Below, in pieces: positions 1 through 64,000 of a stretch of DNA of 64,000 nucleotides; position 1 is the stretch's first letter; each line of letters begins with the position of its first letter. Origin of the DNA: Pseudomonadota bacterium. GTDB lineage: Bacteria > Pseudomonadota > Gammaproteobacteria > Burkholderiales > JABEVD01. The translations under genes were made by a program, and so were the position numbers. The DNA is taken from NCBI GenBank assembly GCA_021848825.1, contig JAJZTQ010000002.1, forward strand, positions 5,129-69,128, given 5' to 3'. The notes below the pieces were generated by a model, which was given only the letters and a program-made list of their open reading frames with translations, was not told where the DNA came from and searched no databases.

Positions 1-2
1 CG

Positions 3-236
3 GGGCTGACAGACATCGAAATCGTTCGCAAGGATTGCGGCTACTTTCTCGATAGCAGCGAAGACTGGTGGGAACTCGTATGGAATGCGGGATTCAGGCG
101 GTATGTGGAACAGATCCCGCAAGAAAGCCTGGGGGCGTTCAGGCGGGAACATCTCGATGACATCGACAGGCTGAGAACGGAAGAAGGCATCAGGCTGAAG
201 ATAGAGGTGATTTACGCCATGGGCTTCGTGTCCTGA
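3..236 (+). CDS. C-terminal fragment of a SAM-dependent methyltransferase-like protein (5' end outside window)
   Basis: Frame 3 is open from the window edge to TGA 234-236. Translation GLTDIEIVRKDCGYFLDSSEDWWELVWNAGFRRYVEQIPQESLGAFRREHLDDIDRLRTEEGIRLKIEVIYAMGFVS has ordinary protein composition and resembles methyltransferase C-termini. Absent from the ORF track because it has no start in the window. Overlaps the convergent rlmD 3' end by 25 nt. Confidence 0.4.
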   Translation, partial: GLTDIEIVRKDCGYFLDSSEDWWELVWNAGFRRYVEQIPQESLGAFRREHLDDIDRLRTEEGIRLKIEVIYAMGFVS

Positions 237-1510
237 TTGCGTTCGAAGAGCGCGATCGATTCGACATGGGAAGTGTGGGGGAACATGTTGACCACCCCTG
301 CGGACTTGAGCATGTATCCCTTCTTATGGACGAGAATCCCGGCATCCCTTGCCAGGGTTGCTGGATCGCACGAGACATACACGATCCGCGAAGGGGCATC
401 CTCTCCCAGCGATTCGACGAGGGCATGGGCGCCCGCCCTCGGCGGATCGATCAACATCTTGTCGAATTTTCCGACTTTCCCGGGATTTTCGAAGAGATCC
501 GCTGCGATGAATTCCGCATTCCCGATTCCGTTTTTTTCCGCATTCTGTCTCGCCCTTCGAACCAGTTGAGGGCTTCCCTCCATGCCGACGACTTCACTGC
601 AATGTCTTGCCAGGGCCAGGGTGAAATTGCCCATCCCGCAGAAGAGATCGGCTATTCTTTCGTGTCTCGACGGGGCAAGAAGCGAAATCGCGCGCTTCAC
701 CAATGCCCTGTTGATCGGGAAATTGACCTGGGTGAAGTCCGATGGCCTGAAAGGCATTTCTATTCCGTATTCGGGAAGGGAATAATGGAGCGGTTCGGGC
801 TCTTTCGGATGGAAAGGATGGATGGAATCGATTCCCTTGGGCTGGAGAAAGACGCTGATCTGATTCTCCTCCGAGAATGACCTGATTCTTTCCTCGTCCT
901 GTTTCGACAAGGGATCGAGTATCCTGAAAACCATGACATCCGTTGCTTCACCTGAGGCGATCTCGATCTGGGGAAGCCTCGATCTGATGGAGAGATCCGT
1001 GATCAGTTCCTTGAGGATAGGGATCAGCCTGGAAATCCTTTCAGGCAACACTTCGCAGCCGGCCATGTCCGTGACATAGCGCGTCTTCTTCTCGTTGAAT
1101 CCGACGAGCACCTTGCCCTTCTTTTCCACATATTTGACGGAGAACCTCGCGCGTTGCCGGTATTTCCAGTAAGGGCCGTGGATTGCAGGAAGAATGATTT
1201 CAGACTTCACTCGCCCGATATGCCACAACGCGTCTTCCAGCACGCGCTGCTTCACTGCGACCTGGGCGGACGGGTCGAGATGCTGCATGCTGCATCCTCC
1301 GCATGTCCCGAAGCTTGCGCATTTCGGGTTCACCCTGAAAGGGCTTTCCTTGATCATCCTGGAGACATTTGCGAATTCCACCTTCGGCTTTTTCTTGTAG
1401 GTTGAATACGCCACGATCTCGCCTGGAAGCGCGCCTTCGACGAAGAGCGCCTTTCCTTCGACATGGACGACGCCCCTTCCTTCATGATCGAGCGATTCGA
1501 TTCTGATCAT
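212..1510 (-). CDS. rlmD: 23S rRNA (uracil-C5)-methyltransferase RlmD/RumA
   Basis: TRAM-like N-terminus, Fe-S cysteine cluster CASFGTCGGCSMQH, SAM-MTase motifs DLFCGMGNFTL and IDPPRAGA, VYVSCDPATLARD. Start trimmed to ATG 1510 (MIRIESLD), which forms an ATGA overlap with the gluQ stop. Confidence 0.9.
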   Translation of the reverse strand: MIRIESLDHEGRGVVHVEGKALFVEGALPGEIVAYSTYKKKPKVEFANVSRMIKESPFRVNPKCASFGTCGGCSMQHLDPSAQVAVKQRVLEDALWHIGRVKSEIILPAIHGPYWKYRQRARFSVKYVEKKGKVLVGFNEKKTRYVTDMAGCEVLPERISRLIPILKELITDLSIRSRLPQIEIASGEATDVMVFRILDPLSKQDEERIRSFSEENQISVFLQPKGIDSIHPFHPKEPEPLHYSLPEYGIEMPFRPSDFTQVNFPINRALVKRAISLLAPSRHERIADLFCGMGNFTLALARHCSEVVGMEGSPQLVRRARQNAEKNGIGNAEFIAADLFENPGKVGKFDKMLIDPPRAGAHALVESLGEDAPSRIVYVSCDPATLARDAGILVHKKGYMLKSAGVVNMFPHTSHVESIALFERNQDTKPMA

Positions 1511-2358
1511 CTGCAGTACCTGTCCTCTTTCGGAATGTTTTCGATTTTCCAGTTCTGAATCGCCCATTTCCAGAATTCCTGGATGCTTCCTTCCCTGAGT
1601 TCGATCGGTGGCGCCTGCCCCAGAAATTCGAGGGCGTCGAAAAGAACTTCTGTTCCCGCATCCACCGGCTCTGCGAGGTTCTGCTTGGAAAGCTTCTCGC
1701 CCTGGCTGTTCAATGCCAGTGGAAGGTGGGCGTAAATGGGCGTGTCGTAGCCGAGAAGACGCTGGAGATGAATCTGCCTGGGGGTGGAGTCGAGAAGATC
1801 AGCGCCTCTCACCACCTGGTTCACGCCCTGCTCATGGTCGTCCACCACGACGGCGAACTGGTAGGAGAAATAGCCGTCAGCCCTGAACAGCACGAAGTCT
1901 CCGGCCTCCTTCGCGAGATTCTGCGATTGCTCACCCCTTATCATGTCCTGGAACGAGAGAACCTCGTCTTCTACCCTGACCCGGATCGATCTCGCCTCCC
2001 CCGCAGCGCCCTTCCTGCATTTCCCGCTGTATATGCCGGTCACGTCGCGTCTCGAGCAGGAGCAGGGATAGGTGAAATCGTGAATGGCCTGGAGCGCATC
2101 CCGGTAAAGATGCTTCCGCCTGCTCTGGAAAACGATTTCTCCGTCCCATTCCATGCCGAGCGCCGCTATCGTTTCGATGATCGATGAAATGGCGCCGGAC
2201 TCCGTCCTTCCCTCGTCCACGTCCTCTATCCTCAGCAGCCATTTTCCGTCCTGCGACTTGGCGAAGAGATAACTCGCCGTGGCAGCGACGATGGAGCCGA
2301 AATGGAGCGGCCCCGTGGGGGAAGGGGCGAATCGTCCGACGTGATTTTCAGTAGCCAT
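1507..2358 (-). CDS. gluQ: glutamyl-Q tRNA(Asp) synthetase
   Basis: Truncated GluRS-like catalytic domain of 283 aa. GRFAPSPTGPLHFGS class I signature, LLRIEDVD, no anticodon-binding domain. Confidence 0.88.
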   Translation of the reverse strand: MATENHVGRFAPSPTGPLHFGSIVAATASYLFAKSQDGKWLLRIEDVDEGRTESGAISSIIETIAALGMEWDGEIVFQSRRKHLYRDALQAIHDFTYPCSCSRRDVTGIYSGKCRKGAAGEARSIRVRVEDEVLSFQDMIRGEQSQNLAKEAGDFVLFRADGYFSYQFAVVVDDHEQGVNQVVRGADLLDSTPRQIHLQRLLGYDTPIYAHLPLALNSQGEKLSKQNLAEPVDAGTEVLFDALEFLGQAPPIELREGSIQEFWKWAIQNWKIENIPKEDRYCR

Positions 2359-2378
2359 GCTTGTGAGGAAATTCGGCC

Positions 2379-2407
2379 TTGAATGTTACCTCGAGCTTGC
2401 CTATAAA
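2379..2407 (+). promoter_or_regulatory. putative sigma70 promoter of the dsrC/tusE-like gene
   Basis: TTGAAT (2379-2384), 17-nt spacer, TATAAA (2402-2407). AAGGAG (2425-2430) lies 6 nt before ATG 2437. Confidence 0.4.
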
Positions 2408-2436
2408 TCAAAAAGAAGTCACAGAAGGAGAGTGAA

Positions 2437-2805
2437 ATGTATGACGCCAACAAAGCCATCAGCATGACGGAAGAGGCGATGAAAATGGATCCGGAAGGCA
2501 ATCTCTACGAGCTTCCGGAATGGTCCGAGAAAATCGCGGAGAAGCTCGCTGCAGACGAGGGCATCTCGCTAACGGAAGAGCACTGGGAAGTGATCCGGCT
2601 GCTGCGGAGACATTACAGCGTGCACGGCAGGGATTTGAGCGGCCCGAGACTGCTTCGCGCGCTGGAGGAGCCTTTCGGAATGAGGGGAGGAATCAAGCAT
2701 CTCTACGAGCTTTTCCCCGGAGGCCCGATAAACCAGGGAAGCCGCATCGCCGGCCTTCCTCCTCCCCCCTACAGCCAGGATCCTTCGTTCGGAAGCGTGG
2801 CCTAG
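2437..2805 (+). CDS. DsrC/TusE-family protein, cysteine-free variant
   Basis: DPEGNLYELPEWSEKIAEKLAADEGISLTEEHWEVIRLLRRHY and KHLYELFPGGP...IAGLP match the DsrC/TusE fold signature. The C-terminus is GLPPPPYSQDPSFGSVA instead of the usual ...GLPKPxxCx, and the protein has no Cys at all. Confidence 0.75.
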   Translation: MYDANKAISMTEEAMKMDPEGNLYELPEWSEKIAEKLAADEGISLTEEHWEVIRLLRRHYSVHGRDLSGPRLLRALEEPFGMRGGIKHLYELFPGGPINQGSRIAGLPPPPYSQDPSFGSVA

Positions 2806-3113
2806 ATTCCATCGGTTTTCGGCAGTTTTTCCAGCTTCCGCCTGATCGCCATGATGGCCCTGTCCATCTGGCGGTATTTTTTTACGCCCAGCCATGCCGT
2901 GAAGAGCCCGCTCGGAAGACAGGCGAAGCCCACTGCCGAGAACCAGGCCTGATTCGAGAAATGGATGATCGAAATGCCGGCTATGAAGAGCGCGATTCCC
3001 GATCTGAGATAGGAAAGGAGCGTTCTCTCGTTGGCAAGCAGGGTGCGGTCTATGGCGAGTTCGTCCCTGAGGATGAGCTCTGCGACTTCGAATCTCGAAT
3101 AGGGGCTAGTCAT
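2802..3113 (-). CDS. DUF202 (YidH-like) small membrane protein
   Basis: RDELAIDRTLLANERTLLSYLRSGIALFIAG motif and 2-3 hydrophobic helices. Its start overlaps the tatC stop by 8 nt. Confidence 0.7.
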   Translation of the reverse strand: MTSPYSRFEVAELILRDELAIDRTLLANERTLLSYLRSGIALFIAGISIIHFSNQAWFSAVGFACLPSGLFTAWLGVKKYRQMDRAIMAIRRKLEKLPKTDGI

Positions 3114-3837
3114 GATTTTCCTTTGCTTCCCTGGGCACGAATCCGGCGAGGAATATGCCGAGTTCGTAGAGCAGCCATAAGGGCACGGCCAGCATGGTCT
3201 GCGAAACGACGTCGGGCGGGGTGAAAAGCGCGCCCAGCACGAAGGCCGTCACGATCATGTAGGGCCGCCATTCCTTCAGCTTCTTCACCTCTATCAATCC
3301 CATCCTGACGAGGATGATGACGATGATGGGCACTTCGAAGGTGATGCCGAAGGCGAGGAAAAGGGTCAGGACGAAATCGAGATATTTCCCTATGTCCGTC
3401 ATCATGGAAACGCCTTCCGGCGTCACCTTCGAGATGAAGCCGAAAACCACCGGAAAGACCAGGAAGTAGGCGAAAGCCATGCCGCAGAAGAACAGCACCG
3501 TGCTGCCGACGATGAGGGGCGCGATCAGCCTCTTTTCGTGCGAATAGAGCCCCGGCGCGATGAATGCCCAGATCTGGTAAAGGGTGTGGGGAAGGGTGAA
3601 GAGGAATGCCGCCATGATCGCGATCTTCATCGGCACCAGGAAGGGGGTGGTGACCTCGGTTGCGATCATGCTCCCGCCCTTCGGAAGGTGGGAGAGGAGG
3701 GGGTGGGCAAGGAAGGTGTAGAGATCCCTGGCCCAGGGCGCGAGGCAAAGGAATACCAGGATGATCGCTGCGAATATCCTCAAGAGGCGCGTCCTGAGTT
3801 CGAGCAGGTGGGAGATGAGGCTTTCTTGGGTGCTCAT
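3106..3837 (-). CDS. tatC: twin-arginine translocase subunit TatC
   Basis: 243 aa, six hydrophobic helices, N-terminus SHLLELRTRLLR and FTPPDVVSQ motif. Follows tatA-tatB. Confidence 0.95.
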   Translation of the reverse strand: MSTQESLISHLLELRTRLLRIFAAIILVFLCLAPWARDLYTFLAHPLLSHLPKGGSMIATEVTTPFLVPMKIAIMAAFLFTLPHTLYQIWAFIAPGLYSHEKRLIAPLIVGSTVLFFCGMAFAYFLVFPVVFGFISKVTPEGVSMMTDIGKYLDFVLTLFLAFGITFEVPIIVIILVRMGLIEVKKLKEWRPYMIVTAFVLGALFTPPDVVSQTMLAVPLWLLYELGIFLAGFVPREAKENHD

Positions 3838-4223
3838 TTTTCGCCGAAATCGATCTTGAGCTGCCTCGGGTCTTCTTCCTGGACAGCAGGTTCAGCCTTC
3901 TCCTCCAGAGGCTTCTTCACCTTCTCGACTTCGACATAAAGCGCGTCTTCCGTCTCACTGAACTTCTTCTCGTATTCGAAAGCCTTCGTCCTGAGCTCGG
4001 CTTCGAGCTTCATCGCCGATTCCCTGGCGTCTTCCTGCATTTTCTTGATTTCTTCCAGATTGGCTTCGCGCTGAAGCTCGACCTTGACGTCGTTGACGTA
4101 GCGCTGCGCGCGGCCGATGAAGAGGCCGAAAGCCCGGGCCACCTTCGGAAGCTTCTCCGGACCGATGACGACGAGCGCGACGATGCCGATCAGGAAGAGC
4201 TCGGAGAAGCTGATGTCGAACAT
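3834..4223 (-). CDS. tatB: twin-arginine translocase subunit TatB
   Basis: MFDISFSELFLIGIVALVVIGPEKLP N-terminal TM plus amphipathic helix, acidic C-tail. Confidence 0.92.
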   Translation of the reverse strand: MFDISFSELFLIGIVALVVIGPEKLPKVARAFGLFIGRAQRYVNDVKVELQREANLEEIKKMQEDARESAMKLEAELRTKAFEYEKKFSETEDALYVEVEKVKKPLEEKAEPAVQEEDPRQLKIDFGEK

Positions 4224-4227
4224 GGAA

Positions 4228-4446
4228 TCAGGATTTCGTCTTTTCCTTCACTTCGCCTTCTATGGTATGGCTGGTCTCAGCCGAGTCGATCTTCTTCTGA
4301 TCCTCGTCGGCGCCCGCCATCCCTTCCTTGAAGCCTTTCACTGCCCCGCCCAGGTCGCTTCCGATATTCTTCAGCTTTTTCGTCCCGAAAACGAGCAGGA
4401 CGATCAGAAGAACGATAAGCCAGTGCCAGATGCTCAATGAACCCAT
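4228..4446 (-). CDS. tatA: twin-arginine translocase subunit TatA
   Basis: 72 aa, [35 protein letters not shown]. Confidence 0.93.
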
Positions 4447-4461
4447 TTCAAAACTCCTTGG

Positions 4462-4815
4462 TTAAATCCGGACAAGCATGGGAGGGAGCCTGTCCTTTCC
4501 GCCTATGACATGCATGTGAAGATGCATGACTTCCTGTCCCCCGGCCCTCCCGGTGTTGATGATGGTCCTGAATCCGTCCTGCAGCCCTTCTTCTTTTGCG
4601 AGCCTGGGCGCGAGCACCATCATTTTCCCGAGCACTGCCTGGTGATCCTCTTCGGCGTGGAGAAGCGATTCGATGTGGATCTTCGGGATCAGCATGAAGT
4701 GAACAGGGGCAACGGGATGGATGTCGTGTATGGCGATGATGTCATCGTCCTCAAACAGCTTCCTGCTCGGCAGCTTTCCTGCGACGATACGGCAAAATAT
4801 GCAGTTTTCATTCAT
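4462..4815 (-). CDS. HIT-family (histidine triad) nucleotide hydrolase
   Basis: CIFCRI N-terminus and histidine triad HLHMHVIGG. Confidence 0.9.
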
Positions 4816-5123
4816 TTCCGGCTGGCCTTTTCCTCGTTGCCTGAGATGCCTTCCCTTCTTTCGAGTTCGGCATAAACGTCTTCCGGCCTCAAGCCGTGCC
4901 AGGCGAGCATGACGAGACTGTGGAACCAGAGGTCGGCCGTTTCCTTCACGACATGAATTTTATCACCGTCCTTGGATGCGAGCAGCGTTTCTCCCGCTTC
5001 TTCGGCTATTTTTTTCAGTATCGCATCCTGTCCCTTGTCGAAAAGCAGCGCGACATAGGATGATTTCGGATCCATCCCCTTGCGTGTTTCGATGGTGTCG
5101 GCAAGGCGCTCGATGATGCTCAT
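4812..5123 (-). CDS. hisE: phosphoribosyl-ATP pyrophosphatase
   Basis: [24 protein letters not shown]...ETADLWFH motif. Last gene of the his operon. Confidence 0.92.
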
Positions 5124-5515
5124 GATTTCTTTCCATAGATTTCATCGGGATTCCTGATCACTTCGTCAGTGACGACCCAGTGGCCATTCTCCAGCTTCTG
5201 ATAGAAGCAGCTTTCCCTTCCAGTATGGCAGGCGATGCCGCCTTCCTGCTCGACCTTCATCAAGATCGCGTCTCCGTCGCAATCGAGCCTCATCTCCAGT
5301 ATCTTCTGGGTGTGACCGGATTCCTCGCCCTTCCTCCAGAGCTTCTTTCTCGATCTCGACCAGTACACCGCCACGCCCGATTTGGCGCTCAGTTCGAGCG
5401 ATTCCCTGTTCATCCAGGCGACCATCAGGACGCGCCCGGACGAGGCATCCTGGGCGATGGCGGCAACCAGCCCCTCGTTCGACCAGTTGATCTTGTTGAG
5501 CCAGTTCTCGTTCAA
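5120..5515 (-). CDS. hisI: phosphoribosyl-AMP cyclohydrolase
   Basis: [12 protein letters not shown]...[20 protein letters not shown]...LDCDGDAIL...CHTG. Confidence 0.93.
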
Positions 5516-6273
5516 AGCCTCACCTCGATATGACGGGCTTTCATGTATTCCTTGGCCTCTCTCACGGTATATTCCCCATAATGGAAGATGCTCGCCGCGA
5601 GGACGGCGTCAGCATGCCCCTTCGTCACCCCTTCCGCGAGGTGCTCCAGGTTCCCCACGCCGCCGCTGGCGATGAGGGGGATGTCGAGGGCATCGGATAC
5701 GGAACGGGTGAGATCGAGATCGAATCCCATCTTGGTGCCGTCCCTGTCCATGCTGGTCAGCAGTATTTCTCCCGCACCCATCTGCTGCATCCTCACCGCC
5801 CATTCTATCGCATCCAGGCCGGTCTGTTTTCTCCCGCCGTGGGTGAATACCTCCCATTTGTTTTCAGCCGTCTTCTTCGCGTCTATCGCAACGACGATGC
5901 ACTGGGATCCGAATCGGGATGACGCTTCGCTGACCAGTTCGGGGTTGGATACCGCGGAAGTGTTCATGCTGACCTTGTCGGCGCCTGCGTTGAGCAGATT
6001 CCTGACATCCTGGACGGACCTGACTCCTCCTCCCACGGTCAACGGGATGAAAACCTGCGACGCGACATCCTCGATGATCCTGAATATCAGGCCGCGCCCA
6101 TCGGAGCTTGCCGTGATGTCCAGGAAGGTGAGTTCGTCGGCGCCCTGTTCGTCGTATCGCCTGGCGATTTCAACCGGGTCGCCGGCGTCCCTCAATCCGA
6201 CGAAATTGACTCCCTTGACGACGCGCCCTGCAGTCACATCCAGGCAGGGAATGATTCTTTTCGCGAGTCCCAT
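5512..6273 (-). CDS. hisF: imidazole glycerol phosphate synthase cyclase subunit
   Basis: [13 protein letters not shown]...[13 protein letters not shown]...ASGGVG. Start trimmed from 6333 to ATG 6273, 1 nt after the hisA stop. Confidence 0.95.
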
Positions 6274-6274
6274 T

Positions 6275-7027
6275 TCACTCGGGGAATCTGGGGGAAAGGG
6301 AATCTGCCAGCATCTGAGCCGCCTTGAAATCAAGCGTCCCTTCGTAGATGGCGCGCCCGGTGATCGCGCCCATGATCCCTTCCGATTCCAGTTCGCAGAG
6401 CGCTTTCACGTCTTCCAGGTTGGTGATGCCGCCGCTTGCGATCACGGGAACGGTGAGTTCGCGGGCGAGATTGAGGGTTGCCTCGATGTTGATGCCGGTC
6501 AGCATGCCGTCCCTGCCGATGTCGGTGTAGATCACCGCCTCCACCCCATAGTCCTGAAAGCGCCTGGCGAGATCGACCACGTCGTGCCCGGTCACTTTCG
6601 ACCAGCCGTTGACCGCCACCTTGCCGTCCTTGGCGTCCAGCCCAACCATGATGTGTCCGGGAAAGGCGTTGCATGCGTCATGCAGGAATCCTGGCGTCTT
6701 CACCGCAGCCGTGCCGATGATGATGTAGCTCACGCCGTCGTCCAGATAGCGCTCTATGGTTTCGAGATCCCTTATCCCGCCGCCAAGCTGGACGGGGATT
6801 TCATCACCGACCGCCTTGATCACGGACTTGATCGCTTCCTCGTTCTTCGGTTTCCCTGCAAAAGCGCCGTTGAGATCGACGAGATGAAGACGCCTTGCGC
6901 CCTGGTCTATCCAGTGGCGTGCCGTCGTCGCCGGATCGTCAGAGAAGACGGTCGCGGCTTCCATCAGACCCTGTTTGAGGCGAACGCATTCGCCGTCCTT
7001 CAAATCGATAGCAGGAATGATCAGCAT
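6275..7027 (-). CDS. hisA: ProFAR isomerase
   Basis: [20 protein letters not shown]...LHLVDLNGA...QLGGGIR. Start trimmed to ATG 7027, preceded by GGAG. Confidence 0.94.
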
Positions 7028-7044
7028 GTCCTGTCCTTCTCCAT

Positions 7045-7683
7045 TCAAAATCCGCCATCCCATTCGGAAAAATTCCTGAGCAGGGAAAGTCCCGCGTGCT
7101 GGCTCTTCTCCGGATGAAATTGTACGGCAAAAATATTGTCCTTCGCCACGGCCGAAACGAAGCGGAAAGGGTAGCGGCTGCAGGCCGCGATGATCCCCTG
7201 TTCTCCGGGTTCGACATAATAGCTGTGCACGAAATAGAAGCGGCTTCCCTGTTCTATGCCGTTCCAGACGGGATGCGATACGGTCTGCTCGACTTCGTTC
7301 CAGCCGATGTGGGGAACCTTGAGCTTTTCGCCCGCCTCGTTCGTCATTCTTTCGCTGGGAAAGCGCTTCACCTTTCCCTTCAGCACCCCGAGGCCCGCGA
7401 CATTGCCTTCCTCGCTGAATTCGAAAAGCATCTGCAGCCCGATGCAGATGCCGAGAAAAGGCTTCTCTTTTGCAGCCTGGAGAACCGCATCCCTGAGCCC
7501 GCGGGAATCGAGCTCCCTCATGCAGTCAGGCATCGCCCCCTGTCCCGGGAAGACGACATGGCTTGCGGAAAGGATCTCCTTGGAATCGCTCGTGATCAGT
7601 ACGGTCGAATCGGGGCAGACATGCTCTATCGCCTTCGCGACGGAGCGCAGATTCCCCATTCCGTAGTCGACGACTGCGATCAT
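7045..7683 (-). CDS. hisH: imidazole glycerol phosphate synthase glutamine amidotransferase subunit
   Basis: [15 protein letters not shown]...PGQGA...[10 protein letters not shown]...FVHSY...VQFHPEKS. Start trimmed to ATG 7683, sharing 1 nt with the hisB stop. Confidence 0.94.
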
Positions 7684-8270
7684 CAAAGGCTTCCCTTGGT
7701 CGAAGGCGTTTCTCCTTCCAGGCGAGGATCGATCTGGCATGCCATCCTGAGCGCACGTCCGAATGCCTTGAAAATGGTTTCGCACTGGTGATGCGCATTC
7801 TTTCCCTTCAGGTTGTCGATGTGCACCGTGACGAGCGCATGGTTGACGAAGCCCTGGAAGAATTCCCGGACGAGCTCCAGGTCGAATTCCCCGACCATGG
7901 CTCTCGTGAAATCGGCCTGGAGATCGAGCCCCGGCCTCCCCGAAAGATCGATCACCACCCTGGAAAGCGCTTCATCCAGCGGAACATAGGCATGCCCGTA
8001 CCTGAAGACGCCCTTCTTTTCCCCGAGCGCTTTCGAGAAAGCCTGGCCGAGCGTGATGCCGATGTCTTCGACCGTGTGGTGCCCGTCTATGTGCAGGTCG
8101 CCCGCTGCCTCGACCTCGATGTCCATCATGCCGTGCTTGGCGATCTGGTCCAGCATGTGGTCGAAAAAACCTATTCCAGTGGAGACGGCCGATTTTCCCT
8201 TTCCGTCAAGATCGATCGATGCAATGACGTTCGTCTCCAGGGTACGCCTTTCGACTTTTGCTTTTCTCAT
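7683..8270 (-). CDS. hisB: imidazoleglycerol-phosphate dehydratase
   Basis: 195 aa monofunctional form. RKTLETNV...GIGFFDHML...[11 protein letters not shown]...GKNAHHQCE. Confidence 0.95.
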
Positions 8271-9577
8271 GATTCATCCTTTTCGAAACGGAATGCAGCC
8301 GACCTCGCATGCGCATCGAGCCCTTCCCCAAGCGCAAGCACCCGGGCGATCTTCCCGAGCTTCTCCGCGCCTTTTCTTGAAACCGAAATCAGGCTGCTTC
8401 GCTTCTGGAAGTCGTATACGCCGAGCGGCGAAGAAAACCTGGCCGTTCTGGAAGTCGGAAGAACATGGTTGGGTCCTGCACAATAGTCGCCGAGCGACTC
8501 CGAGGTGTAGCGCCCCATGAATATCGCGCCTGCATGCCTGATCCGCGCCAGCATCGCTTCAGGGTCTTCCACCGAGAGTTCGAGATGCTCGGGGGCAATG
8601 CTGTTCGCGATGCTGCATGCCTCGTCCAGGCTCCTGACTTTGATCAGCGCCCCCCTGTTTTTCAGGGATTGAGCGATCACCGCTTTCCTCGGCATTTCGG
8701 CAAGCAGTCTTTCCATGCTTTTCTCGACTTCTTCGAGGAATTTCCCGTCGGGGCAGAGCAGGATGGATTGCGCGATTTCGTCGTGCTCAGCCTGCGAGAA
8801 AAGATCCATCGCGACCCAGTCGGGATTCGTCTTCCCGTCGCAGATCACCAGTATCTCGGAAGGGCCTGCGATCATGTCTATGCCGACTCTGCCGAAAACC
8901 CTGCGCTTCGCTTCGGCGACATAGGCATTTCCCGGACCGACTATCTTGTCGACGGCAGGCACGGTTTTCGTGCCGTAGGCGAGCGCTGCGACAGCCTGTG
9001 CCCCTCCCACGCAGAAAACCCTGTCCACATTGCAGATCGAAGCGGCTGCAAGAACGAGTTCGTTCTTTTCCCCGCCAGGCGTGGGGACGACCATGACGAG
9101 TTCGGACACCCCTGCGACCTTGGCGGGAATCGCGTTCATCAGCACCGAAGAGGGATAGGCGGCCTTTCCGCCGGGAACGTAAAGCCCAACCCTGTCGAGC
9201 GGCGTGATTTTCTGGCCGAGCATGGTGCCGTCCTCCTCGACATGGCGCCAGGAATGCTGCAGCTGCTTTTCGTGATAGATCTTCACCCGGTCAGCTGCGG
9301 CTTCCAGCGATTCACGCTGCGCTCCAGGAAGATTTTCAAGCGCCTTGTCAAGCCTCTCCCTGGGAAGGTCGAGCTCTTCCATCGATTTGGCATTCAGCCT
9401 GTCGAAGCGGTTGGTGTATTCGAGCAGCGCTTCGTCGCCTCTTTTCCCGACTTCATGCAGGATGGACGAGACTGTTTCCTCGAGCCCGGGGTCTCGCGCC
9501 TCTTCAAAGGCGAGCAGGTTCTTCAGACCGGCTTCGAAACCGGAATCCTGTGTATCTAGACGGGAAGTGATGGACAT
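8267..9577 (-). CDS. hisD: histidinol dehydrogenase
   Basis: 436 aa. [15 protein letters not shown]...[12 protein letters not shown]...AGPSE...QAEHD...APEHLEL. Confidence 0.96.
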
Positions 9578-9597
9578 GATTCGATTCTACACGAAAA

Positions 9598-11725
<2,128 letters not shown>

Positions 11726-11734
11726 GATTTCCTC

Positions 11735-12490
11735 TCAGTTGCGAAGTTTGTAACCGGATTTTAACAGCCAGAGGGTGATCAAGGATACTGCCGCAAGACA
11801 AATCGATACGACGAAAAGGCTGAAATAGGGCGAACTGTCCGATGCGCCGAAAAAGCCGTAGCGGAATCCGTCTATCAGGTAGAAGAAGGGGTTCAGGTTT
11901 GAAATCTGTTGCCAGAAAGGCGGGAGGGAATGGATGGAATAGAATACCCCTGAGAGGAAGGTGAGGGGAAGGATGATGAAATTCTGGAAGCTCGCCAGCT
12001 GATCGAATTTCTCCGCCCAGATGCCCGCGATGATCCCTATGGCGCCGAGTATGAAGCTGCCCGTCAGCGCGAAGATCAATGCCCATAACGGGTATTTCAG
12101 CGGGATATCGACAGCCCAGAGCGTGATCGCGAAGATGCCGCATCCGACGATGATTCCCCTGAGGCTCGACGCCAGCACATAGGCGAGGAACATCTCGGGA
12201 TAGGAGACGGGGGAGAGCAGCAGGAAGATGATGTTCCCTGTAATCTTGGACTGGATCAGGCTGGAGGAGCTGTTCGCGAATGAATTCTGCAGCAGCGCCA
12301 TCATGGCGAGCCCGGGTATCAGGAAGGAGACATAGGGAACGCCCGGGAAGGCCTCGACATGCTTCCCCAGCACATGGGAGAAGATCAGCAGATAGAGCAT
12401 CGTGCTCAAAAGCGGCGCGAGAACGGTCTGGAATCCCACTTTCCAGAAGCGCATCACTTCCTTGTGGAAAAGGGTGATGAAGCCCCTCAT
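11735..12490 (-). CDS. ABC-2 type transporter permease (YadH-like)
   Basis: 251 aa, six hydrophobic helices, N-terminal LFHKEVMRFWKV motif. ATGA overlap with the upstream ATPase. Confidence 0.8.
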   Translation of the reverse strand: MRGFITLFHKEVMRFWKVGFQTVLAPLLSTMLYLLIFSHVLGKHVEAFPGVPYVSFLIPGLAMMALLQNSFANSSSSLIQSKITGNIIFLLLSPVSYPEMFLAYVLASSLRGIIVGCGIFAITLWAVDIPLKYPLWALIFALTGSFILGAIGIIAGIWAEKFDQLASFQNFIILPLTFLSGVFYSIHSLPPFWQQISNLNPFFYLIDGFRYGFFGASDSSPYFSLFVVSICLAAVSLITLWLLKSGYKLRN

Positions 12491-13386
12491 TGCTTCCTCA
12501 TGATTTCGACGAAAACATCCTCGAGATCGGGGTGAGGGAGCACCATGTCGACAACCCTGATCCCCGCCTGCCTGATTTTTTCGAGCATCGGCTCGAGATC
12601 CGTGAATGCTTCCAGCTTCAAAACATGGTAGCCCGATTCATGCTGGAGAAGCTCGGTCTCGAGCGAATCGGGCAGGTTGTCCGGGACGAGCTGGAGCTTG
12701 ACCCTTCTTCCCGGGCAGGTCTTGAGGAGATTGCTCGTGGTGTCGAGCGACACGATCCTGCCCGATTTCAGCATCGCTATCCTGCCGCAAAGGGCTTCCG
12801 CTTCATCGAGATAATGCGTTGTGAGCACGATGGTGTGTCCCGATTGATTGAGCGATCTGACGAATGCCCAGAGCGACTGCCTGAGCTCCACATCCACCCC
12901 CGCGGTGGGTTCGTCGAGGATGATGACAGGGGGCTTGTGGACCAGCGCCTGGGCAATCAGGACCCGGCGCTTCATGCCGCCGGAGAGCGCCCTCATGTTC
13001 GTGTCGGCCTTGGCCGAAAGATCCAGGCGATCGAGGATTTCTTCTATCCAGGCTTCGTTTGCGGAAATCCCGAAATAGCCGGACTGCACTTCAAGCACTT
13101 CCCTGACCGTGAAGAAGGGATCGAATACGAGTTCCTGGGGAACGACCCCGACGGCAAGCCTGGCCTCGCGGTATTGCCTCGTCACGTCATGTCCCATGAT
13201 GGAAAGATTCCCGCTGTCGGGGCGTGTCAACCCGGAAAGCAGGTTGATCAGCGTGGTTTTTCCTGCCCCGTTCGGGCCGAGCAGACCGAAGAATTCCCCC
13301 TGCATGATTTCGAGATCGACGGAGTCGACCGCCTTCAGGCTGCCGAACTGCTTGCACGCCTGACGGATTGCTATCGCCGGCATCAT
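12487..13386 (-). CDS. ABC transporter ATP-binding protein (YadG-like)
   Basis: Walker [10 protein letters not shown], signature LSGGMKRR, Walker B ILDEPTAGVD. Start trimmed to ATG 13386 (MMPAIAIRQ), an ATGA overlap with the mlaB stop. Confidence 0.88.
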   Translation of the reverse strand: MMPAIAIRQACKQFGSLKAVDSVDLEIMQGEFFGLLGPNGAGKTTLINLLSGLTRPDSGNLSIMGHDVTRQYREARLAVGVVPQELVFDPFFTVREVLEVQSGYFGISANEAWIEEILDRLDLSAKADTNMRALSGGMKRRVLIAQALVHKPPVIILDEPTAGVDVELRQSLWAFVRSLNQSGHTIVLTTHYLDEAEALCGRIAMLKSGRIVSLDTTSNLLKTCPGRRVKLQLVPDNLPDSLETELLQHESGYHVLKLEAFTDLEPMLEKIRQAGIRVVDMVLPHPDLEDVFVEIMRKQ

Positions 13387-13667
13387 TCTTTCGGCGGAAA
13401 GATGCTGCCGAGTCCGTAAAGCCTGATCAGGCCTTCGAGTTTGGCGTTCGCGTTCCTGAAGGCAAGGGTCCTGTTGCGCCTCTTGGCCGCTCGCTGCCAT
13501 TCCAGCATCATGCTGATTGCGGAGGAATCGGCGCCATCGAGCGTGGAAAGATCGACTTCAGCTGCACCCTTTTCGATCTCGGCGAGCCCTTCGGCCAGAA
13601 CCTTCGTGACATTGCCGAAATTGACCGGGCCGCTTATGGAGATCGTGATGCCAGCCCGGCTGATCAT
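13383..13667 (-). CDS. mlaB: STAS-domain protein MlaB
   Basis: 94-aa STAS-like sequence directly after mlaC, overlapping on both sides. Confidence 0.7.
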   Translation of the reverse strand: MISRAGITISISGPVNFGNVTKVLAEGLAEIEKGAAEVDLSTLDGADSSAISMMLEWQRAAKRRNRTLAFRNANAKLEGLIRLYGLGSIFPPKE

Positions 13668-14260
13668 TTCTTCGCCTCGAGTTCTTTGTTCTTGTCGACG
13701 AGCATCTTGATGAGGCCGTCTATGCCCGCATTGCTGATTTCGGTCTGGAAAGTGCTTCGATAGTTGGTCACGAGGCTCACGCCTTCGACGGCCACATCGA
13801 ATATCATCCAGCCCTGGCTTGTCTTTTCCATCCTGTAGTCGATCGAGATCGGCTGCTTCCCGACCTGGATGATGCGGCTGTGAACCATCACCTGCTTCGA
13901 TTCGGGTGATGCTTCGAGGGGGAGCACCTCTATGGGTTCGTTGTTGTAGGATTCGATCGCGCTCGAATAGGTGTTCATCAGCAGGGTGTGGAATTCGTCC
14001 GTCAGGTTTTTCTGCTGTTGCGGCGAAGCATCGCGCCAGCCTCTTCCGACGGCGAGCTTCGTCATCCTGGCGAAATCGAAATGGGGCATGATCTTGGCAT
14101 CCACTGCCTGGGCAAGTTCCCGCTTGCTGGAATGCTTCGATTTTTCCTGCTTGATGATGGTCGTGACCTGATTCGCCAGATCCTTGATCACCGCATCGGG
14201 TGCGGCCTCCGCATGGGCGAGCAGAGGGACGAAGAAGAGCAGCGCAAAAAGTTTTCTCAT
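13664..14260 (-). CDS. mlaC: phospholipid-binding periplasmic protein MlaC (Ttg2D)
   Basis: Signal peptide MRKLFALLFFVPLLAHA, Tol-tolerance family length and context. Confidence 0.85.
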   Translation of the reverse strand: MRKLFALLFFVPLLAHAEAAPDAVIKDLANQVTTIIKQEKSKHSSKRELAQAVDAKIMPHFDFARMTKLAVGRGWRDASPQQQKNLTDEFHTLLMNTYSSAIESYNNEPIEVLPLEASPESKQVMVHSRIIQVGKQPISIDYRMEKTSQGWMIFDVAVEGVSLVTNYRSTFQTEISNAGIDGLIKMLVDKNKELEAKK

Positions 14261-14270
14261 GATGGCTTCC

Positions 14271-14729
14271 TTATTTGTGATTACCTGCCTTGCTGAAGAC
14301 GAGCTGGCCTATGAGCTTCTCGAGCACGATGGCTGACTGGGTGAGCGTGATGGTGTCGCCGTTTTTCAGCATCTCGTCGTCCGCGCCGGTGTCGAGCCCG
14401 ACATACTGCTCGCCCAGCAGGCCGGAAGTCAGGATGGAAGCCGTTGTGTCCTTGGAGAACTTGTAACGGCTGTCGATCCTCATCGCAACCCTGGCCTTGT
14501 ACTCTTTCGTGTCGAACGAGATCGAAGCGACCCGCCCCACGACCACCCCTGCGCTCTTGATCGGCGCCCTGACCTTCAGCCCGCCGATATTGTCGAAATA
14601 GGCATAGACCTCGTAGCTGTCCGAATTGTTGAAGCTGAAGTTGCCGACTTTCAGCGCGAGCACGAGTATCGCGCCGATTCCGGCGGCGATGAAGATGCCG
14701 ACCCACAAGTCCAGTGTAGTGCGTTCCAT
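14271..14729 (-). CDS. mlaD: MCE-domain protein MlaD
   Basis: N-terminal TM followed by the MCE motif YAYFDNIGGLKVRAPIKSAGVVVGRV. Confidence 0.9.
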   Translation of the reverse strand: MERTTLDLWVGIFIAAGIGAILVLALKVGNFSFNNSDSYEVYAYFDNIGGLKVRAPIKSAGVVVGRVASISFDTKEYKARVAMRIDSRYKFSKDTTASILTSGLLGEQYVGLDTGADDEMLKNGDTITLTQSAIVLEKLIGQLVFSKAGNHK

Positions 14730-14733
14730 TGAA

Positions 14734-15528
14734 TCAAGCTCCCCGAAACATGAATGAGGTCAAAATGAAATCCAGCATCAGAATGACCAGAGATGAAGTG
14801 ACGACAGTGCGCGTCGTCGCGCCGGAAACGCCTTCCGCAGTCGGCGGCGAATCGAAACCTTCGAAAACGGCGATCAGGGTCACGGCGACGCCGAAAACGC
14901 AGCTCTTGATCACGCCGTTCATGATGTCGTCCTTGAAGTCGACGCCTGCCTGCATCTGGGACCAGAAAGATCCTTCGTCCACGCCGATCAGCACGACCCC
15001 GATCAGATAGCCGCCGAATATGCCGGTCGCATTGAATATCGCCGTGAGCAGAGGAAGGGAGATCACCCCTGACCAGAATCGGGGCGCAACCACGCGCGCG
15101 ATCGGGTCGACTGCCATCATCTCCATCGCGGAGAGCTGTTCGGTCGCCTTCATCAGCCCGATTTCTGCGGTGATCGCGGAGCCTGCTCGGCTGGCGAAAA
15201 GGAGCGCGGATACGACAGGTCCGAGTTCGCGCACGAGGGCGAGCGCAACCAGCACGCCCAGCGCCGAAGAGGATCCGTAGCGCTGCAGCGTTTCATAGCC
15301 CTGAAGCGCAAGCACCATGCCCACGAAAAGGCCGGAGACGATGATGATGATGAGCGATCTGACGCCAGTATAGTAGATCTCCCTGACCACGAGATGGGGT
15401 CGTCTTGCGCTCGTTCCGGAGCTGATCAAGGTCATGAAAAAGAATTTTCCGGCGTAGCCCAGGCGCCAGACTGCATCGATGCCAGAATGGCCAAGCCTTC
15501 GCAGAAGGGTAAGGATGCGTTCAAGCAT
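14734..15528 (-). CDS. mlaE: phospholipid ABC transporter permease MlaE
   Basis: Start trimmed to ATG 15528 (MLERILTLLRRLG), 8-nt overlap with mlaF. Polytopic protein, GPVVSALLFASRAGSAITAEIG motif. Confidence 0.9.
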   Translation of the reverse strand: MLERILTLLRRLGHSGIDAVWRLGYAGKFFFMTLISSGTSARRPHLVVREIYYTGVRSLIIIIVSGLFVGMVLALQGYETLQRYGSSSALGVLVALALVRELGPVVSALLFASRAGSAITAEIGLMKATEQLSAMEMMAVDPIARVVAPRFWSGVISLPLLTAIFNATGIFGGYLIGVVLIGVDEGSFWSQMQAGVDFKDDIMNGVIKSCVFGVAVTLIAVFEGFDSPPTAEGVSGATTRTVVTSSLVILMLDFILTSFMFRGA

Positions 15529-16354
15529 GGTTGAGGCCCAATTCTTCGACATAGCTTGCGGCGGGATAATGGAATGGCACCGGGCCGTCGATTTCTCCGT
15601 GGATGAACTGGTGGACGAAAGGCTTTTTCGATGCCCTGATCTCGTCGGGGGTTCCTTCAGCGACGATGACGCCTTCGGAAACGAAGTAGACATGGTCGAC
15701 GATCTGGAGCGACTCCTGGACGTCGTGCGTGACCACGATGGAAGTCGCGCCCAGCGAGTCCGAAAGCTTCCTGATCAGGTTTCCGATGACGCCGAGAGAA
15801 ATGGGGTCGAGACCGGTGAAAGGTTCGTCGTACATGATCAGCATGGGGTCGAGCGCGATCGTCCTGGCAAGCGCCACCCGCCTTGCCATTCCGCCGGAAA
15901 GCTCGTTGGGCATCAGATTCCGTGCTCCCCTGAGGCCGACCGCATCGAGCTTCATCAGGACCAGGTCCCTGATGACGGATTCCGGGAGATCGGTATGCTC
16001 CCGCATCTGGAATGCCACGTTCTCGTATACGGAAAGGTCGGTGAAGAGGGCGCCGAACTGGAAAAGCATGCCCATCTTCCTTCTGGTCTCGTAAAGCGCG
16101 CTCCTGCCGAGTTCACCTATCACTTTTCCGTCGAATTTGACATGCCCTGCCGTGGGCTTCAGCTGCCCCCCTATCAGCCTCAGCAGTGTTGTTTTCCCGC
16201 AACCGCTGCCCCCCATGATCGCCACGACCCTGCCTTTCGGCACGGACATGTTGATCCCCTTCAGGACAGGACGCTTGTCGTAGGAGAAACTGAGGTCGCT
16301 GATTTCCAAAAAGTTTTCAGGAGGCACGGTCATTTTTCCAGTGAGGTGGTGCAC
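15521..16354 (-). CDS. mlaF: phospholipid ABC transporter ATPase MlaF
   Basis: Walker A GGSGCGKTT, signature LSGGMARRVALAR, Walker B IMYDEPFTGLD. The track start is GTG 16354; ATG 16333 is an alternative. Confidence 0.9.
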   Translation of the reverse strand: MHHLTGKMTVPPENFLEISDLSFSYDKRPVLKGINMSVPKGRVVAIMGGSGCGKTTLLRLIGGQLKPTAGHVKFDGKVIGELGRSALYETRRKMGMLFQFGALFTDLSVYENVAFQMREHTDLPESVIRDLVLMKLDAVGLRGARNLMPNELSGGMARRVALARTIALDPMLIMYDEPFTGLDPISLGVIGNLIRKLSDSLGATSIVVTHDVQESLQIVDHVYFVSEGVIVAEGTPDEIRASKKPFVHQFIHGEIDGPVPFHYPAASYVEELGLNHA

Positions 16355-16378
16355 ATTTTAAACCAGCTTCCCGGTCAA

Positions 16379-16405
16379 TGACAGGTTTTGTCTGCTGCTA
16401 TATTG
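16379..16405 (+). promoter_or_regulatory. possible sigma70 promoter for the ABC-ATPase/msh-like unit
   Basis: ATGACA (16379-16384), 15-nt spacer, TATATT (16400-16405), about 24 nt before the TTG 16429 start. The spacer is short, so the call is weak. Confidence 0.25.
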
Positions 16406-16428
16406 AAACAAATTGTAAGGGGGGCGGC

Positions 16429-17148
16429 TTGGAGAGCGTTCTGAAATTCGAGAATGTGGGAAAAAGATTCGGGCATTGCGCCGTCTTGAGCGATGTCGAT
16501 TTCACCGTGCATTCGGGCAATTCTTTCGGGCTTGCAGGGCTCAACGGGGCAGGCAAGACGACCCTGATGAAGTGCATGCTCGACTTCTGCACTGTCGATT
16601 CCGGGAAAGTCGAAATCTTCGGCCTGCCCAGTTCACAGCCCAGATCGAGACGGCGGATAGCCTATCTGCCCGAGCGCTTTCAGCCTCCACATTACCTGAA
16701 GGGATCCGAATTTCTGAACTATTCGGGCAGGCTTTACGGCTCGAAGCATGATTTGGACGCCGTGCGCATCATGATGGAGGATCTGGATCTCGAATATGAT
16801 GCATTGGCGAAGCCTGTCAGGTCCTATTCGAAGGGGATGATCCAGAAAATCGGGCTTGCAGCCTGCTTCCTGAGCGGAAAGGATCTCCTTGTCCTCGACG
16901 AACCGATGAGCGGACTGGATCCCAAGGCGAGGATGCGCCTGAAGAAAAAGCTGATCGAATCGAGGGAAGCCGGAAAAACCCTGTTCTTCACTTCCCATTC
17001 CCTCTCCGACATGGAAGAGATCTGCGACAGGCTGGTGGTGCTTCACCGGGGAAGCATGAAATTCTCCGGGGAGCCGCGATCCCTGAAAACGCTTCATGGC
17101 GAAAGCGATATCGAGCGCGCCTTCCTGAAATGCATAGGCGATGGATGA
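16429..17148 (+). CDS. ABC-2 type (NosF/GldA-like) transporter ATP-binding protein
   Basis: Walker A GLNGAGKTT, signature variant YSKGMIQKIGLA, Walker B LLVLDEPMSGLD. Start placed at TTG 16429 after AAGGGGGG (the track ORF starts at 16378). The stop overlaps the next gene as ATGA. Confidence 0.85.
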   Translation: MESVLKFENVGKRFGHCAVLSDVDFTVHSGNSFGLAGLNGAGKTTLMKCMLDFCTVDSGKVEIFGLPSSQPRSRRRIAYLPERFQPPHYLKGSEFLNYSGRLYGSKHDLDAVRIMMEDLDLEYDALAKPVRSYSKGMIQKIGLAACFLSGKDLLVLDEPMSGLDPKARMRLKKKLIESREAGKTLFFTSHSLSDMEEICDRLVVLHRGSMKFSGEPRSLKTLHGESDIERAFLKCIGDG

Positions 17149-18335
17149 TGTACCTCAGGCATTTCGGACTTTCCTCGCAGCCCTTTTCCATCACCCCTTC
17201 GACAGGCTTCTTCTTTTCGGGGGGAGGAAGAGGGGACCTGCTCTCCGCGCTCGTCTATGCGGCAACGCACGGGGACGGCATCGTCAAGGTGACGAGCGAA
17301 GTGGGCAGCGGGAAGACGATGCTCTGCAGGATGCTGCTCGATAATCTTCCCGAAAACGTCGAAACGATCTATCTGCCCAATCCTGCCATTTCAAGGGAGG
17401 AAGTGGTCTATGCGCTGGCCCTGGAGCTGGGGCTGGATTTCGGTGAAGGCCGCCCTTTCGCCGTGCTGAGGCTCGTTCAGGAAGCGCTCGTCGAAAAATT
17501 CGCAAAAGGGAAAAGGGTGATCGTCCTGATAGACGAGGCGCATGCCATGCCTTGCGAATCGCTCGAGGAGCTGAGACTCCTTTACAATCTCGAATCAAAA
17601 AACAAAAAGCTCCTTCACATCGTCCTTTTCGGTCAGACCGAGCTCGACGGAAAGCTTTCCCTCCCCAGGATGAGGCAGCTCAAGGACAGGATAGTCCATC
17701 ATTTTTCGATCGCCCCGCTTTCGCCTGAATCAACCCGTGACTATCTCGAATACAGGATGAGCCTGGCCGGCTTCGAAGGGAAGCGCGCATTCGAAAGGGG
17801 GGCTGCGCGGTCCATACACCGGCTGTCGAGAGGACTGACGAGGAGGATCAACATCCTCGCGGACAAGGCCTTGCTCGCAGCCTATGTCGAAGGCTCTAAG
17901 CAGGTTTCTTCGAGGCATGTCAGGATCGCATCCCGGGAAGAAGGGGAAACGAGCATCACGGGAAAAATCCCCATGGTTCTCCTTTTCATGCTGCTCTGCG
18001 CATGGCCTGCAAGGCTCGGGATGCTCGCGATGCCGCAGGACATCCTGGGAGAAAGGCTGGCGGCCTCGGTCGATGCGCTTTCGATGCGCCGCCCCTATAC
18101 CATACGCCTTTTCGCGGTAGGGAAGGAAGACAGGGTCTGGCTTCACCGCTTCCTGAGGGAGAGCGGGGATCCCCATTCCATCTATGTCTATCCCGTGAAA
18201 TCGGGCTACCTCGTCCTCTACGGTTCCTATCCGTCGAAAAACGAGGCGAAAAAGGCACTGGAAGCCCTGCCTGACAACTACAGGAAGGCCTATCACCCGG
18301 AAATCTCCCGTTTCCCCAGAATTGCAAATTCCTGA
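17145..18335 (+). CDS. mshM: ExeA/GspA/MshM-like AAA ATPase with TM segment and C-terminal SPOR-like domain
   Basis: MYLRHFGLSSQPFSITP N-terminus typical of ExeA/MshM, Walker A SEVGSGKT, Walker B VLIDEAH. TM at IPMVLLFMLLCAWPA. C-terminus YTIRLFAV...SGYLVLYGSYPSKNEAKKALEALP resembles SPOR repeats. Symbol assigned by context. Confidence 0.75.
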   Translation: MMYLRHFGLSSQPFSITPSTGFFFSGGGRGDLLSALVYAATHGDGIVKVTSEVGSGKTMLCRMLLDNLPENVETIYLPNPAISREEVVYALALELGLDFGEGRPFAVLRLVQEALVEKFAKGKRVIVLIDEAHAMPCESLEELRLLYNLESKNKKLLHIVLFGQTELDGKLSLPRMRQLKDRIVHHFSIAPLSPESTRDYLEYRMSLAGFEGKRAFERGAARSIHRLSRGLTRRINILADKALLAAYVEGSKQVSSRHVRIASREEGETSITGKIPMVLLFMLLCAWPARLGMLAMPQDILGERLAASVDALSMRRPYTIRLFAVGKEDRVWLHRFLRESGDPHSIYVYPVKSGYLVLYGSYPSKNEAKKALEALPDNYRKAYHPEISRFPRIANS

Positions 18336-18378
18336 GCTGATGCTACCTTGACCTTAGTGGCAACAGGAAAACTGAAAA

Positions 18379-20130
18379 ATGCTAAGAATCTTCTCGGCGG
18401 TCATGGCGCTTCTTCTGGCGGCCTGTACCATGCAGCCGCTCAAGCCGTCCGCCCAGCACATCATGGCGAAACCGGGAGGACAAGGAACCATCCCCAATCC
18501 TGTCAGGGAAAGCGTCATTCTACCCCCGCCGAAGCCGCAGGCGAAAATGGCTGTCTACAGCGTTTCCGTCTACAACGTTCCGGTGCAGGAGCTGCTCTAT
18601 GCGCTAGCCAGGGACGCCCATGTCAACATCGACGTCCATCCGGGCATTAGCGGCGTGGTGACGCTGAACGCGATCGACCAGACTCTGCCGCAGATTCTCA
18701 ACCGGATTTCGGACCAGGTCGACATGCGCTTTGAGACGCAAGGGTCGGCCATCATCGTCATGCCGGATACCCCCTATCTGCTGAGCTACAGGGTCGACTA
18801 TCTCGCCATGGAGCGAGACACCAGCGGTTCGGTTGCGATCATCACCCAGGTTGCGACCCCTGGCGCGGGGGTGATGGCAACCGGCGGGACCACCACCTCT
18901 ACCGGCGTCAACAATTCCACGACTTCGGTTTCGAATGTCGCGAAGAACCGATTCTGGGAGACGCTCGTCCAGAACATCAAGGATCTCCTCCACGAGACCG
19001 ACAAGATACTGCCTGCAGGTTCCTCTGAAACGGTCGTTCAGCAGGCTGGCCTTCAGACCACCACTGGAACAGGCGCAAATCCGCCAAAAGCGGCAAAAGG
19101 CGCGCAGTCTTCCCTTGCGACCAGCCCCAATCCCGCGACGCTTCAAAACACCGGCACCACGGTCATCAGGCGGACCACTTTCAGGGAAGCAGCTTCGGTC
19201 ATCGCCAATCCGGAAACAGGGATCATCAGCATCAGGGCGACGTCGCGCCAGCACAGGAAAATACAGGAATTCCTCGACGAAATCATGCAAAGCGCGAAGC
19301 GGCAGGTCTTGATCGAGGCGACCGTGGTGGAAGTCCAGCTGAGCGACCAGTATCAGCAGGGAATAGACTGGGCTGGGCTTGCAAGCGGCGGAAAGGGGTG
19401 GAGCATCGTCCAGTCTCCCACAGGCGCATTGCCTTCTGCCGTCAACCAGAGCCTTTTCGTGCTGAGCTACAAGAATCCCACTTCGAAAGTCGGGAATCTT
19501 TCTGCGACGGTCTCCCTGCTCGAATCGTTCGGCAAGGTGAAGGTGCTTTCCAGCCCGCAGATCAGCGTGCTCAATAACCAGACTGCCTTGCTCAAGGTGG
19601 TGGATAACAAGGTCTATTTCACGATCCAGGCCAATACCAGCCAGAACCAGACAACCACGCTCACCACCTATACCACGACAGTCAATTCCGTTCCCGTGGG
19701 ATTCGTGATGAACGTGACCCCCGAGATAAGCGAAAGCGGCACCGTGATCATCAACCTGAGGCCCACCGTTTCCAGGATTCTCGATTACGTATCGGATCCC
19801 AATCCTTCTCTTCCTGCCAACGTCAAGAACCTGATCCCCGAGATCCAGACGAGGGAAATGGAGTCGGTCATCAAGGTCACCAGCGGGCAGATTGCGGTCA
19901 TGGGCGGGCTCATGCAGGACTCGATCAACAATATCGACGATACCGTGCCCGGGCTTTCCGAGCTGAAGGGGATAGGCGACTTCTTCGCCCACAGGAACGA
20001 TACCTCGACGAAATCGGAGCTTGTCATTTTCCTGAGGCCCTTCATCATCAGGGATGCGAGCCTGGGCGGCGATTTTGCAAAGCTGAAAGACGAGCTTCCG
20101 GACAGCCATTTCTTCGATACGAAACCATGA
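18379..20130 (+). CDS. mshL: secretin, MshL-type lipoprotein
   Basis: Lipobox LLAAC at the N-terminus. Secretin C-domain VLSSPQISVLNNQTALLKV...IPEIQTREMESVIKVTSGQIAVMGGLM...SELVIFLRP. Confidence 0.85.
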   Translation: MLRIFSAVMALLLAACTMQPLKPSAQHIMAKPGGQGTIPNPVRESVILPPPKPQAKMAVYSVSVYNVPVQELLYALARDAHVNIDVHPGISGVVTLNAIDQTLPQILNRISDQVDMRFETQGSAIIVMPDTPYLLSYRVDYLAMERDTSGSVAIITQVATPGAGVMATGGTTTSTGVNNSTTSVSNVAKNRFWETLVQNIKDLLHETDKILPAGSSETVVQQAGLQTTTGTGANPPKAAKGAQSSLATSPNPATLQNTGTTVIRRTTFREAASVIANPETGIISIRATSRQHRKIQEFLDEIMQSAKRQVLIEATVVEVQLSDQYQQGIDWAGLASGGKGWSIVQSPTGALPSAVNQSLFVLSYKNPTSKVGNLSATVSLLESFGKVKVLSSPQISVLNNQTALLKVVDNKVYFTIQANTSQNQTTTLTTYTTTVNSVPVGFVMNVTPEISESGTVIINLRPTVSRILDYVSDPNPSLPANVKNLIPEIQTREMESVIKVTSGQIAVMGGLMQDSINNIDDTVPGLSELKGIGDFFAHRNDTSTKSELVIFLRPFIIRDASLGGDFAKLKDELPDSHFFDTKP

Positions 20131-21098
20131 GCACGCTGATGGATGCAATCAGGAAAGCGGAATCGGAGCCTGAATCAGGGGACATCTCGATCGAGCCCGT
20201 GCCCCCTTCCCCCCACAAGCAGGATGAAAGGCAGGCAGCCGAAAAGCTCTTCGCGGTGAAATCGTCGCGGGGAGGGCGCTACCGATTCTGGATACTGACA
20301 GGCATTGCAGTCCTTCTGGCGGTTTTCGCTGCGGTCTATTACTGGTACAGGATGCCTGAAACGCCGGTGACCCAGCCTCCTCCGGAGGTGGCCGCCATTC
20401 CCCTTCCGCCGCCCCAGCCTGAGAAGGCGTCCGAAGTCCAGGCCGTGCCGAAACAGGAGGAAGCGCCCAAGACTGAAGAGCCGAAGACTGAAGGGCGGCC
20501 CGCCGAGGCCGTCAGCGTGAAGGAGCATCCGGCTAAGGAAATGGTCAGCCCGCTCTCCGTTCGCGGCTACGAGGCGATGTCGGTCAGGAATCTGGATGCG
20601 GCGAGAAGGGATTATGCAAGGCTGCTTGCGCATGATCCCCAGAACAGGGAAGCGCTGCTCGGTCTTGCCGCGATTGCCCTGAAGCGGGGGAGAACCGAAC
20701 TCGCCGAGCGCTATTACAGGAGAGTGCTGCAGATCGATCCTGAAGACCCTGTCGCCACGGCAAGTCTGGTCGACATGCAGAATTCCCCGGAAGGGGAGAG
20801 CAGGCTGAAGACGCTGCTCAGGCAGTCTCCAAATTCGGGCTCGCTCTATTTCAGTCTGGGCAATCAGTATGCATCGAGGTCGCAATGGGCGGACGCCGAG
20901 CAGGCCTATTTCAGCGCCTTCGGGAACCAGTCTGACAATCCTGATTATGCATTCAATCTCGCCGTGAGCCTGGATCACCTGAATCAGCAAGCCCTCGCGC
21001 TGAAGTATTACAGGGTGGCGCTTTCGCTTTCCGGAAAGGGTTTTCCAGGATTCGATCAGAAGGCGCTGGAAGCCAGGATAAGGGAACTCGAAAAATGA
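20127..21098 (+). CDS. mshN: TPR-repeat pilus biogenesis protein (MshN-like)
   Basis: MSTLMDAIRKAE N-terminus, one TM, Pro/Glu-rich linker, C-terminal TPR repeats. Position between secretin and ATPase as in msh loci. Confidence 0.6.
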   Translation: MSTLMDAIRKAESEPESGDISIEPVPPSPHKQDERQAAEKLFAVKSSRGGRYRFWILTGIAVLLAVFAAVYYWYRMPETPVTQPPPEVAAIPLPPPQPEKASEVQAVPKQEEAPKTEEPKTEGRPAEAVSVKEHPAKEMVSPLSVRGYEAMSVRNLDAARRDYARLLAHDPQNREALLGLAAIALKRGRTELAERYYRRVLQIDPEDPVATASLVDMQNSPEGESRLKTLLRQSPNSGSLYFSLGNQYASRSQWADAEQAYFSAFGNQSDNPDYAFNLAVSLDHLNQQALALKYYRVALSLSGKGFPGFDQKALEARIRELEK

Positions 21099-22792
21099 GC
21101 GAGCGGGACGAACCTGACCCCAAGCTGCTTGGCCAGATGCTGATCGAGAAGGGCGTGATCAGCGAGGATCAGCTGAGGATCGCGCTCGTCGAACAGGGAA
21201 AGCATCATCTGAGGCTGGGCAAGCTGATGGTCGGGCTTGGTTTCCTGACAGAGGGGGCCATGCGCGACGTGCTCTCCGAAAGCATGGGTCAGGAGACCGT
21301 CGATCTTTCCAGGGTGGTGGTCGATGCCGCGGCGGTCAAGCTGATTCCGCAGGAAGTCGCGAGACGCCATCAGGTTCTTCCCGTCTCGCTGGACAGGAAC
21401 AGCCGCATCCTCTCTCTCGCCATTTCCAATCCGGAGAACATCATCGCGCTCGATCAGGTCAAGGCGCTGCTCGGCGAGGACTACGAATTGCATCTTCTTC
21501 TCGCTGCGGAATCCGAGATCATGCATGCGATCGACCAGCATTACGGATTCGAGCTCTCCATCGAAGGCATACTCCAGGAAATCGAGCCGGGCGAAATCGA
21601 CTATCCTGCGCTGCAGGTCGGCGTGACCGAGTTTTCCCAGCCCGTCGTTCGGCTCATCGATGCGCTCCTTTCGGATGCCGTGCAGAGGGGAGCATCCGAT
21701 ATCCATTTCGAGCCGGAACACAGTTTCTTGCGCATCAGGTGCAGGATAGACGGCGTCTTGCGCCAGCAGAGAAGCCTGCACAAGTCATACTGGTCTCCCA
21801 TGGCGGTGAGGCTGAAGGTCATGAGCGGCATGAACATCGCCGAGAACAGGGCGCCCCAGGACGGGCATTTCTCGCTTCGCCTCTCAGGGAGGCAGATCGA
21901 CTTCAGGGTTTCGGCCGAACCGACCACGCATGGCGAGAACATCGTGCTTCGAATCCTGGACAGGCAGAAAGGGATTGTTCCGCTCGAGGATCTCGGGATG
22001 GGCGACAAGGAACTCGGACTGCTCGAGGAGATGATTTCGAAGACGGAAGGCATCATCCTGGTCACGGGACCGACGGGCTGCGGAAAGACGACGACGCTTT
22101 ATTCCATATTGAGCAGGATCAATACGGAGGCGGTCAACATCATGACGCTCGAGGACCCTGTCGAGTATCCGATGCCGATGATCAGGCAGGCTTCCGTCAA
22201 TGAAATGGCCAAGCTCGATTTCGCGAGCGGCATCAGGTCGATGCTGAGGCAGGATCCGGACATCATCCTGGTCGGCGAGGTCAGGGATCAGCCCACTGCC
22301 GTGATGGCGTTCAGGGCCGCGATGACAGGACATCAGGTCTACACGACGCTCCACACGAATTCCGCTATAGGCGCGATTCCAAGGCTGTTCGATCTCGGCA
22401 TCCATCCCGAAATCATGGCCGGGAACATCATCGGCGTGATCGCGCAGAGGCTTGCCAGGAGGCTTTGCCTGAACTGCAGGATGGAGGCGGATGCAGGCGA
22501 ACAGGAAATCAGGATTCTCGGCGGAAATTCGCGGATCTATCGGGGAAAAGGATGCGAAGCCTGCGATTTCCAGGGCTATTCCGGCCGTTTCGCGATCATG
22601 GAGATCATCAGGCTCGACGAGGATTTCGACGACCTGATCGTGCGCGGAGGGACATTGCGCGAAATGAGGAATCTGGCGCGCGAGAAGGAATTCAGGACGC
22701 TTGCGCAAAATGCCGTCCAGTCCGTGCGCTCAGGCATGACTTCGCTGGAAGAGATCCTGCGGGTGGTCGATCTGACCGGAAGGTCGGCATGA
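21095..22792 (+). CDS. mshE: type IV filament extension ATPase, MshE/GspE family with MshEN-type N-domain
   Basis: N-terminal tandem 24-aa motifs LLGQMLIEKGVISEDQLRIALVEQ / RLGKLMVGLGFLTEGAMRDVLSES. Walker A GPTGCGKTTT, DPDIILVGEVRD, GHQVYTTLHTN, Cys motifs CLNC...CEAC. Confidence 0.88.
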   Translation: MSERDEPDPKLLGQMLIEKGVISEDQLRIALVEQGKHHLRLGKLMVGLGFLTEGAMRDVLSESMGQETVDLSRVVVDAAAVKLIPQEVARRHQVLPVSLDRNSRILSLAISNPENIIALDQVKALLGEDYELHLLLAAESEIMHAIDQHYGFELSIEGILQEIEPGEIDYPALQVGVTEFSQPVVRLIDALLSDAVQRGASDIHFEPEHSFLRIRCRIDGVLRQQRSLHKSYWSPMAVRLKVMSGMNIAENRAPQDGHFSLRLSGRQIDFRVSAEPTTHGENIVLRILDRQKGIVPLEDLGMGDKELGLLEEMISKTEGIILVTGPTGCGKTTTLYSILSRINTEAVNIMTLEDPVEYPMPMIRQASVNEMAKLDFASGIRSMLRQDPDIILVGEVRDQPTAVMAFRAAMTGHQVYTTLHTNSAIGAIPRLFDLGIHPEIMAGNIIGVIAQRLARRLCLNCRMEADAGEQEIRILGGNSRIYRGKGCEACDFQGYSGRFAIMEIIRLDEDFDDLIVRGGTLREMRNLAREKEFRTLAQNAVQSVRSGMTSLEEILRVVDLTGRSA

Positions 22793-23982
22793 CCCTCTAC
22801 GCCTACAGGGCCTTGAACCAGCAGGGAGAGGTGAGAAAAGGCGTGCTCGATGCCTTGAGCGAATCGGATCTCGAAGAGCGGCTGGAACGAATCGGCATGG
22901 AGCTCATATCGTACAGGCCGGCGCTGAAGAAGAGTTTCGGGAAAAGGGTCGGGCGGCGCGATCTGATCACCTTCTTTTTCAATCTCGAGCTGCTGACGAG
23001 GGCCGGCGTGTCCCTCGTCGAAAGCCTGACCGATATCAGGGATACCATGGATATTCCCTATTTCAGGGAAATCATCACTGAAATGATCGAAAACATAGAG
23101 GGAGGCATGCAGTTTTCCCATGCCATGTCCTTTTATCCCAGGATATTCGACACCGTCATGGTCAACCTTGTCAGGGCGGGCGAGGAGAGCGCGAAGCTGC
23201 CCGAAATATTCAGGCACCTGACGGATTCGCTCAAATGGCACGACGAAATCAGTTCCCAGACCAGGCAGATCCTGCTTTATCCGGCATTCGTCGGAACAGT
23301 CGTGATCGGCATCACTTTCTTCCTGATGACCTATCTCGTTCCGCAATTGGGCATCTTCTTCAGGAACTTCGGGCAGACCCTTCCTCCCCAGACCCGGGCG
23401 CTGATCGCGGTTTCGAATTTTTTCATTCATTACAAGTACTGGATTCTCCTGGCTCCCTTCCTGCTCTACTTCTTCCTGAAATCGGCGGGCATGCTGAGCG
23501 AGCGGGCAAGGTACTGGCTGGACAGCCTGAAAATCAGGATATGGATCATCGGTCCCATCCTGCTGAAGGTCATCCTGGCGAGATTCGCCAATACGTTCGC
23601 CATCATGTACGAATCGGGCGTGAGCATACTCGACTGCATCGCCATTTCTTCCGGCATCACCGGCAATCTGGTGATATCGAGAAAGCTTGTGCAGGCGAGG
23701 CGGGAGATAGAGGCCGGCAAGACGCTGCTGCAGAGCTTCCAGGGTTCGAACGTCTTTCCTGCCCTCGTGCTCAGGATGATCAAGGTGGGCGAGGCGACAG
23801 GAAGGGTGGACGATGCGCTCTATAACGTCAGCTATTTCTACGAAAGGGACACCCGGGAAGCCATCAGAAGAGTCCAGGTCATGATCGAGCCGGTACTGAC
23901 CGTCGTCCTGGGCTCATTGCTCGGCTGGATCATGCTTTCGGCGATCACCCCGATATACGACATGCTCGGAAAAATCAGATGA
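22789..23982 (+). CDS. mshG: type IV filament platform protein (GspF/PilC/MshG family)
   Basis: Start trimmed to ATG 22789 (MTLYAYRALNQQGE), an ATGA overlap with mshE. Duplicated GspF domain with three TM blocks. Confidence 0.85.
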   Translation: MTLYAYRALNQQGEVRKGVLDALSESDLEERLERIGMELISYRPALKKSFGKRVGRRDLITFFFNLELLTRAGVSLVESLTDIRDTMDIPYFREIITEMIENIEGGMQFSHAMSFYPRIFDTVMVNLVRAGEESAKLPEIFRHLTDSLKWHDEISSQTRQILLYPAFVGTVVIGITFFLMTYLVPQLGIFFRNFGQTLPPQTRALIAVSNFFIHYKYWILLAPFLLYFFLKSAGMLSERARYWLDSLKIRIWIIGPILLKVILARFANTFAIMYESGVSILDCIAISSGITGNLVISRKLVQARREIEAGKTLLQSFQGSNVFPALVLRMIKVGEATGRVDDALYNVSYFYERDTREAIRRVQVMIEPVLTVVLGSLLGWIMLSAITPIYDMLGKIR

Positions 23983-25433
23983 AGACGCTGAAGCTTTTCA
24001 TCGGAGACAAGGCATGCCTGGTCATGGAATGGAAAAACGGCCTGCCGGCCTGGCGGGCGGCTTTTCAGAATTCCGCAACGGGCGTGGGGCAATTCGAAGC
24101 TTATCTCGAAGGCAGGAAGCATTCGACGGCGAGCATCCTTGTCGATCTCGTCGAGGAGGATTATCGTCAGGAAAGCATTCCCCATCTCGGTCTTCTGGAC
24201 AGGAAGCATTATCTCGCGAAAAAGCTGGTCCAGTACTATCGCCATACGCCTTTCAACAGCGCCGTTTTCCAGGGCAAAGAGGGAAAAAACGACAGGGTTC
24301 TTTTTTCGGCGATGACGAGCCCGAATCTCATCCTGCCATGGGTGGAATTGCTTGCGAAAAAGCGGATTCCGTTGACGGGGATCTGTTCAGTCGCGCTGCT
24401 GAGCGAAAAGCTGATCGGCAGCATCCATGCAACCCACCTGATGCTGCTTTCCTTCCAGGAGGGAACGGGCCTGAGGCAGAGCTTCTTCCTGAACGGCCGT
24501 CTGAATTTCTCGAGGCTGACCCTGATTCGCCCCGAAGAAGATCCTCTTGCCGTTCTCCGCGTCGAGTCAGCCCGCGCCTACAATTATCTCCACGCGCTCA
24601 ATCTGCTTCCGGAAACAGGGGTGATTCCTGTTCTCGTCCTTTGTGACGAAAACGACAGCAGGAAGCTGGGCGAGATGATAGAAGACACGCCTTCGGTTCG
24701 GCATGTCTTCATCGATCCTCATGAGGCGGCGAGAAGGACGGGTTTCAGGGGGGGCATGGCGGGCTCGGATGCGCTGCCGATTTTCCTTCACCTTCAGGGG
24801 GCTGCCAACCATTACGGAAACGGGGCGCACAGGCACCTCAACGATCTGCGTCAGCTGCGCGTTGCAGCCCATTTTCTTTCCGCTTCCCTTGTCGCTGCAG
24901 GGCTGATACTTGCAGCAATAGACGCATCGATGGCGATCAGGCTTCATCGCAAAGCGGGTATTCTCGAAGCGAGGAGCGATGCGGCGATGCTTCAGTACAG
25001 GAAGCTCGTTCCTCCCGAGAGAGGGGCGGAGTCGCCGCAGAAGATGAAGGCTGCCGTCATGCTTGCCCAAATTCTTGCCGCTGCCTATCCGAAACCGGAA
25101 AACCTGCTTTCCCTGGTGAGCCGCGCGCTCGAGCCCTTTCCTACGGTTCGGATGAACAGGATCTCTTGGCAGACATCCAGGGGAAAATCGTTTGTTTCGA
25201 ATCCGGGGGAAGTGGTGATAGACATCGAAGGCGAGATCTTTCCTTTCGATGGAAACTTCAGGGCTGCCAATGAGAGCGTGGAAAATTTCTGTTCCGAACT
25301 CGGAAAAACGGGCATGACGGTACAGAAGATCAAGCTTCCCCTGAACCTGAGCCCTGGCGCCAGTCTCGTCGGAAAGACAGGGCGGGAAAAGGCGGATTTT
25401 GCCGTCAGGGCATTCTGGAAGAGGGTATCGTGA
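23979..25433 (+). CDS. GspL / PilM-PilN (MshI)-like bitopic assembly protein
   Basis: 484 aa: about 290-aa cytoplasmic domain, single TM (VAAHFLSASLVAAGLILAAI), about 170-aa periplasmic domain. Architecture and position fit. No sequence motif recognised with certainty. Confidence 0.5.
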   Translation: MKTLKLFIGDKACLVMEWKNGLPAWRAAFQNSATGVGQFEAYLEGRKHSTASILVDLVEEDYRQESIPHLGLLDRKHYLAKKLVQYYRHTPFNSAVFQGKEGKNDRVLFSAMTSPNLILPWVELLAKKRIPLTGICSVALLSEKLIGSIHATHLMLLSFQEGTGLRQSFFLNGRLNFSRLTLIRPEEDPLAVLRVESARAYNYLHALNLLPETGVIPVLVLCDENDSRKLGEMIEDTPSVRHVFIDPHEAARRTGFRGGMAGSDALPIFLHLQGAANHYGNGAHRHLNDLRQLRVAAHFLSASLVAAGLILAAIDASMAIRLHRKAGILEARSDAAMLQYRKLVPPERGAESPQKMKAAVMLAQILAAAYPKPENLLSLVSRALEPFPTVRMNRISWQTSRGKSFVSNPGEVVIDIEGEIFPFDGNFRAANESVENFCSELGKTGMTVQKIKLPLNLSPGASLVGKTGREKADFAVRAFWKRVS

Positions 25434-26008
25434 TCCTGAAGCGTGAGGATTTTCCGAGTATTGCCTTTTCGCTCGCCCTCCTGCTTTCCGCCGTATCCGC
25501 TTCATTCGCCCTTCCGTTCATCAGTCAGCGTTTCCTTCAGAGGATGGTTCTCGAAGAAGCCCGTTCCGAAAAGGCGCTGCTCGACGCGAACGAAAAAATC
25601 AGGGAAGCGGCAAGGGAGCGGGAGAGCATTTCGATTTTCAAGGCAGCCTACGGGCGGCTCGTCACGCGCGGGGTGATCGGGAATTTCGAAAGACTCGATC
25701 TCGTCGAGCATCTGGACGAAGCGGGATCGAGCGTCTTCAGCATGCAGTATTCGGTTTCTCCCCAGGAAAAAATACCCGAACCCGGTTTCTATTCCATTGA
25801 CGTCAATCGCGCGACAGTCAATCTGGATGTCCTCCACGAAGGGAAACTCCTGGATTTCCTGGATGCGCTGGAGGCGAAGTCGAGGGGACTCTTCCTTGTC
25901 GAAGGATGCGCCATGGAAAGGATCGAAGGAGAGTCGGCCATTTCTTTCGCGCCCCATCTGAAGGCAGGATGCAGCCTGATGTGGGTGACGCTGGAAGCAG
26001 TGAAATGA
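25430..26008 (+). CDS. GspM/PilO (MshJ)-like bitopic protein
   Basis: GTG start in a GTGA overlap. N-terminal TM, coiled-coil segment (EEARSEKALLDANEKIREAARERE), then a periplasmic domain. Confidence 0.45.
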   Translation: MILKREDFPSIAFSLALLLSAVSASFALPFISQRFLQRMVLEEARSEKALLDANEKIREAARERESISIFKAAYGRLVTRGVIGNFERLDLVEHLDEAGSSVFSMQYSVSPQEKIPEPGFYSIDVNRATVNLDVLHEGKLLDFLDALEAKSRGLFLVEGCAMERIEGESAISFAPHLKAGCSLMWVTLEAVK

Positions 26009-26244
26009 AGAAGCTGATCTTCCTGATGCTTTTCCTTGTTCAATCCCAATCCTTCGCCGATACGCTGGGGCGGCTTTTCTTCACGAAGCAGGAAAGGGAG
26101 GCGATGGACAGACGGAGCAGGAATCCTGGAAAGGCGACCGAAGCGAATCCGGAGGCGAGCGGAACCGTCCAGAGGAAAGACGGCGGAGAGACAGTCTGGA
26201 TCAATGGCGTTCCCCATCATGTGGAACGGGACAAGAAAAAATGA
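26005..26244 (+). CDS. small secreted protein of unknown function
   Basis: 79 aa from the internal ATG 26005 of the track ORF (ATGA overlap on both sides). Signal peptide MKKLIFLMLFLVQSQSFA, then LGRLFFTKQEREAMD. Confidence 0.5.
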   Translation: MKKLIFLMLFLVQSQSFADTLGRLFFTKQEREAMDRRSRNPGKATEANPEASGTVQRKDGGETVWINGVPHHVERDKKK

Positions 26245-27434
26245 GGGAAAAAGGAGCGGTGATCCTGCTTTTGATGACGGTCTTCCTGGCTGCAGGGACC
26301 TACCTTTTCGTCAGTTCCGTCGACATTTCGAAAAACACGGTGGAGCGCGAAAAGATAACAGCACGGGCGCTTGCTCAGGCGAAGGATGCGCTGATCGGTT
26401 TTGCGATCACCTATGCCGAAAAGCATCATGGCAATCCGGTTAACGGCTATCTGCCCTGCCCGGACATGTCCGCAACGGGCATAGGCAAAGAAGGGTCCGC
26501 TGAGGGGAGCTGCGGAGGGAAAAATGTCAGCGCGATCGGAAAACTGCCGTGGAAGACGCTCGATCTTCCGCCTCTCAGGGACGGCAGAGGGGAGTGTCTC
26601 TGGTATGCAGTTTCAGGAACATACAAGAACAATCCGGATTCCGACTTCATGGACTGGGACAATATGGGGCTCTTCCAGGTCATGGCTTCAGACGGGGTAA
26701 CCGTTCTCGCCAGTCAGGCAGTCGCCGTCGTTATTTCCCCGGGATTCGCCATGGGAAGCCAGAATCATTTGCCGGCAGTGGGTACCGCAATCTGCGGGGG
26801 AAATTACACCCCATCCAATTATCTCGACAATGATACGGTTCACAACATAAACAATGCCCTTGTTTCGCCCATAGCGAATGCAGTGACGAAGTTCATTCAG
26901 GGGGATGTCGGTAACCCGATGGTGAACGACAGGCTGATCGTGGTCACGAGGGAAGACATCTTCAATGCCCTGAAAAAGCGCAGCGATTTTTCTTCATTCG
27001 TGGAAAATTCACTGCTGAACGCCGCATCGACATGCCTTTCTACGACTTTGCCTCTGCCGATTGCAATCAATTTCGATGCCATGACCGAAACGGCAGGTTC
27101 GAGCGTCGGGGATCTGGTCACGGGGCGAGTCCCCTACTCTTCATGTACCGACATTGCGATCAGGAAATGGCGCGACAACCTGCTCTATGCGACATGTTCA
27201 TCGGGAACCGCCTGTCTGAAGGTGAACAGTTCGGCTTGCAGGGGGATCCTGATCTTCGCAGGAGAAAGGACGGCTTTGCAAAGCAGAGCGACCAATGCCC
27301 AGAAGAACGACTGGAGAAATTATCTGGAAGGAGACGTTTACACCGCTTTTTCTGCCGGATCCGATACGTTCAACGGTGCTTCAGCCTATTCCAACGTTTC
27401 GCCTTCCACCGACATATTGGCATGCGTACCATGA
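26241..27434 (+). CDS. large pilin-like/PilX-like protein lacking a canonical prepilin cleavage motif
   Basis: N-terminal MREKGAVILLLMTVFLAAG hydrophobic segment. Shares the KDALIGFA...LPCPD...GSC...LPWKTL...YAVS region with the downstream prepilin. Confidence 0.55.
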   Translation: MREKGAVILLLMTVFLAAGTYLFVSSVDISKNTVEREKITARALAQAKDALIGFAITYAEKHHGNPVNGYLPCPDMSATGIGKEGSAEGSCGGKNVSAIGKLPWKTLDLPPLRDGRGECLWYAVSGTYKNNPDSDFMDWDNMGLFQVMASDGVTVLASQAVAVVISPGFAMGSQNHLPAVGTAICGGNYTPSNYLDNDTVHNINNALVSPIANAVTKFIQGDVGNPMVNDRLIVVTREDIFNALKKRSDFSSFVENSLLNAASTCLSTTLPLPIAINFDAMTETAGSSVGDLVTGRVPYSSCTDIAIRKWRDNLLYATCSSGTACLKVNSSACRGILIFAGERTALQSRATNAQKNDWRNYLEGDVYTAFSAGSDTFNGASAYSNVSPSTDILACVP

Positions 27435-28120
27435 AAAAAGGATTCACGCTGGTCGAAATCGCAGTCGTTCTGGCAATAATTGCCCTTCTCGTCGGCGGCA
27501 TGCTGATCCCGATTTCCGCCCAGATAGAAGAGCAGAAGATCATGGATACGCAGGATTCCATCGATCTGGTCAAGGAGGCGTTGATCGGATATGCGGTCGT
27601 CAACAAGCATCTTCCCTGCCCCGACAAGACTGTGCCAACAGGCGCCGGTACTGCGAACGACGGTCTCGAGGATGCGGCAGCAAGCGGTTCCTGCGTAAGT
27701 CAGGAGGGCAATATTCCCTGGGTCACTTTGGGCGTCTCGGGGCTGGATGCATGGGGTAACCGCATCCATTACAGCGTGACACCCGCTTTTTCGAATTCTC
27801 TCGCCAAATTCACGCTCCACTCGACCGGTACATTGCGGATATGTCAGACGTCGACCTGCGCAAACGTAGTGGCCAATGAAATTCCCGCCGTCGTCCTTTC
27901 CTATGGAAAGAATGGCTTCGGCGCGATCAACAGTGCCGGGCACGCCAATGTTTTACCGACGAGCGCAGACGAATTGGCCAATACCGACGGGAACCTCGAT
28001 TTTGTAAGCCGTACCGGCACTCCTTCCGCAGCCGCTTCGGGGCAGTTCGACGACATCGTCGACTGGGTCTCCCCCTATGTGCTCTTCGATCGAATGGTTT
28101 CGGCAGGGGTCTTGCCTTGA
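27431..28120 (+). CDS. prepilin-type minor pilin/pseudopilin
   Basis: MKKG/FTLVEIAVVLAIIALLVGG N-methylation motif. Start trimmed to ATG 27431 (ATGA overlap). Confidence 0.8.
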   Translation: MKKGFTLVEIAVVLAIIALLVGGMLIPISAQIEEQKIMDTQDSIDLVKEALIGYAVVNKHLPCPDKTVPTGAGTANDGLEDAAASGSCVSQEGNIPWVTLGVSGLDAWGNRIHYSVTPAFSNSLAKFTLHSTGTLRICQTSTCANVVANEIPAVVLSYGKNGFGAINSAGHANVLPTSADELANTDGNLDFVSRTGTPSAAASGQFDDIVDWVSPYVLFDRMVSAGVLP

Positions 28121-28872
28121 AGACGATCGCAAGATATACGCTGCTCGAAGCGCTCAGGAACAAAATGCTCTGGCTGATTCTGCCGATTCTTCTCCTCGGC
28201 CTTTCCTTTTCGCATTTTCTTCAGCGGACAGCCATCACCGAGAGCAGCGAGATCCAGGCGGGCTCCCTTGCCTTGATGGAGAGGACAGGGGCGGTGTTCG
28301 TCATGGTTTCCTTTGTCGTGGGGGGCATCTCAAGGGAGTACCAGGAAAAGGGGATGGAATTCTTCCTCGCCTTGCCGATGGGCAGGACCAGCTATCTTTT
28401 CGGCAAGCTTCTGGGATATGCATGCTGTTCGCTCCTGCTTGCCATTCTTTTCACCTTGCCGTTCTTCCTGAGCAACTCGCCTGTCTCGGCTTCGATCTGG
28501 GGCATTTCGCTCTTTCTCGAACTCGCTTTGATGAGTTGTGTGAGCCTCTTTTTCTCGATATCGCTGACCCAGATGCCCCTGGCGCTCGCGGCGGTTTCAG
28601 GCTTCTACCTGCTTTCACGCTCGATGGGGGCGATCATGCTGATCATGAAGGGCCCTCTCGCGGTTCACGGATTCTTGGAGGATATCGCCGACAGGGCGAT
28701 TTCGCTTGTCTCCTTCGTTCTCCCTTCGCTCGACGATTTCACCAGGACCGGATGGATCCTCTATCAGGAAACCAAATGGCAGGTTCTCCTGCCTGTTCTC
28801 GTCCAGACTGCGATTTACCTCTTGCTGATCTCCGCTGCAGCGCTCTTCGACTTCGAGAGGAGGGAAATCTGA
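28117..28872 (+). CDS. ABC-2 family (NosY/GldF-like) permease
   Basis: TTG start in a TTGA overlap with the pilin stop. IARYTLLEALRNKMLW and REYQEKGMEFFLALPMGRTSYLFGKLLG motifs typical of ABC-2 permeases. Six hydrophobic helices. Confidence 0.65.
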   Translation: MKTIARYTLLEALRNKMLWLILPILLLGLSFSHFLQRTAITESSEIQAGSLALMERTGAVFVMVSFVVGGISREYQEKGMEFFLALPMGRTSYLFGKLLGYACCSLLLAILFTLPFFLSNSPVSASIWGISLFLELALMSCVSLFFSISLTQMPLALAAVSGFYLLSRSMGAIMLIMKGPLAVHGFLEDIADRAISLVSFVLPSLDDFTRTGWILYQETKWQVLLPVLVQTAIYLLLISAAALFDFERREI

Positions 28873-28886
28873 ACGCGTCATGGCAG

Positions 28887-29567
28887 GTGAAATGGGTCTT
28901 GATGATTTCGCTGATTCTTCAGATTGTCTGGCACGCCTTTCGGTCAGACGAAAGTCCTGCTGCGCAAAAGCTTCATGATCCGCCTTCGCCCACGGATCTG
29001 AGGCTCGCGTCTTTCGGCGAATCCGAGATGGCCTCGAGATTCATGATGCTCTATCTGCAGTCATTCGACAGCCAGCCCGGAATCGTCATCCCTTACCGGG
29101 ATCTGGACTATCGGCGGGTCAAGAAATGGCTGAAGACGAGCCTGATCCTCGATGAAAGGGATCAATATCCGCTCTTTGCCGCAGCCGGCCTCTATCTCGG
29201 CGTGGAAGACGACAGCAGGAAAAGGATCATGCTCGATTTCATCTACAGGGCATTCGTGAAAAACCCGGAAGAAAGATGGCAATGGCTGGCAAGGGGGATA
29301 TGGGTTGCAAAATACCAGCTTCACGATCTTCCCCTTGCCCTTCGATATGCGGAGGCGCTCGCCGGACGCAGGACCTCGAAGATGCCCGACTGGGTGAGCG
29401 AAATGCAGGTTTTCATCCTGAATGACATGAACAAAATCGATAGTGAAAGGATATTGATTGGCGCCCTTCTTGCCAATGGCAAGATACTAGACCAGAACGA
29501 GAAGTATCTTCTCGAGAGGGAGCTCGCCAGGATAGGGAGGCAAAAAAAATCCGGCGTGCTATGGTGA
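28887..29567 (+). CDS. membrane-anchored hypothetical protein
   Basis: 3' half of the 496-aa track ORF. Start placed at GTG 28887 (ATG 28902 is an alternative), giving an N-terminal anchor KWVLMISLILQIVW. No family recognised. Confidence 0.45.
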   Translation: MKWVLMISLILQIVWHAFRSDESPAAQKLHDPPSPTDLRLASFGESEMASRFMMLYLQSFDSQPGIVIPYRDLDYRRVKKWLKTSLILDERDQYPLFAAAGLYLGVEDDSRKRIMLDFIYRAFVKNPEERWQWLARGIWVAKYQLHDLPLALRYAEALAGRRTSKMPDWVSEMQVFILNDMNKIDSERILIGALLANGKILDQNEKYLLERELARIGRQKKSGVLW

Positions 29568-29596
29568 ATCAAACAAACCTTTTGGAGCGGCAAATC

Positions 29597-30244
29597 ATGG
29601 AAAAAGAAACCGGTTTCACATTGGTCGAGATAGCCATCGTGCTGGTCATCATAGGGCTGATTCTTGCTGCGGTATTGAAGGGGCAGGAAATGATCACCCA
29701 GGGCAAGATCAAGGGCATCATCAACGATTTCAACGCAGTCTTGACCGCCTACAATGGCTACCAGGACAGGTACAAGGCGATTCCGGGGGATGATCCCAAT
29801 TCGGGGGCGAGGTGGACCACGCTGGGGGTAAGCGGAAACGGCAATGGCACGGTCGACGGAGAATACAACGACGCAACTGGCGGAACTTCGGAAGCGACCT
29901 ATTTCTGGGCAGATCTGAAATTCGCCAATTTCTTTCCGGGATTGACCGACACTGCAGCCCACGCCGAGGCCCAGCCTTCGAATTCAGTCGGAGGGATCAT
30001 AGGGGTTCAGAACAATGCGCTGGGGATGTCGGGGCTCTCGATCTGCATGTCGGCGGTGGTATACAAGATTGCGCAATCCGTGGACACGCAGATCGACGAC
30101 GGCAATGCGATGACAGGTTCGGTTCGCGCAACCGTTCAGACCGCTGGCGCCACGCTCGCCCAGTTGCCTGACCTGACGGGAGGGGCTCCGGCAGCCAATT
30201 ACGTTGACGGCAGCACCTACGTCATATGCCGCTCCATTCCCTGA
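29597..30244 (+). CDS. type IV pilin (candidate major subunit, copy 1)
   Basis: MEKETG/FTLVEIAIVLVIIGLILAAVLKGQEMITQGKIK prepilin motif. C-terminal Cys pair (SICMS...VICRS). Start trimmed to ATG 29597. Confidence 0.85.
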   Translation: MEKETGFTLVEIAIVLVIIGLILAAVLKGQEMITQGKIKGIINDFNAVLTAYNGYQDRYKAIPGDDPNSGARWTTLGVSGNGNGTVDGEYNDATGGTSEATYFWADLKFANFFPGLTDTAAHAEAQPSNSVGGIIGVQNNALGMSGLSICMSAVVYKIAQSVDTQIDDGNAMTGSVRATVQTAGATLAQLPDLTGGAPAANYVDGSTYVICRSIP

Positions 30245-30254
30245 GGAAATTGGC

Positions 30255-30950
30255 GTGAAAGGGGGGCAGTCGGGCTTCACGCTGGTCGAGATCGCGATCG
30301 TTCTCGTGATCATCGGCCTTCTGATAGGCGGCGTGCTCAAGGGCCAGGAAATGATCACCCAGGGCAGGATCAAGAGCGCGATCATCGATTTTTCCGGCAT
30401 CAGTGCCGCCTATTACGCCTACATAGACCGATACAAGGCGCTGCCCGGAGACGACAGCCAGGCCACAGCCAGATGGGGCGCGGCAATTCTTCCCAACAAT
30501 GCAGTCGGCAACGGCGACGGCGTGATCAGCGGACCCTACTATCAGACGGCGGTAGGCACCGGCGCTACAAACGAGACGGCAGACTTCTGGTCCCACCTCA
30601 GGGCGGCAGGGCTCGTGACCGGAAACAGTCTCGCCAATCCGGTCACGCTTCCCATCAATTCTTCCGGCGGCATCATCGGGGTGCAGACCGGCAATGGCGC
30701 TGCGGCACCCGGGGAGGTGCTGCTGACAGCCGGCGCAGGCACGGGACTCATCGGTTTCATGATCTGCTCGACCCGGCTTCCGGACAGGGTCGCAGCGGCA
30801 GTGGATGTACAGCTGGACAACGGCAGTCCGAATTCAGGCAGCATCCGCGCCTGGCAATCAGGGGGCGCCCAGGATCCTGTTCCTGCGGCGCCCGCAGGTC
30901 CGCCCTATTCCGACAACGGCACCGCAATGTCGATATGCAGGGCGCTCTAG
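30255..30950 (+). CDS. type IV pilin (copy 2, tandem paralog)
   Basis: GTG 30255 after GAGGAA. VKGGQSG/FTLVEIAIVLVIIGLLIGGVLKGQEMITQGRIK. C-terminal Cys pair (MICST...SICRA). Confidence 0.85.
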   Translation: MKGGQSGFTLVEIAIVLVIIGLLIGGVLKGQEMITQGRIKSAIIDFSGISAAYYAYIDRYKALPGDDSQATARWGAAILPNNAVGNGDGVISGPYYQTAVGTGATNETADFWSHLRAAGLVTGNSLANPVTLPINSSGGIIGVQTGNGAAAPGEVLLTAGAGTGLIGFMICSTRLPDRVAAAVDVQLDNGSPNSGSIRAWQSGGAQDPVPAAPAGPPYSDNGTAMSICRAL

Positions 30951-31005
30951 TCTGCTGACCATTGGAGATTCAGGAAGCACGTATTCAATCAAGAGGAGGT
31001 CGTCC

Positions 31006-32571
31006 ATGTTTCGAAAATTGCATGTTTTCGCAGCCCTGTTCGCCGTTTTCTCAACCGCCGCCAATGCCGCGGCCTTTGCCCCGATCGTGCCGGTCAACCC
31101 GGACAACACCTTCCAGGTGGTCGATGTCCAGGCTATCGTCAAGGCGCTTCCCCCGGGGCAGCGCTGGATCACCCATGTCAAGGAAGACCTGCTGAAATTC
31201 TGGGGCATGCCGACTGCGCTTGGCAATCCGCTGGGCGACTTTCCCACCTACCGCTGCGACGACGGAAGCCTCTACGACAAGTCCCATCCCTGTCCGGAGC
31301 TCGAGCATGCCGATCCGGGCATCGTCAAGCTGGACCGCGACTACACCCGCGCAAAGAGCCGCCAGGTCTATGGCTACGGCGTCGCCTACCAGCTGACGGG
31401 CGAAGAGAAGTATCTGCGCTATGCCGTGGCCGGCGCAGACTGGCTGATGAAGCACGCCCTCGACGCCAACGGGGCGGCGAGTTGGTTCAAGGACGGCAAG
31501 CCGCAGCCGCCCGACCTGCAGCGCACCAGCCAGGACATGGCCTATGCGGTCTCGGGCATCGCCTTCCTTTACTACCTCACCCATGACGAACGCTATCTGA
31601 ATGCAGTGATCGCGCTCAAGAGCCACATCTTCAACACCTACTTCGACCCCCAGTGGGGCCTGCTGCGCTGGGTGATGGCGCCGGATCAGGACGGCGACAA
31701 GCCCGATCAGAAAGAGCTGGTTTCCCAGCTCGACCAGGTTTACGGCTACCTCCTCTGGACCACCATGGCGCTGCCCAAGGGAAAGCTCAAGCGTCAATGG
31801 ACGAAGGATCTGCATCATCTCGCGGCAGCCATGCGAGACCAGTTCTTCGGCGAAACATACGGCCTCTACTGGGGGGCGATCACGGACATGGAGCACCGCA
31901 ATCTCGCCAACTACAAGGGAGAGGAAAGTCCGCATACCGACTTCGGTCACTCCATCAAGACCCTGTGGCTCACCTATCGCATCGGCATGCTGACCGATGA
32001 CATGTCCCTGGTCAACTTTGCGCGCCCGAACATGTACACTATCCTCGACCGCGCCTACATTCCGAAGACGGGCTCCTGGGCTCGGGGCTTCAAGCCTGTC
32101 GGAGACGGGAGCGGGCGCTGGACGCTGGATCCAGACAAGGAATGGTGGAGCCTGGCGGAGCTCGACCAGGCCGCCGCTACGCTGGCACTGGTGGACCCGG
32201 TCTTCGCCCGGGTTCTTCCGCACACCTATGACTACTGGTTCAGGTACATGGTGGACCACAAGCACGGCGATGTATGGCACATGGTGCGCGCAAAGGACAA
32301 CAAGCCCGATCTCTCCTTTCCCAAGCAGCATTCCTGGAAGAACGCCTTCCACGTTTTCGAGCATGCCCTGGTCGGCTATGTCACGGCCCAGCAGCTTCAC
32401 GACCAGCCGATCACCCTGCATTACGCCTTCAAGGGCAGCGTGGCGGATGACACCATCCATCCCTACCTCTATTTCGGCGAGGTCGTGAAGCGACAGACGC
32501 TTGGGCATTTCAGCGATCCCGCGCTGAAAAACTATACCCCTAGCGAAGTCACCTTCAATTCTCTTCACTGA
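31006..32571 (+). CDS. secreted (alpha/alpha)6-barrel protein, N-acylglucosamine 2-epimerase (AGE)/glycoside-hydrolase-like superfamily
   Basis: Start trimmed to ATG 31006 after AAGAGGAGG. Signal peptide MFRKLHVFAALFAVFSTAANA. YGYGVAYQLTGEEKYLRYAVAGADWL, QDMAYAVSGIAFLYYLT, QLDQVYGYLLW and WNAFHVFEHALV resemble AGE-family repeats. Confidence 0.5.
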   Translation: MFRKLHVFAALFAVFSTAANAAAFAPIVPVNPDNTFQVVDVQAIVKALPPGQRWITHVKEDLLKFWGMPTALGNPLGDFPTYRCDDGSLYDKSHPCPELEHADPGIVKLDRDYTRAKSRQVYGYGVAYQLTGEEKYLRYAVAGADWLMKHALDANGAASWFKDGKPQPPDLQRTSQDMAYAVSGIAFLYYLTHDERYLNAVIALKSHIFNTYFDPQWGLLRWVMAPDQDGDKPDQKELVSQLDQVYGYLLWTTMALPKGKLKRQWTKDLHHLAAAMRDQFFGETYGLYWGAITDMEHRNLANYKGEESPHTDFGHSIKTLWLTYRIGMLTDDMSLVNFARPNMYTILDRAYIPKTGSWARGFKPVGDGSGRWTLDPDKEWWSLAELDQAAATLALVDPVFARVLPHTYDYWFRYMVDHKHGDVWHMVRAKDNKPDLSFPKQHSWKNAFHVFEHALVGYVTAQQLHDQPITLHYAFKGSVADDTIHPYLYFGEVVKRQTLGHFSDPALKNYTPSEVTFNSLH

Positions 32572-32583
32572 AGAGCACAGATC

Positions 32584-33966
32584 GTGAAAAAATTGTTCCT
32601 GACCTTTCTGCTGCTCTTCCTGAGTGCCCCTGCCTGGGGGCAGCCGCTTGAGCGCCCTGCGGCCATGGCCCCGCTGGTTGTCAGCGACTGGTCTTCCTTC
32701 GAGGACCTGCTTCGTCATGCGAAGTCTGTCGGCATCACAGCGATCAGCACCGATGTCTGGTGGGGCAAGGTGGAGGGGGCAGGGGAGCAGAAATTCGACT
32801 GGCGCTACTACGACGAGGTGAGCCGCGCCATCATGAATGCTGGGCTGAAATGGGTGCCGATCATGTCATTCCACCAGTGCGGCGGCAATGTCGGCGACGA
32901 TTGCGACATCCCCATTCCCGCCTGGATCTGGTGCCGGCTCGACTGCAAGGATCCGGACAGGCTGAAGTACAGGAGCGAAAACGGAAACGAGTCGAGCGAG
33001 GTGATCGCGCTCTGGGCGGACGATCTGGCGCGCAAAGAGTATATGGAATTCATCACCGCTTTTCGCGACCACTTCCGAAATCTGGCGGGAGAGATCGCGG
33101 AAATCAATATCGGCACAGGCCCGAGCGGGGAGCTGCGCTATCCTTCCTACAACAACCATGACCACTGGACCTACCCGGGCCGCGGTTTCCTCCAGGCATA
33201 CAGCGAACCGGCAAAGGATGATTTCCGCCGCTTCGTGCGCGACAAATACCAGACGCTGGAGCGGGTCAACCAGGCATGGCACACGAGTCTTACGGACTGG
33301 AGCGAGGTGCTTCCTCCCTCCAATGCCGACGGATTTTTCAGCAGGCAGGATGATCTGAAAATCCAGTACGGCAAGGACTTCACCGACTGGTACAACGGCG
33401 CGCTGGTGAAGCATGGCCGCTTCATGATCAATCTCGCCCGGGAGGCTCTCGGAGACGCTTTCAAGGGCGTCCCGATCGGCATCAAGATTCCGGGCGTACA
33501 CTGGCAGATGAATTCCCCTGCCATGCCCCGCGCTGCCGAAGTGACCGCTGGCCTCATCCCCACAAGCATCGATATCGCGAGCGAAGAAACGGCGCACGGC
33601 TACGCCCCCATCCTCGACATGGTGAAGCAGGCATCGAGCCATGGTCACCCGCTTGTCCTGCATTTCACCTGCCTCGAGATGGACGACCAGCCGAATGCGC
33701 CGGACTATTCCCTGGCGAAGGACCTGGTTTTCTGGATAGCAAAGGGCGCACAGCGGACAGGCGTCACGGTCATGGGTGAAAACGCCCTGAGCAGCGGGGT
33801 CACAAGCGACCATGGCTGGGACAACATCGACAACGCCATCCGCTGGAGCAGCTACGTCGGCTTCACCGCCTTGCGCCTGAAGGATCTCACTGCCAACGAT
33901 GACCTCGGCTTCCAGCGCTACAGGCGCCTGATCGACGAATTCAAACCGCAAGGAGCAATGCCATGA
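32584..33966 (+). CDS. beta-amylase, glycoside hydrolase family 14, catalytic domain only
   Basis: Signal peptide MKKLFLTFLLLFLSAPAWG. GH14 signatures DVWWGKVE, MSFHQCGGNVGDDCDIPIPAW, catalytic-Glu contexts GPSGELRYPSY and VMGENAL. Confidence 0.85.
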   Translation: MKKLFLTFLLLFLSAPAWGQPLERPAAMAPLVVSDWSSFEDLLRHAKSVGITAISTDVWWGKVEGAGEQKFDWRYYDEVSRAIMNAGLKWVPIMSFHQCGGNVGDDCDIPIPAWIWCRLDCKDPDRLKYRSENGNESSEVIALWADDLARKEYMEFITAFRDHFRNLAGEIAEINIGTGPSGELRYPSYNNHDHWTYPGRGFLQAYSEPAKDDFRRFVRDKYQTLERVNQAWHTSLTDWSEVLPPSNADGFFSRQDDLKIQYGKDFTDWYNGALVKHGRFMINLAREALGDAFKGVPIGIKIPGVHWQMNSPAMPRAAEVTAGLIPTSIDIASEETAHGYAPILDMVKQASSHGHPLVLHFTCLEMDDQPNAPDYSLAKDLVFWIAKGAQRTGVTVMGENALSSGVTSDHGWDNIDNAIRWSSYVGFTALRLKDLTANDDLGFQRYRRLIDEFKPQGAMP

Positions 33967-34598
33967 ACCAATCGTTGAAGGGAAAAAGGGTCGCCCTGCT
34001 GCTCGAGACCGAATACATCTTCGATGAGCTGCTCTATTACAGGCAGCAGGTGGAGATGATGGGCGGCGAGCTGGATCTGCTCACCTGCCTCTGGGGCGAG
34101 CCGAGCAAGATCTTCGTCAACGACTGCGACGCCTGGGACCGGCCGATTACCAGCATGCATGCCATCACTGTAGACAAGTGCGTCACCCAGGTGCGTGCCG
34201 ACGAGTACGACATCGTGCTCTGCGCCGCCAACTATGTCGCCGTGCGCCTGCGGGAGATCCCGCCCATGGGGAGCTTGGGGTCGCCCTCCGAGGTCAACGC
34301 AGCGCCAGCGGTGAAGTTCTTCGCCGATGCCATGAGGAATCCGGGCATCGTCAAGGGCGCGCTCTGCCACGCCCTCTGGATCCTCACCCCCAACCCCCAT
34401 CTGCTCAAGGGGCGCCGCGTCATCTGCCACACCGTGGTGCTGGCCGACGTCATCAATGCAGGCGCCGTCTTCGTCCCGGCAGAAAGCCATGTGGTGGTCG
34501 ACCGGGACCTGGTCACCGGCCGGTCTTTTGCCGACGTCGAGGCCTACTGGAAGGCGATCGTGGAGACGGCTGCAAGGATAAACGGGAGTTCGGCGTGA
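33963..34598 (+). CDS. DJ-1/PfpI family (class I glutamine amidotransferase-like) protein
   Basis: ATGA overlap with the beta-amylase stop. KRVALLL N-terminus, nucleophile-elbow-like GALCHALWIL, VVDRDLVTG. Confidence 0.6.
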   Translation: MNQSLKGKRVALLLETEYIFDELLYYRQQVEMMGGELDLLTCLWGEPSKIFVNDCDAWDRPITSMHAITVDKCVTQVRADEYDIVLCAANYVAVRLREIPPMGSLGSPSEVNAAPAVKFFADAMRNPGIVKGALCHALWILTPNPHLLKGRRVICHTVVLADVINAGAVFVPAESHVVVDRDLVTGRSFADVEAYWKAIVETAARINGSSA

Positions 34599-34603
34599 CG
34601 AGG

Positions 34604-35485
34604 CTAAAGCTGACGCGCCTGATCGACAAAAGCCTTCAGGTAATCGACATCGACGTCCGCTACGCGCGCCCCCAGGAAGATCTGCTTGGCGATACCGCAT
34701 CGTCCCAGACGAACCGGAACGACATCCATTTTGCCTAGATATTCTTCGGCCAGCCAGCGAGGCAAGGCGGCGACCCCTCTTCCGCTGGCCACCATTTGCA
34801 GCATGATTTCGGTCGTTTCGATGACCTTGTGGCGCCTCGGGCTGATGCCTGCAGGCATCAGGAACCGATTGTAGATATCGAGGCGTTCAATCTCGACCGG
34901 ATAGGTGATCAGCACTTCTTCGGCGAGCTGTTCAGGTTCCACATAAGGGGCTTGAGCCAATGGATGCTCGCGAGAGGTCACCAGGACCTGCTCGTAGTCG
35001 AACACCGGCTCGAAGTGCAAACCGGGCTTGTACAGGGGGTCCGGCGTCACCAGAAGATCGATCTCGTAGGCGAACAGCGCACCTATGCCCCCGAACTGGA
35101 ATTTCTGCTTGACGTCGACATCCACGTCGGGCCAGCGGGCAAGGTAAGGCGAAACCACCTTGAGCAGCCACTGGTAGCAGGGATGGCATTCCATGCCGAT
35201 GCAGAGCGTGCCGCGCTCCCCTTTCGCATACTGCTTCAGGCGTTCTTCGGCCCTTTCCATCTGGGGCAGCAGCCGCTCGGCGAGCGCAAGCAGGTATTTT
35301 CCTGCCTGGGTCAATCTGAGCCTTCTCCCTTCGCGCAGCCAGATATCCGTGCCCATCTTCTGCTCGAGCTTTCTCATCGCATGGCTCAAGGCAGACTGCG
35401 TGAGGCACAGGACATCGGCTGCTGCAGTCAGCGAGCCCTGTTTTTCGACTTCCCTGACAATGGAAAGATGGATCTTCTCGAGCAT
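34604..35485 (-). CDS. metR: LysR-family transcriptional activator MetR
   Basis: HTH SLTAAADVLCLTQSALSHAMRKLE. Divergent from metE, with TGAA-N5-TTCA boxes in the shared intergenic region. Confidence 0.85.
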   Translation of the reverse strand: MLEKIHLSIVREVEKQGSLTAAADVLCLTQSALSHAMRKLEQKMGTDIWLREGRRLRLTQAGKYLLALAERLLPQMERAEERLKQYAKGERGTLCIGMECHPCYQWLLKVVSPYLARWPDVDVDVKQKFQFGGIGALFAYEIDLLVTPDPLYKPGLHFEPVFDYEQVLVTSREHPLAQAPYVEPEQLAEEVLITYPVEIERLDIYNRFLMPAGISPRRHKVIETTEIMLQMVASGRGVAALPRWLAEEYLGKMDVVPVRLGRCGIAKQIFLGARVADVDVDYLKAFVDQARQL

Positions 35486-35493
35486 GAGATAAA

Positions 35494-35506
35494 TGAAAAA
35501 TATTCA
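35494..35506. promoter_or_regulatory. MetR-box-like site TGAAAAATATTCA
   Basis: Matches the TGAA-N5-TTCA form in the 103-bp metR/metE divergent region. Confidence 0.55.
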
Positions 35507-35531
35507 TTGAACATTGAAATAATACCATTTT

Positions 35532-35543
35532 ATTTCATGAAAT
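35532..35543. promoter_or_regulatory. 12-bp perfect palindrome ATTTCATGAAAT
   Basis: Read directly. Lies 46 nt upstream of the metE ATG and contains abutted TTCA/TGAA half-sites. Confidence 0.4.
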
Positions 35544-35588
35544 AAAAAGCCTACCATGGCTGCATATATCAGGAAACAAGGAAAAAAC

Positions 35589-37901
35589 ATGGTTACAACG
35601 CACAACCTCGGCTTTCCGCGCATGGGCGCGATGCGCGAACTGAAGTTCGCCCTGGAATCCTACTGGAAAGGCCGGTCGTCAAGAGACGAACTGAACGCGC
35701 TCGGGGCGCAGCTTCGCAGCCAGCACTGGCAGGCGCAATCCGGGCTGGATTGGGCGCCAGTTGGCGACTTTGCGTTCTACGACCAGGTGCTGGACATGAG
35801 CTTCACCCTGGGCAACCTGCCCAAGCGCGCCCGCGGCTACCTGGGCGATCCGCTCGACAACAGCTTTCGAGTGGCGCGCGGCCGTTCCGTTCAGGATGGA
35901 GAAGGGCACGGGGCCTGTTGCGGCGGCATGACCGCGGGCGAGATGACGAAGTGGTTCGACACCAACTACCACTACATCGTCCCTGAATTCGAGGCCGATA
36001 CCGAATTCAATCTCGATCCCTCGCGCCTTCTCGATCAGCTCGCCGAAGCCAAGGCTCAGGGTGTGAAGCCCAAGCCCGTCATCATCGGCCCGCTCACCTA
36101 TCTCTGGCTGGGAAAATCGAAGGATGGCAAGGACAGGATCAGTCTGCTCGAGCGTCTGCTTCCCGTCTACTCGGCACTTTTGGAGAAATTGGCCCAGGAG
36201 GGCGTCGAATGGGTGCAGATGGACGAGCCTGTGCTTGTCACCGAGCTCGAACCCGAATGGCGACATGCCTTCAACCTGGCTTATCATCATCTCAAGAGCA
36301 GCAGGATCAAGCTTCTTCTTTCGACCTATTTCGGCGCCCTGCAGGAAAACCTTTATCTTGCCTGCAATCTGCCTGTTGCCGGCATTCATCTCGATGCAAT
36401 CAATGCGGGCGAAGAAATCGGGATGCTGATCGACCTGCTGCCTGCTCACAAGGTGGTCTCTCTGGGCGTCATCAACGGGCGCAACATCTGGAAGAGCGAT
36501 CTCAACGCCACGCTCGACTGGCTCGAGCCGCTCGCGGAGCGGCTGGGGAGTCGGCTCTGGATTGCGCCGTCCTGCTCCCTGCTGCATGTTCCGGTCGATC
36601 TCGAAAGCGAACAGCAACTCGATGCCGAGATCAGATCCTGGCTCGCCTTCGCCGTGCAGAAACTCGAAGAGCTGAACATCCTCGCAACCGCATTGAATCA
36701 TGGCCGGGCGGCGGTTGCCCGGGATTTGGCGGCGAACCAGGCTGCTATCGCAAGCCGCCTTGCTTCGCCGCGAGTCACCAATCCTTTCGTCAAGGCGGCG
36801 ATCGCCGCCATCACGCCTGAACTCGGGCTGCGCAAGAGCCCCTATCCGGTTCGTGCAGACAAGCAGGCCGCCCTGCTCAAGTTGCCGCTCTTTCCGACCA
36901 CCACCATCGGTTCCTTTCCGCAGACTATCGAAATAAGGCAGGCGCGCAGCAGGTTCAAGGCGGGGGAAATCGACGATGCAGCCTATATCGCCGCCATGAA
37001 GGGCGAGATCGAGCGCAGCGTGCGGGAGCAGGAGGCGCTTGGGCTGGACGTCCTGGTTCACGGGGAGGCGGAGCGCAACGACATGGTCGAGTATTTCGGC
37101 GAGCAGCTCGATGGCTACGCCTTCAGCCAGTTCGGCTGGGTGCAGTCCTACGGCTCGCGCTGCGTCAAGCCGCCCATCCTGTATGGCGACATCAGCCGCC
37201 CTGGTGCGATGACGGTCGAATGGATCAGGTATGCCCAGTCGCTGACCGAGAAGCCGATGAAAGGCATGCTGACAGGGCCGGTGACCATCCTCAACTGGTC
37301 TTTCGTGCGCGACGATCAGCCCAGATCGGTTTCCTGCTTTCAGCTAGCACTGGCGATCCGCGAGGAAGTGCGGGATCTGGAGAAGGCGGGCATACGCCTG
37401 ATCCAGATTGACGAGGCTGCATTGCGCGAAGGCCTGCCGCTGCGCAAGTCGCAATGGAAAGCCTATCTCGACTGGGCGGTGGAATCCTTCCGGATCGCCG
37501 CAAACGGCGTGAAGGATGAAACGCAGATCCACACCCACATGTGCTATTCGGAATTCAACGACATTCTCCCGGCCATCGCCGCCATGGATGCCGATGTCAT
37601 CACCATAGAGACTTCGCGTTCCGACATGGAGCTGCTCGACGCCTTCGACGACTTCAGGTATCCGAACGAGATCGGCCCTGGCGTCTACGACATCCACTCG
37701 CCAAACATTCCTACAGAGGAACATATTGTCCACTTGATGAAGAAGGCCGCAGAGCGAATTCCTGCGGAACGTCTTTGGGTGAATCCCGACTGCGGCCTGA
37801 AGACCCGCCAGTGGGCCGAGGTCGTCCCGGCGCTGACCAACATGGTCGCTGCGGCCAAAGCATTGCGTTGCAAATCCGCAGCCCTGACTTCGGCAGATTG
37901 A
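35589..37901 (+). CDS. metE: cobalamin-independent methionine synthase
   Basis: Start trimmed to ATG 35589 ([13 protein letters not shown]). 770 aa. C-terminal Zn-site region HTHMCYSEF...NPDCGLKTR. Confidence 0.96.
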
Positions 37902-38069
37902 CGGGCAGCCTTTCGACGCGGCTTGGCCATGGGCTCTTCTCCTTCGAATGCCGGGGATGCCCTGTATCGGACGGGAACACTTTGTTTCAAACTGAAACAC
38001 GGGAAACATCGAGTGGTTACGAATCGGGCATAGATTTCAATGTACCTGTTTTCATCATGGAGGTGCCAC

Positions 38070-38624
38070 TTGAAATCATTCACCAGACTTGCCTTTTCGA
38101 CGGTTCTTTTTGCCTGTTCAGCGCTGGCTGCAGAAAACGCGATGGCGGATAACGCCGGCGTTCCGCCTCCGCCCGAACACTACCGGGCTTTCGACAGGGT
38201 TCAAATGACCCGGGGCCGCCTCGAGGATCTGAAGGCGAAGCTGAATCTCGGCGAATCCCAGATGCCCGCATGGAATGCATGGTCGGCCGAGGTCGTTTCG
38301 GATGTGAAGGAGCTAGACAAGGAAGCGAACGGCATGCATCGTGACTGGCGGGAAGGACGCCAAAAGGATCTGACCATTCCCGAAAGGATGGAAAGGCAGG
38401 AAGCGCATCTTCGCAGCAGAATCGGCTGGATGCAGAAGCGCCTGGATCTGCTGGAGGCCGGGAGGAAGAATACGGAAACCTTCTACGCAGCGCTCACCAG
38501 AGATCAGAGAACCATATTCGATCTCTTCTGGGAGAAAAACTTCCGCCGCCGTCACGCCATGAGGGATTTCGGCTCGAAACGAAGGGAAATGCCTGAAGAC
38601 AGGGGCCCAGGGGGAAAATCATGA
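38070..38624 (+). CDS. periplasmic Spy/CpxP-like (LTXXQ-motif) protein
   Basis: Start placed at TTG 38070 after GGAGGTG, giving signal peptide KSFTRLAFSTVLFACSALAA. ALTRDQRTIFDLF LTXXQ-type motif, helical and charged composition. Confidence 0.5.
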   Translation: MKSFTRLAFSTVLFACSALAAENAMADNAGVPPPPEHYRAFDRVQMTRGRLEDLKAKLNLGESQMPAWNAWSAEVVSDVKELDKEANGMHRDWREGRQKDLTIPERMERQEAHLRSRIGWMQKRLDLLEAGRKNTETFYAALTRDQRTIFDLFWEKNFRRRHAMRDFGSKRREMPEDRGPGGKS

Positions 38625-38633
38625 GGGGACGCA

Positions 38634-40598
38634 TCAGCCCTGAAGCAGCCTGATCTCGGCGGCAGCGAGCCCCGTCGGGTTTCCTCTCAGCACGACGACA
38701 TCGCCTTCCTGGAGGACGGTTTCAGGAGAAGGGGAGAGTCCCCTGATGTTCCTTCTCCTGACCGCGGTGATGTCGACTGAGAATCGCCCGAGATCCATCT
38801 CGGCAAGGGATTTCCCTATCGCAGCCGCCCCTTCGGGGATCATGATGCTTCGGAGCCTGAGCTGCAGTGCCTCGCTCTGCTCCTGGTCGGTGATGCCCCT
38901 GAAATAGCCCCTGAATCCGCTGTAGCGCTCTTCGCGCGTGTCCCTGATGCGCTTCAATACCCTGTTCAAAGGCACGCCGAGAAGCAGCAGCGCATGGGAG
39001 GCGAGCATCATGCTGCCTTCCATGATTTCGGCGACCACTTCGGCAGCGCCCGCCTCCCTCAGCGTGTCCATCTCGGAATCGTCGACGGTCCTGACGACGA
39101 CCGGAAGGTCCGGGCGGAGTTCACGCACATGGCTCAGGATGAGAAGGGCCGAGCGCGCATCGGAATAGGCGACGACGAGCGCCTTCACGGTCAGGAGCCC
39201 CGCCGCGAGCAACACTTCCCTCCTGCTCGCGTCGCCAAAGACCACGTTTTCCCCCGCAGCCGAGGCCTCCCGGACGCGCTGGGGATCATGGTCGAGCGCA
39301 ATGAAGGGGATCGATTCCTGTTCGAGAAAGCGCGCCAGCGTCTGGCCGCTTCGCCCGTAGCCGCAGATGATGATCTGGGTATGGATCGCCATGGTCTGGA
39401 CGGCGATGGTGTGGAGCTGCAGTGCCCGGTGCATCCACTCCCCCGCGGAATAGCGCCTCACCACCTGGTCCGATCGGTCGATCAGGAAAGGGGCTGCGAG
39501 CATGGAAATCAGCATGGCTGCGAGCACGATCTGCAAGACCGACTGGTCGACGAGTTGCAGTCCGGATGCCTGGGCAAGCAGGACGAAGCCGAATTCGCCT
39601 GCCTGGGCGAGATGGAGGCCGGTGCGCAATGCCACGCCCCAGTCCCGGTCGAAAAGATAGCTGAGCCCAGACACGAGGGCGAGCTTGATCGAGAAGAGCG
39701 CAGCGAGAACGAGCAGGATCCATGGAAGTTCGGCCCAGACCAGCCTCAGATCGAGCAGCATACCTATCGTGATGAAGAAGAGGCCGAGCAGGACATCCCT
39801 GAACGGCTTGATGTCGTCCTCGACCTGGTAGCGGTATTCCGTCTCCGAAATCAGCATGCCTGCAAGGAAGGCGCCCAGCGCGAGGGAAAGTCCTGCGGTA
39901 TTGGTGAGAAAGGAAAGGCCGAGCGTGATGAGAAGCATGTTGAGCATGAAGAGCTCGGAGGATTTCTGCCTGGCGACGAGATGGAACCAGGGGCGCATCA
40001 GCTTCTGTCCGACAAAGAGCAGGATGCCGAGGACGAGCGCCGCCTTCAGCAATGCCTTGCCCAACTCCAGCGTAAGGCTGCCTGAGGGATGGGATAGCGC
40101 CGGGATGATGATGAGCAGTGGCACCACGGCGAGATCCTGGAAGAGCAGGATGCCGAATACTTTCCTGCCGTGGGCAGAGTGGAGTTCCTGCCGCTCCGCC
40201 ATCAGCTTGCTGACGATCGCGGTGGAGGACATCGACAATGCGCCGCCGAGCGCAAGACCGATGCGCCAGTCCATGCCGAGAAACAGGCAGAAGGCGAGGG
40301 TGATTAGGATGGCGAGGATGACCTGGGCCGAACCCAGGCCGAAGACGGTGCTCCTCATCGTCAGGAGCTTGGGCAGGCTGAATTCGAGGCCGATGCTGAA
40401 CATCAGGAAAACGATGCCGAATTCCGCAAGATAGCGGGTTTCTTCGGTGTCGGGGATCAGTCCCAGCGCATGCGGGCCCGCCAGAATCCCGACCAGCAGA
40501 TAGGCCAGCATCTGCGGAAGACGAAGGATGCGGAAAATCGCCACGACCAGCACGGAGGACGCGAGCAGGACGATGATCAGAGAAAGGGTGTCGTGCAT
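38634..40598 (-). CDS. CPA2-family monovalent cation:proton antiporter (KefB/YbaL-like) with RCK N and C domains
   Basis: Start trimmed to ATG 40598 (MHDTLSLIIVLL) after AGGAGA. 12-13 TM Na_H exchanger core, TrkA-N IIICGYGRSGQ, C-terminal RCK_C (VVVLRGNPTG). The remaining 5' part of the 1143-aa track ORF is antisense to kdsD/kdsC. Confidence 0.88.
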   Translation of the reverse strand: MHDTLSLIIVLLASSVLVVAIFRILRLPQMLAYLLVGILAGPHALGLIPDTEETRYLAEFGIVFLMFSIGLEFSLPKLLTMRSTVFGLGSAQVILAILITLAFCLFLGMDWRIGLALGGALSMSSTAIVSKLMAERQELHSAHGRKVFGILLFQDLAVVPLLIIIPALSHPSGSLTLELGKALLKAALVLGILLFVGQKLMRPWFHLVARQKSSELFMLNMLLITLGLSFLTNTAGLSLALGAFLAGMLISETEYRYQVEDDIKPFRDVLLGLFFITIGMLLDLRLVWAELPWILLVLAALFSIKLALVSGLSYLFDRDWGVALRTGLHLAQAGEFGFVLLAQASGLQLVDQSVLQIVLAAMLISMLAAPFLIDRSDQVVRRYSAGEWMHRALQLHTIAVQTMAIHTQIIICGYGRSGQTLARFLEQESIPFIALDHDPQRVREASAAGENVVFGDASRREVLLAAGLLTVKALVVAYSDARSALLILSHVRELRPDLPVVVRTVDDSEMDTLREAGAAEVVAEIMEGSMMLASHALLLLGVPLNRVLKRIRDTREERYSGFRGYFRGITDQEQSEALQLRLRSIMIPEGAAAIGKSLAEMDLGRFSVDITAVRRRNIRGLSPSPETVLQEGDVVVLRGNPTGLAAAEIRLLQG

Positions 40599-40646
40599 AA
40601 AATCTCCTATACCGAATGATGGCGGATAGGCTGCAAAAAATACAGG

Positions 40647-40655
40647 TGGTATAAT
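40647..40655 (+). promoter_or_regulatory. extended -10 element TGgTATAAT immediately upstream of kdsD
   Basis: A perfect TATAAT (40650-40655) with an upstream TG, ending 6 nt before the kdsD ATG 40662. Confidence 0.35.
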
Positions 40656-40661
40656 TCCTGC

Positions 40662-41648
40662 ATGATACCTCAAACAGACAGATCTGCTTCCGTGCTCGGG
40701 ATTGCCGCGGAAGTCCTCGAAATAGAATCCAATGCCGTGAAGCGCCTTGTGGAGAGGCTGGATGGCGATTTCGTTCGCGCAGTCGACATGATTCTGGCAT
40801 GCCGCGGACGGGTGGTGGTGAGCGGTATGGGGAAGTCCGGGCATGTCGCGAGGAAGATCGCCTCGACCCTTGCCAGCACGGGAACCCCGGCCTTTTTCGT
40901 GCATCCGGGGGAGGCCAGCCACGGCGACCTGGGTATGATCACGAAGGAGGATGTCTTCGTCGCCCTTTCCAATTCCGGGGAAAGCGCGGAACTGCTCGCC
41001 ATCGTTCCGCTCGTCAAAAGGCAGGGCGCGAAGCTGATTTCGATGACTGGAAATCCTTCCTCTTCGCTCGGCCTGGAATCGGATGTGCATCTCGACACGG
41101 GCGTCGACAAGGAAGCCTGTCCGCTGGGGCTTGCCCCGACTGCCAGCACCACTGCGACGCTGGCCATGGGCGATGCGCTGGCCGTCACGCTGCTTGTCGA
41201 AAGGGGGTTCAGCGCGGAGGATTTCGCATTTTCCCATCCGGGCGGCTCGCTCGGGATCAGGCTGCTCACCCATGTTTCGGACATCATGCGCAGAGATGAA
41301 GCCGTGCCGTTTGTCTCCGAAAATGGATTTTTGATCGACGCCCTTCTCGAGATGTCGAGGAAGGGGATGGGCATGACCGCGATCGTCGACGATGAAAGAA
41401 GGGTGACTGGGATCTATACGGACGGCGATTTGAGAAGGACGCTCGAGGAGGCTGTCGATTTCAGGAAGACCCCTGTTTCGTCGGTGATGACGAGAAATCC
41501 CAAGACGATCGCCCCGAACAGGCTCGCTGCAGAAGCGGTTCAGGTCATGGAACAGTTCAGGATCACCCAGATCCTCGTCGTCGACGAGGAAGAAAGGCTG
41601 ATCGGCGCGCTCAACATGCACGATCTGCTCAGAGCCAAGGTGATCTGA
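40662..41648 (+). CDS. kdsD: arabinose-5-phosphate isomerase
   Basis: SIS domain VVVSGMGKSGHVARKIASTLASTGTPAFFVHPGEASHGDLG plus tandem CBS domains. Confidence 0.94.
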   Translation: MIPQTDRSASVLGIAAEVLEIESNAVKRLVERLDGDFVRAVDMILACRGRVVVSGMGKSGHVARKIASTLASTGTPAFFVHPGEASHGDLGMITKEDVFVALSNSGESAELLAIVPLVKRQGAKLISMTGNPSSSLGLESDVHLDTGVDKEACPLGLAPTASTTATLAMGDALAVTLLVERGFSAEDFAFSHPGGSLGIRLLTHVSDIMRRDEAVPFVSENGFLIDALLEMSRKGMGMTAIVDDERRVTGIYTDGDLRRTLEEAVDFRKTPVSSVMTRNPKTIAPNRLAAEAVQVMEQFRITQILVVDEEERLIGALNMHDLLRAKVI

Positions 41649-42170
41649 TTGGGAGACTTGCTCGAGCGGGCGAAGCGTATTCGCCTCCTGATATTCGATG
41701 TCGACGGCGTGCTGACTGACGGCAGCCTCTACCTTTCCGATTCCGGGGAGGAAATGAAGGCATTCAATACCCAGGACGGTCAGGGCATGAAGATGCTGCA
41801 GGAAAGCGGCGTGAGGCTCGCCATCATCACGGGGAGAAGTTCCCGCTGCGTGGCGCTGCGTGCCGAGAATCTTCGCATCTCGCTGGTATGCCAGGGCGCA
41901 TCCGACAAGCTCGCGGTCTATCGGGAACTGATTTCGTCTTTGGGGCTGGAGCCCGAACAGACAGCCTACATGGGGGATGACGTTGTCGATCTTCCGGTCA
42001 TGAAAAAATGCGGGCTCGCGCTTGCCGTGCCCGATTCCCCCGAAGTCGTCAGGCAGCATGCGCATTACGTGACGAGGCGGCAGGGCGGGCGGGGCGCGGC
42101 AAGAGAGGCTTGCGAATTCTTGATGAGGATGCAGGGAACGTACGACGAACAGATTGCAAGGTACCTTTGA
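41649..42170 (+). CDS. kdsC: KDO 8-phosphate phosphatase
   Basis: HAD motif IFDVDGVLTDG, GDDVVDLPVM. TTG start directly after the kdsD stop. Confidence 0.9.
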   Translation: MGDLLERAKRIRLLIFDVDGVLTDGSLYLSDSGEEMKAFNTQDGQGMKMLQESGVRLAIITGRSSRCVALRAENLRISLVCQGASDKLAVYRELISSLGLEPEQTAYMGDDVVDLPVMKKCGLALAVPDSPEVVRQHAHYVTRRQGGRGAAREACEFLMRMQGTYDEQIARYL

Positions 42171-42733
42171 TGCCTGAAGGCGTGAGAAAATGGTTTCCTT
42201 TGCTTTTTCTTCTGCTCCTTGCGCTGCTTTCGTACTGGCTGGAAAACAAGGTCAAATTGTCGGCGATTTCCGAGATGGAAAACGCCGGAAACAGCCCCGA
42301 CGTCATCGTGCAGAATCTGGAAATGACGAAGTTCGGCGTGGAAGGCGAACCGAGGGAATCGCTTGATGCGAAGGAATTGCTGCATTACCCTGACAACAGC
42401 ACGAAGCTCACGACGCCCAGGCTGCTGCTCGTTTCACCCGGGCAGGCCGACGTCCATGTCAGCTCGGACTGGGCGATGCTTTCGGAAAACGGCAAGGACA
42501 TCTATCTGCACCAGAACGTGCTGGTGAGAAGGGATGCCTATGCAGGGCGCAGCAGTATGGACCTGACGACCGAGATGCTTCATCTCAATCCGGACGAGCA
42601 TGTTGGCGACACGAACATGCCGGTCAGGCTGAAGGATGCGAAAATGGATGTTCATGCAGTGGGCATGACTTTCAACGACCAAACGAGAGTGGTGAACCTG
42701 CTTTCCCACGTACATGCTGATTATGAAAAATAA
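42170..42733 (+). CDS. lptC: LPS export protein LptC
   Basis: Start trimmed to ATG 42170 (shares 1 nt with the kdsC stop). N-terminal TM WFPLLFLLLLALLSYW. Position between kdsC and lptA. Confidence 0.85.
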   Translation: MPEGVRKWFPLLFLLLLALLSYWLENKVKLSAISEMENAGNSPDVIVQNLEMTKFGVEGEPRESLDAKELLHYPDNSTKLTTPRLLLVSPGQADVHVSSDWAMLSENGKDIYLHQNVLVRRDAYAGRSSMDLTTEMLHLNPDEHVGDTNMPVRLKDAKMDVHAVGMTFNDQTRVVNLLSHVHADYEK

Positions 42734-43277
42734 ATGGCTGCTTGCATGCTTCCTGCTTTTCTCCCTTTCAGCCCATGCGGAAAAGGCGGACAGGGATCAG
42801 CCCATCCATATCGACGCGGACAGGATAGAGGTCGACGATGCGAAGAAGGTCAGCACCTTTCTGGGCAATGTAATCCTGACTCAGGGCACCTTGACGATCA
42901 CGGCGGATCGCGTGGTCGTGACCCAGGACAGTGCCGGAAACAGGCATGCGACAGCCTATTCGGAGACGCATCCGGTCCGTTTCAAACAAAAGCGCGAGGG
43001 CTACGACGAATATGTGGAAGGCCAGGGGGATAGGGCGGAATATGACAGCAAAACGGATATCGTCGAGCTTTTCGGCAATGCCTATGTCAAGCGCGGCCAG
43101 GATGTCGTGAGGGGGAATTACATTTCCTACAATTCCAACACCGAATTCTTCCAGAGTTCAGGCGGTTCGAAGACGCCCGAGGGCAGGGTTCATGCCGTGA
43201 TCCAGCCGAAGAAGAAGGAAGCGCCGAAAGCGCCTCCCCTGACGATCAAGCCGTCGCAGACACTGGATGCCAAATGA
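42723..43277 (+). CDS. lptA: LPS transport periplasmic protein LptA
   Basis: Signal peptide [19 protein letters not shown]. OstA-like motifs [23 protein letters not shown]. Confidence 0.9.
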
Positions 43278-43996
43278 GCGTACTGAGAGCGGAAAACCTG
43301 AGAAAGCGCTACAAGTCGAGGACCGTGCTTCAGGATGTTTCGCTCGAAGTGAACAGCGGCGAAGTCGTGGGGCTTCTGGGCCCCAATGGCGCGGGCAAGA
43401 CCACCTGCTTCTACATGATGGTGGGCCTGGTCGCCCTGGACGGCGGCGAAATTCATCTCGACGGCGAGAATCTGAGCAGGATGCCCATCCATCTGAGGGC
43501 GAGGCTCGGGCTTTCCTATCTCCCGCAGGAAGCGTCCATTTTCAGGAAGCTCAATGTCGAACAGAACATCCAGGCCGTGCTCGAACTGCAGCGGCATCCG
43601 AGGGAGGAGATCCCTGTCCTGCTCGAGAATCTGCTGGAGGACCTGAATATCGCCCATCTCAGGCACAGCCCTGCGGTCAGCCTTTCGGGCGGCGAGAGAA
43701 GAAGGGTTGAGATCGCGCGCGCCCTTGCCACGAAGCCCCGCTTCATCCTGCTAGACGAGCCTTTTGCGGGGGTTGATCCGATCGCGGTGCTCGACATCCA
43801 GAAGATCATCCATTTCCTGAAGGAAAAGGGGATAGGCATCCTGATCACGGACCACAACGTCAGGGAAATGCTCGGCATCTGCGACAGGGCCTACATCATC
43901 AACGAAGGCATCGTGCTCGCCTACGGAAAACCGGATGAAATCATTTATAATGAAAACGTCAGGAGAGTCTATCTTGGCGAGCATTTCCGCATGTGA
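43274..43996 (+). CDS. lptB: LPS export ABC ATPase LptB
   Basis: [39 protein letters not shown]. Confidence 0.95.
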
Positions 43997-44015
43997 CGGA
44001 AAGAAAATCTGATTG

Positions 44016-45410
44016 ATGAAACCGACGCTACAGCTCAAGTTATCACAGCAGCTGACCCTGACGCCGCAGCTGCAGCAGGCGATCAAGCTTCTGCAGCTCT
44101 CCACGCTCGAAATGAATCAGGAGGTGGAGCGTTTTCTGCTGGAAAATCCGCTTCTCGAGCGTGAGGAAGCGGAGGAGTCGGGGGGGACATTCCAGGCGGC
44201 CGAGCCCGTTGCCGAGAAGATCGAGGCCCCCGCCCAGCAGGAGACGGACTGGTTCGACAACGATGTCCCTTCCTATTCTTCCGATTCTTCTTCCGACGAC
44301 GATGTCCAGGATTTTCATCCTGCGCAGAGCACCAGCCTGAGGGAACACCTCATCTGGCAGCTCGGCCTGACCCAGCTCACCGAAAGGGACAAGAAGATCG
44401 TCACATTGCTGATCGACGCCCTCGACGACAACGGCTATCTGACGCAGGAGATCGAAGAACTGGCCGAAATGCTGCCCTCAGAGCTTGAAATCGATCTCGA
44501 GGAGCTGACCATTGCGCTGCAGCACCTGCAGCACATGGATCCTGCCGGCATAGGCGCAAGGAATCTTTCGGAATGCCTGGCATTGCAGCTGAAGGCGATG
44601 CCGGAAGACACGCCTTTCAGAAAGGAGGCGCTGGCTGTCGTGAACCAGCACCTGTCCAGCCTTGCCGCCCACGATTTCGCCAAGCTGAAAAGGACGCTGA
44701 ACTGCACGGACGAGGGATTGCGCATGGTGACGCAGCTCATCAGGCAGCTCAATCCGAAACCGGGGGCGGATTATTCCAGCGCGGTGGCGCGTTACATCAT
44801 TCCGGATGTGGTCGTCGAAAAGGTCAAGGGTTACTGGGCTGTCGCGCTGAATCCGGAGGCGATGCCCAGATTGCGCGTCAACAAGCTCTATGCCGACATC
44901 CTGAGCCGTGGGCAGGAGTCGAGCCAGCAGCAGATCGGCCAGCAGCTCCAGGAAGCGAAATGGCTGATCAAGAACGTTCAGCAGCGCTTCGAGACCATAC
45001 TCAAGGTATCTCAGGCGATCGTCGCCAAGCAGCACAATTTCCTGGAGCACGGCGAAGTGGCGATGAGACCGCTCGTCCTCAGGGAAATCGCAGACGAGAC
45101 AGGGCTGCATGAATCCACCGTCTCCCGCGTCACGACGCAGAAATTCATGTTCACCCCGCGCGGGATTTTCGAACTGAAATACTTCTTCGGCAGCCATGTT
45201 TCGACGGAAGCGGGCGGCGCCTGTTCCTCGACTGCGATCAGGGCGCTGATAAAACAGCTGGTCGGTGCGGAGGATGCCAGGAATCCGCTGAGCGACAGCC
45301 AGATTTCTGAAATACTGGGGAAGCAGGGTATTGTGGTTGCCCGCAGAACCATAGCAAAATACCGGGAGTCCCTGAAAATACCCCCCGTGAATCTTCGTAA
45401 GGCGTTATAA
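44016..45410 (+). CDS. rpoN: RNA polymerase sigma-54 factor
   Basis: MKPTLQLKLSQQLTLTPQLQQAIKLLQLS region I, C-terminal RpoN box ARRTIAKYRE. Confidence 0.96.
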   Translation: MKPTLQLKLSQQLTLTPQLQQAIKLLQLSTLEMNQEVERFLLENPLLEREEAEESGGTFQAAEPVAEKIEAPAQQETDWFDNDVPSYSSDSSSDDDVQDFHPAQSTSLREHLIWQLGLTQLTERDKKIVTLLIDALDDNGYLTQEIEELAEMLPSELEIDLEELTIALQHLQHMDPAGIGARNLSECLALQLKAMPEDTPFRKEALAVVNQHLSSLAAHDFAKLKRTLNCTDEGLRMVTQLIRQLNPKPGADYSSAVARYIIPDVVVEKVKGYWAVALNPEAMPRLRVNKLYADILSRGQESSQQQIGQQLQEAKWLIKNVQQRFETILKVSQAIVAKQHNFLEHGEVAMRPLVLREIADETGLHESTVSRVTTQKFMFTPRGIFELKYFFGSHVSTEAGGACSSTAIRALIKQLVGAEDARNPLSDSQISEILGKQGIVVARRTIAKYRESLKIPPVNLRKAL

Positions 45411-45428
45411 ACAAAAAGGAGTTCTTCG

Positions 45429-45755
45429 ATGAATATCAATGTCAGCGGTCACCATGTCGAAATCACGCCCGCAATCCGTGATTATGTGAAAGCCAAGCTG
45501 GGGCGCGTTGCCAATCATTTCGATCACGTGATCGACATCAATGCCATCCTTTCGGTCGAAAAGCTCAAGCAGAAGATAGAGGCGACGGTTCACATGCCCG
45601 GGCGGGATTTCTTCGCCGAATGCAGCGACGCGAACATGTATGCCGCGATCGACAACCTTGCCGACAAGCTCGACCGCCAGATCATGAAGCACAAGGAAAA
45701 GGCGATCGAGCGCCGCCTGGACGGCGAAGACCTGAAAATCCAGACCGCCGAATAA
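45429..45755 (+). CDS. hpf: ribosome hibernation promoting factor (short form)
   Basis: MNINVSGHHVEITPAIRDYV, 108 aa, directly after rpoN. Confidence 0.92.
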   Translation: MNINVSGHHVEITPAIRDYVKAKLGRVANHFDHVIDINAILSVEKLKQKIEATVHMPGRDFFAECSDANMYAAIDNLADKLDRQIMKHKEKAIERRLDGEDLKIQTAE

Positions 45756-45759
45756 GCTG

Positions 45760-46227
45760 ATGAATCTGATTGCCAGGCTGCTCTCTCCCGAATATGTCCT
45801 GATGGATCTGGAAGCCGGGAGCAAGAAGCGGGTTTTCGAACAGGTCGGGCTATTGTTCGAGAACGGTCTTGGCATTGCAAGAAGCGAGGTTTTCGACAGC
45901 CTTTTCGGCAGGGAAAGGCTGGGTTCAACCGGACTCGGGCAGGGGGTGGCGATCCCGCATGGCAGGATAAAGGGGCTGAGGGAGGCGGCTGGGGCTTTCG
46001 TCAAGCTGTCCACCCCGATTCCCTTCGATGCCCCCGACTCGAAGCCCGTCTGCCTGATATTCGTGCTGCTCGTTCCCGAGCGTGCAACCGACCTGCATCT
46101 GCAGATCCTCGGGGAGCTCGCGCAGATGTTCAGCGACAAGCATTTCAGGGAAAGCCTGATGAATGCATCGAGACCCGCCGAAGTCGTCGGCCTGATCGCC
46201 GAATGGAAACCCCATGCCGCAGATTAG
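45760..46227 (+). CDS. ptsN: nitrogen-PTS enzyme IIA (EIIA-Ntr)
   Basis: GLGQGVAIPHGR active-site His region, 155 aa. Confidence 0.9.
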   Translation: MNLIARLLSPEYVLMDLEAGSKKRVFEQVGLLFENGLGIARSEVFDSLFGRERLGSTGLGQGVAIPHGRIKGLREAAGAFVKLSTPIPFDAPDSKPVCLIFVLLVPERATDLHLQILGELAQMFSDKHFRESLMNASRPAEVVGLIAEWKPHAAD

Positions 46228-47146
46228 CATCGATGACCTGTTCCAGGAACAGAAGGAAAAGCTGGAGCTCGAATGGGTTTCCGGGGGGAACGAGCGGATT
46301 CTGGACGGGAGCAGAATCGAGAATTCGCCCCAGGGGTTGATCGGACACCTGAACTTCATCCATCCGAACTGGGTTCAGGTCGTGAGCCGGGTGGAGAACG
46401 AGTATCTGAACGCATTCGACGGCGACATGCAGAGGAAGATGCTCGAGCCTGTCTTTCGGGGCGACATCGCCTGCATGATCGTCGCGGAGAACGAGTCTGT
46501 CTCTTCGGTTCTTTCAGAGATGGCGAATGTTTTCGGCGTTCCGCTGCTTCGTTCTCCCCAGCAGAGCGTCCATCTGATGTGGCAGCTTCGCCATCAGCTG
46601 ACGAGGCGCCTGGCGAAATCGACTTCGTTGCACGGCGTTTTCCTCGATGTGCTCGGGCTCGGCGTGCTGATCACGGGCGGGAGCGGGGTAGGGAAGAGCG
46701 AACTCGCGCTTGAACTCATCAGCAGGGGAAGCGGGCTTATCGCGGACGATTCCGTTGAATTCTACAGGATTGCCCCCGAGACGCTCGAAGGCAGGTGCCC
46801 GCCGATGCTGCTCGATTTCCTGGAAGTGAGGGGAATCGGGCTGCTCAACATCAGGACGATCTTCGGAGAAAATGCGATGAGGCCGAGGAAGAATCTGAAG
46901 CTGATCGTCAATCTGAAGCGATCCTCCGAATCCGACCTGTCCGAGATCGATCGTCTTCCGCTCGATCGGAGAAAGCGTGAAATCCTCGGCGTCGAAATCA
47001 GCGAGGTGACGCTTCCCGTTGCGGTGGGACGAAACCTCGCGGTTCTGGTCGAAGTCGCAGTGCGCAACCATATCCTGCTGCTTCGCGGCAAAGACAGCAC
47101 AAGGGAATTCATAGACAGGCAGAGACTGCACATGGAAGGCGCCTGA
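46214..47146 (+). CDS. hprK: HPr kinase/phosphorylase
   Basis: [35 protein letters not shown]-loop, LEVRGIG. Confidence 0.92.
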
Positions 47147-47147
47147 G

Positions 47148-47981
47148 ATGCAGATCATATTGATCAGCGGCCTTTCAGGTTCGGGAAAAAGCATCGCCCT
47201 CAATGTGCTGGAGGATGCGGGTTATTATTGCGTCGACAATCTACCTGTCAGGTTGCTCACCGATCTGACGAGGATTTTGCTCCAGTCGGGTACGGAGCGC
47301 ATCGCGGTGAGCGTCGATGTCAGGAGCATCGGCTCGCTTTCCCAGTTGCCCCAGCATATCCAGGCATTGAGAGTGAGGGGAATGGACGTTCGCCTGCTTT
47401 TCCTCGAAGCCAAGACGGACACGCTCGTCAAGCGTTTTTCCGAGACAAGGAGGAAGCACCCCTTGTCCGACGACAGGCTGACCCTGCCTGAATGCATAGA
47501 AAGCGAAAGAGAAATGCTCGCCGATATCAGGGAGCTCGCCCACAAGATCGACACTTCGGATTTGAGTCCGAGCGTGCTGAGAAGATGGATAGAGGAATTC
47601 ATCCATATCGACAGGTCCAAACTCACGCTTCTTTTCCAGTCTTTCGGCTTCAAGCATGGATTGCCGCTCGATTCCGACATGGTTTTCGACGTTCGCTGCC
47701 TGCCCAATCCATTCTACGATCTGAGGCTCAGGCCGCAGACGGGCAAGGACAGGGAAGTGGTCGAATTCCTGGAGAGCGAGGAAAGCGTCGGGCGCATGTA
47801 CCAGGACATCCAGAACTTCATCGAAACCTGGATCCCGAGCTTCATCAGGGACAACAGGAGCTATCTCTCGGTTTCGATAGGCTGCACGGGCGGGCAGCAC
47901 CGTTCGGTTTACGTGGTGGAAAAGCTTGCAGCCCATTTCGCTTCCCTTCAGGTACTGGTCAGGCACAGGGAACTGAAGTGA
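47148..47981 (+). CDS. rapZ: RNase adapter protein RapZ
   Basis: [24 protein letters not shown]-terminal [10 protein letters not shown]. Confidence 0.93.
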
Positions 47982-48346
47982 TTCGATCAATCAAGCCGGG
48001 CGACTGGCTCGTGATCCTCGCATCCGTTTTTTTCGTGGGGTTTCTTTTCGGCAGGATCTGGCATGCGGACAAGGCGCAGAAGGTGCTGATCAGGAAGGGC
48101 GGGGAAGTGTTCGAGGAAGTGAGCCTCGATCGGAACAGGAAGGTCGCTGTACCGGGTCCCCTCGGCGTGAGCCTCGTGGTCATCTCGAACGGGAAGGCGA
48201 GAGTGGAGAAGGATCCCGGGCCGCATCAGTATTGCGTGAGGCAGGGCTGGCTCGAGAATGCGGGAGATGCCGCGATCTGCCTGCCGAACCAGGTGAGCGT
48301 CGAGCTTTTGGGAGGAAGGAAGCGCTATGATTCGCTCAACTATTGA
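47978..48346 (+). CDS. NusG domain II-containing protein (DUF1312)
   Basis: GTG 47978 in a GTGA overlap with the rapZ stop. N-terminal [30 protein letters not shown] matches the NusG_II motif. Confidence 0.7.
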
Positions 48347-48872
48347 AATTTCTTCGACCAGCGAAGACCATCATGTCGCAAGGTGTGCGGCCGCGGCGAT
48401 CGGACTTTCCCTGGTGGATGCGGCGATCCCCACGCCGATTCCCGGCATCAAGCCGGGTTTTGCCAACATCGTGATATTGATCGTGCTCGAAAGATACGGC
48501 TTCAGGACTGCGGCATGGGTCTCGCTTCTCCGCGTCTTCGCAGCGAGCCTTCTTTTCGGTTCCTTCCTTTCCCCAGGCTTCTTCCTCGCGCTCTGCGGCG
48601 CGCTCTCCAGCCTCTTTTCGCTTTTCCTTTCAGGCATCTTGCCCAAGCGTTTCTTCGGCCAGGTGAGCAGAAGCGTCATCGCGGCCTTCGCCCACATATC
48701 GGGTCAGATGGCATTGGCCTATTTCTGGCTGATCCCTCATGCAGGGCTTTTTTCGCTTGCCCCCTTCTTCGCTCTGGCTGCGCTCGTTTTCGGCATCGTC
48801 AACGGGCTCGCCGCTTCGTACTTTTCGGAAAGCGAAAAAGTTGAGGGACTTCATCAAGTTCCAATACAATGA
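48327..48872 (+). CDS. Gx transporter family membrane protein (heptaprenyl diphosphate synthase component I-like)
   Basis: LVDAAIPTPIPGIKPGFANIVILIVL motif and polytopic profile. A usual partner of the NusG_II protein. Confidence 0.7.
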   Translation: MIRSTIEISSTSEDHHVARCAAAAIGLSLVDAAIPTPIPGIKPGFANIVILIVLERYGFRTAAWVSLLRVFAASLLFGSFLSPGFFLALCGALSSLFSLFLSGILPKRFFGQVSRSVIAAFAHISGQMALAYFWLIPHAGLFSLAPFFALAALVFGIVNGLAASYFSESEKVEGLHQVPIQ

Positions 48873-48876
48873 AGAA

Positions 48877-49494
48877 ATGAAATCAGAAAAGACCATCGCG
48901 CTTGCGCTGACCGGCGCATCAGGCATGCCCTATTCTCTCAGGCTGATGGAAAAGATTCTGGAAAGCGGATCCAGGCTCTATCTCATCTATTCGGCCGTTG
49001 CCCAGATCGTCATCAAGCAGGAGATGGGGCTGTCATTGCCTTCCCGGGCAAGCGACGCCGAAGCGTACTTCATCGAAAGGTTCAAGCCTGGAAAGGGCAA
49101 GCTCAGGGTGTTCGGGCGCGAGGAATGGTTCTCTCCAGTGACTTCAGGCTCCAATCCTCCGGATGCCATGGTGGTCTGTCCCTGCACCATGGGGAGCCTC
49201 GCGGCGTTCGCTGCCGGCATGAGCCAGAATGTCATCGAGCGCGCGGTGGACGTCGTGCTGAAGGAGAGGAAGAAGCTCATCATCGTGCCGAGGGAAACGC
49301 CGTTTTCGACCATCCATCTCGAGAACATGCTGAAGCTCTCTAAAGCAGGTGCAGTCATCCTTCCGGCAAATCCAGGTTTCTATCACCATCCCGAAACGGT
49401 GGCGGATCTCGTCGACTATATCGTCGCCCGGATACTGGATCATCTGGACATTCCGCAGGACATTTCCCCCAGATGGGGAGAAGGAGAAGAATGA
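48877..49494 (+). CDS. ubiX: flavin prenyltransferase UbiX
   Basis: Start trimmed to ATG 48877. [35 protein letters not shown]. Confidence 0.92.
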
Positions 49495-50657
49495 AGGTAC
49501 ATGAATACCAGGCGAAAGCCATATTGAGCCAGTACGGCGTTCCGACGCCTGAAGGATTCCCTGCATTCAGCGTGAAAGAGGCGCTCGATGCTGCGAAGAA
49601 GCTGGCCGGGAATGCCTGGGTGGTGAAGGCCCAGATCCATGCCGGAGGGCGCGGCAAGGGGGGCGGGGTGAAGCTTGCGAAATCGATGCAGGAAGTCGAG
49701 CAAATTGCCGACTCGATGCTCGGGATGAAGCTCGTCACGCCCCAGACAGGCGGCGAGGGAAGAATCGTCAAGCGCCTTCTGGTCGAGGAAGGGGCCGACA
49801 TCAGGGCGGAATATTACGCAGGCCTCGTCGTCGACAGGGTCAGCCAGCGGGTCGTCCTGATCGGCAGCAGCGAAGGCGGTACCGAGATAGAGGAAGTGGC
49901 GAAGGATGCACCGGAAAGGATAAACAGGGTTACGATCGACCCCGGATGCGGGTTGACCGAGCGGGATGCGCTGGATCTTGCAGAAAAGATGGGCATTCCC
50001 GGGCATGCTCGGAAACCGGCATCAGACATATTCATGTCGCTTTATCGCGCATTCGTCGAGAAGGACGCCATGCTGCTCGAAGTCAATCCGCTGATACTGG
50101 ACGGAAAGGGAAGGCTTCTTGCGCTCGATGCCAAGTTTAATTTCGACGACAACGCGCTCTTCAGGCATCCCGAGATCACTGCATTGCGCGATCTGGACGA
50201 GGAAGATCCGGCGGAAATAGAGGCTTCCCGTTTCGGGCTTTCCTATATCTCGCTCGACGGGGACATAGGCTGCCTTGTCAACGGGGCGGGGCTCGCCATG
50301 GCGACGATGGACATCGTCAAGCTTTACGGCGCTTCCCCTGCGAACTTCCTCGATGTCGGAGGAGGGGCTTCAGTCGAGAAAGTGACGGAAGCATTCAAGC
50401 TGATGCTCGCCAATCCTAAGGTGAAAGTGATCCTCGTCAACATCTTCGGCGGCATCATGAAATGCGATGTGATCGCTGAAGGCGTCGTCGCGGCGGCAAG
50501 GCAGGTGTCGCTCAACGTGCCGCTCGTGGTCAGGCTCGAAGGAACCAATGTCGAGCTGGGAAAGAAAATACTAGCCGAATCCGGGCTTCCCATCATTTCG
50601 GCGAACACCATGATGGATGCTGCGAGACGGGCAGTAGAAGCTTCGAGGGGATGCTGA
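49491..50657 (+). CDS. sucC: succinyl-CoA synthetase beta subunit
   Basis: [12 protein letters not shown] (ATG 49491, ATGA overlap with ubiX), [27 protein letters not shown]. Confidence 0.96.
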
Positions 50658-51532
50658 TGTCTATACTCGTAGACAGGAATACCAGGGTGATGACCCAGGG
50701 CATGACCGGGAAAACGGGCATGTTCCATACCATCCAGTGCAAGCACTACGCGAACGGGAAGGAATGCTTCGTCGCCGGTGTGACGCCCGGCAAGGGCGGG
50801 CAGCATTTCGAAGGCATACCGGTTTACGACACGGTGAAGGAGGCGAAGGAAAAGACAGGGGCGAATGTTTCCGTCATCTATGTTCCCCCTCCCTTCGCGG
50901 CGGCCGCCATCCTGGAGGCGGTGGATGCCGAGCTCGATCTCGTGATATGCATCACGGAGGGGATTCCCGTGCACGACATGATCAACGTGCGCTACAGGAT
51001 GAAGGAAAAGAAAACGCTGCTCATCGGTCCGAACTGTCCGGGCATCATCACCCCCGATGAAGTCAAGATAGGCATCATGCCCGGACACATCCACAAGAAG
51101 GGCAAGATAGGCGTCGTTTCCCGTTCAGGCACCCTGACTTACGAGGCGGTGGGGCAGCTGATGGAAGTTGGGCTGGGCCAGTCGACCTGCGTGGGCATCG
51201 GAGGCGACCCGGTGAACGGCATGAAGCATGTCGACGTGATGAAGCTTTTCAACGAGGATCCTGAAACGGAGGCGGTGATCATGGTCGGAGAAATCGGCGG
51301 AAACGACGAGGAAATCTGCTCGAGATGGATCAGGGAAAACATGAAGAAGCCGGTGGTCGGATTCATTGCAGGACTCACGGCGCCTCCCGGCAAGCGCATG
51401 GGCCATGCGGGCGCGATCATTTCGGGCGGCGAGGGAGGGGCGGAAGAAAAGCTTGCCGTGATGGAGGAATGCGGCATCAAAGTGACGCGCAATCCTTCTG
51501 AAATCGGGAGGCTGCTCAAGTCGGTATTATGA
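50657..51532 (+). CDS. sucD: succinyl-CoA synthetase alpha subunit
   Basis: [30 protein letters not shown], catalytic His region [10 protein letters not shown]. Confidence 0.96.
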
Positions 51533-52215
51533 TCGACTGGTCGGGACTCTTCCAGATCATCGCCATAGACATCCTGCTCGGAGGGGACAATGCGGTGGTG
51601 ATCGCCCTTGCATGCAGGGATCTTCCGGAAGAAAAGAAGAAAAAGGCGATGATCTGGGGCATGGCGGGCGCGGTCGGCATCCGGGTCCTGCTGCTGTTCT
51701 TTGCCCTCGCCCTGCTCAAATTGCCCTATCTCAAGATGATCGCCGCGCTCTTCCTCTTCTGGATAGGCATCAATCTGCTCGGGGGAGAGGGGCGAGAGGG
51801 ACAGGCTGAAACAAGGGATGGCCTCTTCTCGGCTGTCAGGACCATCGTTCTTGCCGACGCGGTGATGAGCATCGACAACGTCATCGGCGTCGCCGGGGCG
51901 GCAAAGGACAGCATGCTGCTGATCATCATCGGGATTTCGGTGAGCATTCCGGTGATATTGTGGGGAAGCAGGTTCATCCTGAAAGTGATGGACAGGTTTC
52001 CCTTCGTTATCCTTCTTGGCGCAGGTCTGATAGGATGGGTAGCGGGGGAGATGTTCGCGTCCGATGCCGCCTTGCCGGCAAAGCTTCATGCGCTTTCCAC
52101 GGCAGTGGCTGCCGCTTCGGCGGTGCTCACCGCGCTGATCGGAAAATGGCGCCAGTCGAGAAGGAAGGAAACACCGCGTGAATTCGCGAAGGATTATGGA
52201 GGGGATTCGTCGTGA
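51529..52215 (+). CDS. TerC/YjbE-family integral membrane protein
   Basis: [18 protein letters not shown] and [17 protein letters not shown] repeats. Confidence 0.85.
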
Positions 52216-52631
52216 AAATGCTTATTCCTTTGGACGGCTCGGATGCTGCGCTTCATGCGGTGGATCATGTCATCGAGACGGCGAAGTTTTATCAGGGCGG
52301 AGTGGAAGTGCATCTGCTCAATGTCCAGTTTCCCATCCTCTCCGGCAATGTACGGACATTCGTAAGCGCCGACAAGATAGAGGAATATTACAGGGAAGAG
52401 GGCATGAAGGCCCTGAAGGACGCAAGGCAGAGGCTGGATGCGGCATGCATTGCCTTTCATGTCCATATCGGCGTCGGGAGTGTCGCCGAAACCATTCTGC
52501 GTTATGCGAAGGAGACGGGATGCGACCAGATCTGCATGGCGAGGCACGGCATCGGAAAGGTTGCACTGCTCGGCTCGGTTGCCGGGAAACTGTTGCATGC
52601 TTCTGAAATCCCTGTGCTCTTCGTCAGATAG
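52212..52631 (+). CDS. universal stress protein (UspA family)
   Basis: 139 aa, ILRYAKETGCDQICMARHG...GSVAGKLLHASEIPVLFV. Confidence 0.85.
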   Translation: MKMLIPLDGSDAALHAVDHVIETAKFYQGGVEVHLLNVQFPILSGNVRTFVSADKIEEYYREEGMKALKDARQRLDAACIAFHVHIGVGSVAETILRYAKETGCDQICMARHGIGKVALLGSVAGKLLHASEIPVLFVR

Positions 52632-52697
52632 GATTACCATATATTGCGGCAGATGGTGCATAATTGTCCCGATTGTCCGTATGATTCGAAATATGAC

Positions 52698-53507
52698 ATG
52701 GATTCAAGCCGTGTACTGGAAATTGCCAGCAAATCCGATGCAGGTCTTGTGCGTTCGCACAACGAGGACAGCATCGGTTCGGATGCTTCAATCGGGCTTG
52801 CAGTCCTGGCTGATGGCATGGGCGGATACAATGCCGGGGAGGTGGCGAGCGGCATCGCCGTTTCCATGATCACATCCGGCATGAAGGCCGCGCTTTCCGG
52901 CCGGGGACAACCGGATGAGGCCAGCGGGGAAAGCATGTTGCGCGAACAGGTTGCGGCTGCAAACAGCGCGATATTCAATGCCGCAAGGCAGAGAAAGGAA
53001 TGCGAAGGCATGGGGACGACCCTCGTCGCCGCGCTTTTCTTCGATGGGAAGGTGAGCGTCGCCCATCTCGGGGACTCCCGCATGTACAGACTGCGCGGCG
53101 GGAAGCTGGAGATCATGACGCACGACCATTCCCTGCTGCAGGAGCAGCTTGACAGCGGCATGCTGACAAAGGAAGAGGCCAGGTTCTCCCAGTACAGGAA
53201 CATCGTGACGAGGGCGCTGGGAATCGAACAGGATGTGGAGATAGAGATCAGGAGCTTCGATGTGCAGCCCGACGACCTCTACCTGCTTTGTTCAGACGGG
53301 CTGAATGACATGCTCGAAGACGAGGAAATAGGGCTTGTCCTGGATACGCTGAGATCGAATCTGAAGCTGGCGGCCGAGAAGCTCGTGGCTCTCGCAAATG
53401 AAAATGGCGGGCGCGACAACATTTCGGTTATCCTCGTGAAAGTGAAGCAGGGAATCGGGGTCCAGCGCGGACTGATGTCGAGGCTCATGTCATCATTCAG
53501 GAAATAA
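52698..53507 (+). CDS. PP2C-family Ser/Thr protein phosphatase
   Basis: KSDAGLVRSHNEDS, LADGMGGYNAGEVAS, HLGDSRMYR, LCSDGLNDML, NGGRDNISVILV. Start set at ATG 52698; the upstream ATG 52644 cannot be excluded. Confidence 0.85.
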   Translation: MDSSRVLEIASKSDAGLVRSHNEDSIGSDASIGLAVLADGMGGYNAGEVASGIAVSMITSGMKAALSGRGQPDEASGESMLREQVAAANSAIFNAARQRKECEGMGTTLVAALFFDGKVSVAHLGDSRMYRLRGGKLEIMTHDHSLLQEQLDSGMLTKEEARFSQYRNIVTRALGIEQDVEIEIRSFDVQPDDLYLLCSDGLNDMLEDEEIGLVLDTLRSNLKLAAEKLVALANENGGRDNISVILVKVKQGIGVQRGLMSRLMSSFRK

Positions 53508-53521
53508 AGGGGCAGTTTATC

Positions 53522-54235
53522 ATGTCGAAATTGATTCTCAGCCTTGACGGGAAGGAGCTCAAGGAAGTCCCGCTCGACAAGGAGCGCATCCTGATAGGGA
53601 GAAAATCGCAGAACGACATCCAGATCGACGATGTCGCCGTGAGCGGCGAGCACGCAGTCGTCATCACGATTCTCAACGATTCCTTCCTTGAGGACATGGG
53701 GAGCACGAACGGCACCAGAGTCAATGGCACCAGCGTCAAGAAATACTTCCTGCAGAACCATGATGTGATAGGGATAGGGAAATACAAGCTCACCTACATC
53801 CACGAGGCGGTCCCGCGTCCCGCCATTCACGAGCCGGCCCAGCGCGCTGTGCCTGACCTCGAGAAGACGGTCATGCTGCGCCCCTCCAGCGTATCGGCGA
53901 TGCTGCCTTCCTCCGTTTCCGCGCCGGTGGAAAAGTCGGAGGAGAAGGCGCCCCCTCCTCCGCCCAAGCCATCGTCAGGCGCTGCGGTGCAGCTTCTCAC
54001 CGGACCCAGTGCCGGACGGGAGCTCGATCTCGTCAAGAACCTGACCACATTGGGCAAGCCCGGCGTACAGGTTGCGGTCATCACGAGAAGGCCGCAGGGC
54101 TTCTTCATCACGCATGTCGACGGGGAAAAATCGCCTGTGCTCAATGGCAAGCCGATAGGATTGCAGCCCCATCCCCTCAAGGACCATGATATCGTCGAGC
54201 TGCTCGGCATCAAGATGGAATTTTTTCTGAAATAG
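53522..54235 (+). CDS. FHA-domain protein (canonical N-terminal FHA, Pro-rich linker, degenerate C-terminal FHA-like domain)
   Basis: N-domain IGRKSQNDIQIDDVAVSGEHAVV...GSTNGTRVNG. Linker EKAPPPPPKPS. C-domain TTLGKPGVQVAVI...VLNGKPIG...HDIVELLGIKMEF lacks the R/SxxH phosphothreonine-contact residues. Confidence 0.8.
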   Translation: MSKLILSLDGKELKEVPLDKERILIGRKSQNDIQIDDVAVSGEHAVVITILNDSFLEDMGSTNGTRVNGTSVKKYFLQNHDVIGIGKYKLTYIHEAVPRPAIHEPAQRAVPDLEKTVMLRPSSVSAMLPSSVSAPVEKSEEKAPPPPPKPSSGAAVQLLTGPSAGRELDLVKNLTTLGKPGVQVAVITRRPQGFFITHVDGEKSPVLNGKPIGLQPHPLKDHDIVELLGIKMEFFLK

Positions 54236-54243
54236 GCAAAACA

Positions 54244-55008
54244 GTGAAGCTCAGGGTTCTCGGGTGCAGCGGCGGGATAGGAGGAGAATTGCAGACCACT
54301 TCCTTTCTTCTGGATGATGACATACTGATCGATGCGGGAACCGGGACCGGAAGGCTGTCCCTGGAAGCGATGCGCAACATAGATCATATCTTCCTCACCC
54401 ACTCCCATCTCGATCATGTCGCATTCATTCCGCTGCTTGTCGACAGCGTGGGCTATCTCAGGCAGAAGCCGATAACGGTCCATGCGATTCCTGAAACCAT
54501 AGCGGCATTGAAGCAGCATCTTTTCAACTGGGTGATATGGCCCGATTTCAGCGTGATCCCGAACACGGAATCTCCCTATCTGGTTTTCGAGGAGATTTCG
54601 GTGGGGGAAACGGTCAGGCTGGGGGATCGGAAAATCACGGCCTTGCCTGCAGTCCATACCGTACCTGCAGTCGGCTATCATCTGGAAAGCGGAAAGGGAA
54701 GTCTCGTTTTCAGCGGCGATACCACCACCAACGATGCATTCTGGGAACGGGTGAATGAAATCGACGATCTCAGATACCTGATCATCGAGACCGCCTTTTC
54801 AAACGGCGAAAGGGAAATCGCGATCCTTTCGAAGCATCTTTGTCCCAGCCTTTTGGGCGAAGAACTGGCTAAACTTGAAAAGGATGTGCCTGTCTACATC
54901 ACGCATCTCAAGCCTGGGGAATTGTCGCTGATCATGGCGGAGATCGGCGAGGGCATATCGGGGGTCAGAACAGAAATGCTTGTAAACGAACAGATATTCG
55001 AAATATGA
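54244..55008 (+). CDS. class II-like 3',5'-cyclic-nucleotide phosphodiesterase (MBL fold)
   Basis: MKLRVLGCSGGIGG...TSFLLDDDILIDAGTG...IFLTHSHLDHVAFIPLL matches the HxHLDH class II PDE signature region. GTG start. Confidence 0.7.
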   Translation: MKLRVLGCSGGIGGELQTTSFLLDDDILIDAGTGTGRLSLEAMRNIDHIFLTHSHLDHVAFIPLLVDSVGYLRQKPITVHAIPETIAALKQHLFNWVIWPDFSVIPNTESPYLVFEEISVGETVRLGDRKITALPAVHTVPAVGYHLESGKGSLVFSGDTTTNDAFWERVNEIDDLRYLIIETAFSNGEREIAILSKHLCPSLLGEELAKLEKDVPVYITHLKPGELSLIMAEIGEGISGVRTEMLVNEQIFEI

Positions 55009-55009
55009 C

Positions 55010-57388
55010 ATGTCCAAACTGACAGACATATCGAGCGGCAGCATCCCTGTGCCGGGGGAAAGCCTTGCCGATGTCAGCATCAAGCTGAATTTCACCAAGG
55101 CCCTCCAGTCCCTGACCAACAGGATTCATGCCACGGGAAATTTCGACGAGATCATCTTCGATCTCGGCAAGGACATCTGCACCCTTTTCAACGCGGACAG
55201 GATCACGATCTACGTCGTGAGCGAAGACAAGACATCCATCGTCTCGAAAATCAAGACAGGGCTTTCCTCGTTCAAGGACTTGAAGCTGCCGATTTCCGAT
55301 CAAAGCATCGCGGGCTATGTCGCGAGGCACAAGAAGATGGTGAACGTCAAGGATGTGTACGACGAAAAGGAGCTGCAGTCCTACAGTCCCCAGCTTCACT
55401 TCATGAGGGAGGTGGACAAGCGCACGGGCTACCGGACCAAGCAGATGCTCGTCGCGCCGATAGTCGATGCGGAAAACGAGCTCGTGGGCGTGCTTCAGAT
55501 CATCAACAACAAGTTCGGCCTGCCATTTCAGCCGATGACGGAAGAGGGGGTGGTCGAACTCGCCAAGACCCTCGCCATCGCATTCAAGCAGAGACAGCGT
55601 CCCCATCAGCTCGTCAGGACGCGTTTCGACGTGCTGATAGCGGAAGGCGCGATTTCTGCAGTCGAGTTCGATCTTGCGTCCAGGTCCGCGAGAAGGCGGG
55701 ACGTGCCGCTGGAAGACGTGCTGCTGGACGAATTCCAGGTGAAGCCGGCTGCATTGGGCAAGTCGCTTGCTCACTTCTTCGACGTGGAATACGAGCCTTT
55801 CAGGTCTGACAGGACAAGACCCGCCGATCTCTTGAAGAACATCAAGCGGGATTATGTCGAAGCGAATCAATGGCTGCCTGTCGAGGAGGCCAAGGAAGGC
55901 ATCGTCATCATCAGCCCGGACCCGGAGAGGGCGCAGGGTTCCCGCATTCCCCACAATGTCTTTCCGAAGAGAAAGCTCGTTTTCAGGGTCTGTTCCCATC
56001 GGGAATTCGCGCAGACGGTCAACCTTTTTTATGCCGAAGAAGGCGGTTCTTCCATAGGAGATCTGCTTTCTTCCATGGATGACGAATCGGAGAGCGAGGA
56101 CATTTCCGACGAGCTTTCTGCTGCAGCGGACAACGAACTCGTCAAGCTCGTCAACAAGATCATCACGGATGCGCACAGGATGGGGGCATCCGACATCCAT
56201 ATCGAACCTTCTCCTGGAAAGGGAAAGACGCTGGTCAGGTTCCGCAAGGACGGAACGCTGCTGCCTTATGTCGAAGTCCCCGCCTCCTACAGAAACGCCA
56301 TCGTTGCCCGCGTCAAGATCATGTGCGATCTGGATATCTCCGAAAAGAGAAGGCCGCAGGACGGCAAGATCCTTTTCAGGAAATTCGCGCCGCTCAACAT
56401 CGAATTGCGTGTCGCGACCATCCCCTCGGCGGGAGGGGTGGAAGACATCGTGATGAGGATTCTGGCATCGGGCGACCCCATTCCCCTTGAAAAGATAGGC
56501 TTCTCTCAAAAGGCGTTCGATACGCTGAAATCGATCGTCACGAAGCCTTACGGCCTTTTCCTGGTCTGCGGACCGACAGGTTCGGGAAAGACGACGACGC
56601 TCCACTCGGTGCTCGGATACATCAATACCCCGCAGACCAAGATATGGACTGCCGAGGATCCGGTCGAGATCACCCAGAAGGGGTTGCGGCAGGTTCAGAT
56701 GAATCCCAAGGCCGGCCTCACTTTCGCGACGGCGATGCGCGCCTTTCTCCGCGCCGATCCGGATGTGATCATGGTGGGCGAAATGCGCGACAAGGAGACC
56801 ACATCGGTAGGCATCGAGGCGTCCCTCACCGGGCACCTCGTGATGTCGACGCTTCACACCAACAGCGCACCCGAGAGCATCGTCAGGCTGCTCGACATGG
56901 GCATGGATCCTTTCAATTTCTCCGATGCCATTCTCGGCATACTGGCGCAGAGGCTGATCAAGCGATTGTGCAGGCATTGCAGGAAAGCCTCGGTTGCAAC
57001 GGAACGGGAAATCAGGCAGCTCCTTGCCGAATACTGCGAGGAGCTGAAGCATACTTCGGCCTGGAAGCAGGATTCAGAAGCGGTTCTGAAGAAGATCTAC
57101 GAAGAATGGGCTGGAAGCTACGCGAATGAAAAAGGCGAATTCGTCCTTCATCATCCTGTCGGCTGCCCCGAATGCAGCGGCACGGGATACAGCGGCCGTC
57201 AGGGCATATTCGAACTGCTCAAGGGCACGGACGAGATCAAGCGGCATATCCAGGAAAGGGCGCAGGTTTCAACGCTTTTTGCGACCGCGCTTGACGAAGG
57301 CATGCGCACCCTGAAGCAGGACGGTATAGAAAAGGTGCTTCAGGGCATCACCGACATGCATCAGGTGAGAACGGCCTGCGTCAAATAA
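55010..57388 (+). CDS. GspE/PilB-family secretion ATPase with N-terminal GAF domain
   Basis: 792 aa. GAF-like region approx aa 30-195 (ADRITIYVV...LVAPIVDAENELVGVLQIINN), T2SSE_N-like region, Walker A GPTGSGKTTT, DPDVIMVGEMRD, GHLVMSTLHTN, Zn motif CRHC...CPEC. Confidence 0.85.
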   Translation: MSKLTDISSGSIPVPGESLADVSIKLNFTKALQSLTNRIHATGNFDEIIFDLGKDICTLFNADRITIYVVSEDKTSIVSKIKTGLSSFKDLKLPISDQSIAGYVARHKKMVNVKDVYDEKELQSYSPQLHFMREVDKRTGYRTKQMLVAPIVDAENELVGVLQIINNKFGLPFQPMTEEGVVELAKTLAIAFKQRQRPHQLVRTRFDVLIAEGAISAVEFDLASRSARRRDVPLEDVLLDEFQVKPAALGKSLAHFFDVEYEPFRSDRTRPADLLKNIKRDYVEANQWLPVEEAKEGIVIISPDPERAQGSRIPHNVFPKRKLVFRVCSHREFAQTVNLFYAEEGGSSIGDLLSSMDDESESEDISDELSAAADNELVKLVNKIITDAHRMGASDIHIEPSPGKGKTLVRFRKDGTLLPYVEVPASYRNAIVARVKIMCDLDISEKRRPQDGKILFRKFAPLNIELRVATIPSAGGVEDIVMRILASGDPIPLEKIGFSQKAFDTLKSIVTKPYGLFLVCGPTGSGKTTTLHSVLGYINTPQTKIWTAEDPVEITQKGLRQVQMNPKAGLTFATAMRAFLRADPDVIMVGEMRDKETTSVGIEASLTGHLVMSTLHTNSAPESIVRLLDMGMDPFNFSDAILGILAQRLIKRLCRHCRKASVATEREIRQLLAEYCEELKHTSAWKQDSEAVLKKIYEEWAGSYANEKGEFVLHHPVGCPECSGTGYSGRQGIFELLKGTDEIKRHIQERAQVSTLFATALDEGMRTLKQDGIEKVLQGITDMHQVRTACVK

Positions 57389-57389
57389 T

Positions 57390-59519
57390 TCAGTCCTTCA
57401 TCTCCCTTTTCTTGCGGTAGCTCGACAGCAGCTTGTACGCGATCAGTCCGAGCATGATCAGTATCAGTGCCAGGATGCCGTAGAAAACATAGGGATGGGC
57501 ATAGAGAAAGGAGGATGCGAAAGAGATGTCCCCCTTCTCCCCGGTGGTGTATTTTTTCCCGACGGAGATCGACACCACGTCATAGTTCGGCACATTGAGC
57601 TTGATCAGCGAAACGCCGCCTTTCATCCTCGCCAGTATGTCCGGCTGCAGTAGGGCATCGCCGAGCTTGGCAACGTCGCCGTCGTCCTGCGCCGTCATGA
57701 GCACAACGGACCTGCCTTTCTTGTATGGCGATTCGAATTCCATGACAAGTCCGGTGCCGTTTCCGAGTCCGCTCAGCTGCTTGCTGAATGAAATCGTTGT
57801 TTCGCTGTCCCAGCCCCTGCTGACGGGATAGGGTATGGTGGCGATGCCGTGCAGTTGTACGGGCGCGCGCGCCATGATCGACTCTGGAATGGAGGAGGAT
57901 TTCCCGATGACCAGTATTTCTCCTTCCCAGTTCTTCGGCTCGCTGAAGGAGATTCGGGTTTCGAAGAGGGGGAAACCGTTCTTCTGGGTGATCATTCCTA
58001 TCATGTCGAGCGCCGCGTCGATCGAGGCGTCATCGGGTTTGGGCAGATAGACGATGGTCTTGAACCCGTCAGGCCACCTCGTGAAGGGAAAGCCGTTGAG
58101 CGAGAAGAGTTCGAGCTTGGGCAATTCGACGAAATGCGGCATGGGCGGAAAGAAAAGCGTCGAATTTCCGAAAATCGTCACGAAAAGCCCATCCGTTATG
58201 TCGACATCGCATACCTGGTGCTGGGTATTGAGATAGGGCTTGAATGAAATCGTGTTGGTTCCCGGCTTGAACAGGTAGGTCGGGATATCCATCCTGTAGT
58301 CCTTGATGTAATTGCCATCAGGATTGTTGAGGTGGATATCGCGAAACTCCTTGCCATTCACGTTAATGCTGAGCGAGGAATCCTGGCGCAAGCCTGAACC
58401 GTAGGAAAGGTTCAATATCAGTTTTGCATACTGGTTCTGCCTGATCAGAAAGTCGGGCGGGAGCCTGAAGGTGAGGATAGATGCGGCATCGACAAAACCG
58501 TGGAAGCTGTGGGAATCCATCCCCAGCGTCTTGAAATCATAGACCTTGTCTGAAGAAAGCACTTCTCTTCCGCCATACATCGAAATGTCGGGCATGGTGA
58601 AGCTGTAGGCGCGCAATTCATCCGTTCCCGGATAAGGGAGGGACATGTTGGTGAAGGTTTCGGCAGCGATCTTGATCGCCTTGGCCGTGTCGCCGGACAC
58701 CACAATCAGGGCGTGCTGATCGTCCTCTGCTCCGGCTTCGGGCAAATGGAGAATCTTGATGTAGCCGCCCTGTCCCTCGGGAAGGGTCTTGCCGTATCTG
58801 GCGAGCACCCCGTCTGCAAACCGGGTCGTTCCGATCAACACATTGTCCATCCCCGGCTTGATATCGAGAGAATGCGAGAACTTTACCTGGCGATAATCGA
58901 AATGCCTCGCGATGCCGGATGCGACGATTCCGGCCAGCGTCGTGATTTCGGGGGAAGTGGCATCCATGACCAGGTTGATCGAGGCCTCGGGAACCTGTTT
59001 CGGGTCGAGAATCAGACCGATTGCTTCGGCCAGATGCAGCGGCAGCGGCTTCAGGCTGTAATCGAGCTGGATGGTGGAATCGGTCAGGCTGATGTTTGTC
59101 CAGAGATCCGGGGAACAGATCTGTTCGCACTGGCCGGAGAGATAATGCTGGACGACCTGGAAAGAAACGGTGTTGTATCCTGCCTTCAGGTGGTCAGGGG
59201 GAAGCGGCACATCCACCACGCCTTCCGGCGACTGGGTATTGAGCTTGAATTGCGAGACGGACATGCCATTGAGCTGCACCGCCATCTGGGAGCTGCTTGC
59301 AATCATGTTGTTCGAAGCCATGTAGTGCAGCTTCAGGGTGGCGCCGTGCACATCCCATCTTTCAGGAATGGGAATGGACAAATTCTGAACCGAGCGGATG
59401 CATTTCAGTTCGAGGGTGGGAACCGGCGAGAACTTCTGCAGCGGCAGGGTGAGTGTATCGGCAAATGCTGTCGTGCTCAGGAACAGCATGGCAAGGATCA
59501 GGCTGAATGATTTTGTCAT
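57390..59519 (-). CDS. bcsB: BcsB-like periplasmic subunit of a cellulose-synthase-type complex
   Basis: 709 aa. Signal peptide MTKSFSLILAMLFLSTTAFA, large periplasmic body, single C-terminal TM anchor (FYGILALILIMLGLIAYKLL), directly downstream of bcsA. Family call rests on architecture and context. Confidence 0.7.
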   Translation of the reverse strand: MTKSFSLILAMLFLSTTAFADTLTLPLQKFSPVPTLELKCIRSVQNLSIPIPERWDVHGATLKLHYMASNNMIASSSQMAVQLNGMSVSQFKLNTQSPEGVVDVPLPPDHLKAGYNTVSFQVVQHYLSGQCEQICSPDLWTNISLTDSTIQLDYSLKPLPLHLAEAIGLILDPKQVPEASINLVMDATSPEITTLAGIVASGIARHFDYRQVKFSHSLDIKPGMDNVLIGTTRFADGVLARYGKTLPEGQGGYIKILHLPEAGAEDDQHALIVVSGDTAKAIKIAAETFTNMSLPYPGTDELRAYSFTMPDISMYGGREVLSSDKVYDFKTLGMDSHSFHGFVDAASILTFRLPPDFLIRQNQYAKLILNLSYGSGLRQDSSLSINVNGKEFRDIHLNNPDGNYIKDYRMDIPTYLFKPGTNTISFKPYLNTQHQVCDVDITDGLFVTIFGNSTLFFPPMPHFVELPKLELFSLNGFPFTRWPDGFKTIVYLPKPDDASIDAALDMIGMITQKNGFPLFETRISFSEPKNWEGEILVIGKSSSIPESIMARAPVQLHGIATIPYPVSRGWDSETTISFSKQLSGLGNGTGLVMEFESPYKKGRSVVLMTAQDDGDVAKLGDALLQPDILARMKGGVSLIKLNVPNYDVVSISVGKKYTTGEKGDISFASSFLYAHPYVFYGILALILIMLGLIAYKLLSSYRKKREMKD

Positions 59520-59536
59520 TTTATGGATATTTCTTG

Positions 59537-62224
59537 CTAGATATTGTTTTCGCGTGGTTTGGCAGGTCTTCTGAAAAATATGGGTGATGAGCGTATCAGC
59601 TGCAGGCTGCTTCCGTATACGTATTTGACGATTCTGGGATAAGTCGACGTGTCCGGAATGAATTCAGTGCCGCAAAGAAGCTTGTTGCCGCGCTTCACCG
59701 CCCTTCTTATCCTGCAGTCGAACTGATATTGGGCACCCTCTTTGGTCGTGATGTCGAGCGTCACAGGCTCGCCCCCATGCAATGGCAGGGGCAATTCAAT
59801 CAATATCCCGATGCCGGAGAGCGATATATCCATGATATTGCCTTGGACGCTCGCATTCAGGCTGGGGAAGTAAACCATGGCCCGTCCTTTGCCTTCGATG
59901 CGCTGAAACTTGCGAACTGGCCTCTTTTTCACCAGTTCAAAAATCCTGGCCTGCCCCTGGTAAAAATAATAAACAGTTCTGCTCAGGGTCATCAACAACA
60001 TGTCAAGCAGCAAAGACGAGGTAAGGCACTGTATCAAGAGCCTCCAGAGGAATTTCATGGAGTCTGAAAAGAAAGCGAATCCGCTTACCCAGATTGCCTT
60101 GACGCCCATTTTCGAAAAATGCCAGAGCATGTGGAATGTATCGCGTTTCCTCGCCTTCGCGTTCCAGATTTCCTGCCATCTTTGGCTGTCGCCGAAGACG
60201 TAGCTGATGATTTCTGCAGCAGGCGCGGCCAGGAATTCGCTCCCGCAGACATACCTGCCGCTCATCTTTTCGATGTGCCTGATATTGTTTTCGAAGCGAT
60301 ATTCACGGCCATAGCTGTCCCTGACTTCCAGAATGATCCTGTCCTGCTCCATTGGTAAAATGGACGAATCGATTTCGAAACCTATCCCTGTCCTCGAGAC
60401 GTCGCGGACTTTGCCGACGACCGATTTTCCCAGGCGCTGGAAGCGGACGATCACGTCACCGCTGGACGCTATCCGGTGAAATTGCCGCTCCTGCTTTCTC
60501 TCCCACAGCGCGCCCAGTGAAACCAGGACGATGGAAAGGTTATAAAGCGACCATGCGCCCGTCACTGCGATAACGTCGCGCATGATCGGTGTGGCAAACC
60601 ATTTTATGACTGAAAGAATCAGGGCGGCGACGTTGAAGGCGATGAGCAGGAAAAAAGGCGTTGCAATCGGACTCAGGTATTCCCTTGTGTTGAGTTTTCC
60701 CTTCGGGGTAACCTTGAATGTCGGTTTCCAGGGGTTGGCCACCGCGGAGAGGATGGCCGGAATCAGGAAAAGAGACTGGATCGTCTCGTAGATCTCCGAG
60801 AAGAAAGGGTTCCTCGAGCCGGAATAGAAAAAGTCCATGATCACCGAAATGCTCAGCACGTACGGAAGCGTGAACGAAATGATCTGAAGCCACGAGGCGT
60901 TATAGATGTTGAATCCGAGAATGAGGTAGGCGGCGGGGGCGATGAGGTAGATCACGCGCGCAAAACCGAACAGCCAGAAAAAACTGAAGTTGAAGTAATT
61001 CAGCCTTTGCCAGAAAGAAAGTCCCTTCATCTTCAGCGGGTTGTTGAACTGGGCGAGCTGTATCATGCCTTGCGCCCAGCGCGAGCGCTGGATCACATAG
61101 TCGTCATAGGTTTCCGGAGACAAGCCGCAGACCATCGGCTTGTTGACATAAATGCTCCTGTAGCCGCGCCTGTGCAGATGGAAGGCGGTTTCGACATCTT
61201 CCGTGATGGTGTTGCCGTAGAGTCCGCCTTCCTGTTCGAGATGCTTGCGCCTCAACAGCGCCGCAGATCCGCAAAAGTAGCTGGAATTCCAGAAATCCAT
61301 GGCGGGGTGAAGTTTGCGATAGAACAGGTCGCTTTCGGCATAGGGATTGGCGATGCCTGTCAGGCCCTTTTCGACTGGAGACGGGTTGATGAAAAAATGC
61401 GGCGTCTGAACGAGGAATACTTTCGGATCGACGATGAAATGCCCTACGGTATTCTTCAGGATATCCTTTGTCGGCACATGATCGCAGTCGAGAATCAGCA
61501 CAAGATCGCCCGAAGTGTGCTTCAGCGCATGGTTGATATTGCCGGCCTTCGCTTTCTGATTCGTTTCGCGCGTGATGTATCCGACGCCGAGTTCAGCTGC
61601 GACCTGCCTCAGGCTGCGATGCCTTTCCCATGCGTCCGTTCCGGATTCAGCATGGCTGCGCTTGTTCCGGGTGCTGCCGTCATCCAGGATATAGACATTC
61701 AGCTTGTCTTTCGGATAATCGATCTGGGCTGCCGCAGTGGCGGTAATGCGAACGATTTCTTCGGGTTCGTCATAAGTCGGGATGAGGACATCCACAGTGG
61801 GCAGCAATGCAGCATCTTCAGGCAAGGGAATGATGGGGCGATCGAGAGGCCAGACATTGATGAACATGCCGAGCAGGAGCATGACGAAACCGTATATTTC
61901 GGCAAGGTAGACGAGCATCATCGCTGCGAAATCCAGTGGGCCGGTATAGAAAAGGGTGCCGAATGTCCGCCACTGGATGTAGCGCAACCCCATGAATGTC
62001 ACCAGCAGGATCATGAGCAGGCGCCAGGGCTGCTCCCTTGATTTTTTCCAGAGGTACATCATGAAAATCAGGGCGAAGCCGCCCCATCCGAGCACCATCT
62101 GCCTGGAAAGGTCATAATATTCGTAGGTGAACTGAAGCAGATAGACAAGGGCGGCGATCAATATCGCACCGGTGGCCGCAAGCTGCAAATTGCTGTACTG
62201 TGCACGCACGCCTGTTCGGGTCAT
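59537..62224 (-). CDS. bcsA: BcsA-like processive GT2 beta-glycan synthase with two PilZ modules
   Basis: GT2 motifs DDGS (181-184), DCDH (246-249), TED (341-343), QRSRW (379-383). PilZ 1 RQFHR (580-584) plus DVSRTG (608-613). PilZ 2 RKFQR (771-775) plus DISLSG (799-804). Confidence 0.88.
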   Translation of the reverse strand: MTRTGVRAQYSNLQLAATGAILIAALVYLLQFTYEYYDLSRQMVLGWGGFALIFMMYLWKKSREQPWRLLMILLVTFMGLRYIQWRTFGTLFYTGPLDFAAMMLVYLAEIYGFVMLLLGMFINVWPLDRPIIPLPEDAALLPTVDVLIPTYDEPEEIVRITATAAAQIDYPKDKLNVYILDDGSTRNKRSHAESGTDAWERHRSLRQVAAELGVGYITRETNQKAKAGNINHALKHTSGDLVLILDCDHVPTKDILKNTVGHFIVDPKVFLVQTPHFFINPSPVEKGLTGIANPYAESDLFYRKLHPAMDFWNSSYFCGSAALLRRKHLEQEGGLYGNTITEDVETAFHLHRRGYRSIYVNKPMVCGLSPETYDDYVIQRSRWAQGMIQLAQFNNPLKMKGLSFWQRLNYFNFSFFWLFGFARVIYLIAPAAYLILGFNIYNASWLQIISFTLPYVLSISVIMDFFYSGSRNPFFSEIYETIQSLFLIPAILSAVANPWKPTFKVTPKGKLNTREYLSPIATPFFLLIAFNVAALILSVIKWFATPIMRDVIAVTGAWSLYNLSIVLVSLGALWERKQERQFHRIASSGDVIVRFQRLGKSVVGKVRDVSRTGIGFEIDSSILPMEQDRIILEVRDSYGREYRFENNIRHIEKMSGRYVCGSEFLAAPAAEIISYVFGDSQRWQEIWNAKARKRDTFHMLWHFSKMGVKAIWVSGFAFFSDSMKFLWRLLIQCLTSSLLLDMLLMTLSRTVYYFYQGQARIFELVKKRPVRKFQRIEGKGRAMVYFPSLNASVQGNIMDISLSGIGILIELPLPLHGGEPVTLDITTKEGAQYQFDCRIRRAVKRGNKLLCGTEFIPDTSTYPRIVKYVYGSSLQLIRSSPIFFRRPAKPRENNI

Positions 62225-62225
62225 A

Positions 62226-63032
62226 TCACCTTGCGGATTGTGCAGGGCTGATAGAATCGCTTACGGAGCGCCGGCTGTCCCTCGTCTGTTCCTTGCCGAC
62301 CAAAGCCATGACTGCCGCCGCGATGCCTATGAGCAGCACGGCCATCAGGAAGAATTTCATGCCGAATGATCTTGCAGGGGGAGAACTCTGGGCAGGCTTG
62401 TCGTCCAGGCTCCTGCCCTGCTTGTCGAGCTCTATTTCCTTCGGATTCCAGAATACCTTGTATGCGTTGAACGCATCCTTCTTGCCTTTGAGCGTGATCT
62501 GCTTGATGAACCGGCAATAGTTTTCGCTCTTGTCTGAAAGGCTGTTGTAGGTTTCTTCGGAGATATAGATTTCTCCTGCCGTGGCGGAAGATTCGAAGCG
62601 CGATGCGGTGTTGACGACGTCTCCTGCAATGTCGTTCTTTTCGATGATGCATTTTCCGGTATGCATGCCGATCCGCATCAATACGGGCGTCTTGTATTTT
62701 TTCGACATGTTGAGTCCGTCCATGCCTTGCTGGATGCGCACAGCCGCACGGACCGCATCCTGGGCATTTTCGAAATAGGAGAGCGTGCCGTCCCCGATGG
62801 ACTTGATGAACACCCCGTTGTTTTCCTTGATCGCCGGCAACACGATCTGGTTCTGGTCCTTGATCAGCGTGCGGCTGACCAGGTCACCTTCGGTCTCTGC
62901 TATGGTGGTCGAGCCCTTGAGATCGGTGAATACGACCGTCAGTACCTTGGTGAACTTGTCGTTGAAAACTGCTTCCAGCTTTTCGCGCTCTTCTAGATAC
63001 TTGTCCAGTTCATCCTGTTTAGATTCGTCCAC
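62226..63032 (-). CDS. class III nucleotidyl cyclase (adenylate-type residues) with C-terminal membrane tail
   Basis: GTG start 63032. VVFTDLKGST, IKSIGDGTL, NDIAGDVVNTASRFES. C-terminal TM FFLMAVLLIGIAAAVMALVG. Stop lies 1 nt from the bcsA ATG. Confidence 0.85.
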   Translation of the reverse strand: MDESKQDELDKYLEEREKLEAVFNDKFTKVLTVVFTDLKGSTTIAETEGDLVSRTLIKDQNQIVLPAIKENNGVFIKSIGDGTLSYFENAQDAVRAAVRIQQGMDGLNMSKKYKTPVLMRIGMHTGKCIIEKNDIAGDVVNTASRFESSATAGEIYISEETYNSLSDKSENYCRFIKQITLKGKKDAFNAYKVFWNPKEIELDKQGRSLDDKPAQSSPPARSFGMKFFLMAVLLIGIAAAVMALVGKEQTRDSRRSVSDSISPAQSAR

Positions 63033-63191
63033 GCATTCCCCTATGGCTCACAAAAATGTTCAGCTGCAATTTCTCCTTATTGCAGAACATGCTGTATGAT
63101 CCATTTAACTTGATAAGTCTGCTGGACAGTCTACACAATATGATTTTCGAATTCCATAAGATTAGTTAATGGGATTTCATGGAAACAAAAC

Positions 63192-63217
63192 AATTTGTTA
63201 AAGTAATTTAACAAATT
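63192..63217. promoter_or_regulatory. perfect 11-bp inverted repeat AATTTGTTAAA-gtaa-TTTAACAAATT (candidate operator)
   Basis: Read directly. Sits in the AT-rich 272-bp divergent region between the cyclase-bcsAB operon and the ORF starting at 63305. Confidence 0.45.
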
Positions 63218-63304
63218 CGTCATCTAACATATGGAATCCTTTCTGGAATCTATTCAGCTTGCGTCGGGGTTCACTTTGTAGTGGTGAAACAGATATTAAC
63301 GATA

Positions 63305-64000
63305 ATGAAAAACGATTTTGTCGTTAAATTAAACAATGGGGAAAATCGGCGGGCCGGCTCATGGCGCGTCGCGGCGGCGATGCTTGCCGGATGCCTTTGC
63401 GCACCCCTCTGGCTTCACGCCGAAACCCCTCATGCCGCTCCCTCCGCGGCGCCGGACGAAAGACCGTTGTGGCGTCTGTTGAACGACAAAAAGTACCGGG
63501 AACTCGAGAAAGAAATCGGCAGCATGAAATCGGCTCATCCTGGATGGAAGCCGCCTGGGGTGTTGGTCAGCCTTCTGAAGCAGAACCTGCTCCGAATCGA
63601 AATCGAGGATGCAATCGCGAAAAGGGATGCGGGGAAAATAGCGGAACTGGGGAAAACCGATCCGGAATATTTTTCCTGCGATCATGTCGACTGGGCATGG
63701 GCGCTCGCCGATGCGCGCGCCCTGCTCAAGGAGGCTTCGCTGCTTCAGGGTCTGTACCGGCTCATTCCGGAGTGCAGGGAAGCAGATCGCCTTGCAACGC
63801 TTTACAAGGCCAGGAAATGGCTGAACGATGCTGACTACGGATTGCTGCTCGAGCGGGAGGCAAAAGCGAAGCGGTCGGGGCGGGATGAGGCGGAATTCGA
63901 GCGGCTGCGCTATGAATTTTCAATGGCGCAGCTCAAGACTTCCAATCGGGACTTCAAGACGGAGCTCTCCCGATTGTCGGGCGATATGGCCCGGTATCGG
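63305..64000 (+). CDS. secreted helical-repeat hypothetical protein (3' end outside window)
   Basis: The frame beginning at ATG 63305 is open for all 232 codons to the window end (not in the track, as there is no stop). MKNDFVVKLNNGENRRAGSWRVAAAMLAGCLCAPLWLHA looks like a signal peptide. The rest is Lys/Glu/Leu/Ala-rich and helical (PLWRLLNDKKYRELEKEI...). The track ORF 63361-63834 in another frame is Arg/Gly/Cys-rich and rejected. Confidence 0.5.
   Translation, partial: MKNDFVVKLNNGENRRAGSWRVAAAMLAGCLCAPLWLHAETPHAAPSAAPDERPLWRLLNDKKYRELEKEIGSMKSAHPGWKPPGVLVSLLKQNLLRIEIEDAIAKRDAGKIAELGKTDPEYFSCDHVDWAWALADARALLKEASLLQGLYRLIPECREADRLATLYKARKWLNDADYGLLLEREAKAKRSGRDEAEFERLRYEFSMAQLKTSNRDFKTELSRLSGDMARYR

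Follow-up and report, generated by a model that had tools for sequence, protein, structure and literature searches.

A three-gene module encoding a GH14 beta-amylase, an AGE-fold barrel protein and a PfpI-like protein beside an MSHA-type pilus cluster, with a putative role in alpha-glucan processing

We analyzed a 3.6-kb stretch located downstream of the pilin genes in the window, that is, the whole 64,000-nucleotide stretch of DNA under study. We consider, with moderate confidence, that this stretch is a self-contained, horizontally shared module for alpha-glucan processing, and that its place beside an MSHA operon is peculiar to this species. Its conserved core is the gene pair for a barrel protein of the AGE superfamily and a PfpI-like protein. 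The pair appears to form a so far undescribed step in the breakdown of starch, for which we infer the biochemical role; a full-text literature search found no biochemical data on members of the barrel or PfpI-like subfamilies.

Gene organization

The three genes lie on the + strand. The 55-nt spacer between the stop codon of the last pilin gene (30950) and the start of the first module gene (30951 to 31005, + strand, read directly from the sequence) contains an AGGAGG ribosome-binding site at 30994 to 30999, ahead of the ATG codon. A pattern scan of its + strand detected neither promoter-like nor terminator-like sites. As the gap contains no terminator-like site, co-transcription of the module with the pilins is possible.

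The first gene (31006 to 32571) encodes an AGE-superfamily (alpha/alpha)6-barrel protein of 521 aa, predicted to be exported and assigned using the ORF, an AF2 model, Foldseek and a profile alignment. It is followed after 12 nt by the gene for a GH14 beta-amylase of 460 aa (32584 to 33966), which starts with GTG and encodes the catalytic domain only, based on Pfam, PDB alignments and motifs. The third gene (33963 to 34598) overlaps the GH14 stop codon by ATGA and encodes a predicted cytoplasmic DJ-1/PfpI-type protein of 211 aa (Pfam, family alignment, AF2 and Foldseek). The downstream boundary is a convergent gene for a MetR-like LysR regulator (34604 to 35485, − strand), whose stop codon is 5 nt from that of the DJ-1 gene, and metE (35556 to 37901) lies beyond it. 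The three ORFs, the 55-nt gap and the ATGA overlap given in the initial annotation were confirmed by ORF calls and direct reading of the junctions.

GH14 beta-amylase

The GH14 protein scored 408.8 bits against Pfam PF01373 (cutoff, 27) and matched the PDB entries 3VOC (E = 1e-98) and 1B90 (E = 4e-94). The PDB alignments cover residues 25 to 441, and a C-terminal CBM20 is absent. SFHQCGGNVGD begins at residue 95, GELRYPSY at 182 and MGENAL at 397, and the flexible-loop motif HQCGGNVGD spans residues 97 to 105. The predicted catalytic residues are Glu183 (33130 to 33132, GELRYPSY) and Glu399 (33778 to 33780, GENAL). The family, the motifs, both catalytic Glu residues and the lack of a starch-binding module, as first read from the sequence, therefore all held in Pfam and the PDB alignments. 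By an indirect proxy for co-location, 24 of the 31 closest GH14 homologs apparently share a contig with a barrel or DJ-1 match. By the same proxy, none of the matches P0048 to P0120 apparently does so, and many of them carry CBM20.

Signal peptides and compartments

Signal peptides were assigned by visual inspection and a scan of hydrophobicity. The Sec-type signal peptide of the barrel, MFRKLHVFAALFAVFSTAANA (31006 to 31068, + strand), was found in the translation and is predicted to be cleaved after ANA, before A. That of the GH14 protein, MKKLFLTFLLLFLSAPAWG (32584 to 32640, + strand), was assigned using the translation and homolog N-termini and is predicted to be cleaved after AWG, before Q. 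The Sec signal peptides proposed earlier for both proteins were thus upheld. Comparison of N-termini showed signal peptides or lipoboxes in barrel homologs of diderm lineages, comparable signal-peptide-type N-termini in all module-linked GH14 homologs, and no signal peptide in any homolog of the PfpI-like partner. Most Clostridia-type barrels are cytoplasmic by their N-termini.

Cys84 (31255 to 31257) and Cys96 (31291 to 31293) of the barrel probably form a disulfide. Across barrels, this Cys pair goes with the signal peptide: tabulation of one against the other gave counts of 51/3/2/23 (Fisher p = 1.4e-14, with kinship ignored). The remark in the initial annotation that AGE enzymes are normally cytoplasmic was a useful cue, as the N-termini and the Cys pair indicate that this barrel family is exported in diderms. 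In diderm bacteria, the two partners are unlikely to form a direct complex, since the barrel would be exported and the PfpI-like protein would stay in the cytoplasm, and it is from gene adjacency alone that we infer a functional link.

Fold and candidate active site of the barrel

The AF2 model of the barrel had a pLDDT of 88.6. In a Foldseek search of the PDB, the top 39 matches were all AGE-superfamily epimerases/isomerases (target TM approximately 0.8), and structures of GH76, GH88 and GH105 were far below them, at TM 0.44 to 0.49 relative to the barrel query. By sequence, Pfam gave GH88 and GH76 at sub-threshold scores only. The model and the Foldseek result support the earlier AGE-like (alpha/alpha)6 assignment.

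Residue equivalences were taken from a profile alignment to cellobiose 2-epimerases at 14 to 18% identity, not from structural superposition. The candidate catalytic residues are His315 (31948 to 31950) and His449 (32350 to 32352). Both catalytic His residues of AGE enzymes and their Arg and Trp cradle are invariant across the barrel family. An invariant Lys318 aligns with the catalytic-center Glu of AGE enzymes, and Gln241/Asp243 align with the third His. Further invariant carboxylates are E237, D243, D312, E379, D417 and E452.

DJ-1/PfpI-like protein

The third protein scored 46.2 bits against Pfam PF01965 (cutoff, 26.6), and its AF2 model (pLDDT 86.2) matched DR1199, PfpI, SAV1875 and YhbO in Foldseek. 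This score and the fold match bear out its initial assignment as DJ-1/PfpI-like. The family alignment placed a nucleophile elbow at Cys135-His136 (34365 to 34370), together with Glu15/Glu17, and revealed a second invariant pair, Cys155-His156. The candidate catalytic residues are invariant in the family.

Distribution of the module in other genomes

The triad lies between unrelated genes in L005 (identity: GH14, 79%; barrel, 87%; DJ-1, 84%) and L087. It was also found in Thiodiazotropha (L007 and L008), Desulfuromonadaceae (L009), Reinekea (L011), Opitutaceae (L012), L010, L088 and the genome of a Teredinibacter isolate (L128). In distant lineages, the three genes stay together with little or no change in order, between unrelated flanks. 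The module is patchy in Proteobacteria, Desulfobacterota, Verrucomicrobiota and one Chloroflexota MAG, with identities of 60 to 88%. Horizontal spread of the whole three-gene module is plausible, given this patchy, multi-phylum distribution at high identity. The codon usage and GC3 of the module are inside the range of the window, at its high end, and neither repeats nor tRNA genes flank it in the window, suggesting that any transfer was not recent. The initial annotation had proposed horizontal acquisition of the amylase, to be examined by codon usage; transfer remains plausible, with all three genes as the unit instead of only the amylase, and the codon-usage comparison gave no sign of a recent event.

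A DJ-1 homolog adjoins the barrel gene in 44 of 83 loci, and the two are neighbors in about 45 of 80 genomes from many phyla. The identity of these DJ-1 homologs (53 to 87%) is above that of the barrels (37 to 88%), and the pair occurs as a stand-alone two-gene unit in L129 and L130. A DJ-1-type neighbor is absent from 16 of the 51 canonical-barrel loci with complete flanks. Genes for alpha-glucan enzymes recur near the barrel: GH13 alpha-amylase in 16 loci, isoamylase and pullulanase in L014, L015, L033 and L046, and a GH14-GH13 fusion in L010. In P0173 and P0189, the barrel is fused to CBM20. Clostridia-type barrels mostly adjoin genes for a benzoylformate-decarboxylase-like ThDP enzyme and EthD-like proteins, not amylases; the substrate of the barrel/PfpI pair thus may not be strictly derived from alpha-glucan.

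Relationship with the pilus cluster

The cluster upstream (17130 to 30950, + strand; Pfam and NCBIfam), outside the module, encodes an MshM-like AAA ATPase, an MshL secretin, a TPR protein, an MshE ATPase, a GspF/PilC-like platform protein, conserved unknowns of 484, 192, 79 and 397 aa, and prepilin-type pilins. The secretin scored 260.8 bits, above the MshL equivalog cutoff of NCBIfam (250.2 bits), and an MshE-type c-di-GMP domain is present in the ATPase, so the label MSHA-like was right.

In Klebsiella, the Pul type II secreton adjoins pulA, which encodes the exported pullulanase. The initial annotation had suggested by analogy that the MSHA-type machine is a dedicated secreton, moving the periplasmic GH14 protein and barrel across the outer membrane. 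In its favor, the module begins on the same strand just after the last pilin with no terminator-like site between, both Sec-signal enzymes need another step to exit a diderm cell, and the window has no canonical T2SS. Some type IV pilus systems also export soluble proteins, as TCP of Vibrio cholerae does with TcpF. To our knowledge, no role in protein export is known for MSHA pili, and the comparative data gave the proposal no support, as the linkage was unconserved in both directions. No secretin, MshE, platform or pilin homologs were found beside the module or barrel in 80 genome loci and in L005, L087, L088 and L128, and a T2SSE-type ATPase of 31 to 33% identity occurred within 10 kb at only two loci. 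Conversely, 37 related metagenome loci have the pilus cluster with its gene order unchanged, and homologs of the barrel, GH14 and DJ-1 proteins are absent from all of them, including the 12 whose downstream sequence extends for 8 kb or more. The cluster proteins are of MshL/MshE type and failed the equivalog cutoffs of GspD, GspE, GspF and GspG, the lack of a CBM in the GH14 protein fits activity on soluble dextrins in the periplasm, and the third gene encodes a cytoplasmic protein. A dedicated secreton is therefore very improbable. Because the module lies beside pilus genes only in the species of the window, the pilus probably does not serve to secrete its products; a species-specific co-option is conceivable.

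Proposed function and alternatives

As judged from the sequence, the Sec system would export the GH14 protein and the barrel to the periplasm, where the CBM-less GH14 protein would release maltose from glycogen or soluble maltodextrins. A cradle like that of cellobiose 2-epimerase, made up of Arg119, Trp380/381 and Trp444, may hold the disaccharide or oligosaccharide so formed in the barrel, and the putative acid-base pair His315/His449 would deprotonate and reprotonate the reducing-end sugar, leading to epimerization, aldose-ketose isomerization or a derived reaction. Owing to Lys318 in place of Glu and Gln241/Asp243 in place of the third His, the barrel probably yields something other than the product of a classical 2-epimerase. 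In the cytoplasm, the substrate of the PfpI-like enzyme, which keeps its Cys-His/Glu apparatus, would be either this product after import or a by-product with a reactive carbonyl.

The same replacements, together with the many extra invariant carboxylates, the export of the barrel, its CBM20 fusions, its genes beside amylases and debranching enzymes, and the weak Pfam matches to GH88 and GH76 of the same clan, are also consistent with a new glycoside hydrolase or lyase that attacks alpha-glucans on a six-hairpin fold, for example at branch points or limit dextrins. We regard this as unlikely, since the two AGE catalytic His residues and the Arg and Trp cradle are invariant, epimerases and isomerases fill the structural matches far above GH76, GH88 and GH105, and cytoplasmic Clostridia members have no amylase neighbors. 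It is quite improbable that the pair is a general system for carbonyl stress, glycation repair or sugar salvage, with amylase neighbors recruited secondarily in some lineages. Members of the PfpI/YhbO/DR1199 branch have known roles in the stress response and known deglycase and glyoxalase activities, the pair occurs alone or with BFD-like ThDP enzymes and EthD/MIase-like proteins, and an alpha-glucan enzyme lies within 6 kb in only approximately 30 of 83 loci. However, four classes of alpha-glucan enzyme and the CBM20 fusions recur by the barrel in unrelated phyla, for which chance is hard to invoke, and export of the barrel makes little sense for cytoplasmic repair. Alpha-glucan processing thus remains our preferred role for the module.

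Comparison with known systems

The pilus cluster resembles the MSHA system of Vibrio cholerae in its MshL-equivalog secretin, MshE-type ATPase with a c-di-GMP-binding N-terminus, MshM-like AAA ATPase, TPR protein, platform protein and prepilins. It differs in the order M-L-N-E-G followed by four conserved proteins matching no family, and in an embedded ABC ATPase with an ABC-2-like membrane protein. As in Klebsiella Pul/pulA, a starch-active exoenzyme is encoded next to a secretin, a GspE-like ATPase, a GspF-like platform and pilin-like proteins, but the machine is MSHA-type rather than Gsp-type, its linkage to the enzyme is unconserved, and the module includes a cytoplasmic protein.

The GH14 protein aligns end to end with the (beta/alpha)8 catalytic domain of the beta-amylases of Bacillus cereus (1B90) and Paenibacillus polymyxa (3VOC) and shares both catalytic Glu residues, the HQCGGNVGD loop and a Sec signal peptide. 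Unlike these enzymes, it lacks CBM20, has short insertions around residues 326 to 350, and belongs to a CBM-less clade linked to barrel and PfpI genes. Its host is of the diderm proteobacterial type, in which the signal peptide would take the protein to the periplasm only.

The barrel shares the (alpha/alpha)6 fold (TM approximately 0.8) with cellobiose 2-epimerases and other AGE-superfamily enzymes (3WKF, 5ZHB, 6F04 and 8H1L; YihS, 2ZBL), and the aligned, invariant residues are H315 of 'GH', W444/H449 of 'WKxxxH', R119 of 'RQ' and W380/381 of 'WW'. In contrast to these enzymes, from which it differs by an identity of only 14 to 18% and a score below the threshold of Pfam PF07221, the barrel is exported and has the Cys84/Cys96 pair, an N-terminal extension of approximately 70 aa and a C-terminal beta-sheet extension. 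Where those enzymes have the Glu of GHDIE and the H-x-H helix, it has Lys318 and Gln241/Asp243, respectively. Its gene is partnered by those for amylases and the PfpI-like protein, not by mannan or sialic-acid genes.

The PfpI-like protein has the flavodoxin-like fold of the PfpI/YhbO/DR1199/SAV1875 branch (2VRN, 1G2I, 4Y0N and 1OI4; TM 0.81 to 0.87), with a nucleophile-elbow Cys-His, an N-terminal Glu and a cytoplasmic location in common. It differs from this branch in its identity of 22 to 25%, a score of 58 bits against the NCBIfam PfpI cutoff of 139, an extra invariant loop, RLREIPPMGS (residues 95 to 104, modeled at low confidence), the invariant Cys155-His156, and the tight linkage of its gene to an AGE-like barrel.

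Organization of the genes downstream of the pilus cluster

According to the ORF list, the module directly downstream of the pilus genes consists of three genes in the same direction. The first (31006-32571, +) encodes an AGE-superfamily (alpha/alpha)6-barrel protein of 521 aa, hereafter the barrel. The second (32584-33966, +) starts with GTG and encodes a GH14 beta-amylase of 460 aa, and the third (33963-34598, +) encodes a DJ-1/PfpI-like protein of 211 aa. The stop codon of the last pilin gene ends at 30950, and the ATG of the barrel gene lies 55 nt further, preceded by an AGGAGG site. The GTG of the GH14 gene follows the barrel stop codon after 12 nt, and the GH14 stop codon overlaps the ATG of the third gene as ATGA. 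Direct reading of the sequence thus confirmed both the 55-nt gap and the ATGA overlap recorded in the initial annotation. Five nucleotides separate the end of the DJ-1-like gene from the stop codon of a convergent MetR-like regulator gene, beyond which metE is located.

A crude scan of the + strand of the pilin-barrel gap, restricted to sigma-70-like promoters and intrinsic-terminator patterns, detected neither signal. Since no terminator pattern is present, read-through from the pilin genes is physically possible.

Elsewhere in the window, an HPr kinase/phosphorylase gene (hprK; 46214-47146, +) is located in an rpoN-rapZ neighborhood with kdsD/C and lptCAB. This context points to a proteobacterial regulatory PTS and thereby to a diderm host of proteobacterial type.

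GH14 beta-amylase

The GH14 protein scored 408.8 bits against PF01373 (cutoff 27) over residues 32-437. Residues 25-441 aligned with two beta-amylase structures over their catalytic domains, 3VOC from P. polymyxa (E=1e-98) and 1B90 from B. cereus (E=4e-94). Glu183 in GELRYPSY and Glu399 in GENAL lined up with the 1B90-type and 3VOC motifs, and we take them to be the counterparts of the general acid Glu172 and the general base Glu367 of the B. cereus enzyme. The flexible-loop sequence SFHQCGGNVGD, which covers the active site, begins at residue 95 and is the same in the aligned PDB sequences. The C-terminus coincides with the end of the 3VOC and 1B90 catalytic domains; therefore, the protein lacks a CBM20. 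By these alignments it is a straightforward GH14 family member, in agreement with the earlier description of a beta-amylase with both catalytic Glu residues and no starch-binding module.

Among GH14 homologs, the closest 31, which share at least 52% identity with the protein, have lengths of 428-484 aa and are too short for a CBM20. Of these, 24 lie on a contig of the same length as one with a barrel or DJ-1 match, which served as a proxy for co-location, and 11 loci were verified directly. By the same proxy, none of the more distant matches (P0048-P0120) was co-located with either; many of these proteins are 500-675 aa long and carry a CBM20. The closest homolog (79% identity) belongs to locus L005, where barrel, GH14, and DJ-1 genes form the same triad. 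At another locus (L010, 12483-15725), the barrel and DJ-1 genes are directly followed by a gene for a 1080-aa protein in which a GH14 domain is fused to a GH13/pullulanase-like domain.

Fold and active site of the barrel protein

Pfam searches with the barrel gave only sub-threshold scores (GH88, 20.2 bits; GH76, 18.9 bits), with no match to PF07221, and NCBIfam gave no match. Some homologs scored above the PF07221 cutoff of 23.4 bits (P0444, 46.8 bits; P0189, 40.6 bits). An AF2 model built with 25 homologs reached a pLDDT of 88.6 and a pTM of 0.88. The top 39 PDB matches of this model in Foldseek were all members of the AGE superfamily (E=1e-13 to 1e-9), including GlcNAc 2-epimerase, cellobiose/glucose 2-epimerases, mannose isomerase, and YihS, and structures of GH76, GH88, and GH105 ranked far below them. 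The TM-score of the top matches to the target was approximately 0.8 at a sequence identity of 14-18%. The AGE-like (alpha/alpha)6 assignment proposed from the sequence is therefore correct.

Residue equivalences were obtained by aligning the family profile with solved cellobiose/glucose 2-epimerases at low identity. In this alignment, the GHDIE His is matched by His315, WKxxYH by Trp444 and His449, the Arg of the "RQ" motif by Arg119, and the "WW" motif by Trp380/381. Counterparts of the His315 and His449 motifs are found in 5ZHB, 3VW5, 5ZIG, and 8H1K. None of these barrel residues varied among the aligned intact members of the family (81/81). The Glu of GHDIE is replaced by an invariant Lys318, and the H-x-H helix of 8H1K, which carries the third conserved His, is replaced by an invariant Gln241-Leu-Asp243; given the low identity, we assign both replacements with moderate confidence. 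The barrel family, comprising approximately 240 clusters at 50% identity (E<=1e-30), appears to be a divergent, exported AGE-fold family with an altered catalytic center.

Some barrel domains are fused to other domains, namely CBM20 and, in one case, a WD40 propeller; the CBM20 is N-terminal in P0173 and P0189. The other extra regions of the fused proteins matched no Pfam family.

Barrels of an Anaerolineae/Chloroflexi-type subclade (L049, L050, L052, L055, L056, L060, L061, L062, and L065) carry the changes R115V, D177E, E237R, H310G/S, and H442W. They are lipoproteins, encoded beside a SBP_bac_1/DUF3502 sugar-binding protein and ABC genes. Among loci with complete flanks, a DJ-1-type neighbor was found in 0/5 Anaerolineae-type loci versus 35/51 canonical barrel loci.

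Predicted localization of the module proteins

Typical Sec signal peptides were predicted from the translations of the barrel and GH14 genes, as the initial annotation had proposed; the mature barrel would comprise residues 22-521. Barrel homologs of diderm lineages have a signal peptide or a lipobox, and most of those from Clostridia and Fibrobacterota, together with a few others, have neither. GH14 homologs always have a signal peptide, whereas the DJ-1-like partner never does. A barrel/PfpI-like complex was considered and set aside for diderm bacteria, because only the barrel of the two partners is exported.

Two Cys residues in the N-terminal extension of the barrel, Cys84 and Cys96, co-occur almost exactly with the N-terminal signal. 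Both the signal and the Cys pair were present in 51 proteins, the signal only in 3, the Cys pair only in 2, and neither in 23 (Fisher p=1.4e-14, uncorrected for phylogeny). In barrels without a signal, these positions are occupied by Thr/Ser/Ala and Pro. Such covariation is the pattern expected of a disulfide in truly extracytoplasmic barrels, suggesting that Cys84 and Cys96 may form one.

DJ-1/PfpI-like protein

The third protein scored 46.2 bits against PF01965 (cutoff 26.6). Its AF2 model (pLDDT 86.2) was placed by Foldseek in the PfpI/YhbO/DR1199/SAV1875 branch, with matches to 2VRN, 1G2I, 4Y0N, and 1OI4 at TM-scores of 0.8-0.87. Family score and modeled fold both support the DJ-1/PfpI-like identity first assigned to this gene. 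Cys135-His136, at the nucleophile elbow, and Glu15/Glu17 were invariant in 26 diverse homologs, and Cys135 occupies the same alignment column as the Cys in 2VRN and 1OI4. Cys155-His156 is a second invariant pair in the family. The scores against TIGR01382 (58.2 bits; cutoff 139.05) and NF040823, deglycase PfpI (32.1 bits; cutoff 330), were below the NCBIfam cutoffs, and the protein represents a distinct, tightly conserved subfamily.

A loop containing RLREIPPMGS is invariant in the family and was modeled by AF2 with low confidence. The loop spanning residues 92-105 of the protein encoded at 33963-34598, RLREIPPMGSLGS, is one of the most conserved stretches of the family, yet its pLDDT is below 50. 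It may serve as an interface or a lid and become ordered only upon oligomerization or ligand binding.

A second DJ-1/PfpI-type protein, 28-34% identical and starting with ...KIAxLIESHYD, takes the slot downstream of the barrel gene at eight loci (L016, L027, L034, L037, L038, L039, L043, and L048). Its hosts are Competibacter, Rhodospirillaceae, Nostoc, Cylindrospermum, Calothrix, and Okeania.

Conservation of the barrel/DJ-1 pair and its neighbors

A close DJ-1-like homolog adjoins the barrel gene in 44 of the 83 barrel-centered loci. These loci belong to Proteobacteria, Cyanobacteria, Verrucomicrobiota, Clostridia, Fibrobacterota, and Fusobacteriota, and to contigs binned as archaeal. Across them, identity was 53-87% for the DJ-1-like protein and 37-88% for the barrel. 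In several contigs, the two genes form a unit by themselves.

An alpha-glucan-active gene was present within 6 kb in approximately 30 of the 83 loci, many of which are on incomplete contigs. An exported GH13 alpha-amylase was found near the barrel in 16 loci, mostly cyanobacterial, and GH14 in 11/83 loci and additionally in L128. Debranching enzymes were also neighbors, isoamylase in L014 and L015 and a pullulanase-type enzyme in L033 and L046. Apparent GH14 neighbors in four cyanobacterial loci were rejected as a single-linkage artifact, these genes being isoamylase or pullulanase-type GH13. The nearest named carriers of the module are Sulfuricellaceae and Thiodiazotropha.

In six loci (L042, L069, L078, L083, L086, and L088), a benzoylformate-decarboxylase (BFD)-like ThDP enzyme is encoded beside the pair. 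The hosts are Clostridia, one Nostocaceae MAG, and one proteobacterial-type contig. EthD-like proteins accompany the enzyme in all of these except L088, which has a ThiJ-like gene, and muconolactone-isomerase-like proteins occur in the four Clostridia loci. These neighbors are compatible with 2-oxo or dicarbonyl chemistry, which we regard only as a lead. At three further loci (L030, L045, and L130), the pair has archaeal-type neighbors (CDC48, FilR1, and DUF1699) or was binned with Methanothrix or "Sifarchaeum"; in L130, it adjoins transposase genes.

Relationship between the module and the pilus cluster

The secretin encoded in the upstream cluster passed the equivalog cutoff of TIGR02519 MshL (260.8 bits; cutoff 250.2), and the ATPase has an MshE-related c-di-GMP-binding domain (NF053729, 57.2 bits; cutoff 38). 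The cluster also encodes a GspF/PilC-like platform protein (T2SSF) and at least three proteins with the prepilin N_methyl motif, so its MSHA-like label was retained. Scores against the Gsp equivalogs were below the cutoffs for GspD (155.6 versus 351 bits), GspE (500.4 versus 630 bits), GspF (279.3 versus 424 bits), and GspG (21-31 versus 88.9 bits).

Between the platform gene and the pilins, conserved proteins of 484 aa (23979-25433, +), 192 aa (25430-26008, +), and 397 aa (26241-27434, +) are encoded together with a 79-aa ORF. None of the four matched a Pfam or NCBIfam family, and their order is retained across 37 related pilus clusters (L094, L098, L101, L105, L109, and others). An ABC-transporter ATPase gene (16378-17148, +) overlaps the start of the MshM-like gene, and an ABC-2-type membrane protein (~28165-28872, +; weak Pfam match in L001) is encoded among the pilin genes; both are unusual companions of an MSHA cluster. 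A second T2SSE/MshEN-type ATPase of 792 aa with an N-terminal GAF domain is encoded at 55010-57388 (+), abutting the cellulose synthase genes bcsB and bcsA, the latter PilZ-containing (57390-59519, -, and 59537-62224, -).

The initial annotation had proposed that the MSHA-like machine may act as a dedicated secreton for the alpha-glucan enzymes. We performed synteny analysis in both directions. In the forward direction, one genome per species was scanned with the barrel-family alignment, yielding 80 loci, among which the species of the window was absent. When all pilus proteins of the window were used as tblastn queries, no secretin, platform, or pilin homologs were detected in the 80 loci, the only matches being two T2SSE-type ATPases (31-33% identical) within 10 kb. 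The triad in L005 is flanked by oxidoreductase and toxin-antitoxin genes and has no pilus genes; likewise, none lies beside the triad in L087, L088, or L128, the last being from the complete Teredinibacter sp. KSP-S5-2 genome (CP120416.1, triad at about 481-487 kb).

In the reverse direction, the cluster-specific 397-aa protein was used as the probe and returned 37 metagenome loci in which the pilus genes have the same arrangement. Barrel, GH14, and DJ-1 homologs were found in 0/37 of them; 12 of the 37 extend at least 8 kb downstream, and in the window the module starts 3.6 kb downstream. Four loci (L001-L004) are 100% identical copies of the window locus from other samples. Among the loci examined, the adjacency of module and pilus is confined to the species of the window. 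The negative synteny in both directions removes the comparative support behind the Pul-pulA analogy, and with the Gsp scores below their cutoffs, the dedicated secreton finds none in our comparisons. This result does not prove that the pilus machine exports no enzyme in this organism, but the proposed link seems to reflect a chance arrangement of the genes.

Horizontal transfer of the module

Module proteins were 60-88% identical across Proteobacteria, Desulfobacterota, Verrucomicrobiota, and one Chloroflexota MAG, a breadth that MAG binning errors could inflate. The flanks are unrelated between carriers and are often rich in defense, toxin-antitoxin, or transposase genes. The high identity across phyla and the unrelated flanks both favor the view that the module has spread horizontally as a whole. 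In the window, the GC3 of the module is rich (0.78-0.86 versus 0.62-0.80 for the other genes) and was taken as within the range of the window, as was its RSCU distance. A search for insertion scars at the module found short chance repeats only, with no integrase, and a scan of the window found no tRNA genes. As there is no compositional or structural scar, any acquisition was not recent. The earlier suggestion of horizontal acquisition is plausible for the module as a unit rather than for the amylase alone. Codon usage of the module lies toward the upper end of the range of the window.

Proposed function of the module

Beta-amylases, AGE epimerases, and PfpI proteins are all familiar protein groups, and each module protein falls into a known superfamily. 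A full-text literature search found no characterized member of the present barrel and PfpI-like families and no paper on their pairing. The features observed here are the module architecture, its independence of pilus genes, its association with genes of alpha-glucan enzymes, and the presence of export signals and of conserved catalytic residues.

From these features, we propose a mechanism that we regard as more likely than not. The Sec signals would take GH14 and the barrel to the periplasm. There, GH14 would free maltose from soluble dextrins, a substrate that fits its lack of a CBM. The barrel would hold the product in an epimerase-like cradle, and its His pair would perform acid/base chemistry at the reducing-end sugar. 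In the cytoplasm, the PfpI-like enzyme would use either this product after its import or a reactive carbonyl compound formed as a by-product.

A more far-reaching reading, which we consider unlikely, is that the exported barrel and the cytoplasmic PfpI-like enzyme make up an undescribed two-compartment pathway that works on alpha-glucan reducing ends. A co-encoded beta- or alpha-amylase would supply maltose or maltodextrins. The barrel, which would retain the His pair and sugar cradle but have Lys318 and Gln241/Asp243 where classical epimerases have Glu and His, would convert the glucose at their reducing end to a keto, epimeric, or elimination product, conceivably by an enzymatic counterpart of alkaline "peeling". 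Inside the cell, the resulting reactive carbonyl compound would be metabolized or detoxified by the PfpI-like enzyme and, in some lineages, by the BFD-like ThDP enzyme.

The Lys318 and Gln241/Asp243 substitutions suggest an outcome other than classical 2-epimerization. The barrel could also be a new hydrolase or lyase, which seems to us rather improbable. That the barrel/PfpI pair is a general carbonyl-stress system is highly unlikely in our view; the pair accompanies beta-amylase, alpha-amylase, isoamylase, or pullulanase genes. We give only a very slim chance to the MSHA pilus machine as the secreton for GH14 and the barrel: the gap without a terminator pattern would allow read-through from the pilin genes, but linkage between machine and module is absent in both synteny directions.

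The comparison reveals a compact module present in many phyla, in which a PfpI-like enzyme of high conservation is combined with an exported, apparently re-tooled AGE-fold enzyme. Should the barrel prove to act in a new way on sugars derived from starch, microbial alpha-glucan degradation would gain an extra step, and PfpI/DJ-1-type proteins would gain a concrete metabolic context, which has generally been missing so far. The significance rests on this barrel/PfpI/amylase module and not on the pilus-secreton link. The module is open to direct testing, as its proteins are small and soluble and Teredinibacter sp. KSP-S5-2 is a cultured carrier.

By analogy with the Pul type II secreton of Klebsiella, a conserved gene linkage between machine and cargo is expected, and the pilus cluster and module of the window differ from that system in this respect. 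Compared with the AGE epimerases, the barrel probably keeps the epimerase His pair, but not the third His or the Glu of GHDIE.

Follow-up and report, generated by a model that had tools for sequence, protein, structure and literature searches.

A reduced betaproteobacterial gene cassette in which cyclic AMP and threonine phosphorylation together seem to govern a type IV pilus-type motor ATPase

Four genes of the window (the whole stretch of 64,000 nucleotides that was analyzed), which encode a PP2C-type phosphatase, an FHA protein, an MBL-fold phosphodiesterase and a GAF-containing ATPase, are probably the retained core of a betaproteobacterial signalling-motor cassette in which cyclic AMP and phosphothreonine would act on a pilus-type motor. 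The genes lie in this order (Table 1), and the recomputed intergenic gaps are 14, 8 and 1 nt, so that the re-derived open reading frames and gaps reproduce the original prediction; the protein identities given there agree with both Pfam and NCBIfam. The proposed four-gene unit holds insofar as these genes co-occur across genomes, but it is a reduced version of a cassette of 8–10 genes rather than the whole. Hundreds of betaproteobacterial genomes conserve this cassette, which has apparently not been described so far, no description having been found in the searchable literature.

Table 1. Features of the cassette locus and of the candidate cyclase in the window
Feature	Position	Strand	Evidence or remark
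TerC	51529–52215	+	Upstream syntenic neighbour of PP2C
Usp	52212–52631	+	Upstream syntenic neighbour of PP2C
PP2C-type Ser/Thr phosphatase (Stp1/IreP family), 269 aa	52698–53507	+	NCBIfam, Pfam
FHA protein, two domains, 237 aa	53522–54235	+	Pfam FHA
MBL-fold phosphodiesterase, 254 aa	54244–55008	+	Pfam Lactamase_B_2, PDEase_II
GAF-MshEN-T2SSE ATPase, 792 aa	55010–57388	+	Pfam
GAF domain of ATPase, aa 47–191	55148–55582	+	Pfam GAF, 42.7 bits
MshEN/GSPII-type N1 domain of ATPase, aa 267–345	55808–56044	+	Pfam MshEN, 32.5 bits
T2SSE catalytic region of ATPase, aa 373–786	56126–57367	+	Pfam T2SSE, 388 bits
Class III cyclase, stand-alone, tail-anchored; heads convergent bcsA-bcsB operon	62226–63032	-	Pfam Guanylate_cyc, 68 bits

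In alignments, the ATG start of the PP2C gene at 52698 agrees better with the N-termini of relatives than the public TTG start at 52644. The GTG start of the MBL gene yields a protein of the same length as more than 100 homologues (239 aa in the public call). Upstream, sucD and TerC, as well as TerC and Usp, overlap by 4 nt, and 66 nt separate Usp from PP2C, with no terminator predicted between TerC, Usp and PP2C. Likewise, no promoter or terminator marks the limits of the four-gene unit. The cassette may be co-transcribed with TerC and Usp and, indeed, with sucCD-TerC-Usp as a whole. TerC is retained upstream of the ATPase in 42 of 62 loci and Usp in 38 of 62, and whether the two genes are cassette members is uncertain.

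Gene neighborhoods were compared in 62 species-level genomes, each with at least 9 kb of flank upstream of the orthologous ATPase, and in 61 genomes downstream. Co-occurrence, which the original prediction had set as a test, is pronounced: the ATPase is preceded by PP2C in 62/62, FHA in 61/62 and MBL in 53/62 genomes. The writers, too, lie upstream in most relatives: the CHASE2-adenylate cyclase is present in 51/62 genomes and the CHASE2-Ser/Thr kinase in 48/62. On the 3' side of the ATPase, 59/61 genomes encode a GAF-HD-GYP phosphodiesterase and 52/61 a type IVa pilin. The full cassette thus consists of the CHASE2-Ser/Thr kinase, PP2C, the FHA-FHA' protein, the CHASE2-adenylate cyclase, the MBL phosphodiesterase, a variable slot (a cNMP-binding-rhodanese protein or a TPR and FecR pair), the GAF-PilB-like ATPase, the GAF-HD-GYP protein and the pilin. 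The variable slot and the flanks differ between relatives, the core is constant, and many relatives have extra cNMP-binding proteins within the cassette. The cyclases show adenylate-type residues (K/D or K/T); the GAF-HD-GYP proteins have an intact HHExxDGxGYP motif and a GAF domain with DQKTGYRS, similar to that of the ATPase; and the pilin is a canonical type IVa prepilin with the leader MKQIQKG|FTLIELM and a C-terminal Cys pair. The proposal of two regulatory layers, Ser/Thr phosphorylation and a cyclic nucleotide, is supported because most of the relatives' cassettes encode writers for exactly these two layers, and the GAF domain of the ATPase is of the cNMP type. The 80 loci inspected all come from one betaproteobacterial radiation, so the synteny could in part be inherited gene order. 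The writers are gone from the locus in at least five separate clades of the ATPase tree, with the erasers and readers retained.

The window belongs to these reduced forms. A phmmer search with the cassette kinase of a relative finds no Ser/Thr kinase in the window, as had been noted originally. Both writers, the GAF-HD-GYP gene and the pilin gene are missing from the locus, and a convergent cellulose-synthase operon occupies the place of the latter two. Given that relatives carry the missing writers and downstream genes, the locus is best described as a reduced cassette in which the erasers, the readers and the motor remain. The class III cyclase of the window, which the original prediction leaves unmentioned, contains adenylate-type specificity residues (K in KSIGD and D in DIAG) and a hydrophobic C-terminal segment; it scores only 29 bits against the CHASE2 cyclases of the relatives and so is not a close derivative of these. 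Judging by its sequence, this enzyme is a candidate source of cAMP in trans.

The ATPase contains all the catalytic motifs (Walker A at 521, Asp box at 549, Walker B at 583 and His box at 608), along with CxxC at 654 and 719, which correspond to the Zn-CxxC pairs of extension ATPases, and is predicted to be a hexameric, PilB-like motor that carries a sensor at its N-terminus. A search started with its GAF domain identifies Anabaena CyaB2 (1YKD) as the top solved structure, with an E-value of 1.2e-26, and 19 of the top 20 matches are GAF domains of cNMP-regulated cyclases and phosphodiesterases, including PDE6, PDE2A, PDE10A and PDE5; the exception, at rank two, is PmGH, a GAF-HD-GYP protein with no assigned GAF ligand. 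The residues D136-x-x-T139-G-Y-R-T143 are invariant across the family. The domain is accordingly classified, by similarity, as a putative cyclic-nucleotide-binding GAF. In the cyanobacterial cyclases CyaB1 and CyaB2, whose GAF domains bind cAMP and the second of which is the closest solved sequence, and in the cAMP-dependent GAF-HD-GYP phosphodiesterase Tlr0485, which is a precedent for HD-GYP activity controlled by cAMP and resembles the GAF-HD-GYP encoded in the relatives' cassettes, the output domain is different from the secretion-superfamily ATPase found here. The 24-residue c-di-GMP motif of MshEN matches at 6 of 11 positions in the window ATPase and at 6–7 of 11 in 120 family members; the window's other, MshE-like ATPase (21095–22792) keeps it (10/11 and 8/11). 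The MshEN domain of the cassette ATPase thus lacks a canonical c-di-GMP-binding motif, with degeneration across the family. This degeneration and the additional cNMP-type GAF domain point to cAMP, not c-di-GMP, as the predicted ligand.

The nearest precedents are the extension ATPases gated by c-di-GMP through the MshEN N-terminal domain, i.e., Vibrio cholerae MshE, Myxococcus xanthus PilB, Clostridium perfringens PilB2 and Thermus PilF (PMC11656802). These belong to the same family, have the N1 (GSPII/MshEN) fold in the same position and follow the same logic, whereby the N-terminal domain of the motor directly reads a nucleotide second messenger; unlike them, the cassette family combines the degenerate motif with a preceding cNMP-type GAF. 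A review of PilB control mentions neither GAF nor FHA domains, and cAMP is otherwise known to affect type IV pili via transcription (Vfr/CRP-type regulators) rather than via the motor itself (PMC11656802).

The phosphorylation layer is represented by an eraser and a reader of phosphothreonine. The PP2C protein scores 252 bits with the Stp1/IreP model NF033484 (cut-off 230) and also matches Pfam PP2C_2/PP2C. In the FHA protein, a canonical domain (aa ~1–94; PF00498 at aa 24–86, 73.9 bits) is followed by a Pro/Ala-rich linker in which the family alignment reveals an invariant Thr116 within a conserved DFEKT(M/V)xLRP-type motif (DLEKTVMLRP in the window). The conserved C-terminal domain (aa ~154–237) yields only sub-threshold FHA-clan and YscD matches and lacks the phosphothreonine-binding residues (GR, SxxH, STNGT); hhalign matches it, in register, to the FHA domain at the N-terminus, with an E-value of 1.7e-4 and a probability of 50%, and the AF2 model of the protein is of low confidence (pLDDT 63). 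Thus, of the two FHA domains originally proposed, the canonical one is confirmed and the degenerate second one is moderately supported. A comparable arrangement is the threonine phosphorylation pathway of type VI secretion in Pseudomonas aeruginosa (the kinase PpkA, the PP2C phosphatase PppA and Fha1), where the nanomachine is encoded along with three proteins that gate its assembly post-translationally: a membrane-bound Hanks kinase whose sensor is extracytoplasmic, a PP2C and an FHA scaffold. Kinase, PP2C and FHA are encoded with the machine in both systems; unlike the type VI pathway, the cassette features a PilB-like motor, a CHASE2 kinase sensor and a second, degenerate FHA-like domain, and the window locus lacks the kinase.

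These observations are compatible with the following mechanism. A class III cyclase would produce cAMP, and its binding by the cNMP-type GAF domain fused to the ATPase would change how active the hexameric motor is or how it docks; the signal would be reset by the MBL phosphodiesterase. In the window lineage, the adenylate cyclase heading the cellulose-synthase operon would be one candidate driver of the motor. In parallel, a Hanks-type kinase would phosphorylate a threonine, for which the FHA protein's own linker offers the best candidate, Thr116 (TxxL), with a site on the ATPase as the alternative; this phosphothreonine would be read by the canonical FHA domain and erased by PP2C. The output would be a type IV filament built from the pilin encoded beside the cassette in relatives. 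We infer physical convergence of both layers on the ATPase, as well as the ligand, the kinase substrate, the FHA partner and the exported filament. It is unlikely that the cassette is real but the layers do not converge, with kinase, PP2C and FHA acting elsewhere (e.g., on envelope or polysaccharide machinery) and only the cAMP branch (cyclase, MBL and GAF) touching the motor. A phospho-acceptor on the ATPase is not identifiable from sequence, the invariant TxxL threonine could make the FHA protein a GarA/OdhI-like switch on an unlinked target, and up to four genes separate PP2C and FHA from the ATPase in full cassettes. Nevertheless, PP2C and FHA accompany the ATPase in 61–62 of the 62 genomes and remain adjacent after loss of the kinase, the cyclase and the variable genes, and in reduced cassettes they lie immediately 5' of MBL and the ATPase, with gaps of 1–14 nt.

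The MBL protein matches Lactamase_B_2 (62 bits) and PDEase_II (PF02112, 54 bits with a cut-off of 23.7). The HSHLDH motif is located at aa 53–58, as predicted, and the metal-ligand set (H53, H55, D57, H58, H138, D159 and H221) is complete and invariant in the family alignment. The original assignment to class II phosphodiesterases stands in part: the PDEase_II score exceeds the cut-off, but the alignment covers only profile positions 78–167 of 340, about a quarter, and the protein belongs to the RNase Z/PDE1/Apyc1 branch of MBL phosphodiesterases. The class II enzymes (yeast PDE1 and Vibrio CpdP) and the cyclic-nucleotide phosphodiesterase Apyc1 resemble it in the MBL fold, in HxHLDH and the conserved H-x-F-N-x-x-I-W-P-D segment, and in their intact metal site; PDE1 is much longer (369 vs 254 aa). 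Another diesterase of the RNase Z/ELAC/PhnP/YhfI branch, specific, e.g., for 2',3'-cNMP, a linear dinucleotide or RNA, would fit the partial coverage, the failure to reach any NCBIfam equivalog cut-off (the highest matches are RNase Z models, all far below threshold, and the cyclic-nucleotide-degrading PDE model gives 39 bits against a cut-off of 400) and the Foldseek search with the AF2 model (pLDDT 89), in which YhfI, BA1088 and RNase Z come first, with PDE1 and Apyc1 also detected. Relatives are labelled “ribonuclease BN” by JGI and 3',5'-cyclic-nucleotide phosphodiesterase by NCBI. With a diesterase of that other kind, the cNMP reading of the gene would be wrong. Such a specificity is rather improbable, however: the short protein lacks the RNase Z exosite; yeast PDE1 (4OJV), with both motifs in common, is its best solved sequence match and has the highest query-normalised TM-score (0.80); and the MBL gene co-occurs with the CHASE2 adenylate cyclase in 42/62 genomes, directly 3' of it in loci with gene calls, near cNMP-type GAF proteins. 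The MBL protein is the probable cAMP eraser.

The GAF and T2SSE regions of the originally proposed GspE-family ATPase are confirmed, but the protein is closer to PilB/PilF than to GspE. The closest solved structures to the T2SSE region are Thermus PilF (347 bits) and the PilB proteins of M. xanthus and Geobacter (312–316 bits), followed by Vibrio GspE (300 bits) and PilT (at most 115 bits). For aa 195–400, which include the N1 region, the best solved matches are again the PilB proteins of M. xanthus and Geobacter rather than the GspE N1E domain, and V. cholerae MshE is absent from these matches. There is little reason to favor an ATPase that drives type II secretion-like export or is a stand-alone signalling protein, even though the NCBIfam scores for PilB (463, cut-off 676) and GspE (452, cut-off 630) are nearly equal and both below threshold, neither the window nor the relatives encode a platform protein (PilC/GspF) beside the ATPase, PilM and GspL genes are not adjacent either, the window has no adjacent pilin, and distant GAF-MshEN-T2SSE proteins (32–43% identity) are orphans without the cassette. 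With a PilB-like motor that is linked to a type IVa prepilin gene in 52/61 relatives, type IV filament assembly appears likelier than type II secretion.

A role in anti-phage defence or conflict, along the lines of a Pycsar-like pair of cyclase and effector, is extremely improbable, because the PADLOC matches of the cyclases to PycC models and of the kinase to PD-T4-6 models, as well as the Apyc1-like Pfam matches of the MBL protein, reflect generic domain homology, PADLOC gives nothing for FHA and MBL and only a weak 24-bit P-loop match for the ATPase, and the locus occupies a fixed chromosomal site among the housekeeping genes rpoN and sucCD across genera, unlike mobile defence islands. Instead, the motor ATPase of the cassette, which is of the type IV pilus type, seems to answer to cyclic AMP and threonine phosphorylation together; given that both writers are absent from the window locus, the motor of this lineage must rely on kinases and cyclases encoded elsewhere.

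The four genes that the original prediction assigned to a signaling and secretion-ATPase operon are all present on the forward strand at the positions listed in the table, with recomputed intergenic gaps of 14, 8 and 1 nt, as originally read. A Pfam search matches PP2C, FHA, PDEase_II, GAF, MshEN and T2SSE in their products. The genes belong to a chromosomal stretch, whose relatives carry the names Burkholderiales, Gallionella and Sulfuricella, and are preceded by housekeeping genes (rpoN-hpf-ptsN-hprK-rapZ, sucCD, TerC and Usp). Of 62 genomes, 42 retain TerC and 38 retain Usp immediately before the cassette; some Usp proteins have been reported to bind cAMP. On the forward strand, no sigma-70 promoter or intrinsic terminator bounding the four genes was found, the counts being below the shuffle expectation. 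The 66-nt gap before the PP2C gene contains, as judged by eye, a sigma-54-like sequence, TGGTGC-N5-TGT, that lacks the -12 GC. The PP2C protein scores 251.9 bits against the Stp1/IreP model NF033484 of NCBIfam, above the equivalog cut-off of 230, and its ATG start at 52698 yields an N-terminus, MDSSRVLEIASKSD, that agrees with the relatives and is better than the public gene call. For the MBL-fold protein, the GTG at 54244 (254 aa) is a better start than that of the public gene call (54289, 239 aa) because the homologs, more than 100 of them, are 254 aa long and their first 14 residues are nearly invariant (N-terminus MKLRVLGCSGGIGG).

Features of the window discussed in the text
Feature	Position	Strand	Remarks
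Second type IV filament cluster, MSHA-like	17130-30950	+	AAA_22 protein, secretin, TPR protein, T2SSF platform protein
T2SSE ATPase of the MSHA-like cluster, 565 aa	21095-22792	+	canonical tandem MshEN c-di-GMP motifs
Two prepilin-like ORFs of the MSHA-like cluster	29561-30244, 30204-30950	+	GFTLVEIAIV
TerC and Usp	51529-52631	+	TerC overlaps sucD and Usp by 4 nt each
PP2C phosphatase	52698-53507	+
FHA protein	53522-54235	+
MBL-fold phosphodiesterase	54244-55008	+
GAF-MshEN-T2SSE ATPase	55010-57388	+
bcsA-PilZ	62224 to 59537	-	bcsB next; region 57390-63032
Class III adenylate-type cyclase, C-terminal hydrophobic tail	63032 to 62226	-	separated from the bcsA-PilZ start by 1 nt

A genome scan with one genome per species, for which an alignment of the GAF and MshEN region of the ATPase served as the query, produced at least 537 matching stretches; 80 loci were retrieved, and the cassette proteins were run by phmmer against the six-frame ORFs of these loci. 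Where the flank upstream of the ATPase gene is 9 kb or longer (62 loci), the PP2C gene is found in all 62, the FHA gene in 61 and the MBL gene in 53, along with a CHASE2-class III cyclase (51/62) and a CHASE2-Ser/Thr kinase (48/62, the kinase sometimes lying beyond the flank). Of the 61 loci whose downstream flank reaches 4 kb or more, 59 encode a GAF-HD-GYP protein and 52 a type IV pilin. Gene calls and Pfam domains of three relatives reveal a common order, namely kinase, PP2C, FHA, cyclase, MBL, a variable slot, ATPase, GAF-HD_5 and pilin; the variable slot is occupied either by a cNMP-binding-rhodanese protein or by a TPR and FecR pair, and, in relatives for which gene calls exist, PP2C comes immediately after the CHASE2-kinase. 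No platform protein is encoded next to the ATPase. Co-occurrence across genomes was the principal ground on which the original prediction could have failed, and it does not fail there because the four genes co-occur beside the ATPase in relatives. The two regulatory layers that it proposed, Ser/Thr phosphorylation and a cyclic nucleotide, are both represented in the ancestral cassette by their writers, the kinase and the cyclase.

The cassette has been kept in hundreds of genomes of environmental betaproteobacteria, and all carriers, which include iron-oxidizing Gallionellaceae, Sulfuricella, Rhodocyclales and Pelomicrobium, come from one betaproteobacterial radiation. Distant GAF-MshEN-T2SSE proteins (32-43% identity) are encoded by orphan genes in unrelated contexts, without the cassette, which indicates that the association is specific to the betaproteobacterial subfamily. 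Two further loci, L089 (10001-13012) and L090 (7129-10140), encode a 1003-aa distant relative of the GAF and MshEN region (44% identity), with no T2SSE Pfam match on record; the opposite strand encodes a class III cyclase some 1.4 kb upstream, and a gene for a cyclase-PilZ fusion lies about 10 kb downstream. In Gallionellaceae, the gene for a second, soluble Ser/Thr kinase lies a few kb past the cassette (15845-17131 in locus L003 and 17775-19364 in locus L022) and has a rhodanese gene behind it; the L003 version of this kinase is fused to a cNMP-binding domain.

According to Pfam, the 792-aa ATPase consists of a GAF domain (aa 47-191), an MshEN domain (aa 267-345; PF05157, 32.5 bits against a cut-off of 23.1) and a T2SSE domain (aa 373-786; PF00437, 388 bits), the latter placing it in the GspE/PilB/PilT superfamily. 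The protein contains Walker A (GPTGSGKT, 521), the Asp box (EDPVE, 549), Walker B (DPDVIMVGEMRD, 583), the His box (GHLVMSTLH, 608) and two CxxC pairs (CRHC 654 and CPEC 719) that make up the tetracysteine Zn-binding motif typical of extension ATPases; this motif, together with the N1 (GSPII/MshEN) domain, identifies an ATPase of the extension type (PilB/GspE), not PilT. Among solved proteins, the catalytic half is most similar to Thermus PilF (347 bits), followed by PilB of M. xanthus and Geobacter (312-316) and Vibrio GspE (300), with PilT at 115 bits or less, and the N1 region resembles those of PilB proteins, not the N1E domain of GspE or V. cholerae MshE. The NCBIfam scores fall below the equivalog cut-offs for both PilB (TIGR02538, 463.5 bits vs 675.65) and GspE (TIGR02533, 451.8 bits vs 630.25), so that, as judged from these profiles, the ATPase is a member of a distinct PilB-like subfamily.

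The GAF domain of the ATPase, to go by its sequence matches, is clearly of the cyclic-nucleotide-binding type. A sequence search against solved structures finds that 19 of the 20 top matches are cNMP-regulated GAF domains, led by Anabaena CyaB2 (1YKD, E = 1.2e-26) and then including PDE6, PDE2A, PDE10A and PDE5; PmGH, a GAF-HD-GYP protein with no assigned GAF ligand, ranks second. The segment D-x-x-T-G-Y-R-T, which we take to correspond to the nucleotide-contacting residues in the PDE2A GAF-B structure, is invariant in the ATPase family. By the specificity rules for class III cyclases, enzymes with the K/D and K/T residue pairs are adenylate cyclases. In the CHASE2 cyclase of a relative, the pair is Lys (KYMGD) and Thr (TVMG); in the stand-alone cyclase of the window, it is Lys (KSIGD) and Asp (DIAG). 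These residues make cAMP the likely messenger. The alternative that c-di-GMP, acting through the MshEN domain, is the primary input is rejected. The c-di-GMP-binding MshEN motif is a tandem of 24-residue units, RLGxx(L/V/I)(L/V/I)xxG(L/V/I)(L/V/I)xxxxLxxxLxxQ; its best match in the ATPase covers 6 of the 11 specified positions, with the R, both G and the Q missing, and the motif is degenerate in the whole family (6-7 of 11 among 120 members), whereas the positive control, the ATPase of the MSHA-like cluster in the window, matches at 10 and 8 of 11 positions.

The FHA protein contains an N-terminal FHA domain (PF00498, 73.9 bits, Pfam span aa 24-86) in which the phosphothreonine-binding residues G26-R27, S41-x-x-H44 and N63-G64 are complete and invariant. 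The C-terminal domain (aa ~154-237) is more conserved than the N-terminal one and was compared with it by hhalign, the AF2 model of the protein being of low confidence (pLDDT 63) and too poor to settle the fold of this domain. The two domains align in register (E = 1.7e-4, probability 50%), and GR, SxxH and STNGT are all absent from the C-terminal domain, in agreement with the degenerate second FHA domain originally proposed, but its Pfam matches to the FHA clan are all sub-threshold (15-19 bits). The variable Pro/Ala-rich linker includes one conserved island, DFEKT(M/V)xLRP (DLEKTVMLRP in the window), in which Thr116 is invariant and is followed by Leu at +3; this makes the threonine a plausible candidate both for phosphorylation by the kinase and for binding by the FHA domain.

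The MBL-fold protein shows similarity to Lactamase_B_2 (62 bits) and to PDEase_II (PF02112, 54 bits against a cut-off of 23.7, covering only profile positions 78-167 of 340). Both the gathering score and the HxHLDH signature of class II phosphodiesterases are thus present, the latter as HSHLDH at aa 53-58, and all metal ligands are invariant. The best match among solved sequences is a class II enzyme, yeast PDE1, with which the protein has in common HxHLDH and an H-x-F-N-x-x-I-W-P-D segment. The AF2 model is confident (pLDDT 89) and matches the folds of YhfI, BA1088, RNase Z, PDE1 (with the highest query-normalized TM-score, 0.80) and Apyc1, a fold search that cannot tell PDE1/Apyc1 from YhfI/RNase Z. 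Against NF041851, the protein reaches 39 bits where the cut-off is 400; the RNase Z models give better scores that likewise fall far short of their cut-offs. Because no NCBIfam equivalog cut-off is reached, the protein is best placed in the PDE1/Apyc1/RNase Z branch, as a probable cNMP phosphodiesterase rather than a proven class II enzyme; the original assignment to class II is backed in part, by the PF02112 score and HSHLDH.

A phmmer search of the six-frame ORFs of the window detects no cognate Hanks-type kinase alongside PP2C and FHA, so the original reading that the window contains no Ser/Thr kinase is borne out; nor does it turn up any trace of the genes for the kinase, the GAF-HD-GYP protein and the pilin. 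In a neighbor-joining tree of the ATPases, cassettes lacking both the kinase and the cyclase occur in at least five separate clades, and one Gallionella clade additionally includes kinase-only and cyclase-only intermediates. This distribution implies that the writers were repeatedly lost from the locus, with the erasers (PP2C and MBL), the readers (FHA and GAF) and the motor staying together. The window belongs to a reduced, writer-less clade in which its nearest relatives are the retrieved loci L007-L009, and is the only locus among those listed from which GAF-HD-GYP and pilin have disappeared as well. Here, a convergent bcsB-bcsA operon abuts the ATPase gene, the ATPase stop codon ending at 57388 and the bcsB stop codon occupying 57390-57392 on the reverse strand, 1 nt apart, and no terminator-like structure was found at the 57386-57392 junction. 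Such abutting stops without a terminator-like structure suggest a recent rearrangement at this point, which removed the GAF-HD-GYP and pilin genes that are present there in all close relatives.

The stand-alone cyclase is translationally coupled to bcsA, 5 kb from the ATPase gene and on the other strand; a cAMP cyclase at the head of a c-di-GMP-dependent cellulose synthase operon is unusual. The reading that it is a remnant of the lost CHASE2 cyclase is rejected, since its similarity to the CHASE2 cyclases of relatives amounts to only 29 bits. Just past the end of the window, on the same contig (locus L001, 18296-22379), bcsC is followed by genes for a STAS protein and a HATPase_c_2-cNMP_binding-SpoIIE protein, a cNMP-sensing partner-switching module beside the bcs genes.

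With the parts of the cassette, their conservation and their family types established, a mechanism can be proposed. cAMP made by the class III cyclase would bind the GAF domain of the motor and, in relatives, also that of the HD-GYP protein, and the MBL phosphodiesterase would reset this signal. A Hanks kinase would phosphorylate a threonine, with the FHA protein as the reader of this mark and PP2C as its eraser. The two inputs would then gate a PilB-like motor assembling the adjacent type IVa pilin, which in relatives has the leader MKQIQKG|FTLIELM. In the window, from whose locus the writers are missing, they would have to act in trans, the adenylate cyclase coupled to bcsA being a candidate. 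Tentatively, and at rather long odds, the full cassette could be a self-contained coincidence detector, in which two CHASE2 receptors, a Ser/Thr kinase and an adenylate cyclase, respond to one and the same extracytoplasmic signal and in parallel turn off c-di-GMP via the cAMP-type GAF-HD-GYP protein, with the motor in the window rewired to cAMP from the cyclase of the neighboring cellulose synthase operon so that filament assembly is tied to cellulose production. On that reading, cAMP would act directly and post-translationally on a type IV filament motor, a form of control not represented among the known PilB regulators.

There are precedents for both branches: type VI secretion is gated by a kinase/PP2C/FHA system, comparable to the phosphothreonine branch, and Tlr0485 is a cAMP-dependent GAF-HD-GYP protein, comparable to the cAMP branch. 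The cassette is of a known kind, that of nucleotide- and phosphorylation-gated motors of the secretion superfamily, and the window contains a reduced member of it. A known defense system is rejected, given that PADLOC yields no match to such a system and, for the kinase and the cyclase, homology of a generic sort only. Current accounts of type IV pilus extension motors attribute their regulation to c-di-GMP (through MshEN or PilZ-FimX), to polar recruitment factors and to the transcriptional effects of cAMP. In a 2024 review of how PilB is regulated (PMC11656802), GAF and FHA are absent and cAMP is listed as a transcriptional input only, and full-text literature searches found no description of the cassette. 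The cassette predicts two further direct inputs into the motor, cAMP via the fused GAF domain and threonine phosphorylation via the FHA adaptor. Its proteins form a defined set that lends itself to clear tests in vitro, and its natural writer-less variants, such as the one in the window, offer material for studying how signaling cassettes get rewired.

Follow-up and report, generated by a model that had tools for sequence, protein, structure and literature searches.

Gene content of the locus

The window analysed here is a stretch of 64,000 nts from a Pseudomonadota bacterium (GCA_021848825.1, JAJZTQ010000002.1:5129-69128), and the 11 kb at its end hold two convergent operons. Module B (52644-57388) is a signalling operon with PP2C, FHA, class II-like phosphodiesterase (PDE) and GAF-ATPase genes. 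Module A, which extends from 57390 past the window end, comprises the BcsA-BcsB-BcsC genes for making and exporting cellulose, with a cyclase as its first gene. Every gene listed in the original prediction is present as an ORF where it had been placed. The domains are borne out by Pfam and NCBIfam; chance is not a question for these genes because all the domain E-values are far below chance level. The operons do converge with a 1-bp gap, their stop codons being separated by the single base 57389. For the genes beyond the window end we use L001, a public contig identical in sequence to the window. The features are as follows.

52644-53507, + strand: PP2C Ser/Thr phosphatase, 287 aa (NCBIfam Stp1_PP2C_phos, 252 bits for a cut-off of 230)
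53522-54235, + strand: FHA-domain protein (phospho-Thr reader), 237 aa (Pfam FHA, 74 bits)
54244-55008, + strand: MBL-fold class II-like 3',5'-cyclic-nucleotide phosphodiesterase, 254 aa (PDEase_II, Lactamase_B_2)
55010-57388, + strand: PilB/GspE-like hexameric-type ATPase, 792 aa (Pfam T2SSE, 388 bits; GAF; MshEN)
57390-59519, - strand: BcsB, periplasmic membrane-anchored partner of BcsA, 709 aa (Pfam BcsB, 357 bits, full profile)
59537-62224, - strand: BcsA, cellulose synthase catalytic subunit, 895 aa (TIGR03030 CelA, PDB matches, motifs)
62226-63032, - strand: tail-anchored class IIIc adenylate cyclase, 268 aa (Pfam, PDB matches, AF2, Foldseek)
63033-63304, no strand: AT-rich divergent intergenic region between cyclase and bcsC (read from the sequence)
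63305-64000, + strand, cut by the window end: N-terminal 232 aa of BcsC, 791 aa in full (from L001)

A cellulose synthase cluster with a nearly minimal layout

BcsA scores 790 bits with TIGR03030, for which the NCBIfam cut-off is 699, and matches the PDB entries 4hg6, 4p00 and 5ej1 with an E-value of 1e-130. It has the D,D,D,QxxRW glycosyltransferase motifs together with PilZ; the motifs that we read in the translation are QRSRW, TED, FCGS, RQFHR..DVSRTG and RKFQR..DISLSG. The tandem PilZ modules lie at approximately aa 575-690 (PilZ1, nts 60155-60502) and aa 766-861 (PilZ2, nts 59642-59929), and each includes RxxxR and DxSxxG. A BcsA with two PilZ modules plus a BcsB, as had been proposed, is confirmed. 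The helical-repeat protein that had been noticed from 63305 onward turns out to be BcsC: in L001 its full form has a Pfam BCSC_C match of 167 bits and TPR_19, that is, TPR repeats and an outer-membrane barrel. Its gene is divergent from the cyclase-bcsAB operon.

With BcsB next to BcsA and the outer-membrane BcsC also there, these genes form a Bcs cluster, nearest to the minimal bcsABC layout. No bcsD, bcsE or bcsG lies within 10 kb of the cluster in this genome, and we see no bcsQ or bcsR near it. Romling and Galperin reportedly distinguished, in 2015, type I operons with bcsD, type II operons with bcsE and bcsG, and type III operons with neither bcsD nor bcsE/bcsG, in which bcsK is said often to replace bcsC. 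To our knowledge, and in the reviews searched, the cyclase gene belongs to none of the bcs operon types. We find no cNMP-binding domain in BcsA, BcsB or BcsC.

The intergenic region between cyclase and bcsC contains a perfect palindrome of 26 nts, AATTTGTTAAAGTAATTTAACAAATT (63192-63217); in 30 related loci the sequence upstream of the cyclase does not conserve it. Promoter-like matches in this region are no commoner than in shuffled sequences.

A tail-anchored cyclase with a full set of catalytic residues

The cyclase consists of an N-terminal helix (aa 2-26), the cyclase domain (aa 27-203), a disordered linker, a single TM helix (aa 222-244, about nts 62301-62369) and a short conserved C-tail, and 1 nt separates its stop codon from the bcsA start. 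Pfam Guanylate_cyc (PF00211) matches with 68 bits for a cut-off of 21.9, and the PDB sequence matches are 3mr7, Ma1120 and Rv1900c. The AF2 model has a pLDDT of 80.6, and its predicted fold aligns in Foldseek with Ma1120 (TM 0.92, rmsd 1.7 A).

A genome scan found 374 relatives of the cyclase; we kept the 80 best-scoring loci, and the counts for the cyclase cover these 80. Because nearly all of them come from MAGs, some contigs are short or chimeric. Six residues, D37, K77, D81, D134, N141 and R145, are invariant in 80/80 of these best loci. They include the metal-binding Asp pair (D37, D81), the transition-state residues N141 and R145, and the ATP-specifying Lys/Asp pair (K77/D134), with D134 seven residues before N141, matching the canonical alignment. 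The label of writer given to this class III cyclase thus gains support from a full adenylate-cyclase residue set, and the bcs-linked cyclase is predicted to make cAMP.

The TM helix and a C-terminal R-S-I-x-x-S tail are conserved in the family. In 25/80 loci the cyclase is fused in frame to a Ser/Thr kinase (Pkinase-CHD), and 22 of these 25 are bcs-linked. More generally, the family shows repeated fusions to Ser/Thr kinase or FHA domains.

A cyclase gene conserved as an accessory of BcsAB clusters

In 70 of the 80 best loci (out of 374), bcsA or bcsB lies within 10 kb of the cyclase ortholog. The gene orders amongst these 70 are cyclase>bcsA(>bcsB) in 29, cyclase> <bcsB<bcsA in 28, and others in 13. 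The linkage spreads over approximately six phyla and at least three gene orders, and the taxa in the 80 loci include Gallionellaceae, Nitrosomonadales, Burkholderiales, Nitrospinota, Nitrospirota, Elusimicrobiota, Ignavibacteria and Geobacteraceae. Ten loci have no bcs genes, and only three of the ten extend the full 10 kb on both sides: two are from Planctomycetota/Kuenenia and one is from Nitrospirota. Further neighbours in the 80 loci are BcsZ (49), BcsG (25) and BcsC (at least 22), and no reader gene is conserved across them. In one distant locus, from Nitrospirota, a related cyclase adjoins cNMP-binding proteins, a kinase and a PilB-like ATPase.

When the window locus is added to the 80, GAF-HD-GYP is found beside bcs in 5/81 loci. 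The other four are closely related Nitrosospira-type loci (Nitrosospira, Nitrosovibrio, Nitrosomonadaceae) with a gene order other than that of the window. HD-GYP genes stand beside the cluster in two independent arrangements.

We found no description of the cyclase-bcsAB association in the literature searched. Adenylate cyclase and cAMP are unmentioned in both a 2021 FEMS review of Bcs systems (PMC8892547) and a bcs operon census (PMC7112194).

Module B encodes a putative eraser and a putative reader of cyclic mononucleotides

The PDE matches Pfam PDEase_II (PF02112) with 54 bits, above the cut-off, over profile positions 78-167 of 340. It carries the signature HSHLDH, of the HxHLDH type, and its best PDB match is the yeast class II PDE1 (4ojv) over 70 residues. 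The NCBIfam model for a named cyclic-nucleotide-degrading PDE gives 39 bits, far under its cut-off of 400. At least 8000 proteins belong to the PDE family, in which NCBI uses the name 3',5'-cyclic-nucleotide phosphodiesterase for members. We prefer the GTG start at 54244 to a shorter public call: with it the protein keeps the invariant N-terminal LGCSGGIGG and so suits the family better. A weak Apyc1 Pfam match is also on record for this protein.

The ATPase has an N-terminal GAF (aa 45-191, nts 55142-55582), an MshEN-like N1E domain, and a T2SSE core with a tetracysteine motif; it falls under the NCBIfam cut-offs for both PilB and GspE. The first PDB match of the GAF is Anabaena CyaB2 (1ykd, E 6e-28), followed by PDE2, 5, 6 and 10, and the top 20 are all cNMP-type GAFs or the GAF-HD-GYP enzyme PmGH. 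It has an NKFDE-like motif (NK-x4-F-x3-TE), and it is 26% identical to the GAF of the HD-GYP enzyme (E 3e-9). By these matches the domain is of the cNMP-binding type, which lends weight to the suggestion that the motor ATPase is a candidate reader. The Pfam MshEN match is weak (32 bits), and by eye the 24-residue c-di-GMP motif RLGxx(L/V/I)(L/V/I)xxG is not recognisable in aa 205-260. Since the ATPase has a cNMP-type GAF and lacks that motif, it is probably regulated by a cyclic mononucleotide rather than by c-di-GMP.

Amongst 83 loci anchored on the PDE, FHA occurs in 58, the GAF-ATPase in 56, a CHASE2-cyclase in 54, PP2C in 45, GAF-HD-GYP in 44 and a CHASE2-kinase in 34. In most other genomes module B comes with its own CHASE2-kinase and CHASE2-adenylate cyclase, the latter a writer; we found neither in the window.

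The two modules are probably neighbours through an insertion

The original prediction joined the two operons into one self-contained module and named synteny as the check, that is, whether they travel together. We ran this check, and the single module fails it: in the loci compared from other genomes the operons are separate, which is the outcome that had been named as refuting the prediction. PP2C, FHA and PDE occur in 0/80 cyclase loci, with a distant ATPase in 1/80, and bcsA, bcsB and bcsC occur in 0/83 PDE-anchored loci. Gene content thus indicates that PP2C, FHA, the class II-like PDE and the GAF-ATPase make up a cNMP module of their own.

The window shares with two related loci, L084 and L085, the backbone NusG_II...SucCD-TerC-Usp-PP2C-FHA-PDE-ATPase, and these close relatives have no bcs genes at the site. 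There, 15 bp past the ATPase gene (81% identical), come GAF-HD-GYP and a pilin gene. In L001, about 12.7 kb, containing bcsB-bcsA-cyclase, bcsC and partner-switch genes, separates the ATPase from GAF-HD-GYP. As GAF-HD-GYP directly follows the ATPase in a relative, the approximately 12.7-kb block has been inserted between them here, and the adjacency of modules A and B is, by synteny, a lineage-specific insertion. The block has a GC content of 0.541, close to the 0.563 of the flank, and the look for mobile-element marks covered gene content, so that the case for the insertion is one of synteny.

Our preferred reading, which we consider probable, is that the 11-kb stretch holds two independent gene modules made neighbours by this insertion, and that the bcs-linked cyclase is a dedicated Bcs accessory. 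It is unlikely that all 11 kb form one circuit, in which the bcs-linked cyclase writes, the PDE erases and the GAF-ATPase reads, and which controls the polysaccharide together with PP2C and FHA. Every part of such a circuit is present and, to judge from sequence, probably functional; cAMP diffuses, so that the PDE and the GAF readers could react to it wherever in the cell it is made. The kinase and FHA fusions of the cyclase family and the distant Nitrospirota locus also speak for it. A weaker version confines the circuit to this lineage: the insertion would have given a writer to a module B that had none of its own, and the two would have been rewired, which would suit the absence of both CHASE2 genes from the window. 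However, outside the lineage the two gene sets never occur together within 10 kb in either set of loci. The CHASE2 genes are also missing from three relatives without the insertion (L084, L085 and L089), so their loss is independent of it. Finally, the ATPase is a pilus/secretion-type motor, and cellulose export by BcsABC does not require one. Of the predicted bcs system with added cyclic-mononucleotide and phospho-Ser/Thr input, what stands is a cyclase co-inherited with bcsAB and kinase-fused in almost a third of the loci; the link to module B does not.

A possible role for the cyclase at the synthase

In the two-module reading, the cyclase would be an accessory dedicated to Bcs machines of this kind, made together with BcsA, as the 1-nt gap suggests, and held by its C-terminal helix in the inner membrane, the same membrane as BcsA. 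The cAMP that we infer it makes locally could be a second input to cellulose synthesis or a read-out of it, and BcsA would still be gated by c-di-GMP via its PilZ module(s). Of the routes from cAMP to BcsA, the most concrete that we can propose runs through the cNMP-type GAFs on HD-GYP c-di-GMP phosphodiesterases. Physical contact of the cyclase with BcsA or BcsB is conceivable. Module B, which appears to resume past the insertion with the GAF-HD-GYP gene, would have its own roles: phospho-Thr signalling for PP2C and FHA, cNMP erasure for the class II-like PDE, and reading for the cNMP-type GAFs on the PilB-like ATPase and the HD-GYP enzyme.

An improbable variant makes the cyclase a structural or regulatory Bcs subunit that acts mainly via protein contacts (by its TM helix and C-tail) or the fused kinase, with cyclisation secondary or a product other than cAMP. 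The conserved TM helix and R-S-I-x-x-S tail, the apparent translational coupling to bcsA, the frequent kinase fusions and the lack of a conserved cAMP reader nearby in the 80 loci would all suit this variant, but the invariance of all six catalytic residues, K/D pair included, is unexpected for a pseudo-enzyme. It is more improbable still that the adjacency means nothing for cellulose and that the cyclase is a general cAMP source inherited with the cluster. The three full-length loci with a cyclase and no bcs genes would fit this, and we know of no mechanism linking cAMP to BcsA; against it, a linkage that holds over that many phyla and gene orders is classically taken as the mark of selection for co-inheritance. 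A Pycsar-like anti-phage system, with the MBL phosphodiesterase as counter-measure, is hardly credible. Weak PycC matches of the cyclase (42 bits) and the weak Apyc1 match of the PDE would speak for it, but they fall below the match to the generic cyclase domain. The K/D pair points to ATP and not to CTP or UTP, and the conserved neighbours are bcs genes, with no effector gene.

We return to the cyclase as a dedicated accessory. Cellulose synthase is the founding target of c-di-GMP. We tentatively suggest that a widespread class of bacterial cellulose synthase complexes might have a membrane-anchored adenylate cyclase, often kinase-fused, as a subunit or dedicated regulator that has so far gone unrecognised. 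If so, cAMP and phospho-Ser/Thr would also control cellulose synthase locally, and a possible route is that cAMP-sensing GAF-HD-GYP enzymes lower c-di-GMP at the synthase.

Comparison with known systems

Like the Bcs systems of R. sphaeroides (BcsAB, 4hg6/4p00) and E. coli (BcsABC, 7lby/9fmv), the window cluster has the glycosyltransferase motifs, c-di-GMP-type PilZ, BcsB and a BcsC with TPR and barrel; relatives also have BcsZ and BcsG. It differs in that a cyclase or kinase-cyclase fusion is encoded inside the cluster, and the BcsA of the window subclade adds a second PilZ after an extra hydrophobic segment. The local c-di-GMP signalling of E. coli DgcC/PdeK (PMC7397504) is similar in concept, with a dedicated membrane nucleotide-signal enzyme per synthase. 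However, DgcC/PdeK are GGDEF/EAL enzymes that make and break c-di-GMP, whereas the window enzyme is a predicted cAMP-making class III cyclase within the cluster. The contact of DgcC/PdeK with the synthase complex has been studied experimentally (PMC7397504); a like contact of the window cyclase is hypothetical.

For module B, the GAFs most similar to that of the ATPase are those of CyaB2 (1ykd), PDE2/5/6/10 and the GAF-HD-GYP enzyme PmGH (4mcw), with E-values from 6e-28 to 1e-8; the window GAF, a putative cNMP binder, differs in being fused to a PilB/GspE-type motor ATPase. The same family contains the MshE/PilB-type ATPases, on which c-di-GMP acts by way of MshEN (PMC4624772), and the window ATPase has an MshEN-like N-terminal domain. 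It departs from them in having no RLGxxLLxxG recognisable by eye and an added cNMP-type GAF. The window PDE shares the MBL fold and HxHLDH with yeast PDE1 (4ojv). Compared with class II PDEs it is short, at 254 aa, and its match takes in only some quarter of the Pfam profile for the class. The class includes a cAMP phosphodiesterase, Vibrio fischeri CpdP. The Pycsar anti-phage system differs from the locus, where no effector (PycTM or PycTIR) is adjacent.

The closest counterparts of the cyclase are the mycobacterial class IIIc enzymes Ma1120 and Rv1900c (4wp8, 5d0e, 1ybt), with which it has in common the fold, the six catalytic residues and a short arm region, at only 25-27% identity. Where the mycobacterial enzymes have partner domains, this family has either a helix at the N-terminus with a membrane anchor at the C-terminus, or a Ser/Thr kinase at the N-terminus.

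Gene content

All the genes named in the original prediction are present and their domain content is confirmed, as is the arrangement of two convergent operons with one base between their stop codons.

Genes of the two operons (window positions)
52644-53507, plus strand, PP2C phosphatase
53522-54235, plus strand, FHA protein
54244-55008, plus strand, MBL-fold protein with a class II phosphodiesterase (PDE) signature
55010-57388, plus strand, 792-aa ATPase with a GAF domain, an MshEN-like domain and a T2SSE core
57390-59519, minus strand, BcsB
59537-62224, minus strand, BcsA
62226-63032, minus strand, class III cyclase-domain protein, 268 aa
from 63305, divergent, cut by the window end, BcsC (791 aa, full length from contig L001)

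The divergent ORF is identified as BcsC because the public contig L001, identical in sequence to the window and running past its end, gives a 791-aa protein with TPR and BCSC_C domains. Between bcsC and a GAF-HD-GYP gene followed by a pilin gene, L001 carries a partner-switching set (L001 2151-6398) of a STAS protein, a HATPase_c_2-cNMP_binding-SpoIIE protein (559 aa), a BrkB-cNMP_binding protein (451 aa) and a second STAS protein; at other loci this set is not a conserved companion of the cyclase or of the PDE. For the PDE, the public gene call (239 aa, start 54289) leaves out 15 codons (54244-54288). The LGCSGGIGG motif, invariant in the family, lies in these codons, so the better start, judged from the sequence, is the GTG at 54244.

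An Rfam scan of the whole window has no match to riboswitches such as those for c-di-GMP, and promoter and terminator scans of 57000-64000 gave matches not above those in shuffled sequences. In the search for a CRP-type or conserved operator 5' of the cyclase, the sole striking feature is a 26-nt perfect palindrome, AATTTGTTAAAGTAATTTAACAAATT, at 63192-63217, between the divergent cyclase and bcsC genes. A dimeric regulator may use it as an operator, and none of the 30 related loci listed has it 5' of the cyclase.

Adenylate cyclase in bcs clusters

A scan with one genome per species found 374 relatives of the cyclase. We took the best 80 loci with 10-kb flanks and compared the window proteins to them by tblastn. 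In 70 of these 80, bcsA and/or bcsB lie within 10 kb of the cyclase, in the order cyclase>bcsA(>bcsB) (29 loci), in the convergent order cyclase> <bcsB<bcsA (28 loci), or in other orders (13 loci). Seven of the 10 loci without bcs genes end early on one side, and only 3 full-length loci are without them (two Planctomycetota/Kuenenia and one Nitrospirota). Gene clustering of the 80 loci adds BcsZ (49 loci), BcsG (25) and BcsC (at least 22) as neighbours. The loci come from Gallionellaceae, Nitrosomonadales, Burkholderiales, Nitrospinota, Nitrospirota, Elusimicrobiota, Ignavibacteria and Geobacteraceae. What remains after testing is a conserved variant of the bcs cluster, found in several phyla, that has its own adenylate cyclase. 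Fifteen cyclase-bcs loci also have a conserved protein of about 269 aa (L055 8453-9262 and 14 others). It matches no Pfam family, its beta-rich sequence contains an internal duplication, and it may be an outer-membrane protein.

The cyclase is predicted to consist of an N-terminal helix, the cyclase domain, a disordered linker and a single C-terminal TM helix that provides a membrane anchor (AF2 model, pLDDT 80.6). The modelled fold matches the class IIIc adenylate cyclases Ma1120 and Rv1900c (TM 0.92, rmsd 1.7 A), which it also matches in sequence. The catalytic site is intact, with two metal-binding Asp, the Lys/Asp pair that specifies adenine, an Asn and an Arg; these residues (D37, K77, D81, D134, N141 and R145 in full-protein numbering) are invariant in all of the best 80 loci. 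Conservation of the family is high, with 50-80% identity across phyla. NCBIfam has no model specific to this family. In 25 of the best 80 loci, a Ser/Thr kinase is fused in frame at the N-terminus of the cyclase domain (L007, L009, L012, L015, L017, L020, L033, L038 and 17 more; proteins P0241, P0243 and P0068). The fusions read Ser/Thr kinase-cyclase-TM, with the cyclase towards the C-terminus, and 22 of these 25 loci are linked to bcs.

Among the nearest relatives that are not orthologs are proteins of the cyclase-FHA-FHA (P0252, P0259) and cyclase-HDOD (P0269) types. At a Nitrospirota locus (L083 4696-16501), a related 424-aa cyclase with a longer C-terminus and no bcs genes nearby is found with a Ser/Thr kinase-beta-helix protein, an MshEN-T2SSE ATPase, a double cNMP_binding-rhodanese protein and a GAF-SpoIIE phosphatase. 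A reading of the cyclase as part of Pycsar defence is not supported and was rejected.

BcsA has two PilZ modules, each with the canonical RxxxR and DxSxxG motifs. The second one follows an extra hydrophobic segment (BcsA aa 700-895, window 59537-60127). It is confined to the subclade that has the cyclase>bcsA>bcsB order (L004-L016, L019, L020, L024 and L031), and every other cyclase-linked BcsA has one PilZ. We rejected the tandem PilZ as a trait that tracks the cyclase because it is limited to about 18 loci of the closest subclade.

The PDE operon

The PDE belongs to a family of at least 8000 members, which NCBI labels 3',5'-cyclic-nucleotide phosphodiesterase. We surveyed 83 PDE loci, 80 from a metagenome scan with ortholog alignment and three from exact look-ups. 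The genes beside the PDE are FHA (58/83), GAF-ATPase (56/83), CHASE2-adenylate cyclase (54/83), PP2C (45/83), GAF-HD-GYP (44/83) and CHASE2-Ser/Thr kinase (34/83). These counts give the canonical operon as (TerC-Usp)-CHASE2 kinase-PP2C-FHA-CHASE2 cyclase-PDE-GAF ATPase-GAF-HD-GYP. The full form is seen in L086, L095, L099-L102 and about 50 other loci; in it, the PP2C and FHA genes are flanked by those of two membrane sensors with CHASE2 domains, of which one is a Ser/Thr kinase and the other an adenylate cyclase whose specificity pair is K/T. The window has a reduced variant in which both CHASE2 genes are missing, and neither is found elsewhere in the 64 kb.

The PDE has an HSHLDH motif, and its top PDB match is the yeast class II enzyme PDE1. 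The closest matches of the ATPase GAF domain are the cAMP-binding GAFs of Anabaena CyaB2 (E 6e-28); others are the GAF-HD-GYP enzyme PmGH and the cGMP/cAMP GAFs of PDE2, 5, 6 and 10. Its motif NK-x4-F-x3-TE is near the NKFDE signature, and it is similar to the GAF of the HD-GYP protein. Judged by eye, the MshEN-like segment lacks the c-di-GMP motif. Because of these matches to class II PDE1 and to cNMP-type GAFs, the labels of putative eraser for the PDE and candidate reader for the GAF-ATPase seem reasonable, although the module to which they belong normally brings its own writer. It is an operon in its own right, of cNMP/phospho-Thr type, built around a pilus-type ATPase with a GAF domain.

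A second, complete pilus/secretion-type cluster lies at 15400-31000, with genes for an AAA_22 protein, a secretin, a TPR protein, T2SSF, several N_methyl pseudopilin-like proteins and unannotated products. Its MshEN+T2SSE ATPase (21095-22792) is 36% identical to the core of the GAF-ATPase. This machine could be the partner of the orphan GAF-ATPase at 55010-57388.

Relationship between the two operons

The original prediction joined both operons into one writer-eraser-reader system for polysaccharide synthesis. That proposal fails the synteny test that came with it: PP2C, FHA and PDE are found at none of the best 80 cyclase loci within the 10-kb flanks (a distant ATPase is found at one), and BcsA, BcsB and BcsC at none of the 83 PDE loci. 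One 236-kb MAG contig appears to carry both modules, with more than 10 kb between them. The window and a close relative (L084 and L085), whose ATPase is 81% identical, have in common the backbone rpoN-hpf-ptsN-hprK-rapZ-NusG_II-...-SucCD-TerC-Usp-PP2C-FHA-PDE-ATPase. In the relative, GAF-HD-GYP begins 15 bp past the ATPase, a pilin gene is next and the site has no bcs genes, whereas in the window genome about 12.7 kb with bcsB-bcsA-cyclase, bcsC and the STAS/cNMP partner-switch genes separate ATPase and GAF-HD-GYP. The adjacency of the two operons is therefore a derived, lineage-specific insertion. Base composition was rejected as evidence of insertion, the difference being too small (0.541 vs 0.563).

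Proposed action of the cyclase

The cyclase, 1 nt from bcsA, would make cAMP at the membrane, beside the synthase. The Bcs proteins have no cNMP-binding domain, and we found no conserved cAMP reader in the cyclase-bcs neighbourhoods of the 80 loci. The cNMP_binding genes past the window end are kept in only 1-2 of them, and in the 559-aa protein the domain reads PVSA where PRSA, with its phosphate-binding Arg, would be expected. The most concrete route is one in which cAMP would act on GAF-HD-GYP, and this on PilZ through c-di-GMP. We propose it because GAF-HD-GYP orthologs (59% identity) adjoin cyclase-bcs in two gene orders, in the window genome and in four closely related Nitrosospira-type loci (Nitrosospira, Nitrosovibrio, Nitrosomonadaceae). 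The TM helix and C-tail of the cyclase, both conserved, and the kinase fusions leave room for direct control at the protein level.

Comparison with known systems

The discovery of c-di-GMP came through cellulose synthase, and accounts of the enzyme's regulation usually make it c-di-GMP-dependent. A predicted cAMP-making enzyme co-inherited with bcsAB, and often fused to a kinase, points to a second, unstudied regulatory layer, for which the bcs-linked cyclase is a concrete candidate gene. Among the carriers are iron oxidisers, ammonia oxidisers and Nitrospinota, in which biofilm, stalk or sheath polysaccharides are ecologically important. The PP2C-FHA-(CHASE2 kinase/cyclase)-PDE-GAF-ATPase-GAF-HD-GYP operon is in turn a compact candidate for cross-talk from cAMP to c-di-GMP, tied to a pilus-type motor.

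In a comprehensive review of Bcs systems, a census of operons and a 2026 paper on the diversity of bcs clusters, we found neither adenylate cyclase nor cAMP named as part of these clusters. In the full-text literature searched, a scope that excludes the 2015 Romling and Galperin review, we found no account of a class III cyclase encoded with bcs genes, and none of the PDE operon, including its two-CHASE2 form. Nor did we find a tandem-PilZ BcsA mentioned in the literature checked. Compared with known Bcs systems, the core here is of the usual kind. The unusual features are the adenylate cyclase or kinase-cyclase embedded in the cluster and, in the roughly 18 loci of the closest subclade, the second PilZ module.
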